Virus record (IMG/VR): IMGVR_UViG_2579778929_000009
Length of the DNA: 20,224 nt
From: a virus
Taxonomy: Duplodnaviria > Heunggongvirae > Uroviricota > Caudoviricetes
Strand: one strand, 5' to 3'
Part shown: positions 1-20,224 of the stretch, one piece after another
Layout of the letters: every line of letters starts with the position of its first letter
How positions within the stretch are numbered: the stretch's first letter is position 1
Program-made: the position numbers and the translations under genes
The notes under the pieces: generated by a model
Database searches by the model: none
Seen by the model: only the letters and a program-made list of their open reading frames with translations
Told to the model about the DNA's origin: nothing

Positions 1-888
1 ATGCCACTGCTGGATAAGCTGCGTGAGCAGTACGGGGTCAGACCGGTATGCAGCGAACTGCATATTGCCCCGTCAACGTATTACCATTGTCAGCAACAGC
101 GACATCATCCGGATAAACGCAGTGCCCGTGCGCAGCACGACGACTGGCTGAAGAGAGAGATACAGCGCGTATACGATGAAAATCATCAGGTGTACGGTGT
201 GCGTAAAGTCTGGCGTCAGTTGTTACGGGAAGGAATCAGGGTGGCCAGATGTACAGTGGCGCGCCTCATGGCGGTTATGGGACTTGCCGGTGTTCTCCGG
301 GGTAAAAAGGTCCGCACTACCGTCAGCCGGAAAACCGTTGCCACAGGTGACCGCGTAAACCGTCAGTTCGTGGCAGAACGACCTGACCAGCTGTGGGTGG
401 CTGATTTTACTTACGTCAGCACATGGCAGGGCTTCGTCTATGTGGCGTTTATCATTGATGTGTTTGCCGGATACATCGTGGGGTGGCGGGTCTCATCGTC
501 TATGGAAACGACATTCGTGCTGGATGCGCTGGAGCAGGCGTTGTGGGCCCGTCGTCCGTCCGGCACGGTCCATCACAGTGATAAAGGTTCTCAGTATGTA
601 TCGCTGGCCTACACACAGCGGCTTAAGGAAGCCGGATTACTGGCATCAACAGGGAGTACAGGCGACTCGTATGACAACGCGATGGCTGAGAGCATCAATG
701 GTCTTTACAAAGCGGAGGTAATACACCGTAAGAGCTGGAAAAACCGTGCAGAAGTGGAACTGGCCACACTAACGTGGGTGGACTGGTATAACAATCGACG
801 ATTGCTGGGAAGGCTGGGCCATACTCCTCCGGCAGAAGCAGAAAAAGCTTATTATGCTTCCATCGGAAACGATGATCTGGCAGCCTGA
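1..888 (+). CDS. IS3-family transposase OrfB (DDE integrase core), IS629/IS1203-like
   Basis: 295 aa ORF with an HTH region (YGVRKVWRQLLREGIRVARCTVARLMAVMGL) and the DDE triad context (WVADFTYV, HSDKGSQY, YDNAMAESINGLYKAE). The N-terminus MPLLDKLREQYGV matches my memory of IS629 OrfB. The ATG at position 1 may be coincidental, since OrfB is normally made by frameshifting from orfA. Confidence 0.85.
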   Translation: MPLLDKLREQYGVRPVCSELHIAPSTYYHCQQQRHHPDKRSARAQHDDWLKREIQRVYDENHQVYGVRKVWRQLLREGIRVARCTVARLMAVMGLAGVLRGKKVRTTVSRKTVATGDRVNRQFVAERPDQLWVADFTYVSTWQGFVYVAFIIDVFAGYIVGWRVSSSMETTFVLDALEQALWARRPSGTVHHSDKGSQYVSLAYTQRLKEAGLLASTGSTGDSYDNAMAESINGLYKAEVIHRKSWKNRAEVELATLTWVDWYNNRRLLGRLGHTPPAEAEKAYYASIGNDDLAA

Positions 889-905
889 GTTCACAGATAA
901 AACAC

Positions 906-930
906 TCTCCAGGAAACCCGGGGCGGTTCA
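906..930. repeat. Right terminal inverted repeat of the IS629-like element
   Basis: 25 bp whose reverse complement is TGAACCGCCCCGGGTTTCCTGGAGA. The matching left repeat is outside the window, so the pairing cannot be confirmed here. Confidence 0.65.
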
Positions 931-1024
931 CAGTTTGGTAATTGACTAATCATGAGTCGCAACTCCCTAATCAGTTTGCTAAAATCAATCAAGGCAGCCT
1001 CCCATAGCTTACTGCCATAAAAAC

Positions 1025-1058
1025 AAAACCCCGCTTGCTGCCAACAAACGGGGTTTTT
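1025..1058. terminator. Putative bidirectional rho-independent terminator downstream of the endolysin gene
   Basis: aaaaccccg ... cggggttttt: an 8 bp stem with a large 15 nt loop, flanked by an A-run on the left and a T-run on the right, so it is hairpin plus U-tract in both orientations. Confidence 0.45.
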
Positions 1059-1147
1059 ACTTTTATTCACTTACATTTTGCCAGTTCGCAGGATTTCGTG
1101 TTATCCGTCCGCCTTGGCCAACGTCATTGATTAGCAAAATATTCTGC

Positions 1148-1681
1148 TTATCTGTCGATTCCCCAGCACGCCAGCGCGCTCTCCTGGTCACGACGGGATA
1201 CCTGACCGTAACAGTTATTTGAGCGAATACGGCAGTCTCTGCCACCGTCCTTAATCCACCAGCGAATCGCCTCACACGCTCCCCTGCGATCACCTGCATT
1301 AATTCGTTTATAAAACGTCGACGGAAAACACTTACCGGGGCCAATGTTGTACGGACAGAATGACGCGATCCCCGCTTTCTGGGGTTCACTCAATGGCACT
1401 CTGATGTTTTTCTCCACCCATGCCAGCGCCTTATCACGCTCAATGGCGTTAACCCGGTCGCATTTTTCCTTCGACAACTTCATGCCCGGAACGACAGGTT
1501 TGCCATCCACCAGGATGGCACCGCGGCAGATGGTCCAGATACCCGCGCCATCACGGTATGCCGTGGTGTGGTTACCTTCCTTTTCATCCAGAAACTGGTC
1601 GAGAATGTCAGGCGCAGGCGCACCAGCGGCAATCAGCGCCAGAACGGCAGCCGACAGGCCGTATCTGATTTTTGCGTTCAT
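1148..1681 (-). CDS. Phage SAR endolysin (lysozyme, T4-lysozyme-like fold), RrrQ/R21-like
   Basis: 177 aa. The N-terminal hydrophobic, Gly/Ala-rich segment YGLSAAVLALIAAGAPA is typical of a signal-anchor-release domain. It sits directly downstream of a pinholin in a lysis cassette, and its length equals that of the Qin RrrQ lysozyme as I recall it. Confidence 0.85.
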   Translation of the reverse strand: MNAKIRYGLSAAVLALIAAGAPAPDILDQFLDEKEGNHTTAYRDGAGIWTICRGAILVDGKPVVPGMKLSKEKCDRVNAIERDKALAWVEKNIRVPLSEPQKAGIASFCPYNIGPGKCFPSTFYKRINAGDRRGACEAIRWWIKDGGRDCRIRSNNCYGQVSRRDQESALACWGIDR

Positions 1682-1786
1682 GGATATTTATCAGGATTTA
1701 TCGGTTTCTGAGCCCTGGATATGTTTATCAGTTCCAGCCTGTTGCCTCAGGCTGCTAACAGGTCAATACAATCATGAGGATTATTT

Positions 1787-2059
1787 ATGGACAATAACAC
1801 CATTTCTCTACAGGAGTTGCTCGACAGCATTTCCAGGCTTCGGGAAGACGTGAATACCCTTACCGTCGCCTTCTCATATCTGGCATTCTCAATTCCAAGG
1901 GAACAGATGCAATCAACGCTGGCATCAATCCAGTTTGAATCATGCAATCCCAAATGGTCTCAGGAACAACAAGACTCTTTCAGGCGGCTTGCTGTATTAC
2001 TGGATGAAAAATATGCTGGTAAAATTACCATTTCGGCGGACTCTTCAGAGAACCCGTAA
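1787..2059 (+). CDS. Hypothetical 90 aa protein encoded opposite to the lysis genes (uncertain)
   Basis: ORF with a GAGGA Shine-Dalgarno 7 nt upstream of the ATG and a non-repetitive protein sequence. It lies in a 343 bp gap between the ydfR-like gene and the lysozyme gene, and its 3' end overlaps the convergent ydfR-like gene by 35 nt. No homolog recognised. Confidence 0.3.
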   Translation: MDNNTISLQELLDSISRLREDVNTLTVAFSYLAFSIPREQMQSTLASIQFESCNPKWSQEQQDSFRRLAVLLDEKYAGKITISADSSENP

Positions 2060-2369
2060 TTATTCCCGGTAGTTTTCCTCTGTAGGTTATCAACACATCC
2101 TGCGCCTCTAAAATTACGGGGCGCTTTTCCGGCGACTGCTCATCCCCTTCACATAACCCGGCAGCAACATCCAGGAAGACCTGTCTGATGCTCCTTCTGG
2201 CTGCTGCCTCATAAAACTCCAGCGCGGCACCTTCAACACGGTCCAGCGAGATGTCCAGGTCAAAAATTTCACCGTCAAAGCGTTTTTTGTCCCGTAACGC
2301 TAAAGTTACCGTAACTTTATTCTCAAAATTGCGGATCCCTTTCACAATCAGTTCATAGTTTTGAGTCAT
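2025..2369 (-). CDS. YdfR-like (DUF1327-type) protein located between holin and endolysin
   Basis: 114 aa ORF with a GGAGAG Shine-Dalgarno, directly following the holin stop. Its position mirrors essQ-ydfR-rrrQ in the K-12 Qin prophage; the family assignment is from memory of that gene order, not from sequence alignment. Confidence 0.55.
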   Translation of the reverse strand: MTQNYELIVKGIRNFENKVTVTLALRDKKRFDGEIFDLDISLDRVEGAALEFYEAAARRSIRQVFLDVAAGLCEGDEQSPEKRPVILEAQDVLITYRGKLPGIITGSLKSPPKW

Positions 2370-2373
2370 TGAA

Positions 2374-2589
2374 TTACTCTCCCCGTGCAGCCTTACGACG
2401 GTCCTCTCTGATTTTGAAATACAGGTTAGTCAGATATGTCAGCAGCCCAAACAGCAGACTCCCCAGCACGCCTATTGCCGCCCACTGAGACGGGGAAACC
2501 CTGTCCAGCAACTGCAGGAACCAGTAGCCCGTTCCCACCGCTGACGTGGTGTATGACACACCTGTTGTGATTTTTTCCATCTGGTACAT
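2374..2589 (-). CDS. Class II holin (pinholin), phage 21 S21-like, with a dual-start motif
   Basis: [71 protein letters not shown] is near-identical in its C-terminal two thirds to my recollection of S21 (…[25 protein letters not shown]…[20 protein letters not shown]). Met1 and Met4 give 71 aa and 68 aa products (antiholin and holin). A GGGAGACGGGG Shine-Dalgarno precedes the start. The six-frame ORF extends upstream to 2667, but that extension lacks support. Confidence 0.85.
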
Positions 2590-2739
2590 ACCCCGTCTCC
2601 CGTTATCCGGAAGCTGACAACAATAAAAAAAGCCACCAGTTAAGTACTGATGGCTCTGATAACTCATGCAGGCATCTCAGACGACCCACTGACACTACCG
2701 GTGAGTTTAACGATACCTTCCATTTGACTGGCTCACTTT

Positions 2740-4596
2740 TTATGATGATGCTGGTGCATTTATCTCCAGCACCAGACTTTCTATCTCAACGCCATACGCT
2801 GCATTTTTGGTAATATCCGTCAGCGTCAGCGCATTCAGCCCCAGTGTCAGACTGTCTTTTATGACCTGGAATGCCGGGCCAGCCACTCCATTCAGTTTCG
2901 GAGTAACCGTGGCACTGCCGGCGGTGAACACCAGCTCCAGCGTCTGCCAGTCGTTACTGTAATTCCCGAACTCGCCCAACTTTGTGTTTCCTGCTTTCCT
3001 GTGATGCATCAGATTCAGTTTGCCGTCTGTGGTCTGGGTGAAGAACGACATCAGGAACGGGTTACCAGTCCCGGTCATCGCCACGACGTCAGGTAACGCT
3101 ACATCGGTATACAGATAAATTCCCAGACCGAACTGGTTGTTGGTCAGTGCGCCTGACAGTCGAAACTTACAGCTCAGTCTGCCACCCCGTGTCAGCAGGG
3201 AGACTGCGTCATCCACCGGATGCATCAGGGACCAGGTTTTATTGCTCTGCTTGGTAACCTTAAACACACCATCTTCCAGCGCAACACTGCCGCCGGTGAT
3301 GGTCCAGCCCTGCGCAGCAGCCTCTCCGGCTGTCGGCAGCAGGGAGACTGTACGAACGGATGTGTCACCATCAGACGGCCCCGATGGCGTGTCGCCGCCG
3401 GGCGAGGGTTTAATCTCCGGTGCGGTACCGCTGATGAAGGCGCTGGTTCGACCAACTGCGTTCAGAATAGCGGTTGCCAGGCGATCCGAAATAATGCCCC
3501 TGCGCGCCCATGAACTGAAATGTGTCGGACGATTTGACGATACCCAATTACCATTACTACGGGATTGCGCGCCGTAATAACCTGCATCAGCAATATCCGG
3601 GTCTTCTGCCGGTAAGTTGGTGGGCGTGTTGTTGCCGTTACCGTCGGTCATGAACGGCACAAAGAAAACGTTGTCGCTCTCCCTGTTTTTGTACGCGCCG
3701 TAGACGGAGTCATACTGTGTGCCGTATGTGTTTTTCCAGTAATACGTCGTGTCGCCACAAATCCACGGTACAACTGCAGCACTGCCGCCATGGCACTGCG
3801 CCGCCAGCCCGGCAAGGTCAGCACGGAACTGCTGTACCATTGCAAGAAATGCTGCTGGCTGCTGGGCGTAACTGGCATTCGTCATATCGAATTCCCCCTG
3901 CATCCAGCATATCGCCAGCAAAACGTTTTTCGGGTTTTTCTGCAATGCTGCCTTCGTGCGGAAAAGCAGATCCTGATATAATGGTTTACCCACACCCCAG
4001 CGTGCCGAATCCTGGCTGGCCCCCGTGTCCGCACTGAATGTCCCCTCCGCGCCCTGGGTGAATGCCGAACCACCACGACAGCATGGTACCAGCAGGATCC
4101 CCGCATTATTAGGGATATACGGAAGCAGTTTTTTGGCAATATGTAAGCCCTGTCCGACACAGCCGTACTGCCCTTTGCTCAGGTCAGCCCGGGGATGGTT
4201 AATCGTACTCATATCCTGAACATCATGCAGACAATGGTCAGCAGGAATGATGTCGTTAAATACGCATACTTCACCACCGGGAGTCACTGTGTTACGACGG
4301 GCCAGTTGCTTAATGCGCGGATGGGGCGCATCGTATGAATCCGGAAGCGGAAGCCCTTCACCGTAAGCCATGGCATTGGACTGCCCGGCCAGTACGATGA
4401 CGTAGTACCACTCCGGCTCAGTTGCACCACTGACGACCACATCACCTTCTGCTGCAATCGCCTGCATCAGGGTATAAGGGGTTATGGCCACCGGACTACC
4501 AAACGGCTGCCAGCCCTCTTTCAGTTTATGTGTCAGCTTTTCCGCAAGATCTGACGGCGACGCCGCCCTGACAACATCATAGTGTTTAAATGCCAT
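2740..4596 (-). CDS. Prophage 9-O-acetyl-sialic-acid esterase, NanS-p-like (SGNH/SASA hydrolase)
   Basis: 618 aa with a GQSNA motif near the N-terminal domain (SASA/DUF303-type esterase signature) and a GGGAGGA Shine-Dalgarno. It lies between the tRNA cluster and the holin, which is where nanS-p homologs sit downstream of stxAB in Stx phages. Confidence 0.8.
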   Translation of the reverse strand: MAFKHYDVVRAASPSDLAEKLTHKLKEGWQPFGSPVAITPYTLMQAIAAEGDVVVSGATEPEWYYVIVLAGQSNAMAYGEGLPLPDSYDAPHPRIKQLARRNTVTPGGEVCVFNDIIPADHCLHDVQDMSTINHPRADLSKGQYGCVGQGLHIAKKLLPYIPNNAGILLVPCCRGGSAFTQGAEGTFSADTGASQDSARWGVGKPLYQDLLFRTKAALQKNPKNVLLAICWMQGEFDMTNASYAQQPAAFLAMVQQFRADLAGLAAQCHGGSAAVVPWICGDTTYYWKNTYGTQYDSVYGAYKNRESDNVFFVPFMTDGNGNNTPTNLPAEDPDIADAGYYGAQSRSNGNWVSSNRPTHFSSWARRGIISDRLATAILNAVGRTSAFISGTAPEIKPSPGGDTPSGPSDGDTSVRTVSLLPTAGEAAAQGWTITGGSVALEDGVFKVTKQSNKTWSLMHPVDDAVSLLTRGGRLSCKFRLSGALTNNQFGLGIYLYTDVALPDVVAMTGTGNPFLMSFFTQTTDGKLNLMHHRKAGNTKLGEFGNYSNDWQTLELVFTAGSATVTPKLNGVAGPAFQVIKDSLTLGLNALTLTDITKNAAYGVEIESLVLEINAPASS

Positions 4597-4789
4597 GAAT
4601 CCTCCCGGCCGGGATAATATTGTGAGTAAAATGAGGAGCGGGCTGAAGTCCGGAAGTTACAGGACAATGGCAGAAGAGAGACAACAGCCCGCAATACGAA
4701 AAAGGCCGCGCTATTGCGCAGAGTGATTACTGTCGGATATTATTCGCCAGCTGAAATATTACTTCACGTTTTATTGTTTATTCCTTGCC

Positions 4790-4818
4790 GCCCGCGTCTC
4801 CCAGCGCGGGCTTTTTTT
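4790..4818 (+). terminator. Rho-independent terminator on the plus strand with no obvious upstream plus-strand gene
   Basis: gcccgcg (4790-4796), loop tctcccag, cgcgggc (4805-4811), followed by ttttttt (4812-4818). Confidence 0.55.
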
Positions 4819-4823
4819 GCCCA

Positions 4824-5060
4824 CAAGAAAACCCCTCCGGAGAGGGGCTAAAGCCGCGTATCTGTATCATCATGCACATGGTGCCGGGTGCCTCCCGGTG
4901 AGTTCAGCCCGGTGCCACTAAACCCGCGTCATTCTCGTTTTGATAATCAGAGATTATACCGTCACCAGTCGCCCCTCCGCTCAGGGGGATTCACCATGCG
5001 AAATTTTTTTAACAAATGCCCAGTCTGACAGGCAACTGTCAACTTACTGAATTGTGAGCA
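4824..5060. repeat. Paralogous non-coding module A (~235 bp), hairpin-rich
   Basis: Shares conserved blocks with module B: cccctccggagaggggct, catggtgccgggtgcctcccggtga, gcccctccgcNcagggggattcaccatgc, ttttaacaaa and ctgaattgtgag. Contains three perfect short palindromic hairpins. Confidence 0.7.
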
Positions 5061-5093
5061 ACATAGCATTTAACGGGGAACCTGTTTTCTGCA

Positions 5094-5122
5094 GTAAAAA
5101 GGCCCACCGGAGCGGATGGGCC
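5094..5122 (-). terminator. Putative minus-strand terminator between the two modules
   Basis: ggccca ... tgggcc stem; on the minus strand it is followed by ttttta. Confidence 0.45.
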
Positions 5123-5310
5123 TGGAAGGATAGCGGTCATGTGATGCCGGTTTCCCGGTAACTCAGCACCGGTATCTGAGTCAACGTTTTCTCTACTGGG
5201 TCATTTCCGATACGCCCTGCCTGCTGACAGGCTTTCATCACATCTGAAAATATAGCACCCTGACTGATACTGTAGTACCTAAGGTTCCAGAAACTGTGAT
5301 GTATCCGGCA

Positions 5311-5530
5311 CAGAAAAGCCCCTCCGGAGAGGGGCTGGAGAGTGGCGCTATGTGCCATTGCATGGTGCCGGGTGCCTCCCGGTGAATTCAGTACCAGCAC
5401 CTGAATCCGCGATTATCCCATATACCTACTCGCTGATTGCCCCTCCGCACAGGGGGATTCACCATGCCAGTTTCTTTTAACAAACTCCCCGCAAACCAGA
5501 CAACAGTCAACCGCCTGAATTGTGAGACAT
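5311..5530. repeat. Paralogous non-coding module B (~220 bp), hairpin-rich
   Basis: Same conserved blocks as module A in the same order. The hairpin cccctc-cgga-gagggg at 5319-5334 is followed by T-rich sequence on the minus strand. Confidence 0.7.
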
Positions 5531-5532
5531 TT

Positions 5533-5556
5533 AAAAAAAAGCCCGCAAAAGCGAGC
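5533..5556 (-). terminator. Putative minus-strand terminator immediately downstream of the tRNA cluster
   Basis: On the minus strand: gctcgc tttt gcgggc followed by tttttttt. The stem has one mismatch. Confidence 0.4.
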
Positions 5557-5571
5557 CAGTGAAAATAAGTG

Positions 5572-5648
5572 TGGCGCGTTGTACTGGATTCGAACCAGTG
5601 ACCGATTGCTTAGAAGGCAATTGCTCTGTCCGGCTGAGCTAACAACGC
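5572..5648 (-). tRNA. argO: tRNA-Arg (anticodon UCU), argO-like
   Basis: Manual cloverleaf: acceptor GCGTTGT/ACAACGC, D-arm AGCTCAGCCGGACAGAGC, anticodon loop CUUCUAA, T-arm GGTTCGAATCC, discriminator G. CCA is encoded. Confidence 0.8.
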
Positions 5649-5661
5649 AGGATACAGATAA

Positions 5662-5738
5662 TGGACCGCCTTCGGGGACCCGAACTCCGCGCAACCAGCT
5701 TCGAAGGCTGGCGCTCTTTCCTGATGAGCTAATGGCGG
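5662..5738 (-). tRNA. argN: tRNA-Arg (anticodon UCG), argN-like; fold has some mismatches
   Basis: Manual fold: D-stem GCTC/GAGC, anticodon stem CCAGC/GCTGG with loop CUUCGAA, acceptor 6 of 7 pairs, T-stem 4 of 5 pairs. Its position between the two other tRNAs matches the ileZ-argN-argO order of Stx phages. Confidence 0.55.
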
Positions 5739-5745
5739 TATGTGA

Positions 5746-5821
5746 TGGTGGCCCTTGCTGGATTTGAACCAGCGACCTGGCGATTATGAGTCGCTCGCTC
5801 TCACCACTGAGCTAAAGGGCC
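5746..5821 (-). tRNA. ileZ: tRNA-Ile2/Met-type (anticodon CAU), ileZ-like
   Basis: GGCCCTTTAGCTCAGTGGTGAGAGCGAGCGACTCATAATCGCCAGGTCGCTGGTTCAAATCCAGCAAGGGCCACCA. Acceptor GGCCCTT/AAGGGCC, anticodon loop CUCAUAA; closely resembles E. coli ileX as I remember it. Confidence 0.85.
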
Positions 5822-5870
5822 GGGAGCAGAATAATAATGGTGCGTAATTAATTCTGCAATCTCATCCGTT

Positions 5871-6920
5871 TCAAACGATTAAATCCTGAACTTCCCTGAC
5901 TGTCTGCTCAAAACGTCCGGTCTCCAGCTCAACACCAATCGCACGACGCCCCAGTGCCATCGCCGCTTTTACCGTTGAACCCGACCCCATGAAAAAATCC
6001 GCAACCAGATCACCAGGACGGCTACTTGCGCTGATTATCTGCTGCAGCATTTCTGCCGGTTTTTCGCACGGATGTTTCCCGGGATAGAACTGCACCGGTT
6101 TATGCGTCCACACATCGGTATACGGCACCTGCACCGTCACGCCAAAATACCGCCGCAGATGTTTATATTCACTCAGCAGCTCCGCATACTGCCGGTTCAG
6201 TGAGGTATACGTATCCACCAGCTGGTGGTGGAGCTTTTCCAGTTCACCACGCCGATGCTTCTCTTCTGCCACCCGGGCAAACAGCGCCTGTAATTTCAGA
6301 TAATCGCTTTCATTCGGTAGCTGCCACTGACTGGCACTGAACCAGTGCGACACCATGTTTTTCTTTCCTGTGGCATCTGCAATCTGTTTTGCCGTTATCC
6401 CCAAGGCCGCGCGCGCATCACGAAAGTAAGAAATCAGCGGGGCCATCACATGCTGTTTCAGTGCACTGCCCTTCGCCGCATACCCGGCATCTTTCGGACG
6501 ATACGGCCCCTGATAATGTTCCGCGAACAGAATGCGCTCTGTGGCGGGGAAATACGCCCGCAGGCTTTCCTTGTTGCACCCGTTCCAGCGTCCGGACGGC
6601 TTCGCCCAGATAATATGGTTCAGCACACTGAAGCGTTCACGCATCATGATTTCGATATCAGATGCCAGGCGATGACCACAGAACAGGTAAAGACTTCCGG
6701 CAGGTTTCAGCACCCGCCAGAACTGCGCCAGACACTGGTCCAGCCATTTCAGGTAATCATCGTCGCCCTTCCACTGGTTATCCCAGCCCTCAGGCTTCAC
6801 TTTAAAGTACGGCGGGTCCGTGACTATCAGGTCAACAGAATTTTCGGGTAACGACCGGATAAATTCCAGGCAGTCGGCGTTGATTAACTCACAACTGGAT
6901 ATTTTTACAGTATTAAGCAT
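5871..6920 (-). CDS. DNA methyltransferase (amino-MTase, N6-adenine or N4-cytosine; DPPY motif precedes the AdoMet-binding motif)
   Basis: 349 aa with DLIVTDPPYF (motif IV) near the N-terminus and FFMGSGST (motif I, AdoMet binding) near the C-terminus. Confidence 0.85.
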   Translation of the reverse strand: MLNTVKISSCELINADCLEFIRSLPENSVDLIVTDPPYFKVKPEGWDNQWKGDDDYLKWLDQCLAQFWRVLKPAGSLYLFCGHRLASDIEIMMRERFSVLNHIIWAKPSGRWNGCNKESLRAYFPATERILFAEHYQGPYRPKDAGYAAKGSALKQHVMAPLISYFRDARAALGITAKQIADATGKKNMVSHWFSASQWQLPNESDYLKLQALFARVAEEKHRRGELEKLHHQLVDTYTSLNRQYAELLSEYKHLRRYFGVTVQVPYTDVWTHKPVQFYPGKHPCEKPAEMLQQIISASSRPGDLVADFFMGSGSTVKAAMALGRRAIGVELETGRFEQTVREVQDLIV

Positions 6921-7012
6921 GGATCATTAAGCCTGTCTCTGATAGGCTCATTCTGCTTTTGCGCAAAGCAGTGGGCCTGAGGTTTGCTTGTGAACCCAAC
7001 GCATGAGCAGAT

Positions 7013-7043
7013 GGCTGGTGGGTGCCCCTAACACCCACCAGCC
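7013..7043. promoter_or_regulatory. Perfect 12 bp stem-loop with no adjacent U-tract, between the small ORF and the methyltransferase gene
   Basis: ggctggtgggtg - cccctaa - cacccaccagcc. Confidence 0.4.
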
Positions 7044-7056
7044 GCCCATTTACCAC

Positions 7057-7084
7057 AAATAAAAAAGCCTTCACTGCGGAAGGC
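7057..7084 (-). terminator. Minus-strand rho-independent terminator overlapping the end of the small ORF
   Basis: On the minus strand: gccttc cgcagt gaaggc followed by ttttttattt. Confidence 0.55.
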
Positions 7085-7268
7085 GTCTGTAACAACCGAA
7101 CTGATAGTCTGCCAGACCCGCCATAACCAGCTGAGTCAGTATTAACTGGCAGCGTTCGCGTGAAAGGTAAGTATTCTGCGCAATCTCCCCGACTGTCGCC
7201 GGTTCGGTGACGCTTAATTCATTAAACACCACTCTGGCGGTTTCTGTCATATCCTGCTGTTTTAGCAT
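7071..7268 (-). CDS. Hypothetical small protein (~65 aa) downstream of Q
   Basis: ORF from the internal Met (MLKQQDMTETARVVFNELSVTEPATVGEIAQNTYLSRERCQLILTQLVMAGLADYQFGCYRRLPQ) with a weak AAGGGA Shine-Dalgarno. No family recognised. Confidence 0.35.
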   Translation of the reverse strand: MLKQQDMTETARVVFNELSVTEPATVGEIAQNTYLSRERCQLILTQLVMAGLADYQFGCYRRLPQ

Positions 7269-7388
7269 GTCTTTTTCCCTTTTCCGGTTAACGTGACACA
7301 CCAATAACTCTTGTCGAAAAAGCCAGCAAGCTGAAAGACAGGTATTCACCGCCACCAGCGCGTTTACTGTACTGACGCGATTTCAGTC

Positions 7389-7412
7389 ATAAAAAACCCG
7401 CCAGGCGGCGGG
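7389..7412 (-). terminator. tR-prime-like terminator downstream of the Q gene
   Basis: On the minus strand: cccgcc gcct ggcggg followed by ttttttat. It lies ~85-105 bp downstream of the Q-like stop. Confidence 0.55.
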
Positions 7413-7461
7413 GTGTAAAAAATCTTCTAACGTCAGGCATAAAACGCCTATCGTTAGAGCA

Positions 7462-7489
7462 AATTTACCACAGATTCGGGAAAAATCAA
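7462..7489 (-). promoter_or_regulatory. Candidate late promoter (pR-prime-like) on the minus strand, just downstream of Q
   Basis: On the minus strand: TTGATT, 16 nt spacer, TAAATT. Its position immediately after the Q stop and before the terminator is analogous to lambda pR-prime/qut/tR-prime. Confidence 0.35.
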
Positions 7490-7494
7490 CAACA

Positions 7495-8316
7495 CTATCG
7501 CGTTACCCTCTTTAACTGCCGCTCCGCCCATGCCTCTTCAATGTCAAACCGAACCACCAACGTATCGTAAAAGCGTTTCACTGATTTTTTCCACGTATCA
7601 AGCGTGATAGCACTCGTCACTTTGCGTATGGCATTAAATGCCTCCGTTGATGGTAGTCTTTCACAGCCACGACCACCACAACGCTGGCAGTCTCTGATAA
7701 CAGGCATACCACGTTTTACCGACTCTTCACGATGAATGGCAACACCACGCCCACGGCAGTCTTTACAGGCAGTGGAAATCTCCCCCTTCCCTTTACATTC
7801 AGGACAAGAAACTTTCACCACCTCCCGAATTTTTTTCCATTCTTCCCAGTAAGACGGATACACACCTTTCGTACACTTTGCCCATACTGGCGGCTTGCCA
7901 TCCGGATACTGAACCTTGTTTGTAAAAACTTCGCCTTCAATAAATTTTTCCCCTCGGCAACAGGGGCACTGCTTTTTACTCGCTGCGCTGCGGGCATAAT
8001 CCTCAAAAGCGTACGAAGCCATAATGCGCATCACTACCGGTTTTATTTCTGCCGGAAGTTTTCTCAACGCCGCCACACGATCGCACCGACTGAGTGCATA
8101 ATCTGCCAGTAATTCTGTTGCCCGCGCCCTGTCATTCATACTGATGCCCATTTTCCCCAGGAACGCAGAAAACCCCATCTCAGCCCGATTCTGTGTCATG
8201 CCCTGCGCGGCCATCACATCAGTGATACTCAGCGCATCTTTCGACGTTGAGGCCGATGCATCAGTCAGGCCGGGGGATTTTGGGGAGTAGTATTTCGGTA
8301 AATCTTCCAGTTTCAT
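7495..8316 (-). CDS. Putative late antiterminator Q-like protein with DnaJ-type zinc-finger repeats
   Basis: 273 aa, located between RusA and the late promoter/terminator. The C-terminal half carries CxxCxGxG repeats (CPECKGKGE, CKDCRGRGV, CQRCGGRGC and one CPCCRGEK variant). The Q assignment is positional; the N-terminus MKLEDLPKYYSPKSP resembles my recollection of the Qin QuuQ start. Confidence 0.5.
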   Translation of the reverse strand: MKLEDLPKYYSPKSPGLTDASASTSKDALSITDVMAAQGMTQNRAEMGFSAFLGKMGISMNDRARATELLADYALSRCDRVAALRKLPAEIKPVVMRIMASYAFEDYARSAASKKQCPCCRGEKFIEGEVFTNKVQYPDGKPPVWAKCTKGVYPSYWEEWKKIREVVKVSCPECKGKGEISTACKDCRGRGVAIHREESVKRGMPVIRDCQRCGGRGCERLPSTEAFNAIRKVTSAITLDTWKKSVKRFYDTLVVRFDIEEAWAERQLKRVTR

Positions 8317-8693
8317 TTTTTGACCTGCTCTTCATGCATTATGGGGTAAATCTTCACCCCCAGACGTCCACCAGATACTGGCTGACCACGAACGATATTG
8401 ATTTCATCAAACTGCTCATCGTCCATTAGCAACCCCGCATGCGTCAGCGCATCCAGCGGCGCTTTCAGAATATTGTCCAGATCACGGCGGCGCTTATCCG
8501 GTGGTTCTGCAATAATTTTTATTGCCAACCTTCCGGACAGGCTTAATTTCAGCCGCTGCTGGCGAACAATAAGCGCCACTGCCCGGCGATAACGCTCCCC
8601 GGCTTTTGATACAAAATATGTGCTGCCACGACGACGCCAGTAAGTGTTCACCGTTGGCGGGTAAGGCAAAACAAATTCTATGCGTTCAGTCAT
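8313..8693 (-). CDS. rusA: RusA-family Holliday junction resolvase
   Basis: 126 aa. LPYPPTVNTYWRRRG and PDKRRRDLDNILKAPLDALTHAGLLMDDEQ match the RusA motifs I remember (LPWPPSNNRYY…, [20 protein letters not shown]…). Confidence 0.85.
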   Translation of the reverse strand: MTERIEFVLPYPPTVNTYWRRRGSTYFVSKAGERYRRAVALIVRQQRLKLSLSGRLAIKIIAEPPDKRRRDLDNILKAPLDALTHAGLLMDDEQFDEINIVRGQPVSGGRLGVKIYPIMHEEQVKK

Positions 8694-9752
8694 TTATGCT
8701 TTCCACTTCAGAACACCCGAATTTCTCGCGTGCATTAAAAAACGAATCAGCAACAACAGCTGGCTGCCGTGTTTTTCTTCAAAATCTTTTACCCCGGCGT
8801 GTAGTTCGCTATGGCATTTACGGCACAGCGGAATAACAAACAAATCATCAGCCTTTGTTCCCATCCCTCCCAGTCCATGACCAATGATGTGATGCGGATC
8901 ATCTGCCTGATTGCCACACGTCATGCATTTCTGCGTTTTTACCCAGCGCGTGTATACAGGCATCTCTTCCCGTTGTGATTTCTGGCGCTGGAGATACTGA
9001 GCCGGTGACTCGGGATCAACGGCAATGCTGACCACCGTCTTTTCCTGTGGTGGGTTCTGTTGCTGGTGGGCGTGAGGCAGCGGCGCAAGATTTTTTGTGC
9101 GCTGTTTCAGTATGCTGGTGGCGGTCTGCTCTCCCGGTATGATGTCGCTTTCACTGTACACAGAGCGAATTTTTTCCGCACGCAACCCCAGCGAACGACG
9201 TAATACCGCTTCCGGTAGCGCGTCCGCCACCTGATTGCGGACCGCCCACCAGGATAATTCAGCCAGAGATAATTCACGCTCCTGCGTACCGCTTATTGCG
9301 TGACCGATGACGTCAATCATCCATGCTGACAGGTTTTGATGAGCAAGTTGCCCGAGTGATTCGGATGTCTGGTCACGCAGCTGGTTGTCGCAGTGCCAGC
9401 ACAACACCATTGCGCCGGTACCATAACGGTGAATGACGGTTTCGCTGTGATGATAATCGCCGTGTGGCCACTGGCAGGATTTAATATGGCGCAACAGCCA
9501 GTCAGACAATGCACCAGCACCACCAGCAGCACGAATCACCCGTGCGTTACTGAAAAACGGCAGCAATGTTTTGTCTTCCACCAGCGGCTGGCGAGCGGCA
9601 GGAACGACCCCGGACGGCAGATTACGCATGCTTTTTGGTTCCGGCTCCACCAGTATTCTGCCGTTATGGAATGCTGACATTGATTCACGGCCTGGCTTAA
9701 CGATAACCAGACCGAGTTCCGGTACCAGAACAGATCGAAGTAATACCCGCAC
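8694..9752 (-). CDS. DUF968/YdfU-like prophage protein with a C-terminal HNH-like Cys/His cluster
   Basis: 352 aa (Qin YdfU is ~349 aa as recalled). The C-terminus has CMTCGNQADDPHHIIGHGLGG…CRKCHSELH, a CxxC…HH…CxxCH pattern. Confidence 0.65.
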   Translation of the reverse strand: MRVLLRSVLVPELGLVIVKPGRESMSAFHNGRILVEPEPKSMRNLPSGVVPAARQPLVEDKTLLPFFSNARVIRAAGGAGALSDWLLRHIKSCQWPHGDYHHSETVIHRYGTGAMVLCWHCDNQLRDQTSESLGQLAHQNLSAWMIDVIGHAISGTQERELSLAELSWWAVRNQVADALPEAVLRRSLGLRAEKIRSVYSESDIIPGEQTATSILKQRTKNLAPLPHAHQQQNPPQEKTVVSIAVDPESPAQYLQRQKSQREEMPVYTRWVKTQKCMTCGNQADDPHHIIGHGLGGMGTKADDLFVIPLCRKCHSELHAGVKDFEEKHGSQLLLLIRFLMHARNSGVLKWKA

Positions 9753-9753
9753 A

Positions 9754-10032
9754 TTACCTCCAGATCCGTTGCTGGAATGTGCGGGACGGACGCGCTGGCC
9801 GTTCTGAGTAAGGGAGCCTGACGGAGATTATCCAGTGACGGTAGTCGAGGCTAAGGGCTTTTTTAACCTCGCATCCGCGCCCGCGGTAACACTGAATGAG
9901 CCATTCAGCCTGTTCTTCGGTGCAGGGGTCGTGCTGATACCAGTCAGATTTGAATGCATGAGAACGCCGCCCGTGCCTGCTGGCAGGGGCGGCAGAGTTA
10001 TCCGAATTGTAAAATTTGGTATCGTGCGCCAT
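9754..10032 (-). CDS. Hypothetical nin-region protein (92 aa)
   Basis: ORF immediately upstream of, and probably coupled to, the DUF968 gene (stop and start 1 nt apart). No family recognised. Confidence 0.45.
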   Translation of the reverse strand: MAHDTKFYNSDNSAAPASRHGRRSHAFKSDWYQHDPCTEEQAEWLIQCYRGRGCEVKKALSLDYRHWIISVRLPYSERPARPSRTFQQRIWR

Positions 10033-10083
10033 CTGTTTTCTCTGCTGGCGCAGCAGGTGCCAGTTGTTCAGGCTGACGTATGA

Positions 10084-10111
10084 AGTATAAATAAACTGGC
10101 TCCAGTGTAAA
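10084..10111 (-). promoter_or_regulatory. Candidate sigma70 promoter on the minus strand for the nin/Q operon, at the edge of the AT-rich island
   Basis: On the minus strand: TTTACA, 16 nt spacer, TATACT, about 45 nt upstream of the 10032 start. Confidence 0.4.
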
Positions 10112-10299
10112 GCCCCACCTTAATGGAATAAAAACCAAACAACAGATTGCTGGGATAAAAATACAACGCTTATTATTAAAAGCGGTTAGATAAATTAAAT
10201 TTTAATGTTATGCAAATCTGCCAGATTAGCATAATATTTCATTTGAAAACCGCTGAAATAACAATCTTATCGGGATTAATCATATTAAGGTGAGTAAAT

Positions 10300-10386
10300 A
10301 TGGAAAACAACAAATCTGCACATTACGCTCCTTTTTTATCTGTAATACTTTTTGTATTTTGTTGTGTATGGGCGGTATTTTTATAA
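10300..10386 (+). CDS. Candidate 28 aa hydrophobic peptide (MENNKSAHYAPFLSVILFVFCCVWAVFL)
   Basis: An AAGGTGAG Shine-Dalgarno lies 5 nt upstream of the ATG. The product is a single predicted transmembrane helix. It is convergent with the protease gene and separated from it by a strong bidirectional terminator. It is too short for the six-frame track. Confidence 0.35.
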   Translation: MENNKSAHYAPFLSVILFVFCCVWAVFL

Positions 10387-10403
10387 AACACACCCACAAA
10401 TAA

Positions 10404-10436
10404 ATCAAACCCGCTACAGCGGGTTTGATTTATATA
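10404..10436. terminator. Strong bidirectional rho-independent terminator at the 3' end of the ATPase-protease operon
   Basis: atcaaacccgc - taca - gcgggtttgat: an 11 bp stem with T/A-rich flanks on both sides, 5 bp after the protease stop. Confidence 0.7.
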
Positions 10437-10440
10437 GTTG

Positions 10441-12705
10441 TTATACGGAAACTGGCACACGAGCAGGCAATGGATAGTGAGCCCAGTTATTAGCATTTAA
10501 AGCTCTTACGCCATCAGCATAAACTTGTGTTTTTCCATCTAATGATTTTAAAGTTACTACAATAGTTACAGGTAAAGGCTCCATTAAGGCCGGTTCATTC
10601 GCTCTCAACGTTGTTTTAGCTTGAAGAGCCCAGTTACCCGAAGTAATTCCTTTATTAAATGCCTTGCGATGAATTTTTACTGGTGACCACTTTCCACCAT
10701 GCTCAATTTGAGCTCTCTCATATCCAGATTGACCGTTTTCTCCTTCCATAGGTACTTTTCCTTTTATAGTATTATTCTCAATTAAGCCAAAACTTAGCTC
10801 TACGTTCGCGCGAACATATTCACTGCCGGCATTAGGGTTCAGTGGTGGTGCATATGCAGCAGTAATTACAATCTCACCTTTAAATTTTCCATTTTGAATA
10901 AGTGCCGATGGTATGGGATAGTTTTCCTTTCTCCACCTCACCCCAGGAACCAAGAATGTTTGGAAAATCAGAGTAAACCTATCATCACTATCATATAAGG
11001 TCTCAATAACCTCATTAGGAATTCCCGCTCCCAAATAGCGTCTTTCACTTGGCGAGTAATCAGGAGAAGATAATTGAGCGGAATGAATTAATAATGCTTT
11101 AATCAATGATGGTGAAACATTAAAGTCTGAATTAGTGGCTATTCTCTGCCATGTATGCGCAGCTAAACTTGCCACAATTGGAGCAGCAAAACTAGTACCA
11201 AAATTAGAGCAAAGCCTATTATCTGGCCCTACGACCTTTAAACTGCTTGCTCCTACATTCCAAGGTCTATGAACCCCACCGCCAGCATGGATTATATCTG
11301 GCTTTGGAGTAAATACAGGCCCAGGGCCACGACGAGTATATGGTGTCGGTGTTCCAATTTCACTTAAAGCATCATTAGCTTCCATATGAGAAACTGAACC
11401 AACTGTTAGTGCTCGGACTGACTCTCCAGGAGAGGAAATTAAATCAGCACCTCCAAGCGGATCAGGATTTGGCCATGTACGTATAGGTTCATCTACATAA
11501 TTACCTGCAGCAACTACAAACAAAATACCAAATTTATCGCTGAGCCGATCTAACTCCATCGCAAAATCACTAAACATCTGCTCATTACATGGTCCGCCTC
11601 CCAAAGATAAATTCCAGACTTTTATATCTGGTCTTTTATTTACAGCATCTGCTAGCCTCAGAATTAAATCTGATATATAAGATCCATTTTCATCTAAAGC
11701 ACAAACATCATGGATTTTAGATTTTGTATCAGGAATCCATGGATGATTGTCATTTAAAAAATGAGCGCCTGATATCAATGAAGACACCATAGTCCCATGT
11801 TCATAACTCGTATCAGGAGGAATTACGTATGTTTCCCTACTCACTACCCAAGGAGTAATTGTTGCCGCGATGGGGCTTACCCCAGTGTCAAATACAGCAA
11901 CAATGGGTAATTCTTCTGATGGTACGGGAAAGCTATTTGTTTCAATGCCAACAGAATCACTTACACTAACCGGGAATGCTGAATATTTTGGTTCTGGAAT
12001 TAACGTTCTTATACCCGGGTAATCAATGAGAATGTCTAATATATATCTATCATTTGGGGATAAATCCATTATCCTTAATAAGGGAAGACCACATTTTGGT
12101 CTAATCTCATCATATTTAACTCCGTGTTGTTCTAATATAGAAATAACGTTTTCATAGTTGTTGTAAGTTGCATCTTCACCTGTGTACTCAAATAGTCGTA
12201 CAAGGATGTTTGATGATTCAAACAAACCATCAGTGCCTCCTGGAACCTTCCTATTCTCATCCCAAGGTTCAATGCGCTCAATCGCGCTTAGATTAGCCAA
12301 AATCGCTTTAATATTCCGATGTAAAATGACTGACTCTAATACGTCAAAACAGCCGGCATGAGCAGCAACCAACATTTCATCTATTTTGGCATGACCGGCA
12401 TTTTGCAATCCAGCCTCTTGAGCAATTTTGTTCGGCCTATGCGTTTTGGCTATTCCCTGGTCTCTTAATTTGAAAACCAAAGTACCCAAGCTTCCAGGGT
12501 ACTCTGAAAGTTTGGATTCTAAATAATGTTTACTGGTTGTTAAATTTCTTACTAGCCCTTGTCTATATTCGGCTGTTACATCAACCAATACCTTTGCCCC
12601 ACCGCCAGCGTTTACTATTGCACCCAAGTCACTACTGGAAAAAGGGATTCTTAACATTGGGTTTGTAACTTTTGCGTTACTAAACTGTGTACCCCTTCTG
12701 CTCAT
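10441..12705 (-). CDS. S8 subtilisin-like serine protease (IetS-like) with a ~260 aa N-terminal and ~200 aa C-terminal extension
   Basis: 754 aa. Catalytic signature in canonical order: Asp (VAVFDTGV), His (YEHGTMVSS), oxyanion Asn (VVAAGNY), Ser (GTSFAAPIVAS). An AGGAG Shine-Dalgarno precedes the start; the start overlaps the ATPase gene by 26 nt. Codon usage is AT-rich. Confidence 0.8.
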   Translation of the reverse strand: MSRRGTQFSNAKVTNPMLRIPFSSSDLGAIVNAGGGAKVLVDVTAEYRQGLVRNLTTSKHYLESKLSEYPGSLGTLVFKLRDQGIAKTHRPNKIAQEAGLQNAGHAKIDEMLVAAHAGCFDVLESVILHRNIKAILANLSAIERIEPWDENRKVPGGTDGLFESSNILVRLFEYTGEDATYNNYENVISILEQHGVKYDEIRPKCGLPLLRIMDLSPNDRYILDILIDYPGIRTLIPEPKYSAFPVSVSDSVGIETNSFPVPSEELPIVAVFDTGVSPIAATITPWVVSRETYVIPPDTSYEHGTMVSSLISGAHFLNDNHPWIPDTKSKIHDVCALDENGSYISDLILRLADAVNKRPDIKVWNLSLGGGPCNEQMFSDFAMELDRLSDKFGILFVVAAGNYVDEPIRTWPNPDPLGGADLISSPGESVRALTVGSVSHMEANDALSEIGTPTPYTRRGPGPVFTPKPDIIHAGGGVHRPWNVGASSLKVVGPDNRLCSNFGTSFAAPIVASLAAHTWQRIATNSDFNVSPSLIKALLIHSAQLSSPDYSPSERRYLGAGIPNEVIETLYDSDDRFTLIFQTFLVPGVRWRKENYPIPSALIQNGKFKGEIVITAAYAPPLNPNAGSEYVRANVELSFGLIENNTIKGKVPMEGENGQSGYERAQIEHGGKWSPVKIHRKAFNKGITSGNWALQAKTTLRANEPALMEPLPVTIVVTLKSLDGKTQVYADGVRALNANNWAHYPLPARVPVSV

Positions 12706-13834
12706 ATGCTCCTGACTCCTTCAGAATGTTTGAAATTACTCTTGATGTAAGTTTGTACAAATTAGCAAGAACTCTGATAGAAAATAATTTTTTATCTTTA
12801 GAACGTAACCAACGAATTTCATCTTCGTAAGTGCTTAAATTTACACCTTCCATAAGCGATTGCGCAAGATACAAACGCCTATACAATTTATGGTGATTTA
12901 TCACACTTGCACCTTCAATAACTGCATCCCTACGTGCATCCAAGCTCACCTGTTCAATTATTGCTCCGGATAATCCCTCCGATTTTCTTGATAAATCACT
13001 TAAATCTAGATCGCTACATATCATATTCTTTAAACGATTTTTCCAAATTAACTCTCTCTGATGTATGTCAGGCAGAGGCATTGGAATTCTGAAGCTAAAT
13101 CGCCTCCAGATTGCAGGATCCAGAAGTTGCTCATGGTTAGTTGAGGCAATAATTACCGTATCCTCTGATGCCGCATCCATATTCTGCAATAGTGAAATGA
13201 CAACTCGCTGAAGCTCACCTATATCTCTCTCATTACCTCTTGCTCCAGCTAAAGCATCAAATTCGTCTAAAAAAAGCACTGATGGCCTCTGCATTACATA
13301 ATCGAAAACCTGTCTAAGATTTTTGCTGGTTTGTCCCAATAAACTACTAATCAAAGTATCGCAACGCACTGTAAGAAGTGGAAAATCTAAGCGGGTAGCG
13401 ATGTACTTAGATAACATAGTCTTACCTGTTCCTGGCTTTCCATACACGAGCATACGACTCGGCAATGCTGCATCAGCTTTAACAAACTCATCATAACGTT
13501 GAACATTAGTGATAAACTCTTCAACACGGGTACTGATTGCTGCAGGCAGAAAAATCTCTGAACTGTCTAATTTAGGATAACTGACATCAACAGTGTTGAG
13601 TCGACTATCAATATCTACCGGTAATGAGCCCAGAGATATCCCACCTCCAGCCCTTTGAGCTCCTGCCAACGCCTGGGGAGCTCTAAGCAACCTTTCTCTT
13701 ATCATTCTGGCTTGCTTGACCTCCCCTTTTTGTTCGAGCTTATCTGCCAGCAACCCAGCATAATTACTAGCCATCGAAGCATTTGCCTTTGTTGCACCTT
13801 CAATGATTTTTAACACTTCTGATAAATAATCCAT
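12680..13834 (-). CDS. AAA+ ATPase (IetA-like)
   Basis: 384 aa. Walker A GKPGTGKT, Walker B VLFLDEFD, sensor 1 IIASTNH, arginine-finger region PAIWRRF. A GGGAG Shine-Dalgarno precedes the start. First gene of a two-gene operon with the S8 protease. Confidence 0.8.
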   Translation of the reverse strand: MDYLSEVLKIIEGATKANASMASNYAGLLADKLEQKGEVKQARMIRERLLRAPQALAGAQRAGGGISLGSLPVDIDSRLNTVDVSYPKLDSSEIFLPAAISTRVEEFITNVQRYDEFVKADAALPSRMLVYGKPGTGKTMLSKYIATRLDFPLLTVRCDTLISSLLGQTSKNLRQVFDYVMQRPSVLFLDEFDALAGARGNERDIGELQRVVISLLQNMDAASEDTVIIASTNHEQLLDPAIWRRFSFRIPMPLPDIHQRELIWKNRLKNMICSDLDLSDLSRKSEGLSGAIIEQVSLDARRDAVIEGASVINHHKLYRRLYLAQSLMEGVNLSTYEDEIRWLRSKDKKLFSIRVLANLYKLTSRVISNILKESGAYEQKGYTV

Positions 13835-14027
13835 TCAACACTCCCACAACAAAAAGCCACAGCAATCAAAAAATGAGCACACAGAATCAAAATACTCTCT
13901 AATCGTAACGCATTTTGAGATTTTTGATACGTTTTTTTGGGATTATGTAACGCCAAATGGTCATTTTGTGTCAGAAAAATAAATCTTAGTACCGAGAATA
14001 TGTAGCTTCCATCCTTCATCGTTCTAT

Positions 14028-14459
14028 TCATCCCTGATCTCCAAGCCTCTCTCGAAAACCATTCTGATAAAACGCCAGCACACGCTGCATAACTTCGCTC
14101 TTCCGGCACTCGCGACAGATTATGTTCAGACGCCTGTCGTAGCGGCGTATTTCTCCGTCTGGTAATGACCAGATAAGGTCCGGATCAACCACAGATGGTT
14201 TCTTCACCTTTGCCCTGGATAGTTTTTTGCGGGCATTTTGCCAGTCCTTACGAGCCTGTTCAGACGGGAATAACCCGTAACCAGAGTTGTATACATCGCC
14301 ACTGGCAACCAGCTCTCTGGCGAGAACGCTCATCAGATATCTTGTCGCACCTGTCTTGGCTTCCAGTTGCCGTAACGTCTCGCGCCCACTCCGGCGTACT
14401 AGCTCAACAACCTGCCCTTTAATTTTTTCCCGCTCTTCTTGTGTAAATACTTTTGCCAT
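14028..14459 (-). CDS. Hypothetical protein (143 aa from the internal Met with a GGAGG Shine-Dalgarno)
   Basis: ORF with a good ribosome-binding site at the Met beginning MAKVFTQEEREKIKG; the six-frame ORF extends 5 codons further upstream. Basic C-terminus containing CRECRK. No family recognised. Confidence 0.45.
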   Translation of the reverse strand: MAKVFTQEEREKIKGQVVELVRRSGRETLRQLEAKTGATRYLMSVLARELVASGDVYNSGYGLFPSEQARKDWQNARKKLSRAKVKKPSVVDPDLIWSLPDGEIRRYDRRLNIICRECRKSEVMQRVLAFYQNGFRERLGDQG

Positions 14460-14474
14460 AAGCGCCTCCGGCAA

Positions 14475-15287
14475 TCACTTTTCCGATACAACACGGCGGG
14501 AAGAATCAGTAATCTGTCGAACAATATCCCGGTGCTTGTTCAGCTCCCGCAGCGCGGCGCAGACTCGCTCCCACTTCTGGACATGATTTTTCGCCCGACG
14601 CAGTTCGCGGTTTGCCATATGCAGTGATGGTAAAACCAGGTCATCCGCTCGCGTTTCAGTAAACGATGGCAGCGACTGCACAATGTCCGCCACAGTTTCT
14701 GTTTTAATATCTTCCTGTGTTGCAGCCTCCTGTACTGGTAACGCAACACCTGCGGTATGAGGAAAGGCCTTACCATCAGTTTCCGCTACCGATGCTGCTT
14801 TCGGCTCTGCTGGTAAATTATCGCCCGGTATGCAGTAACGAAATTTACCGCCCTGATTTACGCGAATCAGACGACCTTTGCTGATTGCCATTGCCAGCGT
14901 TGAAGCCACTTTGCGTGATGTGGTACCAAACAATGTAGCCAGCTCATCAGCCATTTGTGGTCCTCGTTGTTCAATCGTCGCGGTTAAATCGCACTCTGAG
15001 ATTTTCGCTACTGTTGCTGTGGTGATTTCTTCCGGCAGTTCTGCCTGCGCTGGCTGTTCCTGCTGAACGTTGTTATCAGCCACACGCCAGGTGTACGCGC
15101 TTTTATCAACAAAACCAGCCTTTTTCAGTTCCCATAGTTCGTTCAGCACTTCTTCACGACTGATATCAAGTCGCGCAGCAAGTTCTATGGATGTGGCTTT
15201 TCCCATTGCTTTCAGTGCGTCAAAAACAGTCTCCATTAAATTTTTCTCCCGGTAAAAATTACTTCGCAATTCCTGGCTGGACGACAT
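14475..15287 (-). CDS. Hypothetical protein with two putative winged-helix/HTH-like segments
   Basis: 270 aa; an alternative start at 15236 (METVFDAL…) is possible. Segments [30 protein letters not shown] and [28 protein letters not shown] look like DNA-binding helices. It follows the DnaC-like gene. Confidence 0.45.
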
Positions 15288-16005
15288 TCGGACGCCAGCT
15301 CTCCCAGTTAAAATTCACCCATAGCCCGCCGTTCATGGTCATGCGATCCATAATCCGCTCGCCGAGCAATGTTTTCATGGCCTCATAGTTCAGGTTTGTC
15401 AGCATCCCCACGCTGCGCATCGACGCTGTCCGGCGATCAACAATCTGGTGCAGTACCACCTGCTCGTTTTTCGTCTCGCGCTGAATGCCAATTTCATCAA
15501 GAACCAGCAGATCCACTTCGCACAGTTCCCGCAAAAATTTTTCGCCTGACTGCCCATCGTCATAGCTGGCGTGGAGGGCACTCATAACATCAGCCACGGT
15601 AACCACAATCACTGTCTGACCGTCTTTCAGCAGGCGATTCCCGATAGCTGCTGCTAAGTGGTTCTTCCCGGTACCAGGTTTTCCGCTAAACGCGAAATTT
15701 GTGCATCCGGTCATCAGTTCATCAGCGATAGATTTCGCCTGGCTCAACGCGTATCGCTGACCGTCGTTCTGCACCTGGTAATTCGCAAACGAGCATTTAC
15801 GGTGCAACGGCTGGATGCCTGAGCGATTCAGAATTTTTTCCACCCGCAACTGGCGATTCAGGCGGTTGATCTCCTCGCTACGTTTCTGGCCTTCAGCAAG
15901 TTGCCACTCGTGCCACTCCGCTACCGTTCTGAATGGGGCGGTTACATGTGGCGGAGCCAGTCTTCGGATACGTTCAAGAACGCCGCCTGCCGCAATGTTT
16001 TTCAT
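15259..16005 (-). CDS. DnaC-like replicative helicase loader (YdaV/IstB-type AAA+ ATPase)
   Basis: 248 aa. Walker [16 protein letters not shown], Walker [10 protein letters not shown]. Located directly downstream of the O-like initiator. Confidence 0.85.
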
Positions 16006-16011
16006 GACACG

Positions 16012-16974
16012 TCACCCCCTGAATCCCGGCGGTATTTCAGTGTCCGGTTCAGAAATGTGATTCACGCAACGCTGCGCAGGCAAACGCCCCAGGCGGATAA
16101 CCAGTTCATCCCATTTTTCCCGGAGTTTTGCCGGACTCATGATGTTTTTTACCCAGAACGAATCCCGCTGGAGACGCCCAAACATTTCACAAATTTGTCT
16201 GTGAGTTCTGCCATCCAGCATCCGCATTGTGCGAACGTCATTGGCCCATGCTGTCCAGTTGGGTTCTTTCGGTCTAGTGATCTCGCCATCATAGCTGGCC
16301 GCCTGCTCGTAAAGACTCACGATTCGTCCCCAGATCCACTGTGCGCACACCAAATCTTCCTGACTTCCCCACTGGCGTTTTTTCGCACTGAACACAACCG
16401 CGTCAGGGTGTCGGGTTAAAAAATCCTGTTCAGCCGTCTGCGGGTCCGGTTGCGAAGCGTCCGGACAAGAAGATCTTTTATCTGACGGATCAGGTTTTAA
16501 TACTGACGGATCGGGGTCAATCATCGGCCCCCTAATCGGCAGTTTTTTATCAACAGTTGATCCATCAAAATTTGACGGGTCAACCGTTGAGGGGTCAATA
16601 TTTGACGGGTCAACTGTTAACGGGTCATTTTTTGCCGGGCTAATTTTTCTTTTCGGTTTATATGACTCACGCGCCGCCGCCGCAGCTGCTTCGAGTTTTT
16701 CCACATTAAGCCGATAGATATTGCTTACATTACGCCCACCGACCTTACGCTCTTCCTTCGTCAGCCAGCCCTCTTTCGCCAGTTCTGCAATAGCCGATTT
16801 CACTGTGGATTCACTTCTTGCACCGATCTGACGCCGGATAGTTTCAATGGCAGGCCATGACACGCCCTCGTCATTGCTGTAGTCTGCAAGACGGGCCATA
16901 ACCGCCACCCTGGATAAGATCATGCCGGTGAAGGCGCACCCTTCCCAGACAAGACCATGAAGCTTGCTGCTCAT
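16012..16974 (-). CDS. Replication initiator (lambda O-like, YdaU-type) containing origin iterons
   Basis: N-terminal HTH-like region (ARLADYSNDEGVSWPAIETIRRQIGARSESTVKSAIAELAKEGWL). Central repeated peptide DPSNIDPSTVDPSNFDGSTVD is encoded by the iteron DNA. ATG at 16974; the six-frame ORF starts at a GTG at 16989. Confidence 0.7.
   Translation of the reverse strand: MSSKLHGLVWEGCAFTGMILSRVAVMARLADYSNDEGVSWPAIETIRRQIGARSESTVKSAIAELAKEGWLTKEERKVGGRNVSNIYRLNVEKLEAAAAAARESYKPKRKISPAKNDPLTVDPSNIDPSTVDPSNFDGSTVDKKLPIRGPMIDPDPSVLKPDPSDKRSSCPDASQPDPQTAEQDFLTRHPDAVVFSAKKRQWGSQEDLVCAQWIWGRIVSLYEQAASYDGEITRPKEPNWTAWANDVRTMRMLDGRTHRQICEMFGRLQRDSFWVKNIMSPAKLREKWDELVIRLGRLPAQRCVNHISEPDTEIPPGFRG
16483..16640. 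repeat. Iteron-like direct repeats (candidate replication origin) inside the initiator gene
   Basis: Several copies of TGACGG(A/G)TCA-like units, including two long near-identical units tttgacgggtcaaccgttgaggggtcaata and tttgacgggtcaactgttaacgggtcat, followed by an A/T-rich stretch. Confidence 0.55.
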
Positions 16975-16996
16975 AAACCCCCCGAACACCGTGCTT

Positions 16997-17422
16997 TTAG
17001 TGCATCACCACAGCATTCCCTGCCGGGCCGCCGCGATTCATCTGGTCATACAAAACAACCGCTGACGCAACAAAATCATCGACATCCTTCCCCAGCCGAT
17101 CCCTCCGTTCGACGATCTCACGGTAATATTCAGAACTGTGGCTGCGCATACGGGCCACCAGCAAAGGCGGCATCGCCTTTTCGATCGCCGGTAACAGAGC
17201 CTGCATTTTTTCAACAGCATCAGGGGTGTCTTTATCCAGCCAACGGAAAATTTTCTGGGTATTACGGGCCAGGGCTTCCGGATGGCTGTCGTCATACAGT
17301 TCCGGGAACGTCATTCCCAGCTCGAAATACGCTTTGGTAATTTTCGCAGCCGGCACTTTTTCGCCGTCCGGATGCGCCCAGACATTCATCGCCATGCGGA
17401 TGTGTTCATGCTTGATTTTCAT
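16997..17422 (-). CDS. YdaT-like protein (CII-position gene of Rac-type immunity regions)
   Basis: 141 aa. The N-terminus MKIKHEHI matches my recollection of Rac YdaT. It follows the Cro-like gene. Confidence 0.65.
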   Translation of the reverse strand: MKIKHEHIRMAMNVWAHPDGEKVPAAKITKAYFELGMTFPELYDDSHPEALARNTQKIFRWLDKDTPDAVEKMQALLPAIEKAMPPLLVARMRSHSSEYYREIVERRDRLGKDVDDFVASAVVLYDQMNRGGPAGNAVVMH

Positions 17423-17687
17423 GAATCAAGCTCCTAGAAAGTGGTTGTGTTAACGTTTTGGTATCTTCCAGCTCGGGCCAAATATTCATCCAATCAAAAG
17501 GCCTTAGTTGCTGACGTGTAACTTCACCATTACTGGCTCGCTCAATAAGGACACATAACGATGCCCCTAACACTTGACCTTTACTCAATGCCTTTCTTAG
17601 ATAACCGATGCTGGTACCACACTCGCATGCAAACATACGCTGTTCATCTGACGAAAGAGAATTGAGAAATATTCTTAATTCTTCCAT
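17406..17687 (-). CDS. Cro-like HTH regulator (YdaS/DicC family)
   Basis: 93 aa. HTH CGTSIGYLRKALSKG; the C-terminal ERASNGEVTRQQLRPFDW resembles YdaS ERATRGEVLCEELRPDIDW (from memory). Perfect AAGGAG Shine-Dalgarno. Divergent from the repressor gene. Confidence 0.7.
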   Translation of the reverse strand: MEELRIFLNSLSSDEQRMFACECGTSIGYLRKALSKGQVLGASLCVLIERASNGEVTRQQLRPFDWMNIWPELEDTKTLTQPLSRSLIHENQA

Positions 17688-17787
17688 AGCTACTCCTTAG
17701 TAAACACAGCAAAGAATACCCACAGGTAAACAAAAGTCAATACCCACAGGTTGTTTACCTTGCGGTAATCGCATCTATTATTTACCT
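17688..17787. promoter_or_regulatory. Divergent immunity-region control region (OR-like) with operator half-palindromes and promoters
   Basis: Two TACC-N4-GGTA-type sites, tacccacaggta (17717-17728) and tacccacaggtt (17741-17752), 24 bp apart. Minus-strand promoter: TTGACT then TATTCT upstream of the Cro-like gene. Plus-strand TATTAT -10 ends about 7 nt before the repressor ATG, implying a leaderless or near-leaderless mRNA. Confidence 0.5.
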
Positions 17788-18207
17788 ATGGACAAATATG
17801 AATTTAGACGACAGCAACTCATCAAAATTCGTGATGAGAAATGCGATGGTAAAGCGGTTAACGTGGCCAGAAAGATCGGGCGCGAGCCTTCTTATGTATC
17901 AAGAATGTTGTACCCAGAGGGGAAAAAGGGAAAAAAACGGATCGCTGATGATATGGTGGAGATTATCGAAGAGTCCTTTGGGTTACCCCGGGGATGGATG
18001 GATGGTATCGTTTCATCATCAACGAACACAGCCTCCAGTTATGAAACAAGGGTTCTAACGCCACGACAACGTATTTTTTTAGATCTCTTAGACGAACTGC
18101 CAGAAAGTGAAGCGGATAAATTATTAAAAACTCTTGAAGAGAAAAAACAGTATTACAATATGATCTACGAAGAAATCCGTAAAAAGAAAGCACAAAACGC
18201 ATCATAG
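17788..18207 (+). CDS. Prophage repressor, DicA-like C-terminal domain with an N-terminal HTH
   Basis: 139 aa. HTH GKAVNVARKIGREPSYVSRMLY. The C-terminal LTPRQRIFLDLLDELPESEADKLLKTLEEKK resembles DicA …LSPKELELLELFNALPESEQDTQLAEMRARV (from memory). No Shine-Dalgarno upstream of the ATG. Confidence 0.65.
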   Translation: MDKYEFRRQQLIKIRDEKCDGKAVNVARKIGREPSYVSRMLYPEGKKGKKRIADDMVEIIEESFGLPRGWMDGIVSSSTNTASSYETRVLTPRQRIFLDLLDELPESEADKLLKTLEEKKQYYNMIYEEIRKKKAQNAS

Positions 18208-18249
18208 CTCACCAAACAACTAGTCACCAGTTAAGACACCGCAAAAATT

Positions 18250-18290
18250 TACCCATGGGTATTTACTTTTTAAATACCTATGGGTATCCT
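18250..18290 (+). promoter_or_regulatory. OL-like operator pair and candidate pL-like promoter downstream of the repressor gene
   Basis: Perfect palindrome tacccatgggta (18250-18261) and tacctatgggta (18275-18286), 25 bp apart, bracketing a candidate promoter (TTTACT, 17 nt spacer, TATCCT) oriented toward the ydfA-like to dicB genes. Confidence 0.45.
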
Positions 18291-18472
18291 TCTTTTCATA
18301 CCAACCCACCCCGCCCCACAGAATGCAGGGCAATACTTCGAGTTACCAGGCAGTGGTCAGGGGTTAAGTAGCCAGCCCGAGGCGTAAGAACATGACGGCA
18401 GGGTTCAACTTTAATAACTATGCAGCAGGTTTTTGTTCCGCTACCCCGGCGTTAAGGGGAAATGAGGTCAAC

Positions 18473-18625
18473 ATGGATATGCTCAATCTTGGCAACAACG
18501 AATCTCTGGTATGTGGCGTGTTCCCCAACCAGGACGGCACGTTTACCGCGATGACGTATACCAGAAGCAAAACGTTTAAAACTGAAGCTGGCGCGCGTCG
18601 CTGGTTAACCAGAAACACTGACTGA
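18473..18625 (+). CDS. DUF1391 small protein (YdfA/YdaF-like)
   Basis: 50 aa from the internal Met (MDMLNLGNNESLVCGVFPNQDGTFTAMTYTRSKTFKTEAGARRWLTRNTD) with a GAGGT Shine-Dalgarno; resembles YdfA/YdaF as I recall them. The six-frame ORF extends upstream to 18392. Confidence 0.65.
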   Translation: MDMLNLGNNESLVCGVFPNQDGTFTAMTYTRSKTFKTEAGARRWLTRNTD

Positions 18626-18636
18626 TGAGGTTGACG

Positions 18637-19038
18637 ATGGAATTTAAAGATTTACCAGTACCATTCCAGGAAATGGCATCGAATGTGGTTCGCTCTCAAC
18701 TGGCGACTCTTGACCTGAGTACCGTAGAAAAAGAAACCATCGATACTATATCCGGTAACGTGCGTCGTGCCTTTATAGGTCTGTATGAAGAGAAGCGCCT
18801 ATTCGGCGGACAGAATTCGCCTGAAAACAAGAATCAAGCAAATGATGAGAAGCTGAAACACATTATCGCCTTACTTTTGGAAGACGCAAAACGTCTACAG
18901 CAACTGGAACCAAATGCAGGCACAGAGGCCCGCATTTGGATTGCCATGAAATCACTCAAATGTGAAAGCAGTGATTATTTCAAAACAACAATTAAAACTA
19001 CTCAACTTTCGGGAGAGCTACTGAAGAAATTGCCATAA
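18637..19038 (+). CDS. Hypothetical protein (133 aa) in the pL-like operon
   Basis: Start at the second Met with a GAGG Shine-Dalgarno 6 nt upstream (MEFKDLPVPFQEM…); an alternative ATG at 18625 overlaps the stop of the previous gene. No family recognised. Confidence 0.5.
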   Translation: MEFKDLPVPFQEMASNVVRSQLATLDLSTVEKETIDTISGNVRRAFIGLYEEKRLFGGQNSPENKNQANDEKLKHIIALLLEDAKRLQQLEPNAGTEARIWIAMKSLKCESSDYFKTTIKTTQLSGELLKKLP

Positions 19039-19276
19039 GAGCATGGTCTTTCTCTTGTTCTGCAAGATGAGCATTAATACCTGGTATGGTTTTTTCAAAT
19101 TTATCTATCTGTTGAATAACAACTTCGCGGTATACGTTTGTTTTTGTACCACCAAGCGCAGCCGTTAATGCAGAAAGCATATTTAGTATCATATCAGTGC
19201 GATATGAAAGAATCCTGATAGCTTCATCTTGTTTTTCAATAATAGATTGCAGGGCCTCAATTTGCTTTTTATCCAT
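18998..19276 (-). CDS. Hypothetical protein (92 aa), antisense to the pL-like operon direction
   Basis: ATG at 19276 preceded by a perfect AGGAGG Shine-Dalgarno (caaccctcAGGAGGgtgaaATG). Coiled-coil-like sequence (MDKKQIEALQSIIEKQDEAIRILSYRTDMILNML…). Its 3' end overlaps the convergent 18637-19038 ORF by 41 nt. The six-frame ORF start at 19315 is a GTG. Confidence 0.4.
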   Translation of the reverse strand: MDKKQIEALQSIIEKQDEAIRILSYRTDMILNMLSALTAALGGTKTNVYREVVIQQIDKFEKTIPGINAHLAEQEKDHALMAISSVALPKVE

Positions 19277-19608
19277 TTCACCCTCCTGAGGGTTGGTAAT
19301 TAAGGAGTTCTCCACGGGTCAGGTGGAGTGCGTGCGCCGGACACGGGTGAACATCCGGCACTGACAGTTTACTGAAAGGATATGTCCCTGAAAAGTCAGG
19401 GCATAACGCGAAAGCGCACGGCGAAATTGGTCTCTCTGTACGGTGTCGTTAAATTTAGTTCGACCGTGCGCTTCCGGTTGTGGCAATCCGCGAAATGGTG
19501 CGGCGGTAAGTATGGCGGGGTTATTCCTTCCCCCGTTGAGGACACCGGGTTGTCAGGTTGACCATACGCTTAAGTGACAACCCCGCTGCAACGCCCTCTG
19601 TTATCAAT

Positions 19609-19661
19609 TTTCTGGTGACGTTTGGCGGTATCAGTTTTACTCCGTGACTGCTCTGCCGCCC
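19609..19661 (+). ncRNA. dicF: DicF small regulatory RNA
   Basis: The 53 nt TTTCTGGTGACGTTTGGCGGTATCAGTTTTACTCCGTGACTGCTCTGCCGCCC matches the DicF sequence as I recall it exactly, is followed by TTTTT, and sits just upstream of dicB as in Qin. Confidence 0.85.
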
Positions 19662-19835
19662 TTTTTAAAGTGAATTTTGTGATGTGGTGAATGCGGCTGA
19701 GCGCACGCGGAACAGTTAAAACCAAAAACAGTGTTATGGGTGGATTCTCTGTATCCGGCGTTAATTGTTAACTGGTTAACGTCACCTGGAGGCACCAGGC
19801 ACCGCATCACAAAATTCATTGTTGAGGACGCGATA

Positions 19836-20024
19836 ATGGAAACGTTATTACCAAACGTTAATACGTCTGAAGGTTGTTTTGAAATTGGTGTCACTATCAG
19901 TAACCCAGTATTTACTGAAGATGCCATTAACAAGAGAAAACACGAACGGGAGCTATTAAATAAAATATGCATTCTTTCAATGCTGGCCCGTTTACGTCCG
20001 ATACAAAAAGGATGCTGGCAATGA
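19836..20024 (+). CDS. dicB: Cell division inhibitor DicB
   Basis: 62 aa METLLPNVNTSEGCFEIGVTISNPVFTEDAINKRKHERELLNKICILSMLARLRPIQKGCWQ, near-identical to the DicB sequence I recall; GAGGA Shine-Dalgarno; downstream of dicF. Confidence 0.8.
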   Translation: METLLPNVNTSEGCFEIGVTISNPVFTEDAINKRKHERELLNKICILSMLARLRPIQKGCWQ

Positions 20025-20224
20025 ATACAGCATTTGCACTTGTTCTGACAGTTTTTCTTGTTTCCGGAGAGCCAGTTGATATTGCAGTCAGTGTTCACAG
20101 GACAATGCAGGAGTGTGTGATGATCTCATATCAGGAACTTGTTCGCACCTTCCTTACCCGGTCGATAAAGTTATTCACCAGGATAATAACGAAATCCCGG
20201 CAGGTCTTTAAAACAGTTCCGTAA
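20021..20224 (+). CDS. YdfD-like small protein (phage lysis-associated, DUF1482-type), coupled to dicB
   Basis: 67 aa. The ATG overlaps the dicB stop (ATGA). Hydrophobic N-terminus MNTAFALVLTVFLVSG. Its position after dicB corresponds to ydfD in Qin. The ORF ends at the window edge with TAA. Confidence 0.55.
   Translation: MNTAFALVLTVFLVSGEPVDIAVSVHRTMQECVMISYQELVRTFLTRSIKLFTRIITKSRQVFKTVP

Follow-up and report, generated by a model that had tools for sequence, protein, structure and literature searches.

Small RNA genes at the toxin-cassette site in the late region of a probable Stx2-lineage lambdoid prophage

The 20,224-nucleotide stretch of DNA analysed here (the window) very probably includes the late regulatory region of a lambdoid prophage belonging to the Stx2-phage lineage, in which the toxin cassette is absent and small RNA (sRNA) genes occupy its slot. 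The slot lies in a 975-bp gap (positions 4597-5571) between the nanS-p start codon and tRNA-Arg(UCU) and, judged by its sequence, holds sRNA genes of the STnc100 family together with a convergent sRNA gene. The initial sequence-only reading of this DNA, that it parallels the late region of Stx-converting phages while being devoid of stx genes, is supported by our analysis. The finding is largely an ordinary one and for the most part already described, including the moron site 3' of PR' with its convergent sRNAs (Tree 2014, PMC4104026), the relation of PasD to STnc100 and its location between Q and the esterase gene (Zhu 2026, doi 10.64898/2026.05.13.724894), and the STnc100 gene 75 nt downstream of stx2 (PMC12370729); a third, STnc100-like gene (module 3) is possibly the only item not yet described.

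Late-region synteny and the absence of stx

Genes on the minus strand follow the order Q, small ORF, methyltransferase, tRNA-Ile2(CAU), tRNA-Arg(UCG), tRNA-Arg(UCU), gap, NanS-p, holin, DUF1327 and lysozyme (Table 1), so that Pfam and ARAGORN bear out the arrangement proposed from the letters alone (Q-like gene, methyltransferase, three tRNAs, NanS-p, holin, endolysin). The synteny of Q, ileZ-argN-argO, nanS-p, S and R typical of Stx phages is present, as established by Pfam, by tRNA identities and by alignments with three Stx2 phages; the stxA/stxB operon that Stx-converting phages carry between Q/PR' and the lysis genes is missing.

Table 1. Features of the late region and their positions in the window
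Feature	Position	Strand	Basis
Q antiterminator, 273 aa	7495..8316	-	Pfam PF03589 Antiterm, E 9e-51
Candidate PR', TTGATT-16 nt-TAAATT	7489-7462	-	read from sequence
Lambda-like pause element AACGAT	7455-7450	-	read from sequence
Terminator tR', stem and T run	7412-7397 (whole PR'/tR' stretch 7391..7489)	-	terminator scan
Small hypothetical ORF, 65 aa	7071..7268	-	198-nt hypothetical CDS annotated in near-identical genomes and Stx2 phages
Terminator after the 65-aa ORF	7084-7067	-	terminator scan
DNA N6/N4 methyltransferase	5871..6920	-	Pfam PF01555, E 4e-43
tRNA-Ile2, anticodon CAU, ileZ type	5746-5821	-	ARAGORN
tRNA-Arg, anticodon UCG, argN type	5662-5738	-	ARAGORN
tRNA-Arg, anticodon UCU, argO type	5572-5648	-	ARAGORN; 76/77 identical to 933W argO
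Intrinsic terminator 3' of tRNA cluster, left edge of variable slot	5533..5557	-	terminator scan
STnc100 copy 1	5306..5503 (Rfam match 5306-5496)	-	RF02076, 136.3 bits, E 2e-30
Copy 1 predicted promoter, TTGTCT-18 nt-TAAAAG	5503-5474	-	alignment by eye
Copy 1 predicted RNA	~5467-5310 (terminator 5336-5317)	-	5' end by homology to PasD2 GCAUGGUGAAUCC
Module 3, diverged STnc100-like gene	5094..5257	-	sub-threshold Rfam match
STnc100 copy 2	4819..5035 (Rfam match 4819-5028)	-	RF02076, 161 bits, E 1e-36
Copy 2 predicted promoter, TTGCCT-18 nt-TAAAAA	5035-5006	-	alignment by eye
Copy 2 predicted RNA	~4999-4823 (terminator 4849-4830)	-	5' end by homology to PasD2
Convergent sRNA	4626..4818	+	terminator/promoter scan; 3' end set by terminator 4790-4811 and T run
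nanS-p, prophage sialate O-acetylesterase	2740..4596	-	Pfam DUF1737, SASA and DUF6645
Lysis genes	1148..2589	-	Pfam; PGAP annotation of a 99.4% identical locus
Class II holin	2374-2589	-	Pfam PF04971; 93% identity to 933W S
DUF1327/YdfR	2025-2369	-	Pfam PF07041
Lysozyme (endolysin)	1148-1681	-	Pfam PF00959; 91% identity to 933W R

The Stx2 phages 933W/Sp5, Stx2_EH1910 and Stx2_95 share with the window the order Q, candidate PR'/tR', tRNAs, tRNA terminator, STnc100, nanS-p, holin and endolysin, and each has a single STnc100 gene immediately upstream of nanS-p, where the window has one as well. In Stx2_95 and Stx2_EH1910 the gene order is identical, methylase included, and the small ORF is likewise common to them and the window, whereas in 933W Q differs and the methylase is missing. 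Overall identity to the Stx2 phages is 90-94% in the tRNA/methylase block and 91-93% in S and R. By segments, Stx2_95 aligns with window positions 5534-7411 at 94% and with 3463-5057 at 73%, Stx2_EH1910 with 5534-7699 at 93-94%, and 933W with the tRNA block (5972-5534) at 90% and with STnc100/nanS-p (5057-3463) at 69-77%; the 93-94% blocks span the tRNAs, methyltransferase, small ORF and tR', and in Stx2_EH1910 only, PR' and part of Q as well. Among individual genes, the 3' part of Q is 93% identical to quuQ of the Stx2a phage Stx2_EH1910, the methyltransferase gene matches the Stx2a phage "DNA methylase" at 93-94% DNA identity, and nanS-p matches 933W L0105 and Stx2 phage yjhS at 69-77%.

Homology between the window and the Stx2 phages stops at 5534, and the unaligned gap relative to 933W is exactly where stx2AB falls. 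The 1339-bp stx2AB cassette of Stx2_95 occupies the place of 476 bp in the window, with the same picture in 933W and Stx2_EH1910. The cassette is bounded on one side by the tRNA terminator (in the window 5533-5557, the same element as the 933W-annotated "terminator upstream of the stx genes") and on the other by the box CACAATTCAG..TTGAC, which begins every STnc100 module. An STnc100 gene is located 75 nt 3' of stx2B in 933W, with a convergent AsxR, and also adjoins stx2B in Stx2_95 and Stx2_EH1910. Unlike these phages, the window lacks stx2AB and has in its place an extra STnc100 gene and the diverged third gene, and its convergent sRNA is not the AsxR of Stx phages. The claimed synteny thus holds in the alignments with all three phages, on both sides of the gap. 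Equally, the claim that the interval has no stxA/stxB-like ORFs withstood a tBLASTn check with Stx2A and Stx2B, which gave no match in the interval (best E 0.84 across the whole window; 100% identity in a positive control on an Stx2 phage). A search for stx remnants by tblastn at E up to 10 and by blastn against the three Stx2 phages yielded none, and the alignments and tblastn revealed neither a promoter nor a coding remnant of stx.

The three tRNAs were said to serve the codons AUA, CGA and AGA, which are rare in E. coli, and all three were recovered by ARAGORN; codon usage in 11 window ORFs amounts to 13.7 per 1000 for AUA and 13.1 for AGA vs. only 3.6 for CGA. The tRNA(CAT), labelled Met by ARAGORN and tRNA-Ile by PGAP in near-identical genomes, is identical at 76/76 positions to 933W ileZ, annotated there as a tRNA-Ile reading AUA, and has a possible promoter read from the sequence (TTGCAG-17 nt-TATTAT, 5859-5831). 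The tRNA-Arg(UCG) matches 933W argN at 70/77 positions, with an A:A mismatch in the acceptor stem and G replacing A58, and scores 43 bits in Rfam vs. 55-56 bits in Stx phages; by sequence, it is possibly decaying.

Further upstream, a test for a Q-dependent operon revealed the PF03589 Q gene followed by TTGATT/TAAATT, AACGAT and the terminator at 7412-7397; the candidate PR' region resembles lambda PR' (TAAATT...AACGAT). Terminator-like sites are abundant in the 4400-7600 region (13 vs. 3.2 +/- 1.5 in shuffles), and on the sense strand the terminator scan placed seven from PR' to nanS-p and four within 750 bp. At the opposite end, an IS3-family element interrupts the prophage just past the endolysin, and the prophage may be defective; given this element and the degraded-looking tRNA-Arg(UCG), the Q-dependent late operon may no longer work as a whole. 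A blastn search of the window for PasA, which sits between nanS-p and holin in E2348/69 PP2, returned no significant match.

Small RNA genes in the interval

The interval contains direct repeats with a spacing of 468-487 bp. Copies 1 and 2 match the full STnc100 model (1-206) above the Rfam gathering score of 47 bits and are thus members of RF02076. The hairpin modules that the sequence-only reading placed here instead of stx are real and represent sRNA genes, while the word "instead" proved too simple, since Stx phages keep one STnc100 gene at this place. The sequence GCAUGGUGAAUCC, the 5' end of PasD2 (defined from RNA-seq coverage and northern size, with PasD sequences taken from the Table S6 coordinates of the 2021 paper and the E2348/69 genome), recurs at 5467 and 4999. 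The promoters and RNA ends of the array are predictions or transfers from homologues. Because the last base of their -10 elements is A or G, the sRNA promoters went unflagged in a generic promoter scan, and they were found by eye in aligned sequence upstream of the PasD2-type 5' end. A consensus structure of 10 family members retains 13 of 33 pairs through two-sided changes. Copy 2 is 87% and 77% identical to the stx2B-adjacent STnc100 of Stx2_EH1910 and 933W, respectively, and the primers of an RT-qPCR study of STEC vesicles (PMC12370729) match copy 1 exactly at 5466-5447 and 5393-5374. The whole region (at least 80% of window 4300-6200) is present in 312 of 5426 complete E. coli genomes; strain Res13-Lact-PEA14-20 matches window 4300-6200 at 99.9% identity.

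The last 54 nt of the convergent sRNA differ at two positions from the E2348/69 PP6 locus that encodes the sRNA E2348C_1409.E2348C_1408.IGR (NC_011601, minus strand, 1444797-1444978), known from RIL-seq, i.e., sequencing of Hfq-bound RNA pairs. The target motif of that sRNA, GGCAAGG, is complementary to the seed-like CCUUGCC at 4783-4789, and sequence, seed and terminator all assign the convergent gene to this EPEC sRNA (EcOnc08/21/42 group). Its 5' end is uncertain: a promoter ATGCCA-17 nt-GATAAT (4590-4618) would yield an RNA of ~190 nt, and an alternative TGaAATATT (4752-4760) one of ~55 nt. AsxR (RF02703) and AgvB (RF02702), whose family models include a conserved ~42-nt 3' region and with which it shares only position and convergent orientation, were ruled out, as neither matched 4400-5900 even at E 10 with a tool that scored AsxR at 88 bits in the 933W control.

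Module 3 (5094-5267) reaches 30.1 bits (E 2.6e-4) on the STnc100 model, where PasD2 itself scores 41.4 bits; being below the gathering score, it is a diverged STnc100 relative and no member by the Rfam criterion. Its fold architecture is that of copy 1, it has a predicted extended -10 (TGcTATATT, 5257-5249), and its predicted RNA (~5243-5094) would end with the terminator at 5123-5100. A scan of 5426 complete E. coli genomes placed it in 673 (~12%), and it is annotated in none; strains ATCC 11775 and 55989 have it at 100% identity, and one-genome-per-species contigs gave a single match, in E. albertii. In IMG/VR viral contigs STnc100 flanks 93 of 116 module 3 copies on both sides. Between two alleles (85% identical), conservation extends over the predicted promoter, the body and the terminator but not over the upstream spacer, and the linker GACCGCUAUCCUUCCA is unchanged in nine of 10 distinct alleles, with a single substitution (CCTTCT) in one contig. 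Double changes keep four of eight pairs of the closing stem; covariation support within module 3 is thin because it has only two main alleles, the scan of 117 viral contigs having yielded just 10 alleles in two groups, too few for statistics. We give even chances to the proposal that module 3 is a genuine, unnamed third branch of STnc100/PasD and that the slot is a cassette site, where recombination at the tRNA terminator and at the conserved STnc100 scaffold swaps two alternative cargoes, the three-sRNA array and the stx operon.

The closest described systems share some features with the window and differ from it in others. The EcOnc27/AsxR and AgvB pairs (Tree 2014, PMC4104026) have the same position 3' of PR', between cargo and a conserved esterase ORF, with an STnc100 sense sRNA facing an antisense sRNA terminator to terminator as in the window, where, however, the antisense partner comes from the EcOnc08/21/42 group and three genes in tandem, rather than one, make up the sense side. 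PasD1 and PasD2 of EPEC E2348/69 (Pearl Mizrahi 2021; Zhu, Shabalina and Storz 2026) occupy the same site between Q and the esterase/holin genes and have in common with the window copies the 5' end, fold plan and Hfq-type terminator; the window copies lack the UGUGAG seed, and their linkers are different sequences. The modules are nevertheless not PasD, since only the first ~40 nt align (blastn of PasD2 vs. the two copies covers nt 1-39 at 79% and nt 1-26 at 83%) and the seed differs. E2348/69 PP6 resembles the window in nanS-p, holin, YdfR and lysozyme (92-97%), in the convergent sRNA and in a copy-1-type STnc100, but this STnc100 is split by ISEc13, and module 3 and the second copy are absent. 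In the induced phage vB_EcoS-640R1, a 273-aa Q and tRNA-Ile precede the same STnc100/module 3/STnc100 array, but the array is followed there by an iraM-like gene, and both the methylase and the Arg tRNAs are absent.

Alternative explanations of the interval

Identity of 93-94% to Stx2a phages in the left flank, extending to 37 bp beyond the last tRNA, together with the repeated stx loss near Pas sRNAs suggested by Zhu et al., could indicate an Stx phage that recently lost its toxin genes, the interval being the scar of the deletion and the modules non-functional leftovers. We consider this improbable: the alignments and tblastn gave no stx remnant, and the slot has 476 bp absent from Stx phages, made up of a full sRNA gene and a diverged one whose predicted promoters and terminators are intact. 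The same triple array is moreover found in non-Stx phages with other flanks and in the 93 of 116 viral contigs, and the identity of the right flank to Stx phages, at only 73-87%, favours mosaic recombination over a simple deletion.

The density of sense-strand terminators, on the other hand, would suit modules acting only in cis, as a terminator/insulator stack shielding nanS-p and the lysis genes from the tRNA promoter or stray transcription and giving rise to no trans-acting RNA; dependence on terminators overridden by Q is an established property of lambdoid late operons. Such an exclusive role is unlikely, since a terminator needs ~30 nt and here the modules have 150-180-nt bodies whose multi-branch fold is conserved and shows compensatory changes, and a conserved -10 element precedes each module. 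The homologues, besides, are abundant, associate with Hfq, have numerous partners in RIL-seq and are seen also by RT-qPCR, and cis and trans roles are mutually compatible. It is least credible, and in our estimate very improbable, that small proteins are encoded here, with the repeats as duplicated coding sequence. Two minus-strand ORFs (5137-5400, 87 aa; 5413-5694, 93 aa) exist, and in related genomes the PGAP annotation has a partial plus-strand pseudogene ("hypothetical protein") that overlaps copy 1; conservation, however, tracks RNA stems and not codons. Both ORFs, the only ones of at least 60 aa in a Pfam search of the interval, were ruled out as genes, as neither had a Pfam match, one spans two tRNA genes and the other crosses an intrinsic terminator into the next module.

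Proposed operation and implications

In the preferred reading of a late regulatory region with sRNA genes in the toxin slot, induction would cause Q to load onto RNA polymerase at PR', and the modified polymerase would pass tR' and six more intrinsic terminators, such read-through allowing expression of the methyltransferase, three rare-codon tRNAs, nanS-p and the lysis genes. The moron slot, from the tRNA terminator to nanS-p, would contain four independent sRNA genes and no protein-coding cargo. Each sense-strand sRNA would have its own promoter, with a -10 of TAAAA(A/G) or TATATT, and give an RNA of 150-180 nt whose 5' end pairs with a segment preceding a short single-stranded linker, followed by an intrinsic terminator. 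Homology with PasD/STnc100 suggests that these sRNAs are Hfq-dependent, trans-acting by base pairing, and made in the lysogen without Q; association of the homologues with Hfq is known from Hfq CRAC in EHEC and from RIL-seq and northern blots in EPEC, and PasD targets from RIL-seq only. The linker, different in each copy (5363-5337, 5140-5124 and 4880-4850), would be the seed, and the terminators may also prevent expression of nanS-p and the lysis genes before Q appears.

Overall, what looks like a toxin phage without a toxin is a state that E. coli lambdoid prophages normally and frequently show, and the junctions at the tRNA terminator and the STnc100 promoter box show the position of the toxin cassette relative to its conserved flanks. 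The practical value of the finding is mainly in annotation, as a 1-kb gap full of regulatory RNA genes is skipped by standard pipelines. Finally, since the same STnc100 adjoins stx2B in toxin phages, the stx-less array would provide a convenient and safer context for learning the role of this RNA family in lysogens.

Gene order and synteny with Stx2 phages

The interval 4597–5571 is delimited exactly by a 618-aa minus-strand ORF encoding a NanS-p-type esterase, on the side of its start codon, and by the last of three tRNA genes. The late-gene order proposed in the sequence-only reading (Q, methyltransferase, three tRNAs, nanS-p, holin, endolysin) is borne out by Pfam assignments of the flanking genes (see the table) and by the anticodons CAU, UCG and UCU of the three minus-strand tRNAs (ARAGORN). 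Although ARAGORN labels the CAU tRNA as Met, it matches phage 933W ileZ (annotated as a tRNA-Ile reading AUA) at 76/76 positions, and PGAP likewise calls it tRNA-Ile in near-identical genomes. Across 11 window ORFs, AUA and AGA are used at 13.7 and 13.1 per 1000 codons, respectively, several-fold over the E. coli host average; CGA is unenriched (3.6 per 1000 codons). The tRNA-Arg(UCG) scores 43 bits vs. 55–56 for its Stx-phage counterparts. Among its 7 differences from 933W argN are an acceptor-stem A:A mismatch, a T-stem A:C mismatch and G for the conserved A58; this tRNA may be losing function.

Coordinates of features in the window, with the assignment on which each one rests
Feature	Position	Strand	Assignment
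Q antiterminator	7495–8316	minus	Pfam PF03589, E 9e-51
DNA methyltransferase	5871–6920	minus	Pfam PF01555
tRNA-Arg(UCG)	5662–5738	minus	ARAGORN
STnc100 copy 1	5306–5496	minus	Rfam RF02076, 136 bits
Module 3	5094–5267	minus	Rfam STnc100, relaxed thresholds, 30.1 bits, E 2.6e-4
STnc100 copy 2	4819–5028	minus	Rfam RF02076, 161 bits
Terminator of convergent RNA	4790–4811 + T run	plus	
NanS-p-type esterase	2740–4596	minus	Pfam DUF1737 + SASA + DUF6645
P21-type holin	from 2374	minus	Pfam
DUF1327/YdfR		minus	Pfam
Lysozyme	1148–1681	minus	Pfam
IS3-family transposase orfB	1–931	plus	rve domains
IetS, subtilase	10441–12705	minus	PADLOC E 6e-300
IetA, AAA ATPase	12680–13834	minus	PADLOC E 9e-143
DicF antisense sRNA	19610–19661	plus	Rfam 76.7 bits

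The same reading likened this order to that of Stx-converting phages, with no stxA/stxB-like ORFs in the interval. A tblastn search using the Stx2A and Stx2B proteins of an Stx2a phage as queries (100% identity in the control on that phage) gave a best E of 0.84 across the whole window and zero matches inside 4597–5571. In the alignment with the Stx2a phage Stx2_95, window positions 5534–7411 match at 94% (tRNAs, methylase, small ORF and tR') and 3463–5057 at 73% (one sRNA module and nanS-p), the space between these blocks being 1339 bp with stx2A and stx2B in Stx2_95 vs. 476 bp in the window. With Stx2_EH1910 the left block extends to 7699 and so takes in part of Q, which in this phage is of the 273-aa type as well. 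Phage 933W aligns over the tRNA block (90%), from the sRNA into nanS-p (69–77%), and over S (93%) and R (91%), but has a different Q and no methylase. At the level of junction sequences, the slot is bounded on the left by the terminator after tRNA-Arg(UCU) and on the right by the box CACAATTCAG..TTGAC opening an sRNA module; Stx phages carry the toxin cassette between these two edges, and in the window an sRNA module starts 14 nt past the T run of the tRNA terminator. Synteny thus holds on both sides of the slot for all three phages, and the search and alignment outcomes together support an Stx-phage-like late region without stx.

In 933W, the spacer upstream of ileZ (1970–2120), where the tRNA promoter pT is annotated, shows 90% identity to the final ~100 bp of the window's methyltransferase gene (5871–5972, minus) together with the intergenic region. 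This match suggests a remnant of a methyltransferase deletion in 933W.

STnc100-family sRNA genes in the slot

The hairpin modules previously noticed in the interval are present and can be identified as sRNA genes, two of them being complete copies of STnc100 by Rfam (gathering score 47) with a third, weak match, module 3, between them. In 933W, STnc100 lies 75 nt 3' of stx2B, with the anti-sRNA AsxR converging on it so that the two terminators face each other; STnc100 adjoins stx2B in Stx2_95 and Stx2_EH1910 too. In EHEC lambdoid prophages, convergent pairs of Hfq-bound sRNAs have been shown to occupy the "moron" site 3' of PR', with the cargo CDS on one side and a conserved ORF on the other, e.g., EcOnc27/AsxR 3' of stx2B (Tree et al., PMC4104026). 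In a 2025 study (PMC12370729), STnc100 was mapped 75 nt downstream of stx2 and found to be present in vesicles; the RT-qPCR primers used there match copy 1 exactly (93-bp amplicon). STnc100 is also related to the EPEC sRNAs PasD1/PasD2, located between Q and esterase or holin genes (Zhu, Shabalina and Storz, bioRxiv 10.64898/2026.05.13.724894).

PasD2 has been placed at NC_011601 741157–741328 by RNA-seq coverage and northern size, and since its start, GCAUGGUGAAUCC, recurs at window 5467 and 4999, the predicted 5' ends of copy 1 and copy 2, respectively, are placed there. Judged from this experimentally placed end, the first 29 positions of the Rfam model, which align to 5468–5496 and 5000–5028 (minus) and include the -10 element TGTTAAAA, look like promoter DNA rather than transcribed RNA. 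Upstream of the PasD2, copy 1 and copy 2 starts, a TTGnCT hexamer is followed by 18 nt, TAAAA(A/G) and 7 nt; module 3 has an extended -10 element, TGcTATATT (5257–5249), and a predicted start near 5243. Folding of copy 1 and module 3 yields a shared plan, in which an 8-bp stem closes a multi-branch loop that bears three or four hairpins, with a single-stranded linker and then an intrinsic terminator after it. Copy 2 departs from this plan in its minimum-free-energy fold but conforms to it in the Rfam alignment and in the family consensus. In the consensus fold of ten family members (the three window modules, homologues from 933W, two Stx2a phages and phage 640R1, and PasD2), 13/33 pairs are kept through changes on both sides, and the closing stem of module 3 is retained with different bases at 4/8 pairs.

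The linkers, counterparts of the region where PasD RIL-seq chimeras map, vary among modules (AUGCAAUGGCACAUAGCGCCACUCUCC, AUGACCGCUAUCCUUCC, CAUGUGCAUGAUGAUACAGAUACGCGGCUUU). Those of module 3 (CCUUCC; 5124–5140) and copy 1 (CUCUCC; 5337–5345), both minus, are complementary to Shine-Dalgarno-like sequences, a complementarity that would fit translational repression at ribosome-binding sites. In prophage PP6 of EPEC E2348/69 (18112–19790), ISEc13 is inserted inside a copy-1-type STnc100 gene, the 3' 138 bp of which are 100% identical to window 5315–5452.

Of 5426 complete E. coli genomes, 673 carry module 3 (annotated in none) as two alleles (at least 99% and about 85% identical). Conservation between these alleles extends over the -10 element, the RNA body and the terminator but not over the upstream spacer. 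Module 3 is also found in E. albertii and in 117 IMG/VR contigs, flanked by two STnc100 genes in 93 of the 116 scorable ones, as it is in the induced phage vB_EcoS-640R1. Module 3 is a conserved element.

The interval is unlikely to be the scar of a recent stx deletion: no stx remnant was found, the slot holds two extra intact sRNA genes absent from Stx phages, and the same sRNA array is found with other flanks. A coding function is not supported either, both ORFs of at least 60 aa in the interval being devoid of Pfam matches, one overlapping two tRNA genes and the other crossing a terminator. A purely cis-acting role of the modules as stacked terminators, while able to coexist with trans action, does not explain their conserved 150–180-nt structured bodies and promoters.

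Overall, the Stx-phage-like late region without stx is a correct but ordinary finding; 312 complete genomes carry the region as a whole with a coverage of no less than 80% (up to 99.9% identity), and the gene order, stx-less state, STnc100 at this site, PasD relation and convergent sRNA are already published. Module 3, the sole item for which we found no published description, is at most a new member of a known family.

Convergent RNA and other elements

A strong plus-strand terminator abuts that of copy 2. The sequence preceding it, CACGUUUUAUUGUUUAUUCCUUGCC, has two differences from the PP6 locus of the RIL-seq sRNA E2348C_1409.E2348C_1408.IGR (minus strand, 1444797–1444978), which has EHEC homologues EcOnc08/21/42, hundreds of chimeras with the cfa 5'UTR, and a target motif, GGCAAGG, complementary to CCUUGCC. 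The 5' end of the window RNA is uncertain: a promoter-like site at 4590–4618 would give about 190 nt (EPEC estimate 182 nt), and an alternative, TGaAATATT at 4752–4760, about 55 nt. The candidate long-form promoter overlaps the nanS-p start codon (within 4590–4640, plus); the long form would run antisense to the nanS-p 5' leader over its full length, making a cis-antisense effect on nanS-p possible. Identity with AsxR or AgvB was ruled out, because neither gave a match at E up to 10.

Elsewhere in the window, a two-gene IetAS anti-phage/plasmid defence system (10441–13834), rich in AUA and AGA codons, lies within a ~4-kb insert (about 10092–14063) absent from PP6; a near-identical prophage, aligned over window 1001–9000 only, has hokD, QueH and DUF977 annotated at about this place. 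The DicF gene maps to the immunity/early region, an arrangement also seen in Qin-type prophages. The IS3-family transposase gene carries an ALIL frameshift pseudoknot (1–72), and homology to related prophages ends just past the endolysin, so that this element appears to truncate the prophage, which may be defective.

Candidate late promoter and predicted expression

The region 3' of the Q stop codon (7391–7489, minus) contains TTGATT-16 nt-TAAATT, AACGAT and a terminator (7412–7397). The pause-like AACGAT occupies predicted positions +1 to +6 of the candidate PR', a placement like that of the pause element in lambda PR'. This arrangement predicts a lambda-like late promoter region with a tR' hairpin and a terminated leader RNA of ~65 nt, in the position taken by the StxS RNA in Stx phages. 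A terminator scan of 4400–7600 returned 13 terminator-like sites vs. 3.2 ± 1.5 in shuffles; with seven sense-strand intrinsic terminators between the candidate PR' and nanS-p, Q-modified polymerase should be required for transcription to reach nanS-p and the lysis genes. In a lysogen without Q, transcription of the tRNAs and of each sRNA would start at dedicated promoters and stop at dedicated terminators; by homology, the sRNAs would regulate host or prophage mRNAs through Hfq-dependent base pairing.

Follow-up and report, generated by a model that had tools for sequence, protein, structure and literature searches.

Two hairpin-rich modules in the late region of a lambdoid prophage, which a sequence-only reading of this DNA had proposed as small RNA (sRNA) genes or as cis-regulatory leaders that replace the toxin cargo of Stx phages, are copies of STnc100, an already described family of prophage sRNAs. 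Both are encoded on the minus strand of the window (the whole stretch of 20,224 nt that was analysed). Between them lies one more copy of the element, a diverged one, and because this middle copy has a promoter-like element and a terminator of its own and is predicted to adopt the same fold, the locus very probably consists of three tandem paralogous sRNA genes (Table 1).

Table 1. Features of the sRNA locus and its surroundings, in window positions
Feature	Position	Strand	Remarks
nanS-p-type sialate O-acetylesterase gene	2740..4596	-	DUF1737 + SASA + DUF6645
Possible promoter of convergent candidate, TTGCGC-N18-TATTAT	~4715-4744	+	
Convergent sRNA candidate	4750..4818	+	candidate dyad with copy A; fold z -2.96
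Terminator of convergent candidate	4790-4811 plus T7	+	terminator scan
STnc100 copy A (module 1)	4819..4999	-	sRNA of ~180 nt; Rfam match 5028..4819
Copy A terminator hairpin	4849..4830	-	followed by U-run
Copy A promoter region	5006..5058	-	predicted; sequence reading and register in 64 homologous upstream regions
Copy A extended -10, TGtTAAAAA	TG 5014..5013, hexamer 5011..5006	-	predicted
Copy A -35-like TTGCCT	5035..5030	-	predicted
Copy A upstream block CTCACAATTCAG	5058..5047	-	TCACA at -58..-54; then TTGACA 5042..5037
Diverged STnc100-like middle copy	5094..5243	-	~150 nt; sub-threshold Rfam match 5267..5094
Middle-copy terminator	5123..5100	-	plus U-run
Middle-copy extended -10, TGcTATATT	5257..5249	-	promoter-like
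STnc100 copy B (module 2)	5306..5467	-	sRNA of ~160 nt; Rfam match 5496..5306
Copy B terminator	5336..5317	-	plus U-run
Copy B promoter region	5474..5526	-	predicted; sequence and conserved register
Copy B extended -10, TGtTAAAAG	5482..5474	-	predicted
Copy B -35-like TTGTCT	5503..5498	-	predicted
Copy B TTGACT	5510..5505	-	predicted
Copy B upstream block CTCACAATTCAG	5526..5515	-	predicted
tRNA-operon intrinsic terminator of the prophage	5540..5557	-	directly upstream of copy B
Prophage tRNA genes Met-CAT (RefSeq: tRNA-Ile), Arg-TCG, Arg-TCT	5572..5821	-	context
DNA methylase gene	5871..6920	-	upstream of tRNAs
Q antiterminator gene	7495..8316	-	context

Identity of the repeated elements

The whole window was scanned against Rfam 15, in which the covariance model RF02076 (STnc100, "Gammaproteobacterial sRNA") has a gathering score of 47 bits. 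Module 1 matches this model at 5028..4819 with 161 bits (E 1e-36) and module 2 at 5496..5306 with 136.3 bits (E 2.3e-30), each from model position 1 to 206. A covariance-model search of the two modules had been suggested when they were first described; its outcome is a full-length STnc100 match for both, in each case on the minus strand. The paralogy of the modules and their positions also held up. Their shared blocks occur in the same order with 80-97% identity, and gap-free direct repeats are found at 4971-5058/5439-5526 (80% identity), 4877-4907/5361-5391 (97%), and 4822-4849/5309-5336 (89%).

The segment between the modules (about 5094-5267), which had been taken for a spacer, contains the diverged third copy. 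In a permissive scan of 4600-5600, positions 5267..5094 match the full span of RF02076 with 30.1 bits (E 1.7e-4). Thus, modules 1 and 2 reach the 47 bits over the full model that define membership in STnc100, and the middle copy does not. It is a structural relative of the family, with a score comparable to those of PasD1 and PasD2, diverged relatives of STnc100 that lie just below the threshold at 41 (PasD2, 41.4) and 38 bits. Other weak sub-threshold Rfam matches in the same interval (OmrA-B, snoRNAs, the Leu leader, and others, with E values of 0.2-9) were discarded as noise.

Terminator-like hairpins with T-runs are present on the minus strand at 5557..5540, 5336..5317, 5123..5100, and 4849..4830, and the interval 4500-5900 contains 10 terminator-like sites, compared with 1.3 +/- 1.1 in shuffles. 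A Rho-independent terminator of its own is a trait of STnc100, and one with a T-run is found in copy A, copy B, and the middle copy alike. The description of the minus-strand modules as flanked by terminators is therefore borne out by hairpins at the unit ends, except that the terminator 5' of module 1, although present, belongs to the middle copy and is not a boundary of the module as such. A further terminator-like call, at 5034..5017, was rejected as chance, since it overlaps with the promoter of copy A and copy B shows no equivalent. Because each unit has its own terminator and the homologues adjoin differing downstream genes, the suggestion that the modules are cis-regulatory leaders is not supported.

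Fold, covariation, and strand

Folded singly, the three RNAs give one architecture, in which an 8-bp closing helix (P1) with its internal hairpins precedes a single-stranded linker and a terminator. The closing helix joins the 5' end to a segment about 100-120 nt downstream and encloses three or four hairpins. For copy B, the fold has a z-score of -2.41 and the centroid is the MFE structure; the middle copy folds as do copies A and B, with a z-score of -2.59. Across the copies, these single-sequence z-scores are modest (-1.1 to -2.6). The closing helix of the middle copy is formed by AUGUGAUG/CAUCACAU, as opposed to GCAUGGUG/CACCAUGC in copies A and B, and comparison of the sequences indicates that P1 has been kept by three double changes relative to copy A.

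Homologues were gathered from IMG/VR, where a gapped pattern gave 120 usable loci on viral contigs, from Stx phages, and from E. coli genomes, yielding 89 unique sequences; 45 representatives of these and the two window modules make up an alignment of 47 sequences. A pattern with 15 specified bases, run against 596 Gb of genome contigs, gave chance matches in unrelated phyla alone, the pattern being too short. From the alignment, RNAalifold recovered P1, three hairpins inside it, and the terminator. Standard pairs occupy 97.9% of cells across the 47 sequences, compared with 42-53% in controls with the 3' partners shifted by 1-3 columns, and seven pairs show double-sided changes, a result matched in 0 of 500 shuffles. 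Columns 99/122, for example, are GC in 24 sequences and AU in 17-19, and columns 103/118 are AU in 34, GC in 4, and UA in 4. The compensatory hairpin changes for which the sequence-only reading had proposed to look are therefore present. However, the retrieval pattern preset P2 entirely and P1 on its 5' side, so that their invariance is partly ascertainment, and the unbiased covariation comes mainly from helix 3 and the terminator. With that proviso, covariation on the annotated strand, the structural trait of STnc100, is found here.

The pairs that do not change are also informative. Columns 98/123 form a G·U pair in 42-44 of the 47 sequences and columns 11/28 in all of them. On the plus strand these become C·A mismatches, and such near-invariant pairs therefore fix the RNA to the minus strand. 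Together with the RF02076 matches and the covariation, they support the proposal that the modules are paralogous minus-strand sRNA genes with terminators.

The strand assignment also bears on a plus-strand feature of both modules, AGGGGG-N8-ATG followed by ORFs of 10 and 32 aa. These elements are present as first described, but the hairpin-sequestered ribosome-binding site that they were thought to form is not upheld: AGGGGG is the complement of P2, the first hairpin (CCCCCUG.GCGGAGGGG), and the ATG is the complement of P1 (GCAUGGUG). It is very improbable that this is a translational element in which a sequestered Shine-Dalgarno sequence and ATG precede a short leader peptide. About half of the unique homologues do open at least 26 codons, with a recurring ...QTTVNRLNCE..., yet in the others the frame stops early (2-24 codons) even though the nucleotide blocks are conserved; among the 89 unique homologues, the ORF runs for 2, 5, 10, 13, 16, 17, 20, 21, 24, or >=26 codons. 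Furthermore, the conserved codons fall on promoter-region DNA blocks whose distance from the minus-strand start is constant; on the plus strand, G·U becomes C·A, which weakens the hairpins; and this strand opposes the entire late operon. Pfam gave no match for the plus-strand ORF or for mechanical ORFs of 87 and 93 aa.

The sequence-only reading had named decay from a protein-coding gene as an outcome that would overturn it. Such an origin might be read from the partial pseudo "hypothetical protein" that RefSeq places over module 2 in UTI89, from ORFs annotated antisense to PasD in E2348/69, and from the overlap of the mechanical 87- and 93-aa ORFs with the region. It is nevertheless barely conceivable, and was effectively refuted, since none of those ORFs has a Pfam domain and the covariation keeps base pairs rather than codons. 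In addition, promoter-like elements and terminators bracket each unit, and the RNA family is a curated one whose transcripts have been seen experimentally.

The linker is hypervariable. It occurs as several discrete cassettes combined with different cores, including STnc100 cores joined to PasD-type 3' ends, and the alignment shows a 5' domain that is much more conserved than the linker.

Predicted RNA ends and promoters

The 5' end of PasD2, which RNA-seq coverage places at NC_011601 741157 (table S6 of PMC8550237), is the G of GCAUGGUG. Transfer of this position to the window would put the RNA 5' ends near G4999 for copy A, G5467 for copy B, and 5243 for the middle copy, with predicted lengths of ~180, 160, and 150 nt, respectively. 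PasD2, the source of these transferred ends, differs from the window copies in its promoter region.

Relative to such a start, 64 unique homologous upstream regions keep one register, with an extended -10 element TGnTAAAA(A/G) at -15..-7, TTG(T/C)CT at -36..-31, GTTGA at -44..-40, and TCACAATTCAG at -58..-48. A consensus promoter scan did not call the promoters proposed on this basis for copies A and B, because the last base of the -10 element is not T. The TTGACA or TTGACT at -43..-38 was considered as a -35 element and rejected, since no acceptable -10 lies 16-18 nt downstream; moreover, the TTGACT of PasD aligns with TTGCCT/TTGTCT instead. Binding of RpoD at Salmonella STnc100 promoters has been reported from ChIP-exo (PMC10794520).

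This arrangement changes the meaning of some of the blocks by which the modules were first recognized. The conserved blocks are real, but the outer ones, ttttaacaaa and ctgaattgtgag, which had been counted among the shared blocks of the modules, are probably promoter or upstream DNA and not RNA, because they lie upstream of the predicted transcription start. A possible pairing of PasD with CUCACAA, present upstream of each unit and of nanS-p, was dismissed as a 7-mer coincidence.

Genomic context and distribution

Along the minus strand, the order is Q, the DNA methylase gene, three tRNAs, the tRNA terminator, copy B, the middle copy, copy A, nanS-p, and the lysis genes; the nanS-p-type gene is the first protein gene to follow the sRNA array on the late strand. 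A late-region site in lambdoid prophages, between Q/tRNAs or stx and nanS-p/lysis genes, is typical of STnc100. The counterpart of the tRNA terminator at 5540..5557 carries an annotation in VT2-Sakai.

Stx2 phages have the order tRNAs, terminator, stx2A, stx2B, STnc100, nanS-p. The STnc100 of VT2-Sakai (L004 2978-3183, 207.7 bits) begins, as a match, 75 nt after stx2B. Because STnc100 stands directly after stx2B and before nanS-p in these phages, it is a neighbour of stx and not its replacement. The idea that the modules replace the toxin cargo thus holds only in a loose sense: the slot of stx is here filled by module 2 and the middle copy, but STnc100 itself coexists with stx2.

A 791-nt region containing the locus is 99.9% identical in UTI89, S88, IHE3034, ATCC 11775, and others. 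Among 5426 complete E. coli genomes, 352 cover at least 80% of this region and 2869 carry some part of it. The middle copy is found in 673 of the 5426 (~12% of complete genomes) as two variants that are ~86% alike, and blastn found none in Stx phages. A second lineage has the same order of STnc100, middle type, and STnc100, with a middle copy that is 86% identical. Between the two lineages, the transcript is conserved and the differences bunch upstream of the -10 element.

Four strong minus-strand terminators thus stand in a row from the tRNAs to nanS-p, with the Q gene and the tRNA operon upstream of the array and nanS-p and the lysis genes downstream, and sRNA dyads occupy this position in at least eight Sakai prophages (PMC7873438). 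Such an arrangement might act in cis, as an insulating stack of terminators and RNA structures that, in a lysogen, keeps transcription from the constitutive tRNA promoter out of nanS-p and the lysis genes. That this is what the locus is for seems quite unlikely, and the same holds for the details of such a scheme, in which only Q-modified polymerase would read through and the released RNAs would be by-products. A single terminator is sufficient to insulate, a multibranch 5' domain with compensatory changes and promoter-like elements are not needed for termination, and the homologues are abundant Hfq-bound RNAs with RIL-seq partners. However, an insulating role of the four terminators is compatible with the explanation of the units as sRNA genes, and the two are not exclusive.

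Relation to known prophage RNAs

STnc100 homologues are also known as EcOnc27 and sRNA103. The EHEC RNA of these names, encoded downstream of stx2B, resembles the window copies in its helices, in its strand with respect to the late operon, and in its place just upstream of nanS-p. In contrast to the phages that carry it, the window prophage has no stx and has three tandem copies instead of one. EcOnc27/sRNA103 is bound by Hfq (CRAC) and is positive in Northern blots (PMC7873438), and its overexpression raises fimZ and espA transcripts (PMC7873438; PMC12711010). Since the linkers of copy A (UGCAUGAUGAUACAGAUACGCGGCUUUAG) and copy B (AAUGGCACAUAGCGCCACUCUCCAG) are unlike that of EcOnc27 (AGUAUACAGAGAUUAGGCAUAUACCAAGG), these reported effects on fimZ and espA are not transferable to the window RNAs. 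In EDL933, all 11 Rfam matches to STnc100 have transcriptome reads and one, STnc100_4, has been confirmed by Northern blot; ribosome footprints have been reported on some of the copies (PMC5331693). Outer-membrane vesicles of STEC were found to contain the RNA of the stx2-linked copy (PMC12370729). Polymorphisms adjoining this copy have been associated with HUS.

PasD1 and PasD2 of EPEC E2348/69, which are EcOnc13 homologues, share with the window copies the GCAUGGUGAAUCC start at the 5' end, the closing helix, and the order of hairpins, as well as a site after Q and before nanS-p or a holin gene. A common ancestor of PasD and STnc100 has been reported (bioRxiv 10.64898/2026.05.13.724894). The stability of PasD1 and PasD2 depends on Hfq, they have many RIL-seq partners, and a seed has been predicted for them immediately 5' of the terminator (PMC8550237). 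However, all three window copies lack both this seed, UUGUGAG, and the terminator of PasD, and the PasD promoter region is without the CTCACAATTCAG block. The window RNAs are not PasD, which is marked by UUGUGAG before the terminator and near-identity to PasD1/2, since the 3' third differs in all three. Furthermore, published pasD copies are on average >1.5 Mbp apart, whereas the copies here are in tandem.

The locus also invites comparison with phage morons, autonomous promoter-gene-terminator insertions in late operons. As in a moron, each unit has a promoter-like element and a terminator and lies inside the Q-dependent late unit, here beside tRNA genes; in Stx phages, stx fills the same slot. 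The difference is that the cargo here is a non-coding RNA, three times repeated.

A candidate convergent RNA next to copy A

Immediately beyond copy A, a plus-strand sRNA candidate converges on its 3' end (Table 1). The 3' half of this candidate closely matches, with few differences, E2348C_1409.E2348C_1408.IGR. The latter is an uncharacterised RIL-seq candidate from EPEC. The convergent candidate is near-identical in an Stx2a phage, and is present in 987 of 5426 E. coli genomes. Its upstream region is common to the AsxR locus. Dyads of convergent Hfq-binding sRNAs, located from the late promoter to the lysis genes, have been described in at least eight Sakai prophages (PMC7873438), and AsxR and AgvB are anti-sRNAs encoded by lambdoid prophages of EHEC (Tree et al. 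2014, as summarized in PMC7873438).

The geometry is like that of the AsxR dyad: AsxR (L004 3237..3185) converges on STnc100 at 2978-3183, much as the candidate at ~4750-4818 does on the copy A end at ~4819-4822. However, AsxR (RF02703) and AgvB (RF02702) gave no match at E values up to 10 in 4600-5600, although the same covariance model finds AsxR in VT2-Sakai with 88 bits. Identity with AsxR or AgvB was therefore rejected, position and upstream region alone being shared with AsxR; the candidate stands at the place of AsxR but has another body.

Proposed function

Each unit is most likely the gene of an Hfq-dependent, trans-acting, base-pairing sRNA whose 5' scaffold is conserved and whose 3' linker varies, as judged from the fold, the alignment, and the homologues. 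The literature on these homologues (PMC7873438; PMC5331693; PMC8550237) is the source for transcription, detection by Northern blot, and Hfq binding or Hfq-dependent stability. In the proposed model, the unit would be a self-contained, moron-style insertion in which a sigma-70 promoter with an extended -10 element drives a 150-180 nt RNA. The 5' two-thirds of this RNA would form a multibranch domain closed by the 8-bp helix (GCAUGGUG/CACCAUGC), followed by the hypervariable single-stranded linker and a Rho-independent terminator with its U-tail. In the lysogen, the promoter of each unit would drive its RNA, which would end at the unit's own terminator; during lytic growth, Q-modified polymerase would transcribe through the entire array. 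By analogy with PasD, the linker may be the specificity (seed) element and the U-tailed terminator the Hfq-binding module, and three paralogues with differing linkers could then have differing targets. Both the location of the seed and the trans-acting function are thus put forward for these three copies as predictions.

The most conserved part of the RNA is its structured 5' domain and not the putative seed, which is unusual for a simple base-pairing sRNA. The seed model does not explain this conservation, and consequently there is room for a protein-binding, sponge, or cis role. It is unlikely, though, that the 5' domain is the functional part and that the RNA is a protein-binding or sponge RNA, which might titrate a protein or, in the manner of AsxR and AgvB, another sRNA, instead of a seed-based mRNA regulator. 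Adjoining phage sRNAs at this locus are known sponges, and how sRNA103 acts on fimZ and espA is unclear (PMC7873438), both of which would fit such an RNA, as would the far better conservation of the 5' domain relative to the linker. Yet RIL-seq gave many mRNA partners for the PasD relatives, whose predicted binding motif is just 5' of the terminator (PMC8550237), and the 5' domain has no known protein or sRNA partner.

A broader reading of the base-pairing sRNA genes can be offered tentatively, and is to be regarded as doubtful. The array may represent three sRNAs built on one 5' scaffold with exchangeable linker cassettes, the middle copy may stand for an unrecognised subfamily, and the STnc100-type promoters may carry a conserved CRP-like site centred at -61.5. 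Since the family is already known, the additions made here are modest: the tandem array, a copy below the Rfam threshold, a convergent partner RNA, and a promoter layout with a possible CRP site. For annotation, they matter because RefSeq omits these sRNA genes or covers them with pseudo-ORFs, and threshold-based Rfam annotation will miss the middle copy. The tandem trio, the cassette-like 3' linker, and the promoter layout with its CRP-like half-site provide testable leads for work on the prophage sRNAs of UPEC, EPEC, and EHEC. If the CRP-like site is real, the whole family, the stx2-adjacent copy included, would be under cAMP-CRP (class I) control.

A third copy, a small-RNA candidate and other features around STnc100 copies A and B

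Between the two STnc100 genes of the window, copy A and copy B, lies a third, diverged STnc100-like sRNA gene, the middle copy, which scores 30 bits (Rfam threshold, 47) and has an extended -10 and a terminator of its own. Its predicted fold is that common to STnc100 copies, with a closing helix that contains three compensatory pairs. Of 5426 E. coli genomes, 673 carry this gene, and so do five non-Stx phages. Lying below the cut-off, it would be overlooked by threshold-based annotation. In RefSeq UTI89, none of the window's sRNAs is annotated, and a partial pseudo "hypothetical protein" is placed over copy B (L001, the UTI89 locus, 6573-6698; about window 5352-5477, +). In EPEC E2348/69, ORFs have been called antisense to PasD1 and PasD2, diverged relatives of STnc100. 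The CDS calls over these RNA genes in both genomes are probably spurious.

On the opposite strand, the terminator of a convergent small-RNA candidate adjoins the 3' end of copy A. The 3' half of this candidate corresponds to an EPEC RIL-seq candidate, E2348C_1409.E2348C_1408.IGR, a close match with a few differences, and 987 of the 5426 E. coli genomes carry the window's candidate. The anti-sRNA AsxR occupies the same position in phage VT2-Sakai, but the body of the candidate is different, and a search with the Rfam models found no match to AsxR or AgvB. The candidate's promoter region is overlapped by a minus-strand terminator-like hairpin, which is kept in VT2-Sakai.

Elsewhere in the prophage, a full-length match to the DicF sRNA (76.7 bits) is consistent with a Qin/Kim-like immunity region. 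An ALIL pseudoknot, a frameshift element of the IS3 family, is truncated by the 5' end of the window and lies inside a 295-aa ORF; it probably marks an IS element on the far side of the lysis genes.

Features of the window outside STnc100 copies A and B
Feature	Position	Strand	Remarks
Middle copy	5094-5267	-	
Convergent small-RNA candidate	about 4750-4818	+	strong terminator 4790-4811 plus T7
Promoter-like element of the candidate	about 4715-4744	+	
Terminator-like hairpin CTGCGCAATAGCGCGG plus T-run	4706-4721	-	between sRNA dyad (copy A and candidate) and nanS-p
CRP-like site upstream of STnc100 promoters	5047-5072 and 5515-5540	-	homologues: L004 (VT2-Sakai), L127-L246
Further CTCACAAT	4619-4632	-	about 15 nt (18-25 nt) before nanS-p start codon
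DicF	19610-19661	+	
ALIL pseudoknot	1-72	+	
ORF with ALIL	1-888	+	

Upstream motif and linker of the STnc100 units

Upstream of the STnc100 starts, TCACA at -58 to -54 is invariant. At least 8 of 10 matches to TGTGA-N6-TCACA are present in 51 of 64 unique upstream regions, in 42 of which the site is centered exactly at -61.5 from the inferred start, and 16 of the 22 bp of the CRP consensus are found in the VT2-Sakai copy. A CRP site is proposed as a hypothesis only, because the upstream sequences compared are homologous rather than independent. The upstream motif of every STnc100 unit, CTCACAAT, recurs before nanS-p; the PasD target motif from RIL-seq is CUCACA, and this likeness may be coincidence.

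The linker, from closing helix to terminator, occurs as several discrete cassettes on different 5' cores (homologue alignment A2, columns 147-185; compare L148, L154, and L144 with L128 and L140), and some STnc100 cores carry PasD-type 3' ends and terminators. This pattern indicates that the linker, the probable seed, is exchanged as a module by recombination among 5' cores.

The stx2-linked copy

Two polymorphisms associated with HUS, a SNP at +90 and the loss of a T at +103, have been reported downstream of stx2B (PMC12711010), where the STnc100 copy EcOnc27 is located. In VT2-Sakai (L004 2990-3006), these fall at about -14 and at -1 to -4, respectively, of the inferred EcOnc27 promoter. The polymorphisms would thus lie in its predicted extended -10 and discriminator, outside the mature RNA; consequently, they might affect the expression of EcOnc27 rather than its sequence.

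What the first reader, a model, noticed from the sequence alone, without database searches (positions are those of the whole stretch)
10112..14027. Compositionally distinct ~3.9 kb island with defined edges between the replication module and the nin/Q module
The AT-rich block begins just right of a minus-strand sigma70-like promoter (10084-10111) that would drive the nin/Q genes, and ends near 14027 at the stop of an upstream phage gene. It therefore looks like a discrete cargo insertion rather than part of the ancestral phage backbone. The exact junctions and any flanking direct repeats could not be determined by eye.
Basis: partly seen in the sequence, partly recalled or inferred. Interest (0 to 1): 0.5.

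Follow-up and report, generated by a model that had tools for sequence, protein, structure and literature searches.

The report
IetAS anti-phage cassette in prophage
The AT-rich block is real and is the already-known two-gene IetAS anti-phage / toxin-antitoxin system (an ATPase plus a subtilisin-like protease), carried as swappable cargo in a lambda-like E. coli prophage, so it is ordinary.

Summary
Window ~10,083-14,060 has GC 0.39 against 0.51 for the rest (z = -14.5). GC3 is 0.27-0.33 in the island genes and 0.44-0.62 in the flanking genes.

The island encodes ietA (12,680-13,834, minus strand) and ietS (10,441-12,705, minus strand). Both score above NCBI's curated equivalog cut-offs and match the PADLOC models over nearly their full length. 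RefSeq annotates a 100%-identical copy as iteA/iteS. The cargo reading is supported: only 78 of 5,426 complete E. coli genomes carry the cassette, while the flanking DUF977 (Ren-like) gene occurs in 77%. The same slot elsewhere holds hokD, relBE, QueH or almost nothing.

No target-site repeats, terminal inverted repeats or recombinase gene were found. The junctions lie in conserved backbone sequence: inside the last ~12 codons of DUF977 (~14,045-14,064) and at a conserved terminator hairpin (10,400-10,433). This points to module exchange by recombination between lambdoid prophages, not to insertion.

One refinement: the lowest ~330 bp of the AT-rich tract (10,092-10,399) is not ietAS cargo. 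It is a separate, unannotated module present in 1,184 of 5,426 genomes.

Novelty is low: the system and its prophage location in E. coli are already published.

The parts
12680..13834 (-). ietA (PGAP name 'iteA'): 384-aa classical-clade AAA+ ATPase, described in the literature as the antitoxin/regulator partner. Walker A GKPGTGKT at residues 132-139, Walker B FLDEFD at 188-193, sensor-1 N233, Arg pair R244-R245.
   Evidence: Pfam AAA 2.6e-30. PADLOC IetA PDLC02196 8.9e-143 over residues 1-374 of 384. NCBIfam NF042959 equivalog 526.6 bits against a cut-off of 510. Motifs. Nearest solved structures are p97/Cdc48 D2 domains at 1e-53; no IetA structure exists. phrog_3757 at full length.
10441..12705 (-). 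ietS ('iteS'): 754-aa subtilase (peptidase S8) with unassigned N-terminal (~1-260) and C-terminal (~550-754) regions, described in the literature as the toxin/effector. D273, H303, N402 and S505 are all present. Its start overlaps the end of ietA by 26 nt.
   Evidence: Pfam Peptidase_S8 5.6e-26 over residues 268-544. PADLOC IetS PDLC02197 6.3e-300 over residues 12-753. NCBIfam NF042956 equivalog 1039.4 bits against a cut-off of 900. Motifs and overlap. phrog_3964 at full length.
13835..13956 (-). Conserved ietA upstream region that travels with the cassette. It holds a GGGAG ribosome-binding site 7 nt before the ATG and two copies of GCGTTAC (13,953-13,947 and 13,911-13,905). It is the probable regulatory region, but no promoter could be assigned.
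   Evidence: DNA homology to the Citrobacter copy ends at window 13,956. Long invariant runs in alignment A4. The sequence was read. No promoter-like site of at least 9/12 matches falls here.
13957..14063 (-). High-coordinate junction segment. It is found only with E. coli ietAS copies and includes the last 12 codons and the stop of DUF977 (14,028-14,063). Homology to ietAS-free prophages resumes at 14,045-14,083, most often at 14,064.
   Evidence: Breakpoints. In one search all DUF977 hits outside ietAS carriers start at query position 18, 37/38, 53 or 56.
10400..10433 (.). Perfect 16-nt-arm hairpin (GC core AAACCCGC-TACA-GCGGGTTT) with T-rich sequence on both sides, 7 nt after the ietS stop codon. 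It is a likely bidirectional intrinsic terminator and is the low-coordinate junction of the ietAS-specific DNA.
   Evidence: I5: 100% complementary arms. A hairpin core is present in all eight backbones aligned in A1 (mismatched in L007 and L009), and sequence diverges within or after it; the divergent copies L011/L012 lack it. 100% identical between the two ietAS backbones.
10092..10399 (.). Separate AT-rich module (GC ~0.25-0.33) that is not ietAS-specific. It occurs in 1,184 of 5,426 E. coli genomes, is never annotated, and usually lies between hokD and the first nin-side gene.
   Evidence: distribution. (contexts). (alignments). Absent from the K-12 Qin prophage.
10300..10386 (+). Unannotated 28-codon ORF (MENNKSAHYAPFLSVILFVFCCVWAVFL) with an AAGGTGAG ribosome-binding site (10,286-10,293). 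It has a polar N-terminus and an 18-residue hydrophobic tail, and it converges on ietS at the hairpin. Probably a small membrane protein.
   Evidence: The ORF is intact with the same length in 9 of 9 copies, including the ~73%-identical ones. It is variable at 28% of sites against 56-85% in neighbouring segments, with variable sites split 5/7/12 by codon position. No match in Rfam, NCBIfam or PHROGs. The exact peptide is not in the protein collection.
10084..10111 (-).
   Evidence: Both hexamers are invariant in 9 copies while the spacer varies. No expression data.
10050..10082 (.). Universal boundary block (GCAGCAGGTGCCAGTTGTTCAGGCTGACGTAT) upstream of the first nin-side gene in every backbone examined. 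It is the point where homology switches between backbones.
   Evidence: The Rac-type ietAS prophage matches from 10,050. ietAS-free backbones match up to 10,075 or 10,091. Near-invariant columns in A1 and A3.
14028..14474 (-). Flank: DUF977 / Ren-like exclusion protein gene, the last gene of the replication-side module. Its 3' tail is exchanged together with the cargo.
   Evidence: Pfam DUF977 2e-28. phrog_142 'Ren-like exclusion protein' 2.6e-46. Present in 4,165 of 5,426 genomes.
9754..10032 (-). Flank: 92-aa hypothetical phage protein, the first gene of the nin/Q-side module. It is followed by DUF968 (8,694-9,752), RusA (8,313-8,693) and Q (7,495-8,316).
   Evidence: phrog_1212 1.3e-34.

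Best explanation
The AT-rich block is accessory cargo in the variable slot between the replication genes and the nin/Q genes of a lambdoid E. coli prophage, the position equivalent to the lambda ren|nin boundary. The cargo is the two-gene IetAS system. IetA is a Cdc48/Vps4-like AAA+ ATPase. IetS is a subtilisin-like serine protease.

From published work, IetS is a toxic protease that IetA holds in check (a toxin-antitoxin relationship). The pair protects against phages by abortive infection once a phage protein triggers it. Carried in a prophage, it would protect the lysogen from other phages and could also stabilise the prophage.

Shown here: the identity of the genes, intact catalytic motifs, the cargo status, the exact homology breakpoints, and the absence of insertion signatures.

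Inferred: the cassette moved between lambdoid backbones by homologous or homeologous recombination. The two crossover points would be the conserved 3' part of the DUF977/Ren-like gene and the conserved terminator hairpin or ~33-bp boundary block. The cassette would be expressed from signals within its conserved 120-bp upstream region and/or by read-through from the phage early operon, and it would terminate at the hairpin.
For: Identity: PADLOC IetS 6.3e-300 and IetA 8.9e-143, both over nearly the full length. NCBIfam equivalogs above curated cut-offs, 1039.4 against 900 and 526.6 against 510. RefSeq annotates a 100%-identical locus as iteA/iteS. D/H/N/S and Walker A/B motifs are intact, and ietA overlaps ietS by 26 nt.

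Cargo status: the cassette is in 78 of 5,426 genomes and DUF977 in 4,165. The slot elsewhere holds hokD, hokD+relBE, QueH(+hokD), a 5-kb set of small genes, or ~260 bp of spacer. The same cassette is found in a Rac-type backbone and in phage record vB_EcoS-683R6.

Exchange: block 10,400-14,474 is >=99.4% identical between backbones, while the adjacent segments are 91-97% identical. A Citrobacter copy also follows a lambdoid ydaV-like gene, and its DNA homology is limited to window 10,441-13,956. No target-site duplication or inverted repeat was found, and no recombinase gene.

Composition. Relatives in Citrobacter and Pseudomonas are also GC-poor against their flanks.

Literature: protease as toxin and ATPase as antitoxin, protease activity needed for defence, anti-phage mechanism still unknown (PMC13069673; PMC8562856). 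Abortive infection, with toxicity triggered by a phage gene (bioRxiv 10.1101/2022.08.27.505566). E. coli ietAS located in prophages and cloned from ECOR52 (bioRxiv 10.1101/2022.08.21.504612). Lambda acquires DNA from defective prophages by relaxed homologous recombination (PMC3945230).
Against: There are no functional data for this particular copy. In the one E. coli study read here, single systems including ietAS gave only limited protection against a 29-phage panel. No consensus promoter could be assigned upstream of ietA, so expression in the lysogen is not established. The toxin-antitoxin and abortive-infection properties come from homologues in Agrobacterium, Bacillus cereus and an E. coli three-gene variant, not from this cassette. 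The recombinational route is inferred only from breakpoint positions; a single illegitimate event followed by spread would leave similar traces.
Confidence: 0.88

Rival explanations
1. The cassette acts mainly as an addiction (post-segregational killing) module that keeps the prophage in the chromosome. Any anti-phage effect would be secondary.
For: IetAS was first described as a plasmid-stabilising toxin-antitoxin pair on pTiC58 (cited). An ietA mutant could not be constructed. In other prophages the same slot holds classical addiction modules, hokD and relBE. E. coli ietAS alone gave limited phage protection.
Against: Anti-phage activity and abortive infection triggered by a phage gene have been reported for homologues. 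The two roles are not mutually exclusive, and nothing in the sequence separates them.
Confidence: 0.3
2. The island is a self-mobile element, such as a transposon, an integrative element or a site-specific cassette, that inserted into the prophage.
For: It has sharp compositional edges and appears in more than one backbone.
Against: No direct repeats flank the edges and there are no terminal inverted repeats. No transposase or integrase ORF lies inside. Both junctions fall in sequence conserved among backbones, namely the DUF977 3' end and the hairpin/boundary block. Flanking DUF977 is co-transferred at 99.5% identity.
Confidence: 0.03
3. The AT-rich tract is ancestral backbone whose composition merely reflects regulatory or H-NS-bound DNA, like the AT-rich immunity region of the same prophage.
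For: A second AT-rich stretch (about 17,250-19,500, GC 0.40-0.48) covers the cro/cI-like immunity region. Part of the tract, the 10,092-10,399 module, is indeed widely conserved slot DNA.
Against: ietAS is missing from more than 98% of genomes that carry the flanking genes. Other cargo occupies the slot in those genomes.
Confidence: 0.03
4. The pair serves the phage's own lytic cycle, for example as an ATP-dependent protease for host takeover, and is expressed from the early operon rather than in the lysogen.
For: It is co-oriented with, and embedded in, the early rightward-type operon (cro-like, O-like, ydaV, DUF977, ietA, ietS, then nin/Q). No promoter of its own could be identified. IetA resembles the unfoldase partners of AAA+ proteases.
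Against: Most related prophages, including closely related backbones, lack it. Homologues on plasmids and chromosomes act as toxin-antitoxin or defence systems. The 120-bp upstream region is conserved with the cassette across genera.
Confidence: 0.05

Closest known systems
IetAS (PGAP: IteA/IteS) anti-phage system; originally the IetA/IetS toxin-antitoxin pair of Agrobacterium plasmid pTiC58
   Same: The gene order (AAA+ ATPase then S8 protease), the co-orientation with overlapping genes, the protein lengths, the nearly full-length matches to the family models above curated cut-offs, and the intact catalytic motifs all agree. Identical proteins are already named IteA/IteS in RefSeq.
   Different: Nothing distinguishes it at the family level. 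It belongs to the enterobacterial subtype (best PADLOC models PDLC02196 and PDLC02197). It lacks the extra SNF2 helicase of the ietHAS variant. Its carrier is a prophage rather than a plasmid.
Lambdoid-phage morons and the ren/nin-region accessory slot (mosaic module exchange)
   Same: The position immediately after a Ren-like gene and before the nin/RusA/Q genes matches. So do the composition foreign to the backbone, the terminator at the distal end, the different cargo in related phages, and the junctions in short conserved sequences.
   Different: A classical moron carries a recognisable promoter of its own. None could be assigned here. The exchanged unit also includes the 3' tail of the neighbouring DUF977 gene.
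Prophage and satellite defence hotspots (P2/P4 hotspots, Rousset et al. 2022, PMC9122126)
   Same: The concept is the same: a fixed inter-gene position in a temperate phage family holding alternative defence or toxin-antitoxin cargo.
   Different: The phage family (lambdoid/Rac-like) and the flanking genes differ. I did not find this particular DUF977|nin slot described as a hotspot in the searchable literature, but that search was shallow.
Two-component AAA+ proteases and Cdc48/Vps4-type unfoldases
   Same: The IetA ATPase domain aligns to p97/Cdc48 D2, PAN, FtsH and CdvC. It is paired with a protease.
   Different: The partner is a subtilase, not a self-compartmentalised protease. The genetics describe the ATPase as an antitoxin rather than an activator. 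By eye, the position of the pore-loop aromatic residue reads S-L-L-G (residues 164-167), which was not verified by alignment.

Membership tests
IetAS defence / toxin-antitoxin system | Two adjacent, co-oriented genes: an AAA+ ATPase followed by an S8 (subtilase) peptidase | tested here: met
   ietA is at 12,680-13,834 and ietS at 10,441-12,705, both on the minus strand, with a 26-nt overlap.
IetAS defence / toxin-antitoxin system | IetS scores above the curated equivalog cut-off | tested here: met
   NF042956 scores 1039.4 bits against a cut-off of 900, covering profile positions 1-747 of 747. PADLOC PDLC02197 6.3e-300.
IetAS defence / toxin-antitoxin system | IetA scores above the curated equivalog cut-off | tested here: met
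   NF042959 scores 526.6 bits against a cut-off of 510, covering profile positions 1-367 of 367. PADLOC PDLC02196 8.9e-143.
IetAS defence / toxin-antitoxin system | Catalytically competent protease (Asp/His/Ser triad plus oxyanion Asn) and ATPase (Walker A/B, Arg fingers) | tested here: met
   IetS has FDTG (D273), HGT (H303), AAGN (N402) and GTSFAAP (S505). IetA has GKPGTGKT, FLDEFD, N233 and R244-R245. This is motif-level evidence only.
IetAS defence / toxin-antitoxin system | IetS is toxic and neutralised by IetA; the pair reduces phage plating | not testable with these tools
   Known only from the literature on homologues.
Lambdoid moron / accessory cargo slot | Lies between two backbone genes that are adjacent, or separated by other cargo, in related phages | tested here: met
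   In L003 only about 260 bp separate DUF977 from DUF968. Other loci hold a Hok/Gef-family or hokD gene, QueH, relBE, or a 5-kb set of small genes.
Lambdoid moron / accessory cargo slot | Composition distinct from the backbone | tested here: met
   GC 0.39 against 0.51, and GC3 0.27-0.33 against 0.44-0.62.
Lambdoid moron / accessory cargo slot | Own terminator | tested here: met
   A 16-nt perfect hairpin at 10,400-10,433 with T-rich flanks lies 7 nt after the ietS stop. Its function was not tested.
Lambdoid moron / accessory cargo slot | Own promoter | tested here: inconclusive
   No site with at least 9/12 matches falls in 13,835-14,027. The 120 bp upstream of ietA is conserved with the cassette in Citrobacter.
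Transposon / integrative element | Target-site duplication or terminal inverted repeats at the edges | tested here: not met
   No repeat pair spans the two junctions.
Transposon / integrative element | Encodes a transposase or integrase | tested here: not met
   Only ietA, ietS and a 28-codon ORF lie in the tract.
Type I toxin-antitoxin locus (considered for the 28-codon ORF at 10,300-10,386) | Small hydrophobic peptide gene with a conserved reading frame | tested here: met
   The ORF is 28 codons in 9 of 9 copies. Mean Kyte-Doolittle hydropathy of residues 11-28 is +2.6.
Type I toxin-antitoxin locus (considered for the 28-codon ORF at 10,300-10,386) | Overlapping antisense RNA, or a match to a known toxin or antitoxin RNA family | tested here: not met
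   No Rfam family matched; the best hit was Leu_leader at E = 0.7. A minus-strand promoter-like site lies at 10,306-10,279 (9/12 matches). The candidate downstream hairpin at 10,184-10,167 is not maintained in the divergent copies. No toxicity data exist.

The most novel reading that the evidence does not exclude
The ~330-bp AT-rich module at 10,092-10,399 may be an uncharacterised functional unit of lambdoid prophages. It sits beside ietAS here and beside hokD in most other prophages, occurs in ~22% of complete E. coli genomes, and is never annotated. In this reading it encodes a conserved 28-residue membrane peptide that could be toxin-like. Together with the conserved terminator hairpin and the conserved outward promoter, it would insulate the variable cargo slot from the nin/Q genes and restart their transcription.
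Probability: 0.3. Interest if true: 0.4.

Novelty: already known. Interest (0 to 1): 0.15.

Why it matters
It matters little for discovery. IetAS is a catalogued defence system, identical copies are already annotated in RefSeq, and its residence in E. coli prophages has been reported.

The useful by-products are practical. First, there is now a base-level description of how the cassette is bounded in lambdoid prophages: the DUF977/Ren-like 3' end on one side and a conserved terminator hairpin on the other. This could help in mining the same slot for other cargo. Second, a widespread unannotated small ORF and promoter module lies next to that slot.

The biochemical mechanism of IetAS is still unknown, namely what the protease cuts and how the ATPase restrains it. 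This natural prophage copy with its native flanks would be a reasonable experimental substrate.

Tried and rejected
1. I searched for target-site duplications and terminal inverted repeats across 9,900-14,300. Only short, scattered, chance-level repeats turned up and none bracket the island. The 15-nt imperfect repeat D12 (13,812-13,826 and 14,057-14,071) has both copies on the same side of the island.

2. An Rfam scan of 9,500-14,600 at E <= 1 gave only a sub-threshold Leu_leader hit at the hairpin.

3. I looked for a consensus promoter upstream of ietA by tool and by eye. Nothing was convincing.

4. I tried to find a K-12 annotation for the 28-codon ORF. The Qin prophage has rem in that position and lacks the module.

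5. An exact look-up of the 28-aa peptide and two variants in the protein collection found none on record.

6. A search of solved structures found no IetA or IetS structure, only generic p97/Cdc48 and distant subtilase matches.

7. The plasmid search found only a 69%-identical Acidovorax ietAS. The two E. coli records it returned are 4.8-4.9 Mb, chromosome-sized, and hit only the AT module.

8. The scan of species-representative genomes returned just 3 loci, because single-protein queries reach only close relatives.

9. Gao et al. 2020 and Yamamoto et al. 2009 are not held in the paper library, so both are cited only through papers that cite them.

10. I did not run structure prediction or the large homology searches, because the family assignment was already unambiguous.

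Full report
**1. The observation**

The window is a lambdoid E. coli prophage. It is 99.87% identical over window 931-20,224 to E. coli strain 102651, NZ_CP189662.

The sliding GC profile shows a sustained trough. GC is 0.36-0.43 across 10,001-14,250. It is 0.53-0.56 just below the trough and 0.51-0.52 just above it. In 100-bp windows the fall occurs between ~10,050 and 10,100 and the recovery between ~14,000 and 14,060.

Window 10,083-14,056 has GC 0.3905 against 0.505 for the rest (z = -14.5). No non-overlapping window of equal length drops below 0.465.

Third-position GC is 0.27 for the large gene and 0.33 for the smaller one. It is 0.44-0.62 for eleven flanking phage genes.

The stop of the upstream phage gene is indeed at 14,028-14,030. 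The sigma70-like hexamers at 10,111-10,084 on the minus strand exist, TTTACA-16-TATACT.

**2. What the island contains**

Two overlapping minus-strand genes fill the tract. The first is a 384-aa AAA+ ATPase (12,680-13,834). The second is a 754-aa subtilase (10,441-12,705).

They match the IetA and IetS models of PADLOC over nearly their full length (8.9e-143 and 6.3e-300). They exceed the curated cut-offs of NCBI's equivalog models: 526.6 against 510 for IteA_antiphage and 1039.4 against 900 for IteS_antiphage. RefSeq already annotates the identical locus as iteA/iteS. The exact proteins are on record many times in E. coli, and IetA relatives more than 90% identical are on record in Citrobacter.

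The protease keeps its Asp273/His303/Asn402/Ser505 motifs. The ATPase keeps Walker A, Walker B, sensor-1 and an Arg pair. The two genes overlap by 26 nt.

Both proteins also have dedicated full-length PHROG families of unknown function, so they recur in phage genomes. No solved structure exists. IetA's nearest solved relatives are p97/Cdc48 D2 domains.

**3. Cargo or backbone?**

The cassette is present in 78 of 5,426 complete E. coli genomes. The gene just upstream is present in 4,165. That gene is DUF977, which PHROGs label as Ren-like exclusion protein.

The flanks are a replication module and a nin/Q-type module. The replication module holds an O-like gene, a DnaC/IstB-like ydaV, DUF1627 and DUF977. 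The nin/Q-type module holds a 92-aa gene, DUF968, RusA and the Q antiterminator. The island therefore sits where lambda has its ren|nin boundary.

Related prophages hold other cargo between the same flanking genes:

| Locus | Content of the slot |
|---|---|
| L003 | Almost nothing (~260 bp) |
| L004 | A Hok/Gef-family gene |
| L005 | A QueH remnant |
| L006 | A 5-kb set of small genes plus hokD |
| L007 | QueH plus hokD |
| L008 | hokD plus relBE |

The same ietAS cassette also occurs in a different, Rac-type backbone whose downstream genes are DUF1367/DUF1364/DUF1133. That arrangement includes one deposited phage record, vB_EcoS-683R6. Only 7 genomes have the arrangement seen in this window. 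The other 71 high-coverage matches break at window ~10,048-10,050.

A Citrobacter freundii contig carries an 81%-identical cassette, again directly after a lambdoid ydaV-like gene. Pseudomonas relatives (56-60% aa identity) are also GC-poor relative to their surroundings.

The 'cargo' interpretation is therefore supported.

**4. The junctions**

*High-coordinate side.* Every ietAS-free DUF977 allele aligns only from window ~14,045-14,083 upward, most from 14,064. The last ~12 codons of DUF977 and the 193-bp spacer are linked to the cargo.

*Low-coordinate side.* This side is layered.
- ietAS-specific sequence ends in or at a perfect 16-nt-arm hairpin (10,400-10,433). A hairpin core, AAACCCGC-NNNN-GCGGGTT, is present in all eight backbones aligned (mismatched in two of them); the two most divergent copies of the AT-rich module lack it.
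- Window 10,092-10,399 is a distinct AT-rich module that ietAS-bearing prophages share with hokD-bearing ones.
- Window 10,050-10,082 is a ~33-bp block conserved in all backbones.

DNA homology to the Citrobacter copy spans exactly 10,441-13,956. This delimits the core cassette plus a conserved 120-bp upstream region. That region contains two GCGTTAC motifs and a GGGAG ribosome-binding site.

No direct or inverted repeats bracket the island, and it encodes no recombinase. Between the two E. coli backbones, block 10,400-14,474 is >=99.4% identical. The AT module is 95-97% identical and DUF1627/ydaV are 91-95% identical.

Together these facts point to recent exchange of a 'DUF977-ietA-ietS-hairpin' segment by recombination within conserved backbone sequence. 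This is the experimentally documented way lambdoid phages acquire DNA from resident prophages (PMC3945230). It is not site-specific insertion. This step is inference from breakpoint positions.

**5. How it most likely works**

From the literature, IetAS was first described as a plasmid-stabilising toxin-antitoxin pair, with the serine protease as toxin and the AAA ATPase as antitoxin (Yamamoto et al. 2009, as cited in PMC13069673 and PMC8562856). It was then found to be an anti-phage system (Gao et al. 2020, as cited).

A Bacillus cereus homologue behaves as an abortive-infection system whose toxicity is unleashed by expression of one phage gene. Protease activity is required for defence, and an ietA mutant could not be constructed.

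In E. coli the system is noted to lie in prophages. It was cloned from ECOR52 and on its own gave limited protection. As of 2026 the anti-phage mechanism is stated to be unknown.

My best account is that in the lysogen IetA restrains IetS. A protein from a superinfecting phage would relieve this restraint, and IetS proteolysis would then arrest the cell before the invader completes its cycle. The same toxin-antitoxin logic could penalise loss of the prophage. None of this was tested for this copy.

Transcription signals are unresolved. No consensus promoter lies upstream of ietA. The cassette is co-oriented with the phage early operon, and the hairpin 7 nt after the ietS stop looks like a bidirectional terminator.

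**6. The separate AT-rich module (10,092-10,399)**

This piece accounts for the lowest-GC part of the tract (0.25-0.33) but is not ietAS cargo. It occurs in 1,184 of 5,426 genomes and is never annotated. It typically lies between hokD and the first nin-side gene. K-12 Qin lacks it.

It contains a + strand 28-codon ORF (10,300-10,386; MENNKSAHYAPFLSVILFVFCCVWAVFL) with a good ribosome-binding site. Start, stop and length are conserved in all nine copies examined, including the ~73%-identical ones. Site variability is 28% in the ORF against 56-85% in neighbouring segments, and third codon positions vary most (5/7/12).

This gives some support to the idea that they drive the nin/Q-side genes.

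No Rfam, NCBIfam or PHROG family matches the ORF or the module. I regard it as a probable unannotated small membrane-protein gene. A type I toxin role is only a possibility.

**7. Verdict**

The content is a textbook member of a known defence / toxin-antitoxin family that public annotation already names. Novelty is 'already known' and interest is low.

The incremental results are the base-level junction map, the evidence for recombinational rather than insertional acquisition, and the adjacent unannotated small-ORF module.

Noticed in passing
window 10,092-10,399 (ORF 10,300-10,386, + strand): An AT-rich ~330-bp module found in 1,184 of 5,426 E. coli genomes and never annotated. It holds a conserved 28-codon hydrophobic ORF (MENNKSAHYAPFLSVILFVFCCVWAVFL) with a ribosome-binding site, converging on ietS. 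In other prophages it sits next to hokD.
   Followed up: partly
window 10,050-10,082: A ~33-bp block (GCAGCAGGTGCCAGTTGTTCAGGCTGACGTAT) that is nearly invariant upstream of the first nin-side gene in every lambdoid backbone examined, whatever the cargo or the downstream gene. Its function is unknown; it could be a 5' UTR element or a recombination boundary.
   Followed up: partly
window 13,953-13,947 and 13,911-13,905 (minus strand): Two copies of GCGTTAC, 42 bp apart, in the ietA upstream region. Both are conserved in the Citrobacter cassette. They may form an operator for autoregulation.
   Followed up: no
window 14,028-14,474: The DUF977 gene matches PHROG 142, 'Ren-like exclusion protein' (2.6e-46). 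Its last ~12 codons differ according to which cargo lies downstream, so the protein's C-terminal tail is swapped together with the cargo.
   Followed up: partly
window ~17,250-19,500: A second, milder AT-rich stretch (GC 0.40-0.48) covers the divergent cro-like/cI-like immunity region. The cro-like and cI-like genes have GC 0.41.
   Followed up: no
window 5,572-5,821 (minus strand): Three phage-borne tRNA genes lie between the DNA methyltransferase and the DUF6645 gene: Arg-TCT, Arg-TCG, and a CAT-anticodon tRNA. ARAGORN calls the last one Met, while RefSeq annotates it as Ile, which implies a lysidine-modified Ile2 type.
   Followed up: partly
NZ_CP043542.1 (E. coli F2_81), hit H8: In one strain an IS3-family transposase is annotated within the ietAS locus, listed between iteS and iteA, so an IS3 element appears to have inserted into the cassette there.
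   Followed up: no
IetA residues 164-167 (window ~13,334-13,345): By eye, where classical AAA+ unfoldases carry the aromatic pore-loop motif (aromatic-hydrophobic-Gly), IetA reads S-L-L-G. This was not verified by a formal alignment. If correct, it may argue against a processive unfoldase activity.
   Followed up: no

Follow-up and report, generated by a model that had tools for sequence, protein, structure and literature searches.

IetA and IetS reportedly were described by Yamamoto et al. in 2009 as the toxin-antitoxin pair of Agrobacterium pTiC58, and IetAS is said to have been presented as an anti-phage system by Gao et al. in 2020 (Science 369:1077). IetAS is an already catalogued anti-phage and toxin-antitoxin system, of which the copy described here is an ordinary one.

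In the described systems, IetS is a protease toxin and IetA is an ATPase antitoxin that restrains IetS (PMC13069673; PMC5006074). Defense by IetAS has been described as abortive infection triggered by a phage protein, and a B. cereus homolog turns toxic upon expression of SPbeta yosG (10.1101/2022.08.27.505566). The founding IetAS of pTiC58 has been described as a stability toxin-antitoxin system (PMC13069673), as has sgiAT of SGI1, the own-promoter version of which did not cause post-segregational killing (PMC5006074). The ietAS construct from ECOR52 gives limited protection alone and acts in synergy with Zorya II (10.1101/2022.08.21.504612). [quoted passage not shown]

The DNA analyzed here (the window) is a stretch of 20,224 nucleotides from a virus of the Caudoviricetes (IMG/VR record IMGVR_UViG_2579778929_000009). 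The whole locus is very probably an intact IetAS copy, named IteA/IteS in RefSeq, which forms a two-gene moron operon in a lambdoid (Rac/Qin-like) E. coli prophage and may operate with the control scheme proposed below. All its features are on the minus strand. The genes ietA (384 aa; 12680-13834) and ietS (754 aa; 10441-12705) overlap by 26 nt where ietA ends and ietS begins (12680-12705), exactly as an earlier examination of the letters alone (the sequence-only reading) had placed them. The ietAS-type identity proposed there is upheld by full-length PADLOC matches, NCBIfam equivalogs above their cut-offs and the RefSeq annotation. PADLOC model PDLC02196 aligns its profile positions 1-371 of 374 with IetA residues 1-374 (E 9e-143), and PDLC02197 its positions 3-748 of 749 with IetS residues 12-753 (E 6e-300); the equivalogs NF042959 and NF042956 score 526.6 bits on IetA (cut-off 510) and 1039.4 bits on IetS (cut-off 900), respectively. 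The exact proteins stand in NCBI under the IteA/IteS names, and a search for their accessions in searchable papers returned no mention.

ietA is located upstream of ietS, adjacent and in the same orientation, with a single terminator downstream and none between the genes. Both have the strong Shine-Dalgarno sites noticed before: GGGAG located 7 nt 5' of the ietA ATG, and AAGGAG and AGGAG 5' of the ietS ATG. The overlap implies translational coupling. Called overlaps are 26-56 nt in the loci of Klebsiella, Morganella, Providencia, Aeromonas, Comamonas and Acidovorax, and exactly 26 nt in the first three of these; the overlapping ietA/ietS pairing is conserved across phyla. An Rfam scan of the cassette yielded no RNA families. 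No SNF2-family helicase gene (ietH) is located next to the pair: the neighbors encode DUF977 and a 92-aa hypothetical protein, and the neighboring ORFs have no relevant PADLOC match.

Alignment limits and base composition place the entire cassette, comprising leader, ietA, ietS, terminator and AT-rich tail, at 10048-14064. For genomes that have the cassette in another downstream context, alignment begins at about 10048; for related phages free of the cassette, it breaks off at 14045-14064 and at 10076-10091, one limit for each side. The block of about 4 kb has a GC content of 0.392 compared with 0.52 and 0.48 in the flanks, in agreement with the AT-richness noted at the outset. It is flanked by DUF977, which is part of the replication module, and by the DUF968/RusA/Q module, and related phages sharing both flanks lack it, which confirms the suggested moron position between the replication genes and nin/Q. 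Another E. coli phage and Klebsiella prophages have the cassette in the same slot. Foreign composition, a terminator of its own, insertion between conserved modules and absence from related phages are all features of a moron, and the promoter is a conserved candidate. The cassette is at least 99% identical in 78 of 5,426 complete E. coli genomes, where it is annotated as anti-phage iteA/iteS. Carriers of ietAS are always mobile elements: prophages, plasmids, islands and Tn7-like elements.

Primer FN0414, used for cloning ietAS from ECOR52 (Wu et al.), matches the window exactly at 14005-14027, and therefore this type of cassette has already been tested experimentally. The reverse cloning primer for ECOR52 ietAS matches the junction in the cassette-bearing phage 683R6.

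Downstream of ietS, a hairpin scan found a strong intrinsic terminator (10400-10433), which starts 8 nt past the ietS stop codon and has a 4-nt loop (TGTA) and a T-rich tail (dG -26 kcal/mol; z -6.8 compared with shuffles). The operon-end hairpin foreseen in the sequence-only reading thus exists, whereas the stem is not of 11 bp: the perfect stem is 15 bp. Beyond it, an AT-rich non-coding tail (10048-10399; GC about 0.34) accompanies the cassette in E. coli, is not conserved in the Klebsiella cassette and holds a promoter-like site, TTTACA-16-TATACT, at 10111-10084. No ORFs of note were seen in the tail, in which small ones such as 10323-10496 are unconvincing.

IetS is an S8 subtilisin-like protease of cytoplasmic type, consisting of an N-terminal extension (residues 1-255), a catalytic domain (about 265-550) and a C-terminal beta domain (570-740). 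Pfam Peptidase_S8 spans residues 268-544, and the expected motifs each occur once: DTG at 273, HGT at 303, AAGN at 399 and GTSFAAP at 503. Catalytic residues Asp273, His303, Asn402 and Ser505 are invariant in 56 homologs. The possibility that IetS is a secreted subtilase, raised with the initial proposal, is countered by the absence of any signal peptide or transmembrane segment (Kyte-Doolittle 19-residue maximum 1.48; residues 1-30 hydrophilic, with a mean of -0.23). A PDB sequence search revealed no solved IetS structure and matched only generic subtilases, over residues 413-543. A Pfam scan of the extensions (1-263 and 550-754) found no match even at E=10. In the AlphaFold2 (AF2) model (pLDDT 84.7; pTM 0.88), these extensions are predicted to form pro-subtilase-like units at the N-terminus and a beta domain at the C-terminus. 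Two beta-alpha-beta-beta-alpha-beta units precede the catalytic domain, and an invariant AKxHRP motif (residues 86-91) is located in a low-confidence loop of the N-terminus. The best Foldseek match is ProN-Tk-SP (3afg), an unprocessed pro-subtilase, and the model also resembles KP-43 and PCSK9. In secondary-structure order and one full-length Foldseek alignment, the modeled N-terminal region looks like the retained propeptide-like part of a pro-subtilase.

IetA is predicted to consist of an N-terminal three-helix bundle, a flexible linker, a single classical-clade AAA+ module and a C-terminal helix-turn-helix (AF2 pLDDT 78). Pfam gives a generic AAA match, and the AAA+ motifs quoted beforehand are, like those of the subtilase, all present in one occurrence each (GKPGTGKT at 132, LFLDEFD at 187, IASTNH at 229 and PAIWRRF at 240). 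Walker A Lys138, Walker B Asp190/Glu191, sensor-1 Asn233 and the arginine-finger pair Arg244/Arg245 are invariant in 48 IetA homologs. The best Foldseek matches of the model are p97 D2, FtsH, PAN and Vps4; a PDB sequence search found no solved IetA structure, only p97, Cdc48 and similar proteins. The pore-loop-1 position reads SLLG rather than aromatic-hydrophobic-Gly, and therefore threading of a substrate is uncertain.

The C-terminus of the IetA family is predicted to be a helix-turn-helix. In the AF2 model, residues 336-372 (FSIRVLANLYKLTSRVISNILKE; 12719-12829) form three short helices with pLDDT >90. The Pfam matches of this region all fall under the curated cut-offs, and nearly all of them are to HTH families: MRP-L20 in 12/16 and HTH_23 in 5/16 close homologs, and HTH_23 in 17/29 distant homologs, in addition to HTH_11, HTH_3 and HTH_IclR.

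The ietA leader contains seven in-phase 21-nt units (13848-13994), each opened by a box of the form YGNWWCR: CGGTACT, TGACACA, CGTTACA, CGTATCA, CGTTACG, TGATTCT and TGATTGC. The window has a single occurrence of the three-box pattern compared with 0 expected occurrences. By autocorrelation, 25 close leaders show periodicity with z=23 at d=21, and 63 distant ones with z=27; matches to the box pattern number 95 in leaders compared with 5-10 in control regions of the same loci. ietA leaders have 4-7 boxes with a phase of 20-21 bp that overlap the likely promoter, a family-wide feature seen in E. coli, Actinomycetota, Bacillota and Bacteroidota and as far away as Bathyarchaeia. In the present leader, two adjacent boxes would provide a candidate sigma-70 promoter (13902-13930), with -35 GTATCA (13930-13925), a 17-nt spacer and -10 TACGAT (13907-13902); transcription from it is predicted to start near 13895. 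This block is kept in the Klebsiella and Morganella cassettes despite otherwise diverged leaders, and homologous leaders contain better versions (GTAACA-17-TACAAT and GAAACA-17-TACAAT). A generic promoter scan called no site upstream of ietA because the candidate matches the consensus at only 7/12 positions, and the divergence of the units was too great for Tandem Repeats Finder to report anything on the leader.

Two other leader elements had been considered: AACGTATC-N16-GTTACGAT, which is an imperfect dyad, and TGAWTCA, which is a palindromic heptamer. Both were dropped when the stacking of more leaders gave in-phase direct boxes. A leader position weight matrix was set aside as evidence, being partly circular (its phase was picked by a regular expression); the autocorrelation tests are independent of it.

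A period of 20-21 bp corresponds to two helical turns. The combination of the predicted HTH with phased leader boxes suggests autoregulation by a DNA-binding AAA+ oligomer. Tentatively, and with a chance that we would place a little short of even, the IetA HTH might recognize direct repeats, 4-7 in number, of CGTT(N)C/GAAACG-type boxes that keep strictly to a 20-21-bp period directly 5' of ietA and double as the -35 and -10 elements of the operon, thereby causing tight autorepression. Six 21-bp boxes cover about 126 bp, which is roughly the circumference of an AAA+ hexamer, and an IetA ring may thus have the leader wrapped around it. No description of the leader repeat array or of an IetA operator was found in the searchable literature, which did not cover the founding 2009 paper or Gao 2020; in the same literature, ietA was not paired with an operator, direct repeat or iteron, nor in any meaningful way with a helix-turn-helix. 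The pairing of the array with the HTH may be a new by-product of this analysis.

These features can be combined into a scheme of control. In an uninfected lysogen, a ring oligomer of IetA would keep IetS harmless, and IetS would be a pro-subtilase-like protein that keeps its propeptide-like N-terminal region. Infection would upset the control by IetA and free the IetS protease, which would damage the cell before the phage cycle ends. At the DNA level, the C-terminal HTH of IetA would bind the 21-bp-phased boxes over the operon's own promoter, and this binding would keep the toxic pair at a low level of expression, as with type II antitoxins.

Several lines of evidence bear on other explanations. 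The pair could be mainly an addiction module, in which post-segregational killing stabilizes the prophage and anti-phage activity is incidental. This is rather unlikely: the founding pTiC58 IetAS and SGI1 sgiAT have indeed been described as stability systems (PMC13069673; PMC5006074), the ECOR52 cassette protects only to a limited extent by itself (10.1101/2022.08.21.504612) and the carriers are invariably mobile, but homologs have been shown to provide defense and abortive infection, and sgiAT under its own promoter does not kill segregants (PMC5006074). The addiction and defense roles of ietAS are mutually compatible. Alternatively, IetS might be a subtilase of an ordinary kind, secreted or housekeeping, or a protease used in phage morphogenesis or lysis, and the ATPase might be unrelated to it; the generic nature of the Pfam Peptidase_S8 and AAA matches would be in keeping with this. 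Nevertheless, the specific IetA/IetS equivalog matches, the conservation of the overlapping pair across phyla, the lack of a signal peptide or membrane segment in IetS, and a cassette that is missing from close phage relatives and foreign in composition to the prophage already refute this explanation, which is left extremely improbable.

The direction of control is a further point. The sequence-only reading had spoken of an ATPase-activated protease, for which no support was obtained; the literature has IetA as an antitoxin restraining IetS (PMC13069673; PMC5006074). IetA might still be a sensor and activator that uses ATP to unfold or strip the inhibitory propeptide-like region of IetS and thereby switches the protease on, consistent with the two modeled units preceding the catalytic domain, the best match to an unprocessed pro-subtilase, the invariant AKxHRP in its low-confidence loop and the position of IetA within the unfoldase clade of AAA+ proteins. 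However, mutated-ietA constructs were unobtainable in ietHAS (PMC13069673) and IetA homologs neutralize the protease toxin (PMC13069673; PMC5006074), which together argue for restraint rather than activation; moreover, the IetA pore loop has no aromatic residue. Activation by IetA is thus judged improbable, and restraint of IetS by IetA is the preferred reading.

As one further prophage-borne copy of a catalogued defense system, the present locus is of value for annotation only. By contrast, a predicted HTH on the ATPase together with phased boxes over the promoter, seen family-wide, would offer a concrete and cheaply testable handle on the IetAS mechanism. This pairing would bear on how a toxic protease is kept at a low level and under control, and possibly on infection sensing: if true, box binding by IetA might couple control of the toxin to DNA state, with possible relevance to the sensing step.

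Compared with IetAS as catalogued in PADLOC and DefenseFinder ('IetAS/Gao_Iet'), the locus has the same two proteins in the same A-then-S overlapping order. It departs from the catalogued system in nothing of substance. The ECOR52 cassette is of the same type, and the nin-side flank of the present prophage is unlike that of ECOR52 and phage 683R6. The pTiC58 IetA/IetS and SGI1 SgiA/SgiT systems likewise pair an AAA+ ATPase antitoxin with a downstream S8 protease toxin of about 750 aa; their descriptions present them as stability modules of plasmids or islands and not as defense. The related pRi1724 pair has 39% identity over IetA 4-307 and 28% over IetS 260-736, and there, too, IetA appears to end in an HTH and the leader has a 21-nt periodicity; it represents a distant branch, however, in which the IetS N-terminal extension fails to align and the genes do not overlap. 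ietHAS (Liu-DS4) has IetA-like and IetS-like components in common with the present locus, which lacks an adjacent helicase gene.

Among meiotic-clade and classical-clade AAA+ remodelers, Vps4, katanin, spastin, p97 D2, FtsH and PAN have in common with IetA one AAA+ module preceded by an N-terminal three-helix bundle and a linker, together with an SRH that contains an RRF arginine pair, and helices at the C-terminus; IetA differs in its SLLG pore loop 1, its predicted C-terminal HTH and a subtilase partner instead of a compartmental protease. Type II antitoxins repress their own operons, and DnaA and NtrC-type enhancer-binding proteins, which also belong to the AAA+ group, bind arrays of sites through a DNA-binding domain at the C-terminus. 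An antitoxin-like putative HTH protein and repeated boxes over its own promoter are also features of the IetA locus, but IetA belongs to another AAA+ clade than DnaA and the NtrC-type proteins, and its box array, to which binding is putative, is strictly phased at 20-21 bp.

The ietA–ietS pair lies on the minus strand of the window, with ietA (an AAA+ ATPase of 384 aa) at 12680-13834 and ietS (an S8 subtilisin-like protease of 754 aa) at 10441-12705, the two open reading frames overlapping by 26 nt. IetA contains one copy each of the Walker A (GKPGTGKT, 132), Walker B (LFLDEFD, 187), sensor-1 (IASTNH, 229) and arginine-finger (PAIWRRF, 240) motifs, and IetS one copy each of DTG (273), HGT (303), AAGN (399) and GTSFAAP (503); all of these residues are invariant in 48 IetA and 56 IetS homologues with 50-86% identity to the window proteins. 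Shine-Dalgarno sequences are present before both genes, and GC content is 0.39 in the cassette block vs 0.52 and 0.48 in the flanks. These frames, motifs, ribosome-binding sites and AT-rich composition are as described in the sequence-only reading, which had also placed a terminator at the operon end. That hairpin is present, beginning 8 nt past the stop codon (free energy -26 kcal/mol; z = -6.8 vs shuffles), but its perfect stem is 15 bp long rather than the 11 bp first given. A secreted subtilase with a signal peptide, named there as the case against a defence role, is not what was found: neither a signal peptide nor a membrane segment was detected in IetS. Residues 86-91 of IetS (window ~12433-12450, minus strand) form the motif AKxHRP, in which A86, K87, H89, R90 and P91 are invariant among the 56 homologues and which falls in a lower-confidence loop of the modelled N-terminal extension.

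The proposed identity as ietAS is borne out by PADLOC models covering the entire length of each protein (IetA, E 9e-143; IetS, E 6e-300) and by the NCBI equivalogs 'anti-phage ATPase IteA' (score 526.6; curated cut-off 510) and 'S8 family anti-phage peptidase IteS' (score 1039.4; curated cut-off 900), with Pfam giving only generic AAA and Peptidase_S8 domains. The 3.4-kb coding block occurs at >=99% identity in 78 of 5,426 complete E. coli genomes, always on the chromosome and always in single copy; nearly all of the 78 already carry the iteA/iteS annotation, and NCBI lists the exact window protein sequences as IteA/IteS. Full-length homologues (748-770 aa) are found in Enterobacterales, Pseudomonas, Aeromonas and Burkholderiales, and remoter IetA relatives in Actinomycetota, Bacillota, Bacteroidota, Planctomycetota and Bathyarchaeia.

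The surroundings are those of a lambdoid, Rac/Qin-like prophage. In order of transcription, which proceeds towards lower window coordinates, an immunity region close to the DicF RNA is followed by a YdaT-like gene, an O-like HTH gene, a DnaC-like gene (ydaV), DUF1627, DUF977, ietA and ietS, and then by a 92-aa gene, DUF968, RusA, antiterminator Q, a DNA methyltransferase, three tRNAs, a DUF6645 gene, holin and lysozyme. Related phages that lack the cassette share the DUF977-gene side up to ~14045-14064 and the opposite flank up to 10076-10091, and alignment to cassette carriers with another context starts at ~10048; these edges delimit an insert of ~4.0 kb, roughly 10048-14064, consisting of a 190-bp leader, ietA, ietS, the terminator and a 350-bp AT-rich tail. 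The same slot is occupied by the cassette in Klebsiella prophages and, beside a different nin module, in E. coli phage vB_EcoS-683R6. Elsewhere, ietAS lies between holin and lysozyme in a Providencia prophage (L014 872-4259), adjoins a prophage integrase in Morganella, stands in a P. aeruginosa island with Fic/DUF4172, NERD and AAA_15/AAA_21 genes (L010 1473-9959), sits beside TniQ/TniB in Comamonas, and adjoins a Shedu nuclease gene between IS21 copies on an Acidovorax plasmid (L008 2839-7423). Given these limits and contexts, the earlier interpretation of the pair as a moron is sound. The non-coding tail after the terminator (10048-10399) moves with the cassette in E. coli, not in Klebsiella; a small hairpin (10098-10114) lies in it, as does a promoter-like site (TTTACA-16-TATACT, 10111-10084, minus strand) from which transcription into the nin genes could resume.

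Several other features mark the window. DicF antisense RNA (19610-19661, plus strand; 76.7 bits) adjoins dicB and ydfD homologues, marking a Qin/Rac-type immunity-side region. Downstream of Q, a 349-aa DNA methyltransferase (5871-6920, minus strand; PADLOC MTase_II, E 5e-166), which has no partner nuclease in its vicinity, is followed by tRNA genes for Arg, Arg and Ile (5575-5821, minus strand). Two copies of the sRNA STnc100 (4819-5028 and 5306-5496, minus strand; 161 and 136 bits) separate this cluster from the gene for a 618-aa DUF6645 protein (2740-4596, minus strand), which has no PADLOC match and whose position before holin is the late-gene slot where Stx phages carry their toxin genes. 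The left end (1-926) holds the 3' portion of an IS3-family element with an ALIL frameshift pseudoknot (1-72) and an orfB-type transposase frame (1-888). In the prophage of strain 102651, otherwise 99.9% identical, this segment is replaced by different prophage DNA starting with a lysis protein gene (locus 39-506), and the IS thus seems to have interrupted the window prophage.

The ietA leader contains seven in-phase 21-nt units (13994-13848, minus strand), each opening with a box YGNWWCR (CGGTACT, TGACACA, CGTTACA, CGTATCA, CGTTACG, TGATTCT and TGATTGC) followed by variable A/T-rich sequence. The three-box pattern occurs once in the 20-kb window vs never in 100 shuffles. Across 25 same-clade leaders, 7-mers recur at 21 nt 95 times vs 6.2 expected (z = 23) and at 42 nt 67 times vs 4.6 expected, with 5-10 recurrences in control regions from the same loci. 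An equally strong signal at 20-21 nt (z = 27 and z = 15) is seen in 63 distant relatives (IetA identity 34-47%), a set including archaeal contigs and pRi1724, where the box cores are lineage-specific yet related (e.g., CGTTTCA, TCGTTCC, GAACGA, TGTTCAC and GCGTWAC). Directly upstream of ietA, a box array with 20-21-nt phasing is present across the IetA family (the window and the homologous loci L004, L007 and L009-L095), overlapping the likely promoter. Three loci on contigs labelled Candidatus Bathycorpusculum (Bathyarchaeia) encode IetA relatives of 36% identity; two of their leaders (L067 and L081) have an in-phase AAATCGTTCC box array with a 20-nt period and the third (L085) has 21-nt periodicity, suggesting that the whole module moved between domains together with its control region. 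The sole leader part conserved among E. coli, Klebsiella and Morganella cassettes is a candidate promoter (GTATCA-17-TACGAT, 13930-13902, minus strand; GTAACA-17-TACAAT or GAAACA-17-TACAAT in other leaders), which two adjacent boxes plausibly form.

The C-terminal segment of all IetA proteins reads as a helix-turn-helix (FSIRVLANLYKLTSRVISNILKE in the window; SQIALILGVSKSYISDLL and TARILGVSRQAIYAYL in distant examples). Sub-threshold Pfam matches of this region are mostly to HTH families, namely HTH_23 in 17 of 29 distant members and HTH_11, HTH_3 or HTH_IclR in further ones, with MRP-L20 in 12 of 16 close members. The simplest reading is that IetA, as a putative DNA-binding oligomer, would repress its own operon from sites on one helix face; that six 21-bp units approximate the circumference of an AAA+ hexamer is speculation. 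Neither the phased array nor the HTH was found described in the searchable literature, and they are the only part possibly worth follow-up.

The system itself is already known and annotated. IetAS was first described as a toxin–antitoxin pair in which the toxin is a serine protease and the antitoxin an ATPase; the mechanism by which it acts against phages 'remains unknown' according to the same source (PMC13069673). The related SGI1 pair sgiAT is a functional toxin–antitoxin (PMC5006074), and in the helicase-containing variant ietHAS, defence depends on protease activity and ietA-mutant constructs proved unobtainable (PMC13069673). A B. cereus homologue acts like an abortive-infection system and becomes toxic on expression of SPbeta yosG (10.1101/2022.08.27.505566). 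E. coli copies of ietAS are typically carried on prophages, and the one from ECOR52 protects to a limited extent by itself and acts in synergy with Zorya II (10.1101/2022.08.21.504612). Window 14005-14027 is identical to the forward primer of that clone, and the junction of the cassette in phage 683R6 matches its reverse primer, so this cassette type has already been bench-tested.

The sequence-only interpretation of a defence pair is supported overall, except in the direction of control: it held that the ATPase activates the protease, a possible but less likely version that runs counter to the antitoxin data. The best-supported working model is instead that IetA would hold back IetS, a potentially lethal cytoplasmic protease, until a phage product upsets this restraint, whereupon IetS proteolysis would abort infection. 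In the predicted IetA structure (pLDDT 78), a disordered linker joins an N-terminal three-helix bundle (residues 4-62) to a single AAA+ module, and the C-terminal part is helical. The closest solved relatives of the AAA+ module are p97 D2, FtsH, PAN and Vps4; its pore-loop-1 position is an invariant SLLG without the usual aromatic residue. In the IetS model (pLDDT 84.7, pTM 0.88), the N-terminal region contains two beta-alpha-beta-beta-alpha-beta units and is probably propeptide-like; the subtilase domain follows, and after it a beta domain at the C-terminus. The IetS model finds its best structural matches in unprocessed pro-Tk-SP, KP-43 and PCSK9, all of them subtilases that keep their propeptide, carry a beta domain at the C-terminus, or both.

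Follow-up and report, generated by a model that had tools for sequence, protein, structure and literature searches.

A probable lambda-style immunity switch with a chimeric, mEp043-type repressor in a lambdoid prophage of Escherichia coli

Non-cleavable repressors are already known among lambdoid elements, namely DicA, PaaR2 and RacR. The repressor of CP-933P (PaaR2), which also has no peptidase motif, was found by 5' RACE to be expressed from a leaderless mRNA, and it binds both OR and OL and activates PRM at low dose (PMC8630535). The CP-933P switch was reported to be bistable, with YdaT aiding the repressor at a PRE-like promoter (PMC8630535, PMC9986795), and the footprinted YdaT site, TTGATT-N6-AATCAA, is located at the ydaS/ydaT junction of this prophage (PMC9986795). 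DicA, which is without a cleavage domain, represses dicBp and can be relieved by the antirepressor Rem or, alternatively, by a RecA-independent, DicC-dependent flip (PMC10448788). The kind of system to which these switches belong is textbook, but the repressor/Cro/operator family described here is unstudied, and our literature search returned no paper on the immunity of phage mEp043 and none containing the motif strings searched.

The sequence analysed here (the window) is a 20,224-bp stretch of viral DNA (IMGVR_UViG_2579778929_000009), in which the surroundings of a 139-aa gene very probably act as the immunity switch between lysis and lysogeny in a lambdoid E. coli prophage, bistable in the manner of lambda. 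As in other lambdoid switches, a repressor gene and a cro gene diverge, the operators overlap two predicted face-to-face promoters, an early-left operator set is present, and the repressor carries an N-terminal helix-turn-helix; the LexA-like S24 domain for RecA-stimulated self-cleavage is missing. The host element is a lambdoid prophage adjoining ompW. The 1.4 kb around the switch matches several E. coli chromosomes at 100% and E2348/69 at 99.7% identity, and at least 80% of this stretch was found in 822 of 5,426 complete E. coli genomes. On one side, the prophage carries int, xis, exo, ydfD, dicB, DicF, two small ORFs and the 139-aa repressor gene, while from cro on, the opposite strand carries cro, ydaT, O, dnaC, DUF1627, DUF977 and the iteA/iteS defence genes, continuing with DUF968, rusA, Q, tRNAs, lysis genes, terminase and capsid. 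The repressor product is labelled 'hypothetical protein' in RefSeq. In one strain, otherwise identical, the portal gene is frameshifted, and the prophage is therefore possibly defective.

The palindrome TACCNNNNGGTA (TACC-N4-GGTA) has four exact matches across the whole window (O1, O3, OL2 and OL1; Table 1), against 0.15 expected by shuffling, and since none of 100 shuffles attained four, chance palindromes were ruled out. When one mismatch is allowed, O2 (TACCCACAGGTT) joins these four, and all five sites are confined to two clusters on either side of the 139-aa gene. Three of them are interleaved with the PR and PRM hexamers in the 100-bp gap between cro and the repressor gene (17688-17787), at -71, -47 and -32 from the repressor ATG. 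The initial annotation had proposed two operator pairs, and its downstream pair (18250-18286) stands, including the perfect 12-bp palindrome TACCCATGGGTA; its right-hand pair at 17717-17752 does not, being O1 plus the imperfect O2, and with the overlooked third exact site at 17756-17767 the right operator comprises three sites. The lambdoid OR/OL layout that it recognised is borne out, as the operators interleave with the hexamers of PR, PRM and PL, a geometry shared by mEp043 and by 45 of the 57 related loci. O2 and O3 are 15 bp apart from centre to centre, which places them on opposite faces of the helix, while the lambda spacing is 23 bp, and the autoregulatory logic may therefore differ from that of lambda. 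Two candidates with two mismatches, at 17783-17794 over the repressor ATG and at 17691-17702 over the cro Shine-Dalgarno, are unconserved in relatives and were treated as chance. YdaT was also considered as the binder of TACC-N4-GGTA and was rejected, because its site is TTGATT-N6-AATCAA and because mEp043 and most relatives have TACC sites without a ydaT gene.

Table 1. Genes, operator sites and predicted regulatory elements of the switch region, in window coordinates
Feature	Position	Strand	Description
ydaT	16997..17422	-	CII-like activator, CP-933P allele; Pfam YdaT_toxin; PHROG 163 'CII-like'
cro	17406..17687	-	93 aa; mEp043-type, distant relative of CP-933P YdaS
YdaT (CII-analogue) box	17412..17429		TTGATTTTCATGAATCAA; cro/ydaT junction; left edge of immunity cassette
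PR, predicted	17713..17740	-	-35 TTGACT 17740-17735; 16-bp spacer; -10 TATTCT 17718-17713
O1	17717..17728		TACCCACAGGTA; exact operator; within PR spacer, sharing first two bases of PR -10
O2	17741..17752		TACCCACAGGTT; one mismatch, in PRM-proximal half-site; abuts PR -35
PRM, predicted	17754..17781	+	-35 TTTACC 17754-17759; 16-bp spacer; -10 TATTAT 17776-17781
O3	17756..17767		TACCTTGCGGTA; exact operator; overlaps PRM -35
Repressor gene	17788..18207	+	139 aa; mEp043-cI-type XRE HTH, disordered linker, DicA/Tritos-type hairpin
OL2	18250..18261		TACCCATGGGTA; perfect palindrome directly upstream of PL -35
RNA hairpin, predicted	18250..18296	+	Formed by the two OL palindromes, then UCCUUCUUUU; 16 bp, -22.2 kcal/mol
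PL, predicted early-left promoter	18262..18290	+	-35 TTTACT 18262-18267; 17-bp spacer; -10 TATCCT 18285-18290; start ~18297
OL1	18275..18286		TACCTATGGGTA; within PL spacer; last two bases open PL -10
Conserved PL-operon leader	18297..18472	+	~176 nt; right edge of immunity cassette

A consensus promoter scan over 17500-18500 returned exactly two promoter-like sites, PR and PRM, both inside the cro-repressor gap. This count is no higher than chance for the 1-kb region (2 against 2.2 expected), and it is the placement of the hexamers relative to the operators that matters, not the number of promoters. Read in the direction of PR, the order is O2, TTGACT, 6 nt and O1, the final TA of which opens the -10; the centre of O1 falls at about -16.5 relative to the predicted PR start, and that of O2 at -41.5 relative to the predicted PRM start. 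The PR leader holds an AAGGAG Shine-Dalgarno ahead of the cro ATG at 17687, and PR is the predicted promoter for cro-ydaT-O-dnaC. On the repressor side, the TATTAT -10 of PRM ends 6 nt ahead of the ATG at 17788, which is the earliest start codon in frame past the upstream stop, and none of GGAG, GAGG, AGGA and AAGG occurs within the 25 nt ahead of it; the earlier description of this ATG as one without a Shine-Dalgarno, just after a TATTAT -10, was thus accurate. PRM transcripts are predicted to start at or beside the A of this ATG, which would give a leaderless mRNA. The same proposal had been made in the initial annotation from the sequence, and it gains support from the -10-to-ATG distance, which is kept in 40 of 52 related loci.

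The repressor combines domains of two different origins. In a tblastn search against phage genomes, residues 1-86 showed 65% identity to cI of the lambdoid phage mEp043, and the full-length protein matches PHROG 5736 ('transcriptional regulator'). In addition, residues 86-136 match positions 81-131 of NCBIfam PRK09706 (DicA) at E 1.9e-5, and the C-terminus is 72% identical to that of phage Tritos CI, the N-terminus of which is a canonical HTH_3; with its mEp043-type N-terminus and DicA/Tritos-type C-terminus, the repressor is thus a chimera of domains. Over its full length it reaches 24.5 bits with the PRK09706 model, far short of 101, the cut-off for membership in the DicA family. Searches against Pfam returned no domain in the repressor, its N-terminal 75 residues being without a match even at E 10; it has no match to HTH_3, for which DicA scores one at E 1e-16, and none to Peptidase_S24, the protein ending at residue 139. 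The DicA-like label given earlier is thus right for the last ~50 residues and wrong for the DNA-binding domain, which is of the mEp043-cI type and has no HTH_3. The same two-domain chimera recurs in Salmonella, Serratia and Yersinia, and the intact 139-aa form is the dominant allele, with 543 sequences in one cluster. When the last 56 residues were used as the query in a word-indexed protein search, nothing came up beyond fragments of this repressor itself.

In an AlphaFold model built with an alignment (pLDDT 83.8; a single-sequence model with pLDDT 51.7 was discarded as too poor), the N-terminal domain is predicted to contain four helices (3-18, 23-30, 34-40 and 54-63), followed by a disordered linker (76-87) and a C-terminal helix-turn-long-helix (92-103 and 106-138), the C-terminal helical domain being confidently modelled (pLDDT ~90). 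The modelled fold is XRE/434-repressor-like, and the C-terminal hairpin is probably an oligomerisation domain. The two-domain architecture of the model resembles that of Rep from the Salmonella phage SPC32H (PDB 5D50, Rep-Ant complex), with only 16-18% identity and, owing to a different orientation of the domains, a large rmsd; no homologue of SPC32H Ant was identified here. Many frameshift-fusion protein entries had suggested phase variation at an A7 run (17931-17937) in the repressor gene, and this was rejected by an exact-pattern scan of IMG/VR, which gave at least 120 matches for A7, none for A8 and one for A6, so that the frameshifts represent rare mutations or sequencing errors.

The window Cro shares 73% identity with mEp043 Cro and is a distant homologue of YdaS (PDB 8co2/8c7k, E 1e-10), while its alignment with Rac YdaS extends across 28 residues only and its score against Pfam YdaS_toxin is 25.8 (cut-off 30). 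The window YdaT is identical at 139 of 140 positions to the crystallised CP-933P protein (PDB 8BT1) and shows 31% identity to Rac YdaT; its box is the sole match without a mismatch to TTGATT-N6-AATCAA in the window. The O protein is unrelated to Rac except for the last 19 residues, which are common to YdaU, and the Rac-like genes are only dnaC (96% to ydaV) and DUF1627 (99% to ydaW). Gene-by-gene homology thus does not reproduce a Rac-type early-right module: the Rac-type cro/ydaT/O/dnaC assignment of the initial annotation holds for dnaC (and ydaW) and fails for cro, ydaT and O, hence the module is a mosaic. At the DNA level, sharing with Rac covers 14787-16048 at 96%, which takes in ydaW, ydaV and the end of O, together with 30 nt at 17399-17428 and the interval 18297-18460; sharing with Tritos covers 17008-17434 (86%) and 18304-18604 (94%), and sharing with Qin covers 18435-18604 and 19291-20224. 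The homology breaks with Rac, Tritos and Qin delimit an immunity-type-specific segment of ~17435-18296, which is bounded on the left by the YdaT box and on the right by the predicted PL start.

Downstream of the repressor gene, the predicted PL agrees with the consensus at 8 of 12 positions, which is under the scanner threshold, and its hexamers were read from the sequence; the same design with a stronger consensus is seen throughout related loci. The order is OL2, TTTACT, 7 nt and OL1, and the terminal TA of OL1 opens TATCCT. This is the same design as in PR, so that operators would be centred at about -16.5 and -41 at both promoters. PL would drive DUF1391, a 137-aa ORF, DicF, dicB, exo, xis and int. 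The leader of this operon is conserved from 18297/18304 on, with 87% identity to Rac and 94% to Tritos, and it also matches several phages without annotation there. The hairpin that the two OL palindromes would form in RNA has a z of -7.6, with none of 200 shuffles folding equally well; any two close copies of one palindrome fold like this. The repressor gene and the DicF/dicB operon are co-directional, and no other terminator-like structure was found from the stop codon at 18207 to PL. Since nothing else of this kind separates the repressor gene from the DicF/dicB operon, it may tentatively be suggested that the OL pair doubles as an intrinsic terminator of the repressor transcript, serving as both operator and terminator.

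Among the closest known systems is the immunity region of mEp043 (PV340537.1, NC_019706), which has the same TACC-N4-GGTA consensus and layout. Its right sites are located at 2929 (exact), 2954 (imperfect, GGTT, the same defect as in O2) and 2969 (exact) ahead of cI, its downstream pair at 4096 and 4121, 25 bp apart and ahead of N, like the OL pair of the window, and its TAGAAT -10 ends 6 nt ahead of the cI ATG, as in the window. The mEp043 cI is 228 aa long with a Peptidase_S24 C-terminal domain and should therefore be cleavable through RecA, whereas the 139-aa window repressor is without this domain. Moreover, mEp043 has a lambda-type cII and an N antiterminator, whereas the window repressor is paired with YdaT, and mEp043 possesses a separate GC-rich terminator upstream of its downstream pair.

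CP-933P is like the window in that a peptidase-less repressor diverges from a Cro-like gene over ~100 bp and in that the TTGATT-N6-AATCAA box is present at the cro/ydaT junction; its bistable control through OR, OL and PRE also corresponds to what is predicted for the window. In contrast, the CP-933P operators are 18-bp repeats with the consensus GTTTAGTAA instead of TACC-N4-GGTA, and PaaR2, which was compared by description, begins with MQKKE and is followed by the paaA2-parE2 toxin-antitoxin pair, which is missing from the window. Qin of E. coli K-12 shows the same order as the window (cro-like gene, repressor, promoter, DUF1391 (ydfA), DicF, dicB), with 84% identity over 49 residues of DUF1391 and 93% at the DNA level over the DicF-dicB stretch. 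DicA and the window repressor are both short, without a cleavage domain, and related over the C-terminal ~50 residues, whereas the DNA-binding domain of DicA is a canonical HTH_3 and its operators differ from those of the window. Lambda, too, has three operators between divergent promoters with the middle one weakened, one site centred near -42 of PRM, a leaderless cI mRNA (as predicted here), a further set of operators at PL, which points the same way as cI, and a CII-type activator site at the cro/cII junction. However, there is no sequence similarity between lambda and the window; the lambda sites are 17 bp long and those of the window 12 bp, OL has three sites in lambda and two in the window, and the window repressor is without S24.

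A profile of the N-terminal domain yielded 57 family loci, one genome per species, from gamma-, beta- and alpha-proteobacteria, including Edwardsiella, Klebsiella, Pantoea, Yersinia, Aeromonas, Vibrio and Neisseria as well as Burkholderia, Xanthomonas, Stenotrophomonas, Ferrovum, Rhizobium and others. Of the 57 loci, 45 carry three sites, located -72/-73, -47/-48 and -32/-33 relative to the ATG, and the defect of the middle one invariably affects the same half (GGTT, GGGA, GGTC, GGCA). A downstream pair with sites 25-26 bp apart, bracketing a TTGAC-like hexamer and running into a TA-rich -10, is found in 42 loci, and a divergent cro homologue adjoins the repressor in 49. Across 290 kb of family loci, 143 of 159 exact TACC-N4-GGTA sites fall in operator clusters, and over 174 sites the TACC and GGTA positions are 94-100% conserved, while the central four bases are variable. 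In 40 of 52 loci, the best -10-like hexamer ends 7-8 nt ahead of the ATG, and most repressor starts have no Shine-Dalgarno motif. In the single locus where the three sites are located 13 nt further upstream, an AAGGAG Shine-Dalgarno is present, which fits the leaderless rule.

The segment EPSYVSRMLY is invariant or nearly so among the repressors and is predicted to be the recognition helix. Together with an N-terminal domain beginning MDKYE..., a cognate Cro, the three sites and the downstream pair, it characterises the mEp043-type cI/Cro cassette (PHROG 5736/12107; no Pfam model), and all of these features are present in the window. When the DNA-binding domain was compared with 1.84 billion representative proteins, 624 clusters (defined at 50% identity) were obtained at E <= 1e-3 and 223 at E <= 1e-10. 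Cluster lengths range from ~72 to 400 residues, indicating that the C-terminal partners vary; most family members possess an S24 domain, whereas the window repressor does not.

A mechanism can be proposed in which the repressor HTH domain, of the mEp043 cI family, would recognise the 12-bp TACC-N4-GGTA palindromes. Repressor on O1 and O2 would cover PR and keep cro-ydaT-O-dnaC silent, and repressor on OL1 and OL2 would cover PL and keep the DUF1391/DicF/dicB/exo/xis/int operon silent. O2, located 41.5 bp upstream of the repressor start, might serve in PRM activation, which lambda CI achieves from the equivalent position at OR2, while O3, lying over the PRM -35, would shut off the repressor gene at high repressor levels. 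The PRM transcript, if it begins with the A of the ATG or a neighbouring base, would have no leader. Cro, of the same cassette type, would compete for the same operators, and YdaT, as a CII analogue, would boost repressor synthesis from its TTGATT-N6-AATCAA box during establishment. Because the S24 self-cleavage domain is swapped for a DicA/Tritos-type hairpin, the repressor should resist RecA-mediated cleavage, and induction would presumably require an antirepressor or a stochastic, Cro-driven flip. By analogy, the precedents of CP-933P and DicA lend support to these proposed steps. No Rem homologue was found by tblastn in the window or in the wider prophage, and no LexA box (CTGT-N8-ACAG) in the window. 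A 92-aa ORF at 9754-10032, in the position equivalent to rem, was considered and proved unrelated to Rem.

Several other readings of the locus have to be weighed against this switch. It is quite unlikely that the downstream pair at 18250-18286 is exclusively an intrinsic terminator guarding the DicF/dicB operon and not an operator. The hairpin (16 bp, -22.2 kcal/mol, z -7.6) with UCCUUCUUUU after it, the lack of another terminator-like structure between the stop at 18207 and PL, and the common orientation of the repressor gene and the PL operon would all suit a terminator. Yet the downstream 12-mers share the consensus of the OR sites, the pair in 42 of 57 loci encloses a TTGAC-like -35 and continues into a TA-rich -10, and in related loci the distance from the repressor stop to the pair is often hundreds to thousands of bp; mEp043, moreover, has its distinct GC-rich terminator upstream of the pair. 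A double role of the OL pair is thus more likely than an exclusive terminator role.

Most of the repressor might instead be made from a longer transcript with a leader, such as one from a YdaT-activated PRE-like promoter within the cro/ydaT junction, with the ATG-proximal -10 being incidental. A perfect YdaT box at 17412-17429 does imply an upstream promoter reading towards the repressor, and the promoter-scan count is not above chance, but this reading is unlikely given that 40 of 52 loci keep the same spacing between -10 and ATG, that Shine-Dalgarno motifs are mostly absent, and that the only locus with displaced operators has acquired one; a PRE transcript is expected beside PRM during establishment, not as a replacement for it. 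Finally, Cro alone could bind TACC-N4-GGTA, the 139-aa protein being what is left of a truncated S24-type cI that no longer functions. Cro and the repressor DNA-binding domain always co-occur, so their co-occurrence cannot separate the two binders, and the 139-aa protein is without the S24 domain typical of most family members. Nevertheless, its C-terminus is a conserved, confidently modelled helical domain rather than a truncation and is also found in Tritos CI and DicA, the two-domain architecture recurs in Salmonella, Serratia and Yersinia, the intact form is dominant (543-sequence cluster; module in 822 E. coli genomes), and O3 and the PRM geometry only make sense under autoregulation by the repressor, which makes a Cro-only system highly improbable.

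Taken more broadly, the conservation described above raises the possibility, which we regard as rather doubtful at present, of an unstudied immunity family spanning three bacterial classes, in which the predicted recognition helix, the half-sites, the three-promoter geometry and the leaderless start are frozen and only the C-terminal 'input' domain is swapped, be it an S24 peptidase, a DicA-like hairpin or others. If this is true, family members would be largely homoimmune, and a prophage with a non-cleavable repressor would gain SOS-proof immunity against SOS-inducible relatives such as mEp043, while needing some other inducing signal, for example an unknown antirepressor or a Cro-driven flip. 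The locus provides a precise, testable map of the switch, on which five operators, three predicted promoters, one CII-type box and both cassette edges are placed. No fewer than 822 of the 5,426 complete E. coli genomes carry this switch, which is predicted to govern the cell-division inhibitors DicF and DicB. In addition, a repressor DNA-binding family without a Pfam model is brought to light, whose layout is conserved to the base pair while the C-terminus is exchanged. It offers a natural system for studying how an induction signal gets rewired with binding specificity unchanged, and for the mutual exclusion of phages.

In beta-proteobacterial members of the family (related loci L029, L030, L033, L037, L039, L040, L042 and others), cro starts about 9-10 nt away from operator O1, its ATG being only about 7 nt past the -10 element of the predicted cro promoter PR and about 85-95 nt in front of the repressor start codon; judged from sequence, both of these divergent genes appear to be leaderless. 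Unlike these members, the E. coli window has a leader in front of cro that includes an AAGGAG Shine-Dalgarno. A Klebsiella subgroup (L007, L010, L011, L013 and L014) carries TTTGCTATATTTT in place of O2 while O1 is retained, as is O3 in L010, L011 and L014, leaving a variant form of the right operator in which just one or two sites can be recognised. The TACC-N4-GGTA operator is absent from two distant 119-aa relatives from Advenella (L055 and L060), upstream of which is a palindrome of the form TACC-N12-GGTA or TACC-N12-GGTG, and in the lambdoid coliphage mEp043 an additional TACC-N14-GGTA precedes the OL pair. The spacings of these palindromes suggest that the TACC/GGTA half-site may be used at different distances.

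The Cro of mEp043 is 76 aa long and lacks a counterpart to the C-terminal stretch of approximately 20 residues (74-93) in the window's Cro. Moreover, the last approximately 9 cro codons fall within a conserved cro/ydaT junction common to Tritos, where the 3' end of cro overlaps the start of ydaT by 17 nt, and, therefore, the cro 3' end seems to have been created by a recombination joint.

Within the repressor gene are three homopolymer runs (G4, A5 and A7), and frameshift fusions of an overlapping +1 ORF to the repressor C-terminus occur in more than 10 protein clusters from E. coli genomes. Phase variation at the A7 run was ruled out by scans of IMG/VR, in which A7 had at least 120 matches, the A6 variant one and the A8 variant none. 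The fusions are rare mutations or sequencing errors.

Elsewhere in the prophage, the anti-phage genes iteA and iteS, encoding an S8 peptidase and an ATPase, form an insertion that separates the replication genes from the DUF968/rusA/Q genes. Rfam identified two copies of the STnc100 sRNA, three tRNAs and DicF; at the edge of the window it also matched a truncated copy of the ALIL pseudoknot, which is an IS frameshift element. In strain TUM14664 (L063), the prophage is otherwise identical but its portal gene is annotated as frameshifted; that copy, at least, may be defective.

Coordinates of the features discussed
Feature	Record	Position	Strand	Remark
iteA/iteS	window	10441-13830	-	
STnc100, tRNA, DicF, ALIL	window	4819-5028, 5306-5496, 5575-5821, 19610-19661, 1-72		Rfam matches
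Last cro codons	window	17406-17434	-	
Overlapping +1 ORF	window	start 17798		begins MNLDDSNSS...
Homopolymer runs	window	17919-17937		
PL leader	window	18297-18472		non-coding, ~176 nt, between predicted PL start and DUF1391 (ydfA-like) gene
Portal gene	L063	1-1982		
TACC-N14-GGTA	mEp043 (L002)	4054-4075		

In Rac, Tritos and several phages whose immunity regions differ, the leader of the predicted early-left promoter PL shows 87-94% conservation, with no annotated feature at that position. A search of this leader against Rfam returned no family at threshold. The conserved leader could harbor a regulatory RNA or an antitermination site.

Follow-up and report, generated by a model that had tools for sequence, protein, structure and literature searches.

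A conserved folded RNA domain upstream of the small RNA DicF is shared among lambdoid prophages and phages P1 and P7

DicF is among the oldest known bacterial small RNAs. The closest described system to the locus analysed here is the DicF precursor of the Qin prophage of Escherichia coli K-12 (Faubladier 1990; Balasubramanian 2016; Ragunathan 2023). The stretch of the dicBF operon before DicF was already called a long untranslated region in Balasubramanian 2016. In K-12, a DicF species of 190 nt owes its 5' end to RNase III, a result of Faubladier 1990 that is cited and re-tested in Ragunathan 2023 (PMC10448788). This species accumulates on RNase E inactivation, is absent in an rnc mutant, and is trimmed by RNase E to the 53-nt DicF; no internal promoter was found. 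The 190-nt species is stable and accumulates in stationary phase. Much of the K-12 transcription stops at the DicF terminator, giving species of 1,146 nt and 53 nt; a 72-nt DicF species is also known from the literature. Gels have shown the 190-nt form since 1990, and no role has been assigned to its extra 137 nt, which the literature searched treats as precursor sequence alone.

Several other regulatory RNAs bear some likeness to this locus. The put element of phage HK022 is a cis-acting, protein-independent processive antiterminator, consisting of two stem-loops of about 70 nt. The SreA and SreB RNAs of Listeria are SAM riboswitches of the terminator type, and their terminated product acts in trans. 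The Rfam family STnc100 (RF02076) co-occurs with the RNA domain described below.

The window analysed here is a stretch of 20,224 nucleotides from a Caudoviricetes prophage (IMGVR_UViG_2579778929_000009), and the interval under study is 19277-19661. The gene order is like that of K-12 Qin, with a ydfA-like gene followed by the spacer, dicF, dicB, and ydfD. Homologues of YdfA, DicB, and YdfD were found in the window by tblastn with the K-12 proteins. A DUF1391/YdfA-like gene (18392-18625) and a phrog_1363 gene (18637-19038) precede the spacer. A convergent gene on the minus strand (18998-19276, phrog_18692) sets the left edge of the interval with its start. The window differs from K-12 Qin in having neither ydfB nor ydfC; the phrog_1363 gene and the convergent minus-strand gene are found instead. 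Positions 19277-19290 hold the 5' untranslated bases of the minus-strand gene and its ribosome-binding site (AGGAGG). Since homology to K-12 begins only at 19291, these positions represent a mosaic junction, and lie outside the DicF leader. The homology has the same start in most relatives.

The initial annotation placed the spacer where Qin has ydfC, and suggested an alignment to the K-12 region as a check. This alignment showed that the spacer is 92.5% identical to a K-12 segment located after ydfC and before dicF. In MG1655, an unannotated gap of 340 nt separates the end of ydfC (1649041) from the start of dicF (1649382). K-12 therefore has a gap of its own, and this gap, not ydfC, is the homologue of the spacer. 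The identity of 92.5% refers to window positions 19291-19661 compared with the K-12 gap and dicF, and the published K-12 sequence agrees. No YdfC homologue was found anywhere in the window by tblastn with K-12 YdfC; the best match had an E-value of 2.9 and was outside the interval. The 53-nt K-12 dicF corresponds to window positions 19609-19661, and the two sequences are identical. The Rfam model RF00039 matched 19610-19661 over its full length with 76.7 bits, compared with a gathering score of 48. DicF has a single-stranded 5' seed, followed by a terminator hairpin and T5, and lies on the plus strand. The context is also of the RF00039 type, with a terminator hairpin and U-run upstream of dicB in a prophage early operon.

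The GC content is 0.52-0.56 over 19300-19600 and 0.35-0.45 in the flanks, so the earlier description of a GC-rich region was borne out. Three small GC-rich hairpins lie on the plus strand at 19310-19404. They are formed by 19310-15/19323-28, by 19336-41/19354-59, and by 19382-19404, whose core (19386-19391/19396-19401) is the ccctga/tcaggg hairpin, placed exactly by the initial annotation. Among the DicF loci, homology breaks off on the left in steps, at or close to the boundaries of these hairpins (19313, 19331, 19342, and 19386/91); thus, the small hairpins behave as exchangeable pieces. They are followed on the plus strand by a long hairpin (19409-19476). The inverted repeat gcgcacgg/ccgtgcgc, which is real and lies 1 nt from its annotated position (19414-19421/19464-19471), is part of the 13-nt arms of this hairpin (19409-19421/19464-19476). 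The stem base is conserved and the apex is hypervariable. In every lineage, such a hairpin with a conserved base (..GTGCKCT.. in the 3' arm) and a hypervariable apex lies directly 5' of the conserved domain described next. The plus strand gave a folding z-score of -1.75, with 4 of 100 shuffles folding as well, and the minus strand gave -4.13. Structuredness of the plus strand by folding energy alone was thus rejected; the support for structure lies in covariation across homologues.

This covariation is found in a conserved RNA domain of 121 nt on the plus strand (19477-19597), referred to as the module, which forms the 5' part of the 190-nt species. The module is a four-way junction with a pseudoknot. 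Its helices are P0 (19477-84/19585-92), P1 (19488-92/19499-503), P2a (19504-07/19544-47), P2 (19516-20/19531-35), and P3 (19548-55/19575-82), and the pseudoknot pairs 19510-15 with 19562-67. The covariance model R1, built from 40 non-redundant module copies, scored the window module at 145.9 bits, and this is the sole copy in the window. The final covariation test used a model-guided alignment of 53 distinct module sequences, in which standard pairs occupy 93.5% of the cells. Changes on both sides were observed in 20 of the 36 pairs, in 112 cells; as the alignment had been fitted to the model, this count is biased somewhat in its favour, but an alignment by MAFFT only gave the same picture. 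Shuffles gave 30±4.3 such cells, with none of 500 reaching 112, and the slid controls gave at most 35. Every helix, and also the pseudoknot, contains at least one compensatory pair. The pseudoknot occurs as GUAUGG/CCAUAC, as GCAUGG/CCAUGC (phage P1), and as a wobble intermediate; its covariation is limited to one of the six pairs, the other five being invariant. The alignment has 76 G·U cells compared with 31 A·C cells, which favours the plus strand as the functional strand.

The minimum free energy (MFE) fold of the window module alone gave the same junction, and single-sequence MFE folding recovered it in 10 of 15 lineages. The unpaired nucleotides of the module, including those of the junction and the loop, are invariant across genera. 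The module is a discrete, selected RNA structure, and it is better conserved than the small-RNA cassette that follows it, DicF included. The 190-nt sequence also has an alternative fold, in which the 3' arm of the DicF terminator pairs with GGCGGUAAG of the module; its energy is -69.9 kcal/mol, compared with about -57 to -63 kcal/mol for the junction, terminator, and pseudoknot together. No Rfam 15 family matched 19200-19609 at E-values up to 10, and only DicF and downstream elements were reported. There was likewise no Rfam match in four other module loci, nor in the ORF-poor region around the module of the L205-type phages. A description of the module was not found in the literature searched; an earlier account may exist in Faubladier 1990 or 1994, in Murashko 2017, or in the paper on the P1 genome. 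The module seems not to have been described before as a folded unit that other phages conserve as well. A covariation-supported fold that is common to P1/P7 and to prophages of several genera, and that is more conserved than DicF, is therefore a functional unit worth testing.

A search anchored on DicF alone identified 99 distinct loci in IMG/VR. All 99 carry the module, and the homology upstream of DicF covers at least 19391-19609. When the spacer without DicF was used as the query, the block at about 19477-19600 was also found in the cdtI, Ayreon, 2H10, and Stx2c phages, in Salmonella F1055, in an Actinobacillus phage, and in P1/P7. A species-level scan added Citrobacter, Serratia, Trabulsiella, Erwinia, and Izhakiella. 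The module thus ranges over lambdoid prophages of six enterobacterial genera and P1/P7. In the P1 record, the block is labelled 'dicF-like region' and comes right behind the Pban promoters, which are under C1 control. At least nine types of cassette follow the module, each with a single-stranded stretch, a hairpin, and a T-run, and DicF is the commonest. In the L200/L205/L247/L276 lineage, the module has no terminator cassette and lies in an ORF-poor stretch of about 1.8 kb. In the phiSTEC1589-type phages, a DicF-like cassette is present and the interior of the module is precisely deleted, with the P0 strands left as GGTTGTG-AATA-ACAAC. Therefore, the module and the cassette are separable in both directions. 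The neighbouring genes differ by context: the lambdoid prophages have dicB/kil and a recE-type exonuclease, and P1 has tRNAs, tci, and ban. The module is thus likelier to act with RNA polymerase or a host partner than with a phage protein.

Because 19291-19661 is 92.5% identical to the K-12 segment, the known processing steps may be transferred to this locus. The interval would be transcribed on the plus strand within the operon mRNA. A 190-nt species that ends at 19661 would begin near 19472, which lies 5 nt before the module and within the 3' arm of the long hairpin; this 5' end is placed by arithmetic from the gel size, and the cleavage data are from K-12. The likeness to K-12 Qin includes a hairpin at the calculated RNase III cut and, where DicF begins, a site of the RNase E type. 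The candidate processing sites have the expected form, with a double-stranded stem (19409-19476) for RNase III and single-stranded A/U for RNase E. The long hairpin is probably the RNase III site that makes the 5' end of the 190-nt species; cleavage there would release the module and DicF together. A single-stranded A/U-rich linker (19598-19608) separates the module from DicF on the plus strand. The DicF 5' end falls between U19608 and U19609 in the sequence AAU|UUU (19606-19611). Chao et al. 2017 reportedly found that RNase E prefers RN|WUU, and this site fits that preference. Cleavage at 19608|19609 would yield two RNAs, the 53-nt DicF and a piece of about 137 nt that carries the module. The initial annotation had suggested that the ORF-less structured leader may be an extended processing substrate for DicF maturation. 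The observation is correct and the interpretation is right, and the latter is already experimental knowledge in K-12. Altogether, 19291-19661 is likely to be the DicF precursor within a Qin-type early-left (dicBF) prophage operon, a segment that is not translated, rather than a decayed ydfC or a concealed coding sequence.

Several other readings of the region were weighed. The suggestion of hidden small ORFs, or of a diverged ydfC with an intact frame, is extremely improbable. The longest plus-strand ORF in the interval starts with ATG and encodes 59 aa (19382-19561), consistent with the earlier remark that none exceeds 60 codons, and some phage records annotate hypothetical proteins over the region. 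However, the annotated ORFs vary in strand and length between records, and the 59-codon ORF keeps its ATG and full length in only 9 of the 99 distinct homologues, with indels shifting the frame. The longest ORF over this region ranges from 29 to 105 aa in these homologues. Substitutions across the 99 homologues showed no 3-nt periodicity: the variability by phase is 0.162/0.146/0.156 upstream and 0.022/0.017/0.023 in the module. The absence of a YdfC match by tblastn also speaks against a diverged ydfC, and the covariation of pairs accounts for the conservation. A functional minus strand, either as an antisense RNA or as the promoter or leader of the gene at 18998-19276, is very improbable. 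It might be suggested by the stronger folding z-score of that strand (-4.13 compared with -1.75) and by the start of the minus-strand gene at 19276. Yet K-12 and most relatives keep the region, from 19291 onwards, without that gene. No minus-strand promoter-like site was found in 19277-19700, R1 gave no significant minus-strand match, the excess of G·U over A·C points to the other strand, and the RNAs detected by experiment are plus-strand.

The invariant GGCGGTAAGTATGG and the upstream CAGTGCTCT might also be read as a JUMPstart/ops-like DNA element that recruits RfaH. The rfb JUMPstart 39-mer CAGTGCTCTGGTAGCTGTTAAGCCAGGGGCGGTAGCGTG used for comparison was confirmed as genuine. It shares CAGTGCTCT with several lambdoid module copies, and TAGCTGTTA-GCC…GGCGGTA with the P1 copy. 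However, the ops core GGCGGTAG needs T6 and G8 in register, and substitution of G8 abolishes RfaH recruitment; the module has GGCGGTAAG, in which an extra A puts A at position 8. In the P7-type copies, C replaces the essential T6, and the base that pairs with it in the RNA has changed to compensate. A profile HMM (nhmmer) of the 5' part of the module missed the real JUMPstart, even at E<100. The module copy was not the best JUMPstart match in the window, and only short words are shared. This reading can hardly be right, and the JUMPstart/ops (RfaH) assignment was rejected on the failed whole-window pairwise and profile tests, the broken register, and the covariation of T6 as part of an RNA pair.

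Two further readings accept the module as a folded plus-strand RNA and assign it roles other than read-through. The module might be a scaffold for maturation and stability. As a compact folded domain at the 5' side, it would shield the precursor, fix where RNase III and RNase E cut at either edge, and give clean release of the following terminator-ended small RNA, with no effect on transcription. This proposal is rather doubtful. Both processing sites lie exactly at the module borders, the module is co-inherited with many interchangeable small-RNA cassettes, the 190-nt species is stable in stationary phase in K-12, and the alternative fold of -69.9 kcal/mol could mask DicF until cleavage. However, the invariant unpaired nucleotides across genera exceed the needs of a protective cap, and the RNase E site as such matches the generic consensus. 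There are DicF-like cassettes without the module (phiSTEC1589 type), and the module occurs without a cassette (L205 type). If the module is a scaffold, it would represent a natural cassette system for making small RNAs. The module might instead be an autonomous RNA, either a riboswitch-like aptamer with the terminator as its expression platform, or a trans-acting decoy of about 137 nt for a host factor; this is unlikely. The four-way junction and pseudoknot with invariant junction and loop nucleotides are consistent with it, and so is the order found in most lineages, where a short linker and a variable intrinsic terminator follow the conserved domain. The two known cuts would excise the module as a discrete RNA, and the differing neighbours in P1, the lambdoid prophages, and the L205-type phages point to a small molecule or a host partner more than to a protein of the phage. 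A covariation-supported aptamer-like fold is indeed present; an adjacent terminator is not found in all members, being absent in L200/L205/L247/L276. Against an autonomous RNA, no conserved mutually exclusive antiterminator helix was found, the neighbouring genes give no clue to a ligand, and no Rfam riboswitch or protein-binding family matched at E-values up to 10. The likeness to SreA/SreB consists of a conserved complex fold, a short linker, and a variable terminator, and terminated DicF also has trans targets; the differences are that no conserved switching helix was found and that one module lineage is without a terminator.

The likeliest role of the module is tentatively that of a cis-acting nascent-RNA aid, which would support N-independent read-through of the adjacent terminator into dicB/kil. 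Downstream of DicF, dicB (19836-20024, plus strand) encodes the cell-division inhibitor, with a Pfam PF05358 match of 127 bits and 89% identity to K-12 DicB. It is the first gene that needs read-through of the DicF terminator for its expression. In both P1 and cdtI, the module comes first after an early promoter that is under repressor control. In most lineages, it lies directly upstream of an intrinsic terminator that has to be read through for dicB/kil. In early operons without an N antiterminator, the module would let RNA polymerase pass this terminator into dicB/kil and the recombination genes. N-like genes were searched within 4 kb upstream, on the same strand, with four tblastn probes, of which one was validated as phrog_271 and three were candidate N sequences, which gave hits. 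None was found at the 191 module-present loci (0/29 upstream-context clusters). Such genes were found at 22 of the 25 loci with a deleted module interior (4/7 clusters, with two N types). The remaining three module-deleted loci have no detectable N gene, and one of them is in a Qin-like context. Fisher's test on the clusters gave about 6e-4, but the independence of the clusters is incomplete, and the comparison is confounded by shared ancestry. This anticorrelation speaks for a role of the module in cis, in read-through without N, but falls short of proof.

Some observations point away from the read-through role. Much of the K-12 transcription ends at the DicF terminator, and the L200/L205/L247/L276 lineage has no terminator after the module. 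No conserved antiterminator (switching) helix was found across the cassette types; alternative pairing occurs only in the DicF and pPE4 types. The HK022 put element may share a principle with the module, namely a folded nascent RNA in an N-less lambdoid early operon upstream of terminators. However, put is a pair of stem-loops, whereas the module is a 121-nt four-way junction with a pseudoknot; and transcription in K-12 terminates largely right after the module, a further difference from put. Homology to HK022 putL/putR was rejected: R1, run with filters off, gave no HK022 match better than an E-value of 1.8. It is possible that the module represents a new class of phage cis-regulatory RNA, which either is analogous but unrelated to put or responds to a ligand or host factor. 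The module would then set the choice between stopping at the DicF-type terminator, which yields the small RNA, and reading on into the toxic dicB/kil and the recombination genes, and would replace N/nut in N-less lambdoid prophages and the P1 ban operon. If the module does govern read-through, this would explain early-left gene expression in N-less lambdoid prophages, and also how a single transcript comes to be shared out between a toxic protein and a small RNA that inhibits division. The phiSTEC1589-type natural deletion allele is a ready-made experiment under either the read-through or the scaffold reading. What is added to the known 190-nt precursor is a well-supported structured domain inside it, which is phage-wide, has swappable 3' cassettes, and is anticorrelated with N.

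The spacer between DicF and dicB (19662-19835, plus strand) is also structured, with a predicted fold of -65.8 kcal/mol. In this fold, it is closed by a helix of about 28 bp, formed by 19662-19689 with about 19799-19828. The helix is probably a second RNase III site and the source of the 72-nt DicF species, as judged from the predicted fold. The spacer gave a sub-threshold match to STnc100 (38.7 bits, gathering score 47, E-value 8e-7). Weak STnc100-like elements follow DicF both here and in pPE4, and one is present in the P1 ban operon; two full STnc100 copies occur elsewhere in this prophage. STnc100 differs from the module in structure and position, and the likeness concerns the DicF-dicB spacer. 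A match to the DicF-precursor region is present in 4,120 of 5,426 complete E. coli genomes.

The spacer between DicF and dicB (window 19662-19835) has a predicted multi-branch fold; 19662-19689 pairs with about 19799-19828 in the closing helix, which has about 28 bp. The spacer is probably the RNase III site that gives the published 72-nt DicF species. Its resemblance to the Rfam family STnc100 stays below the gathering score of 47, at 38.7 bits (E 8e-7). Both pPE4 and phiSTEC1589 have comparable weak STnc100-like matches 3' of the cassette, and the P1 ban operon has one (L125, the P1 locus, 3842-3961). The window also contains two full-length STnc100 RNAs on the minus strand (4819-5028 and 5306-5496; 161 and 136 bits), adjoining three tRNA genes on the same strand (5575-5821); they presumably lie within the late-regulatory region of the prophage that also carries DicF.

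The cassettes following the module in Erwinia, Izhakiella, Trabulsiella, Serratia, and Salmonella F1055 (loci L189, L190, L187, L179, and L127) are hairpins of greater length, about 70-95 nt. The hairpin loop carries a Shine-Dalgarno-like AGGAG and the 3' arm an ATG or GTG, in the pattern …AGGAG…ATGTTCTACCG…. Past the T-run there is a conserved stretch, …CAGA(A/C)AAGAGCATC.CCGG.CGACGGGCTCAT…, which is shared with the cdtI type. The longer cassette and this conserved stretch could be a translated leader or an additional RNA element. The Actinobacillus phage vB_Apl-pPE4 has two tandem copies of the segment …CCACAACAACCCATGTTGATTACCTTTTGGCGGGTATCCGTTTTGTTTTCCCTGCGATACCC… (L128, about 2590-2760), and the small-RNA cassette is thus duplicated. 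The early region of this phage resembles that of an E. coli lambdoid phage, although the stated host is Actinobacillus.

The L205 lineage (also L200, L247, and L276), which has the module but no cassette, carries it at L205 5005-5124, within a GC-rich stretch of about 1.8 kb (L205 3964-5833). This stretch contains no convincing ORFs, and is limited at its 3' side by a strong terminator with a 13-bp stem (5804-5833). The stretch may represent a long non-coding RNA that carries the module close to its 5' end; an Rfam search of the ORF-poor stretch gave no match. The 5' edge of the module (window 19461-19515) was also compared with the JUMPstart/ops element of an rfb locus (L192 1201-1239). The two share short collinear words: some lineages have CAGTGCTCT, P1 has TAGCTGTTA-GCC, and GGCGGTA is common to all lineages. 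The likeness has no statistical support and the ops register is broken, and the 5' edge was not accepted as a JUMPstart/ops relative; a distant common ancestry is possible.

Among the genes around DicF, the phrog_18692 gene (window 18998-19276; 92 aa, function unknown) lies on the minus strand within an operon otherwise on the plus strand. It has a good ribosome-binding site, and shares 41 nt with the 3' end of the phrog_1363 gene (18637-19038), which is on the plus strand. A search for a promoter-like site for this minus-strand gene found none; inside it there is a plus-strand promoter-like site, CTGATA-17-AATAAT (19215-19243). Downstream, K-12 YdfD aligned by tblastn to window 20021-20208 in two parts, 20021-20143 in one frame and 20128-20208 in another, and ydfD therefore looks frameshifted relative to K-12.

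In phage cdtI and an Stx2c phage, a C4 antisense RNA (68-80 bits) is the immediate neighbour of isrK (60 bits) on the minus strand (L126 40-228 and L129 39-227), close to the replication/immunity region. The 5' end of the window cuts off a match to the Rfam ALIL pseudoknot (1-72, 56.1 bits). Because ALIL is the frameshift element in insertion sequences of the IS3 family, the window probably starts next to an IS element.
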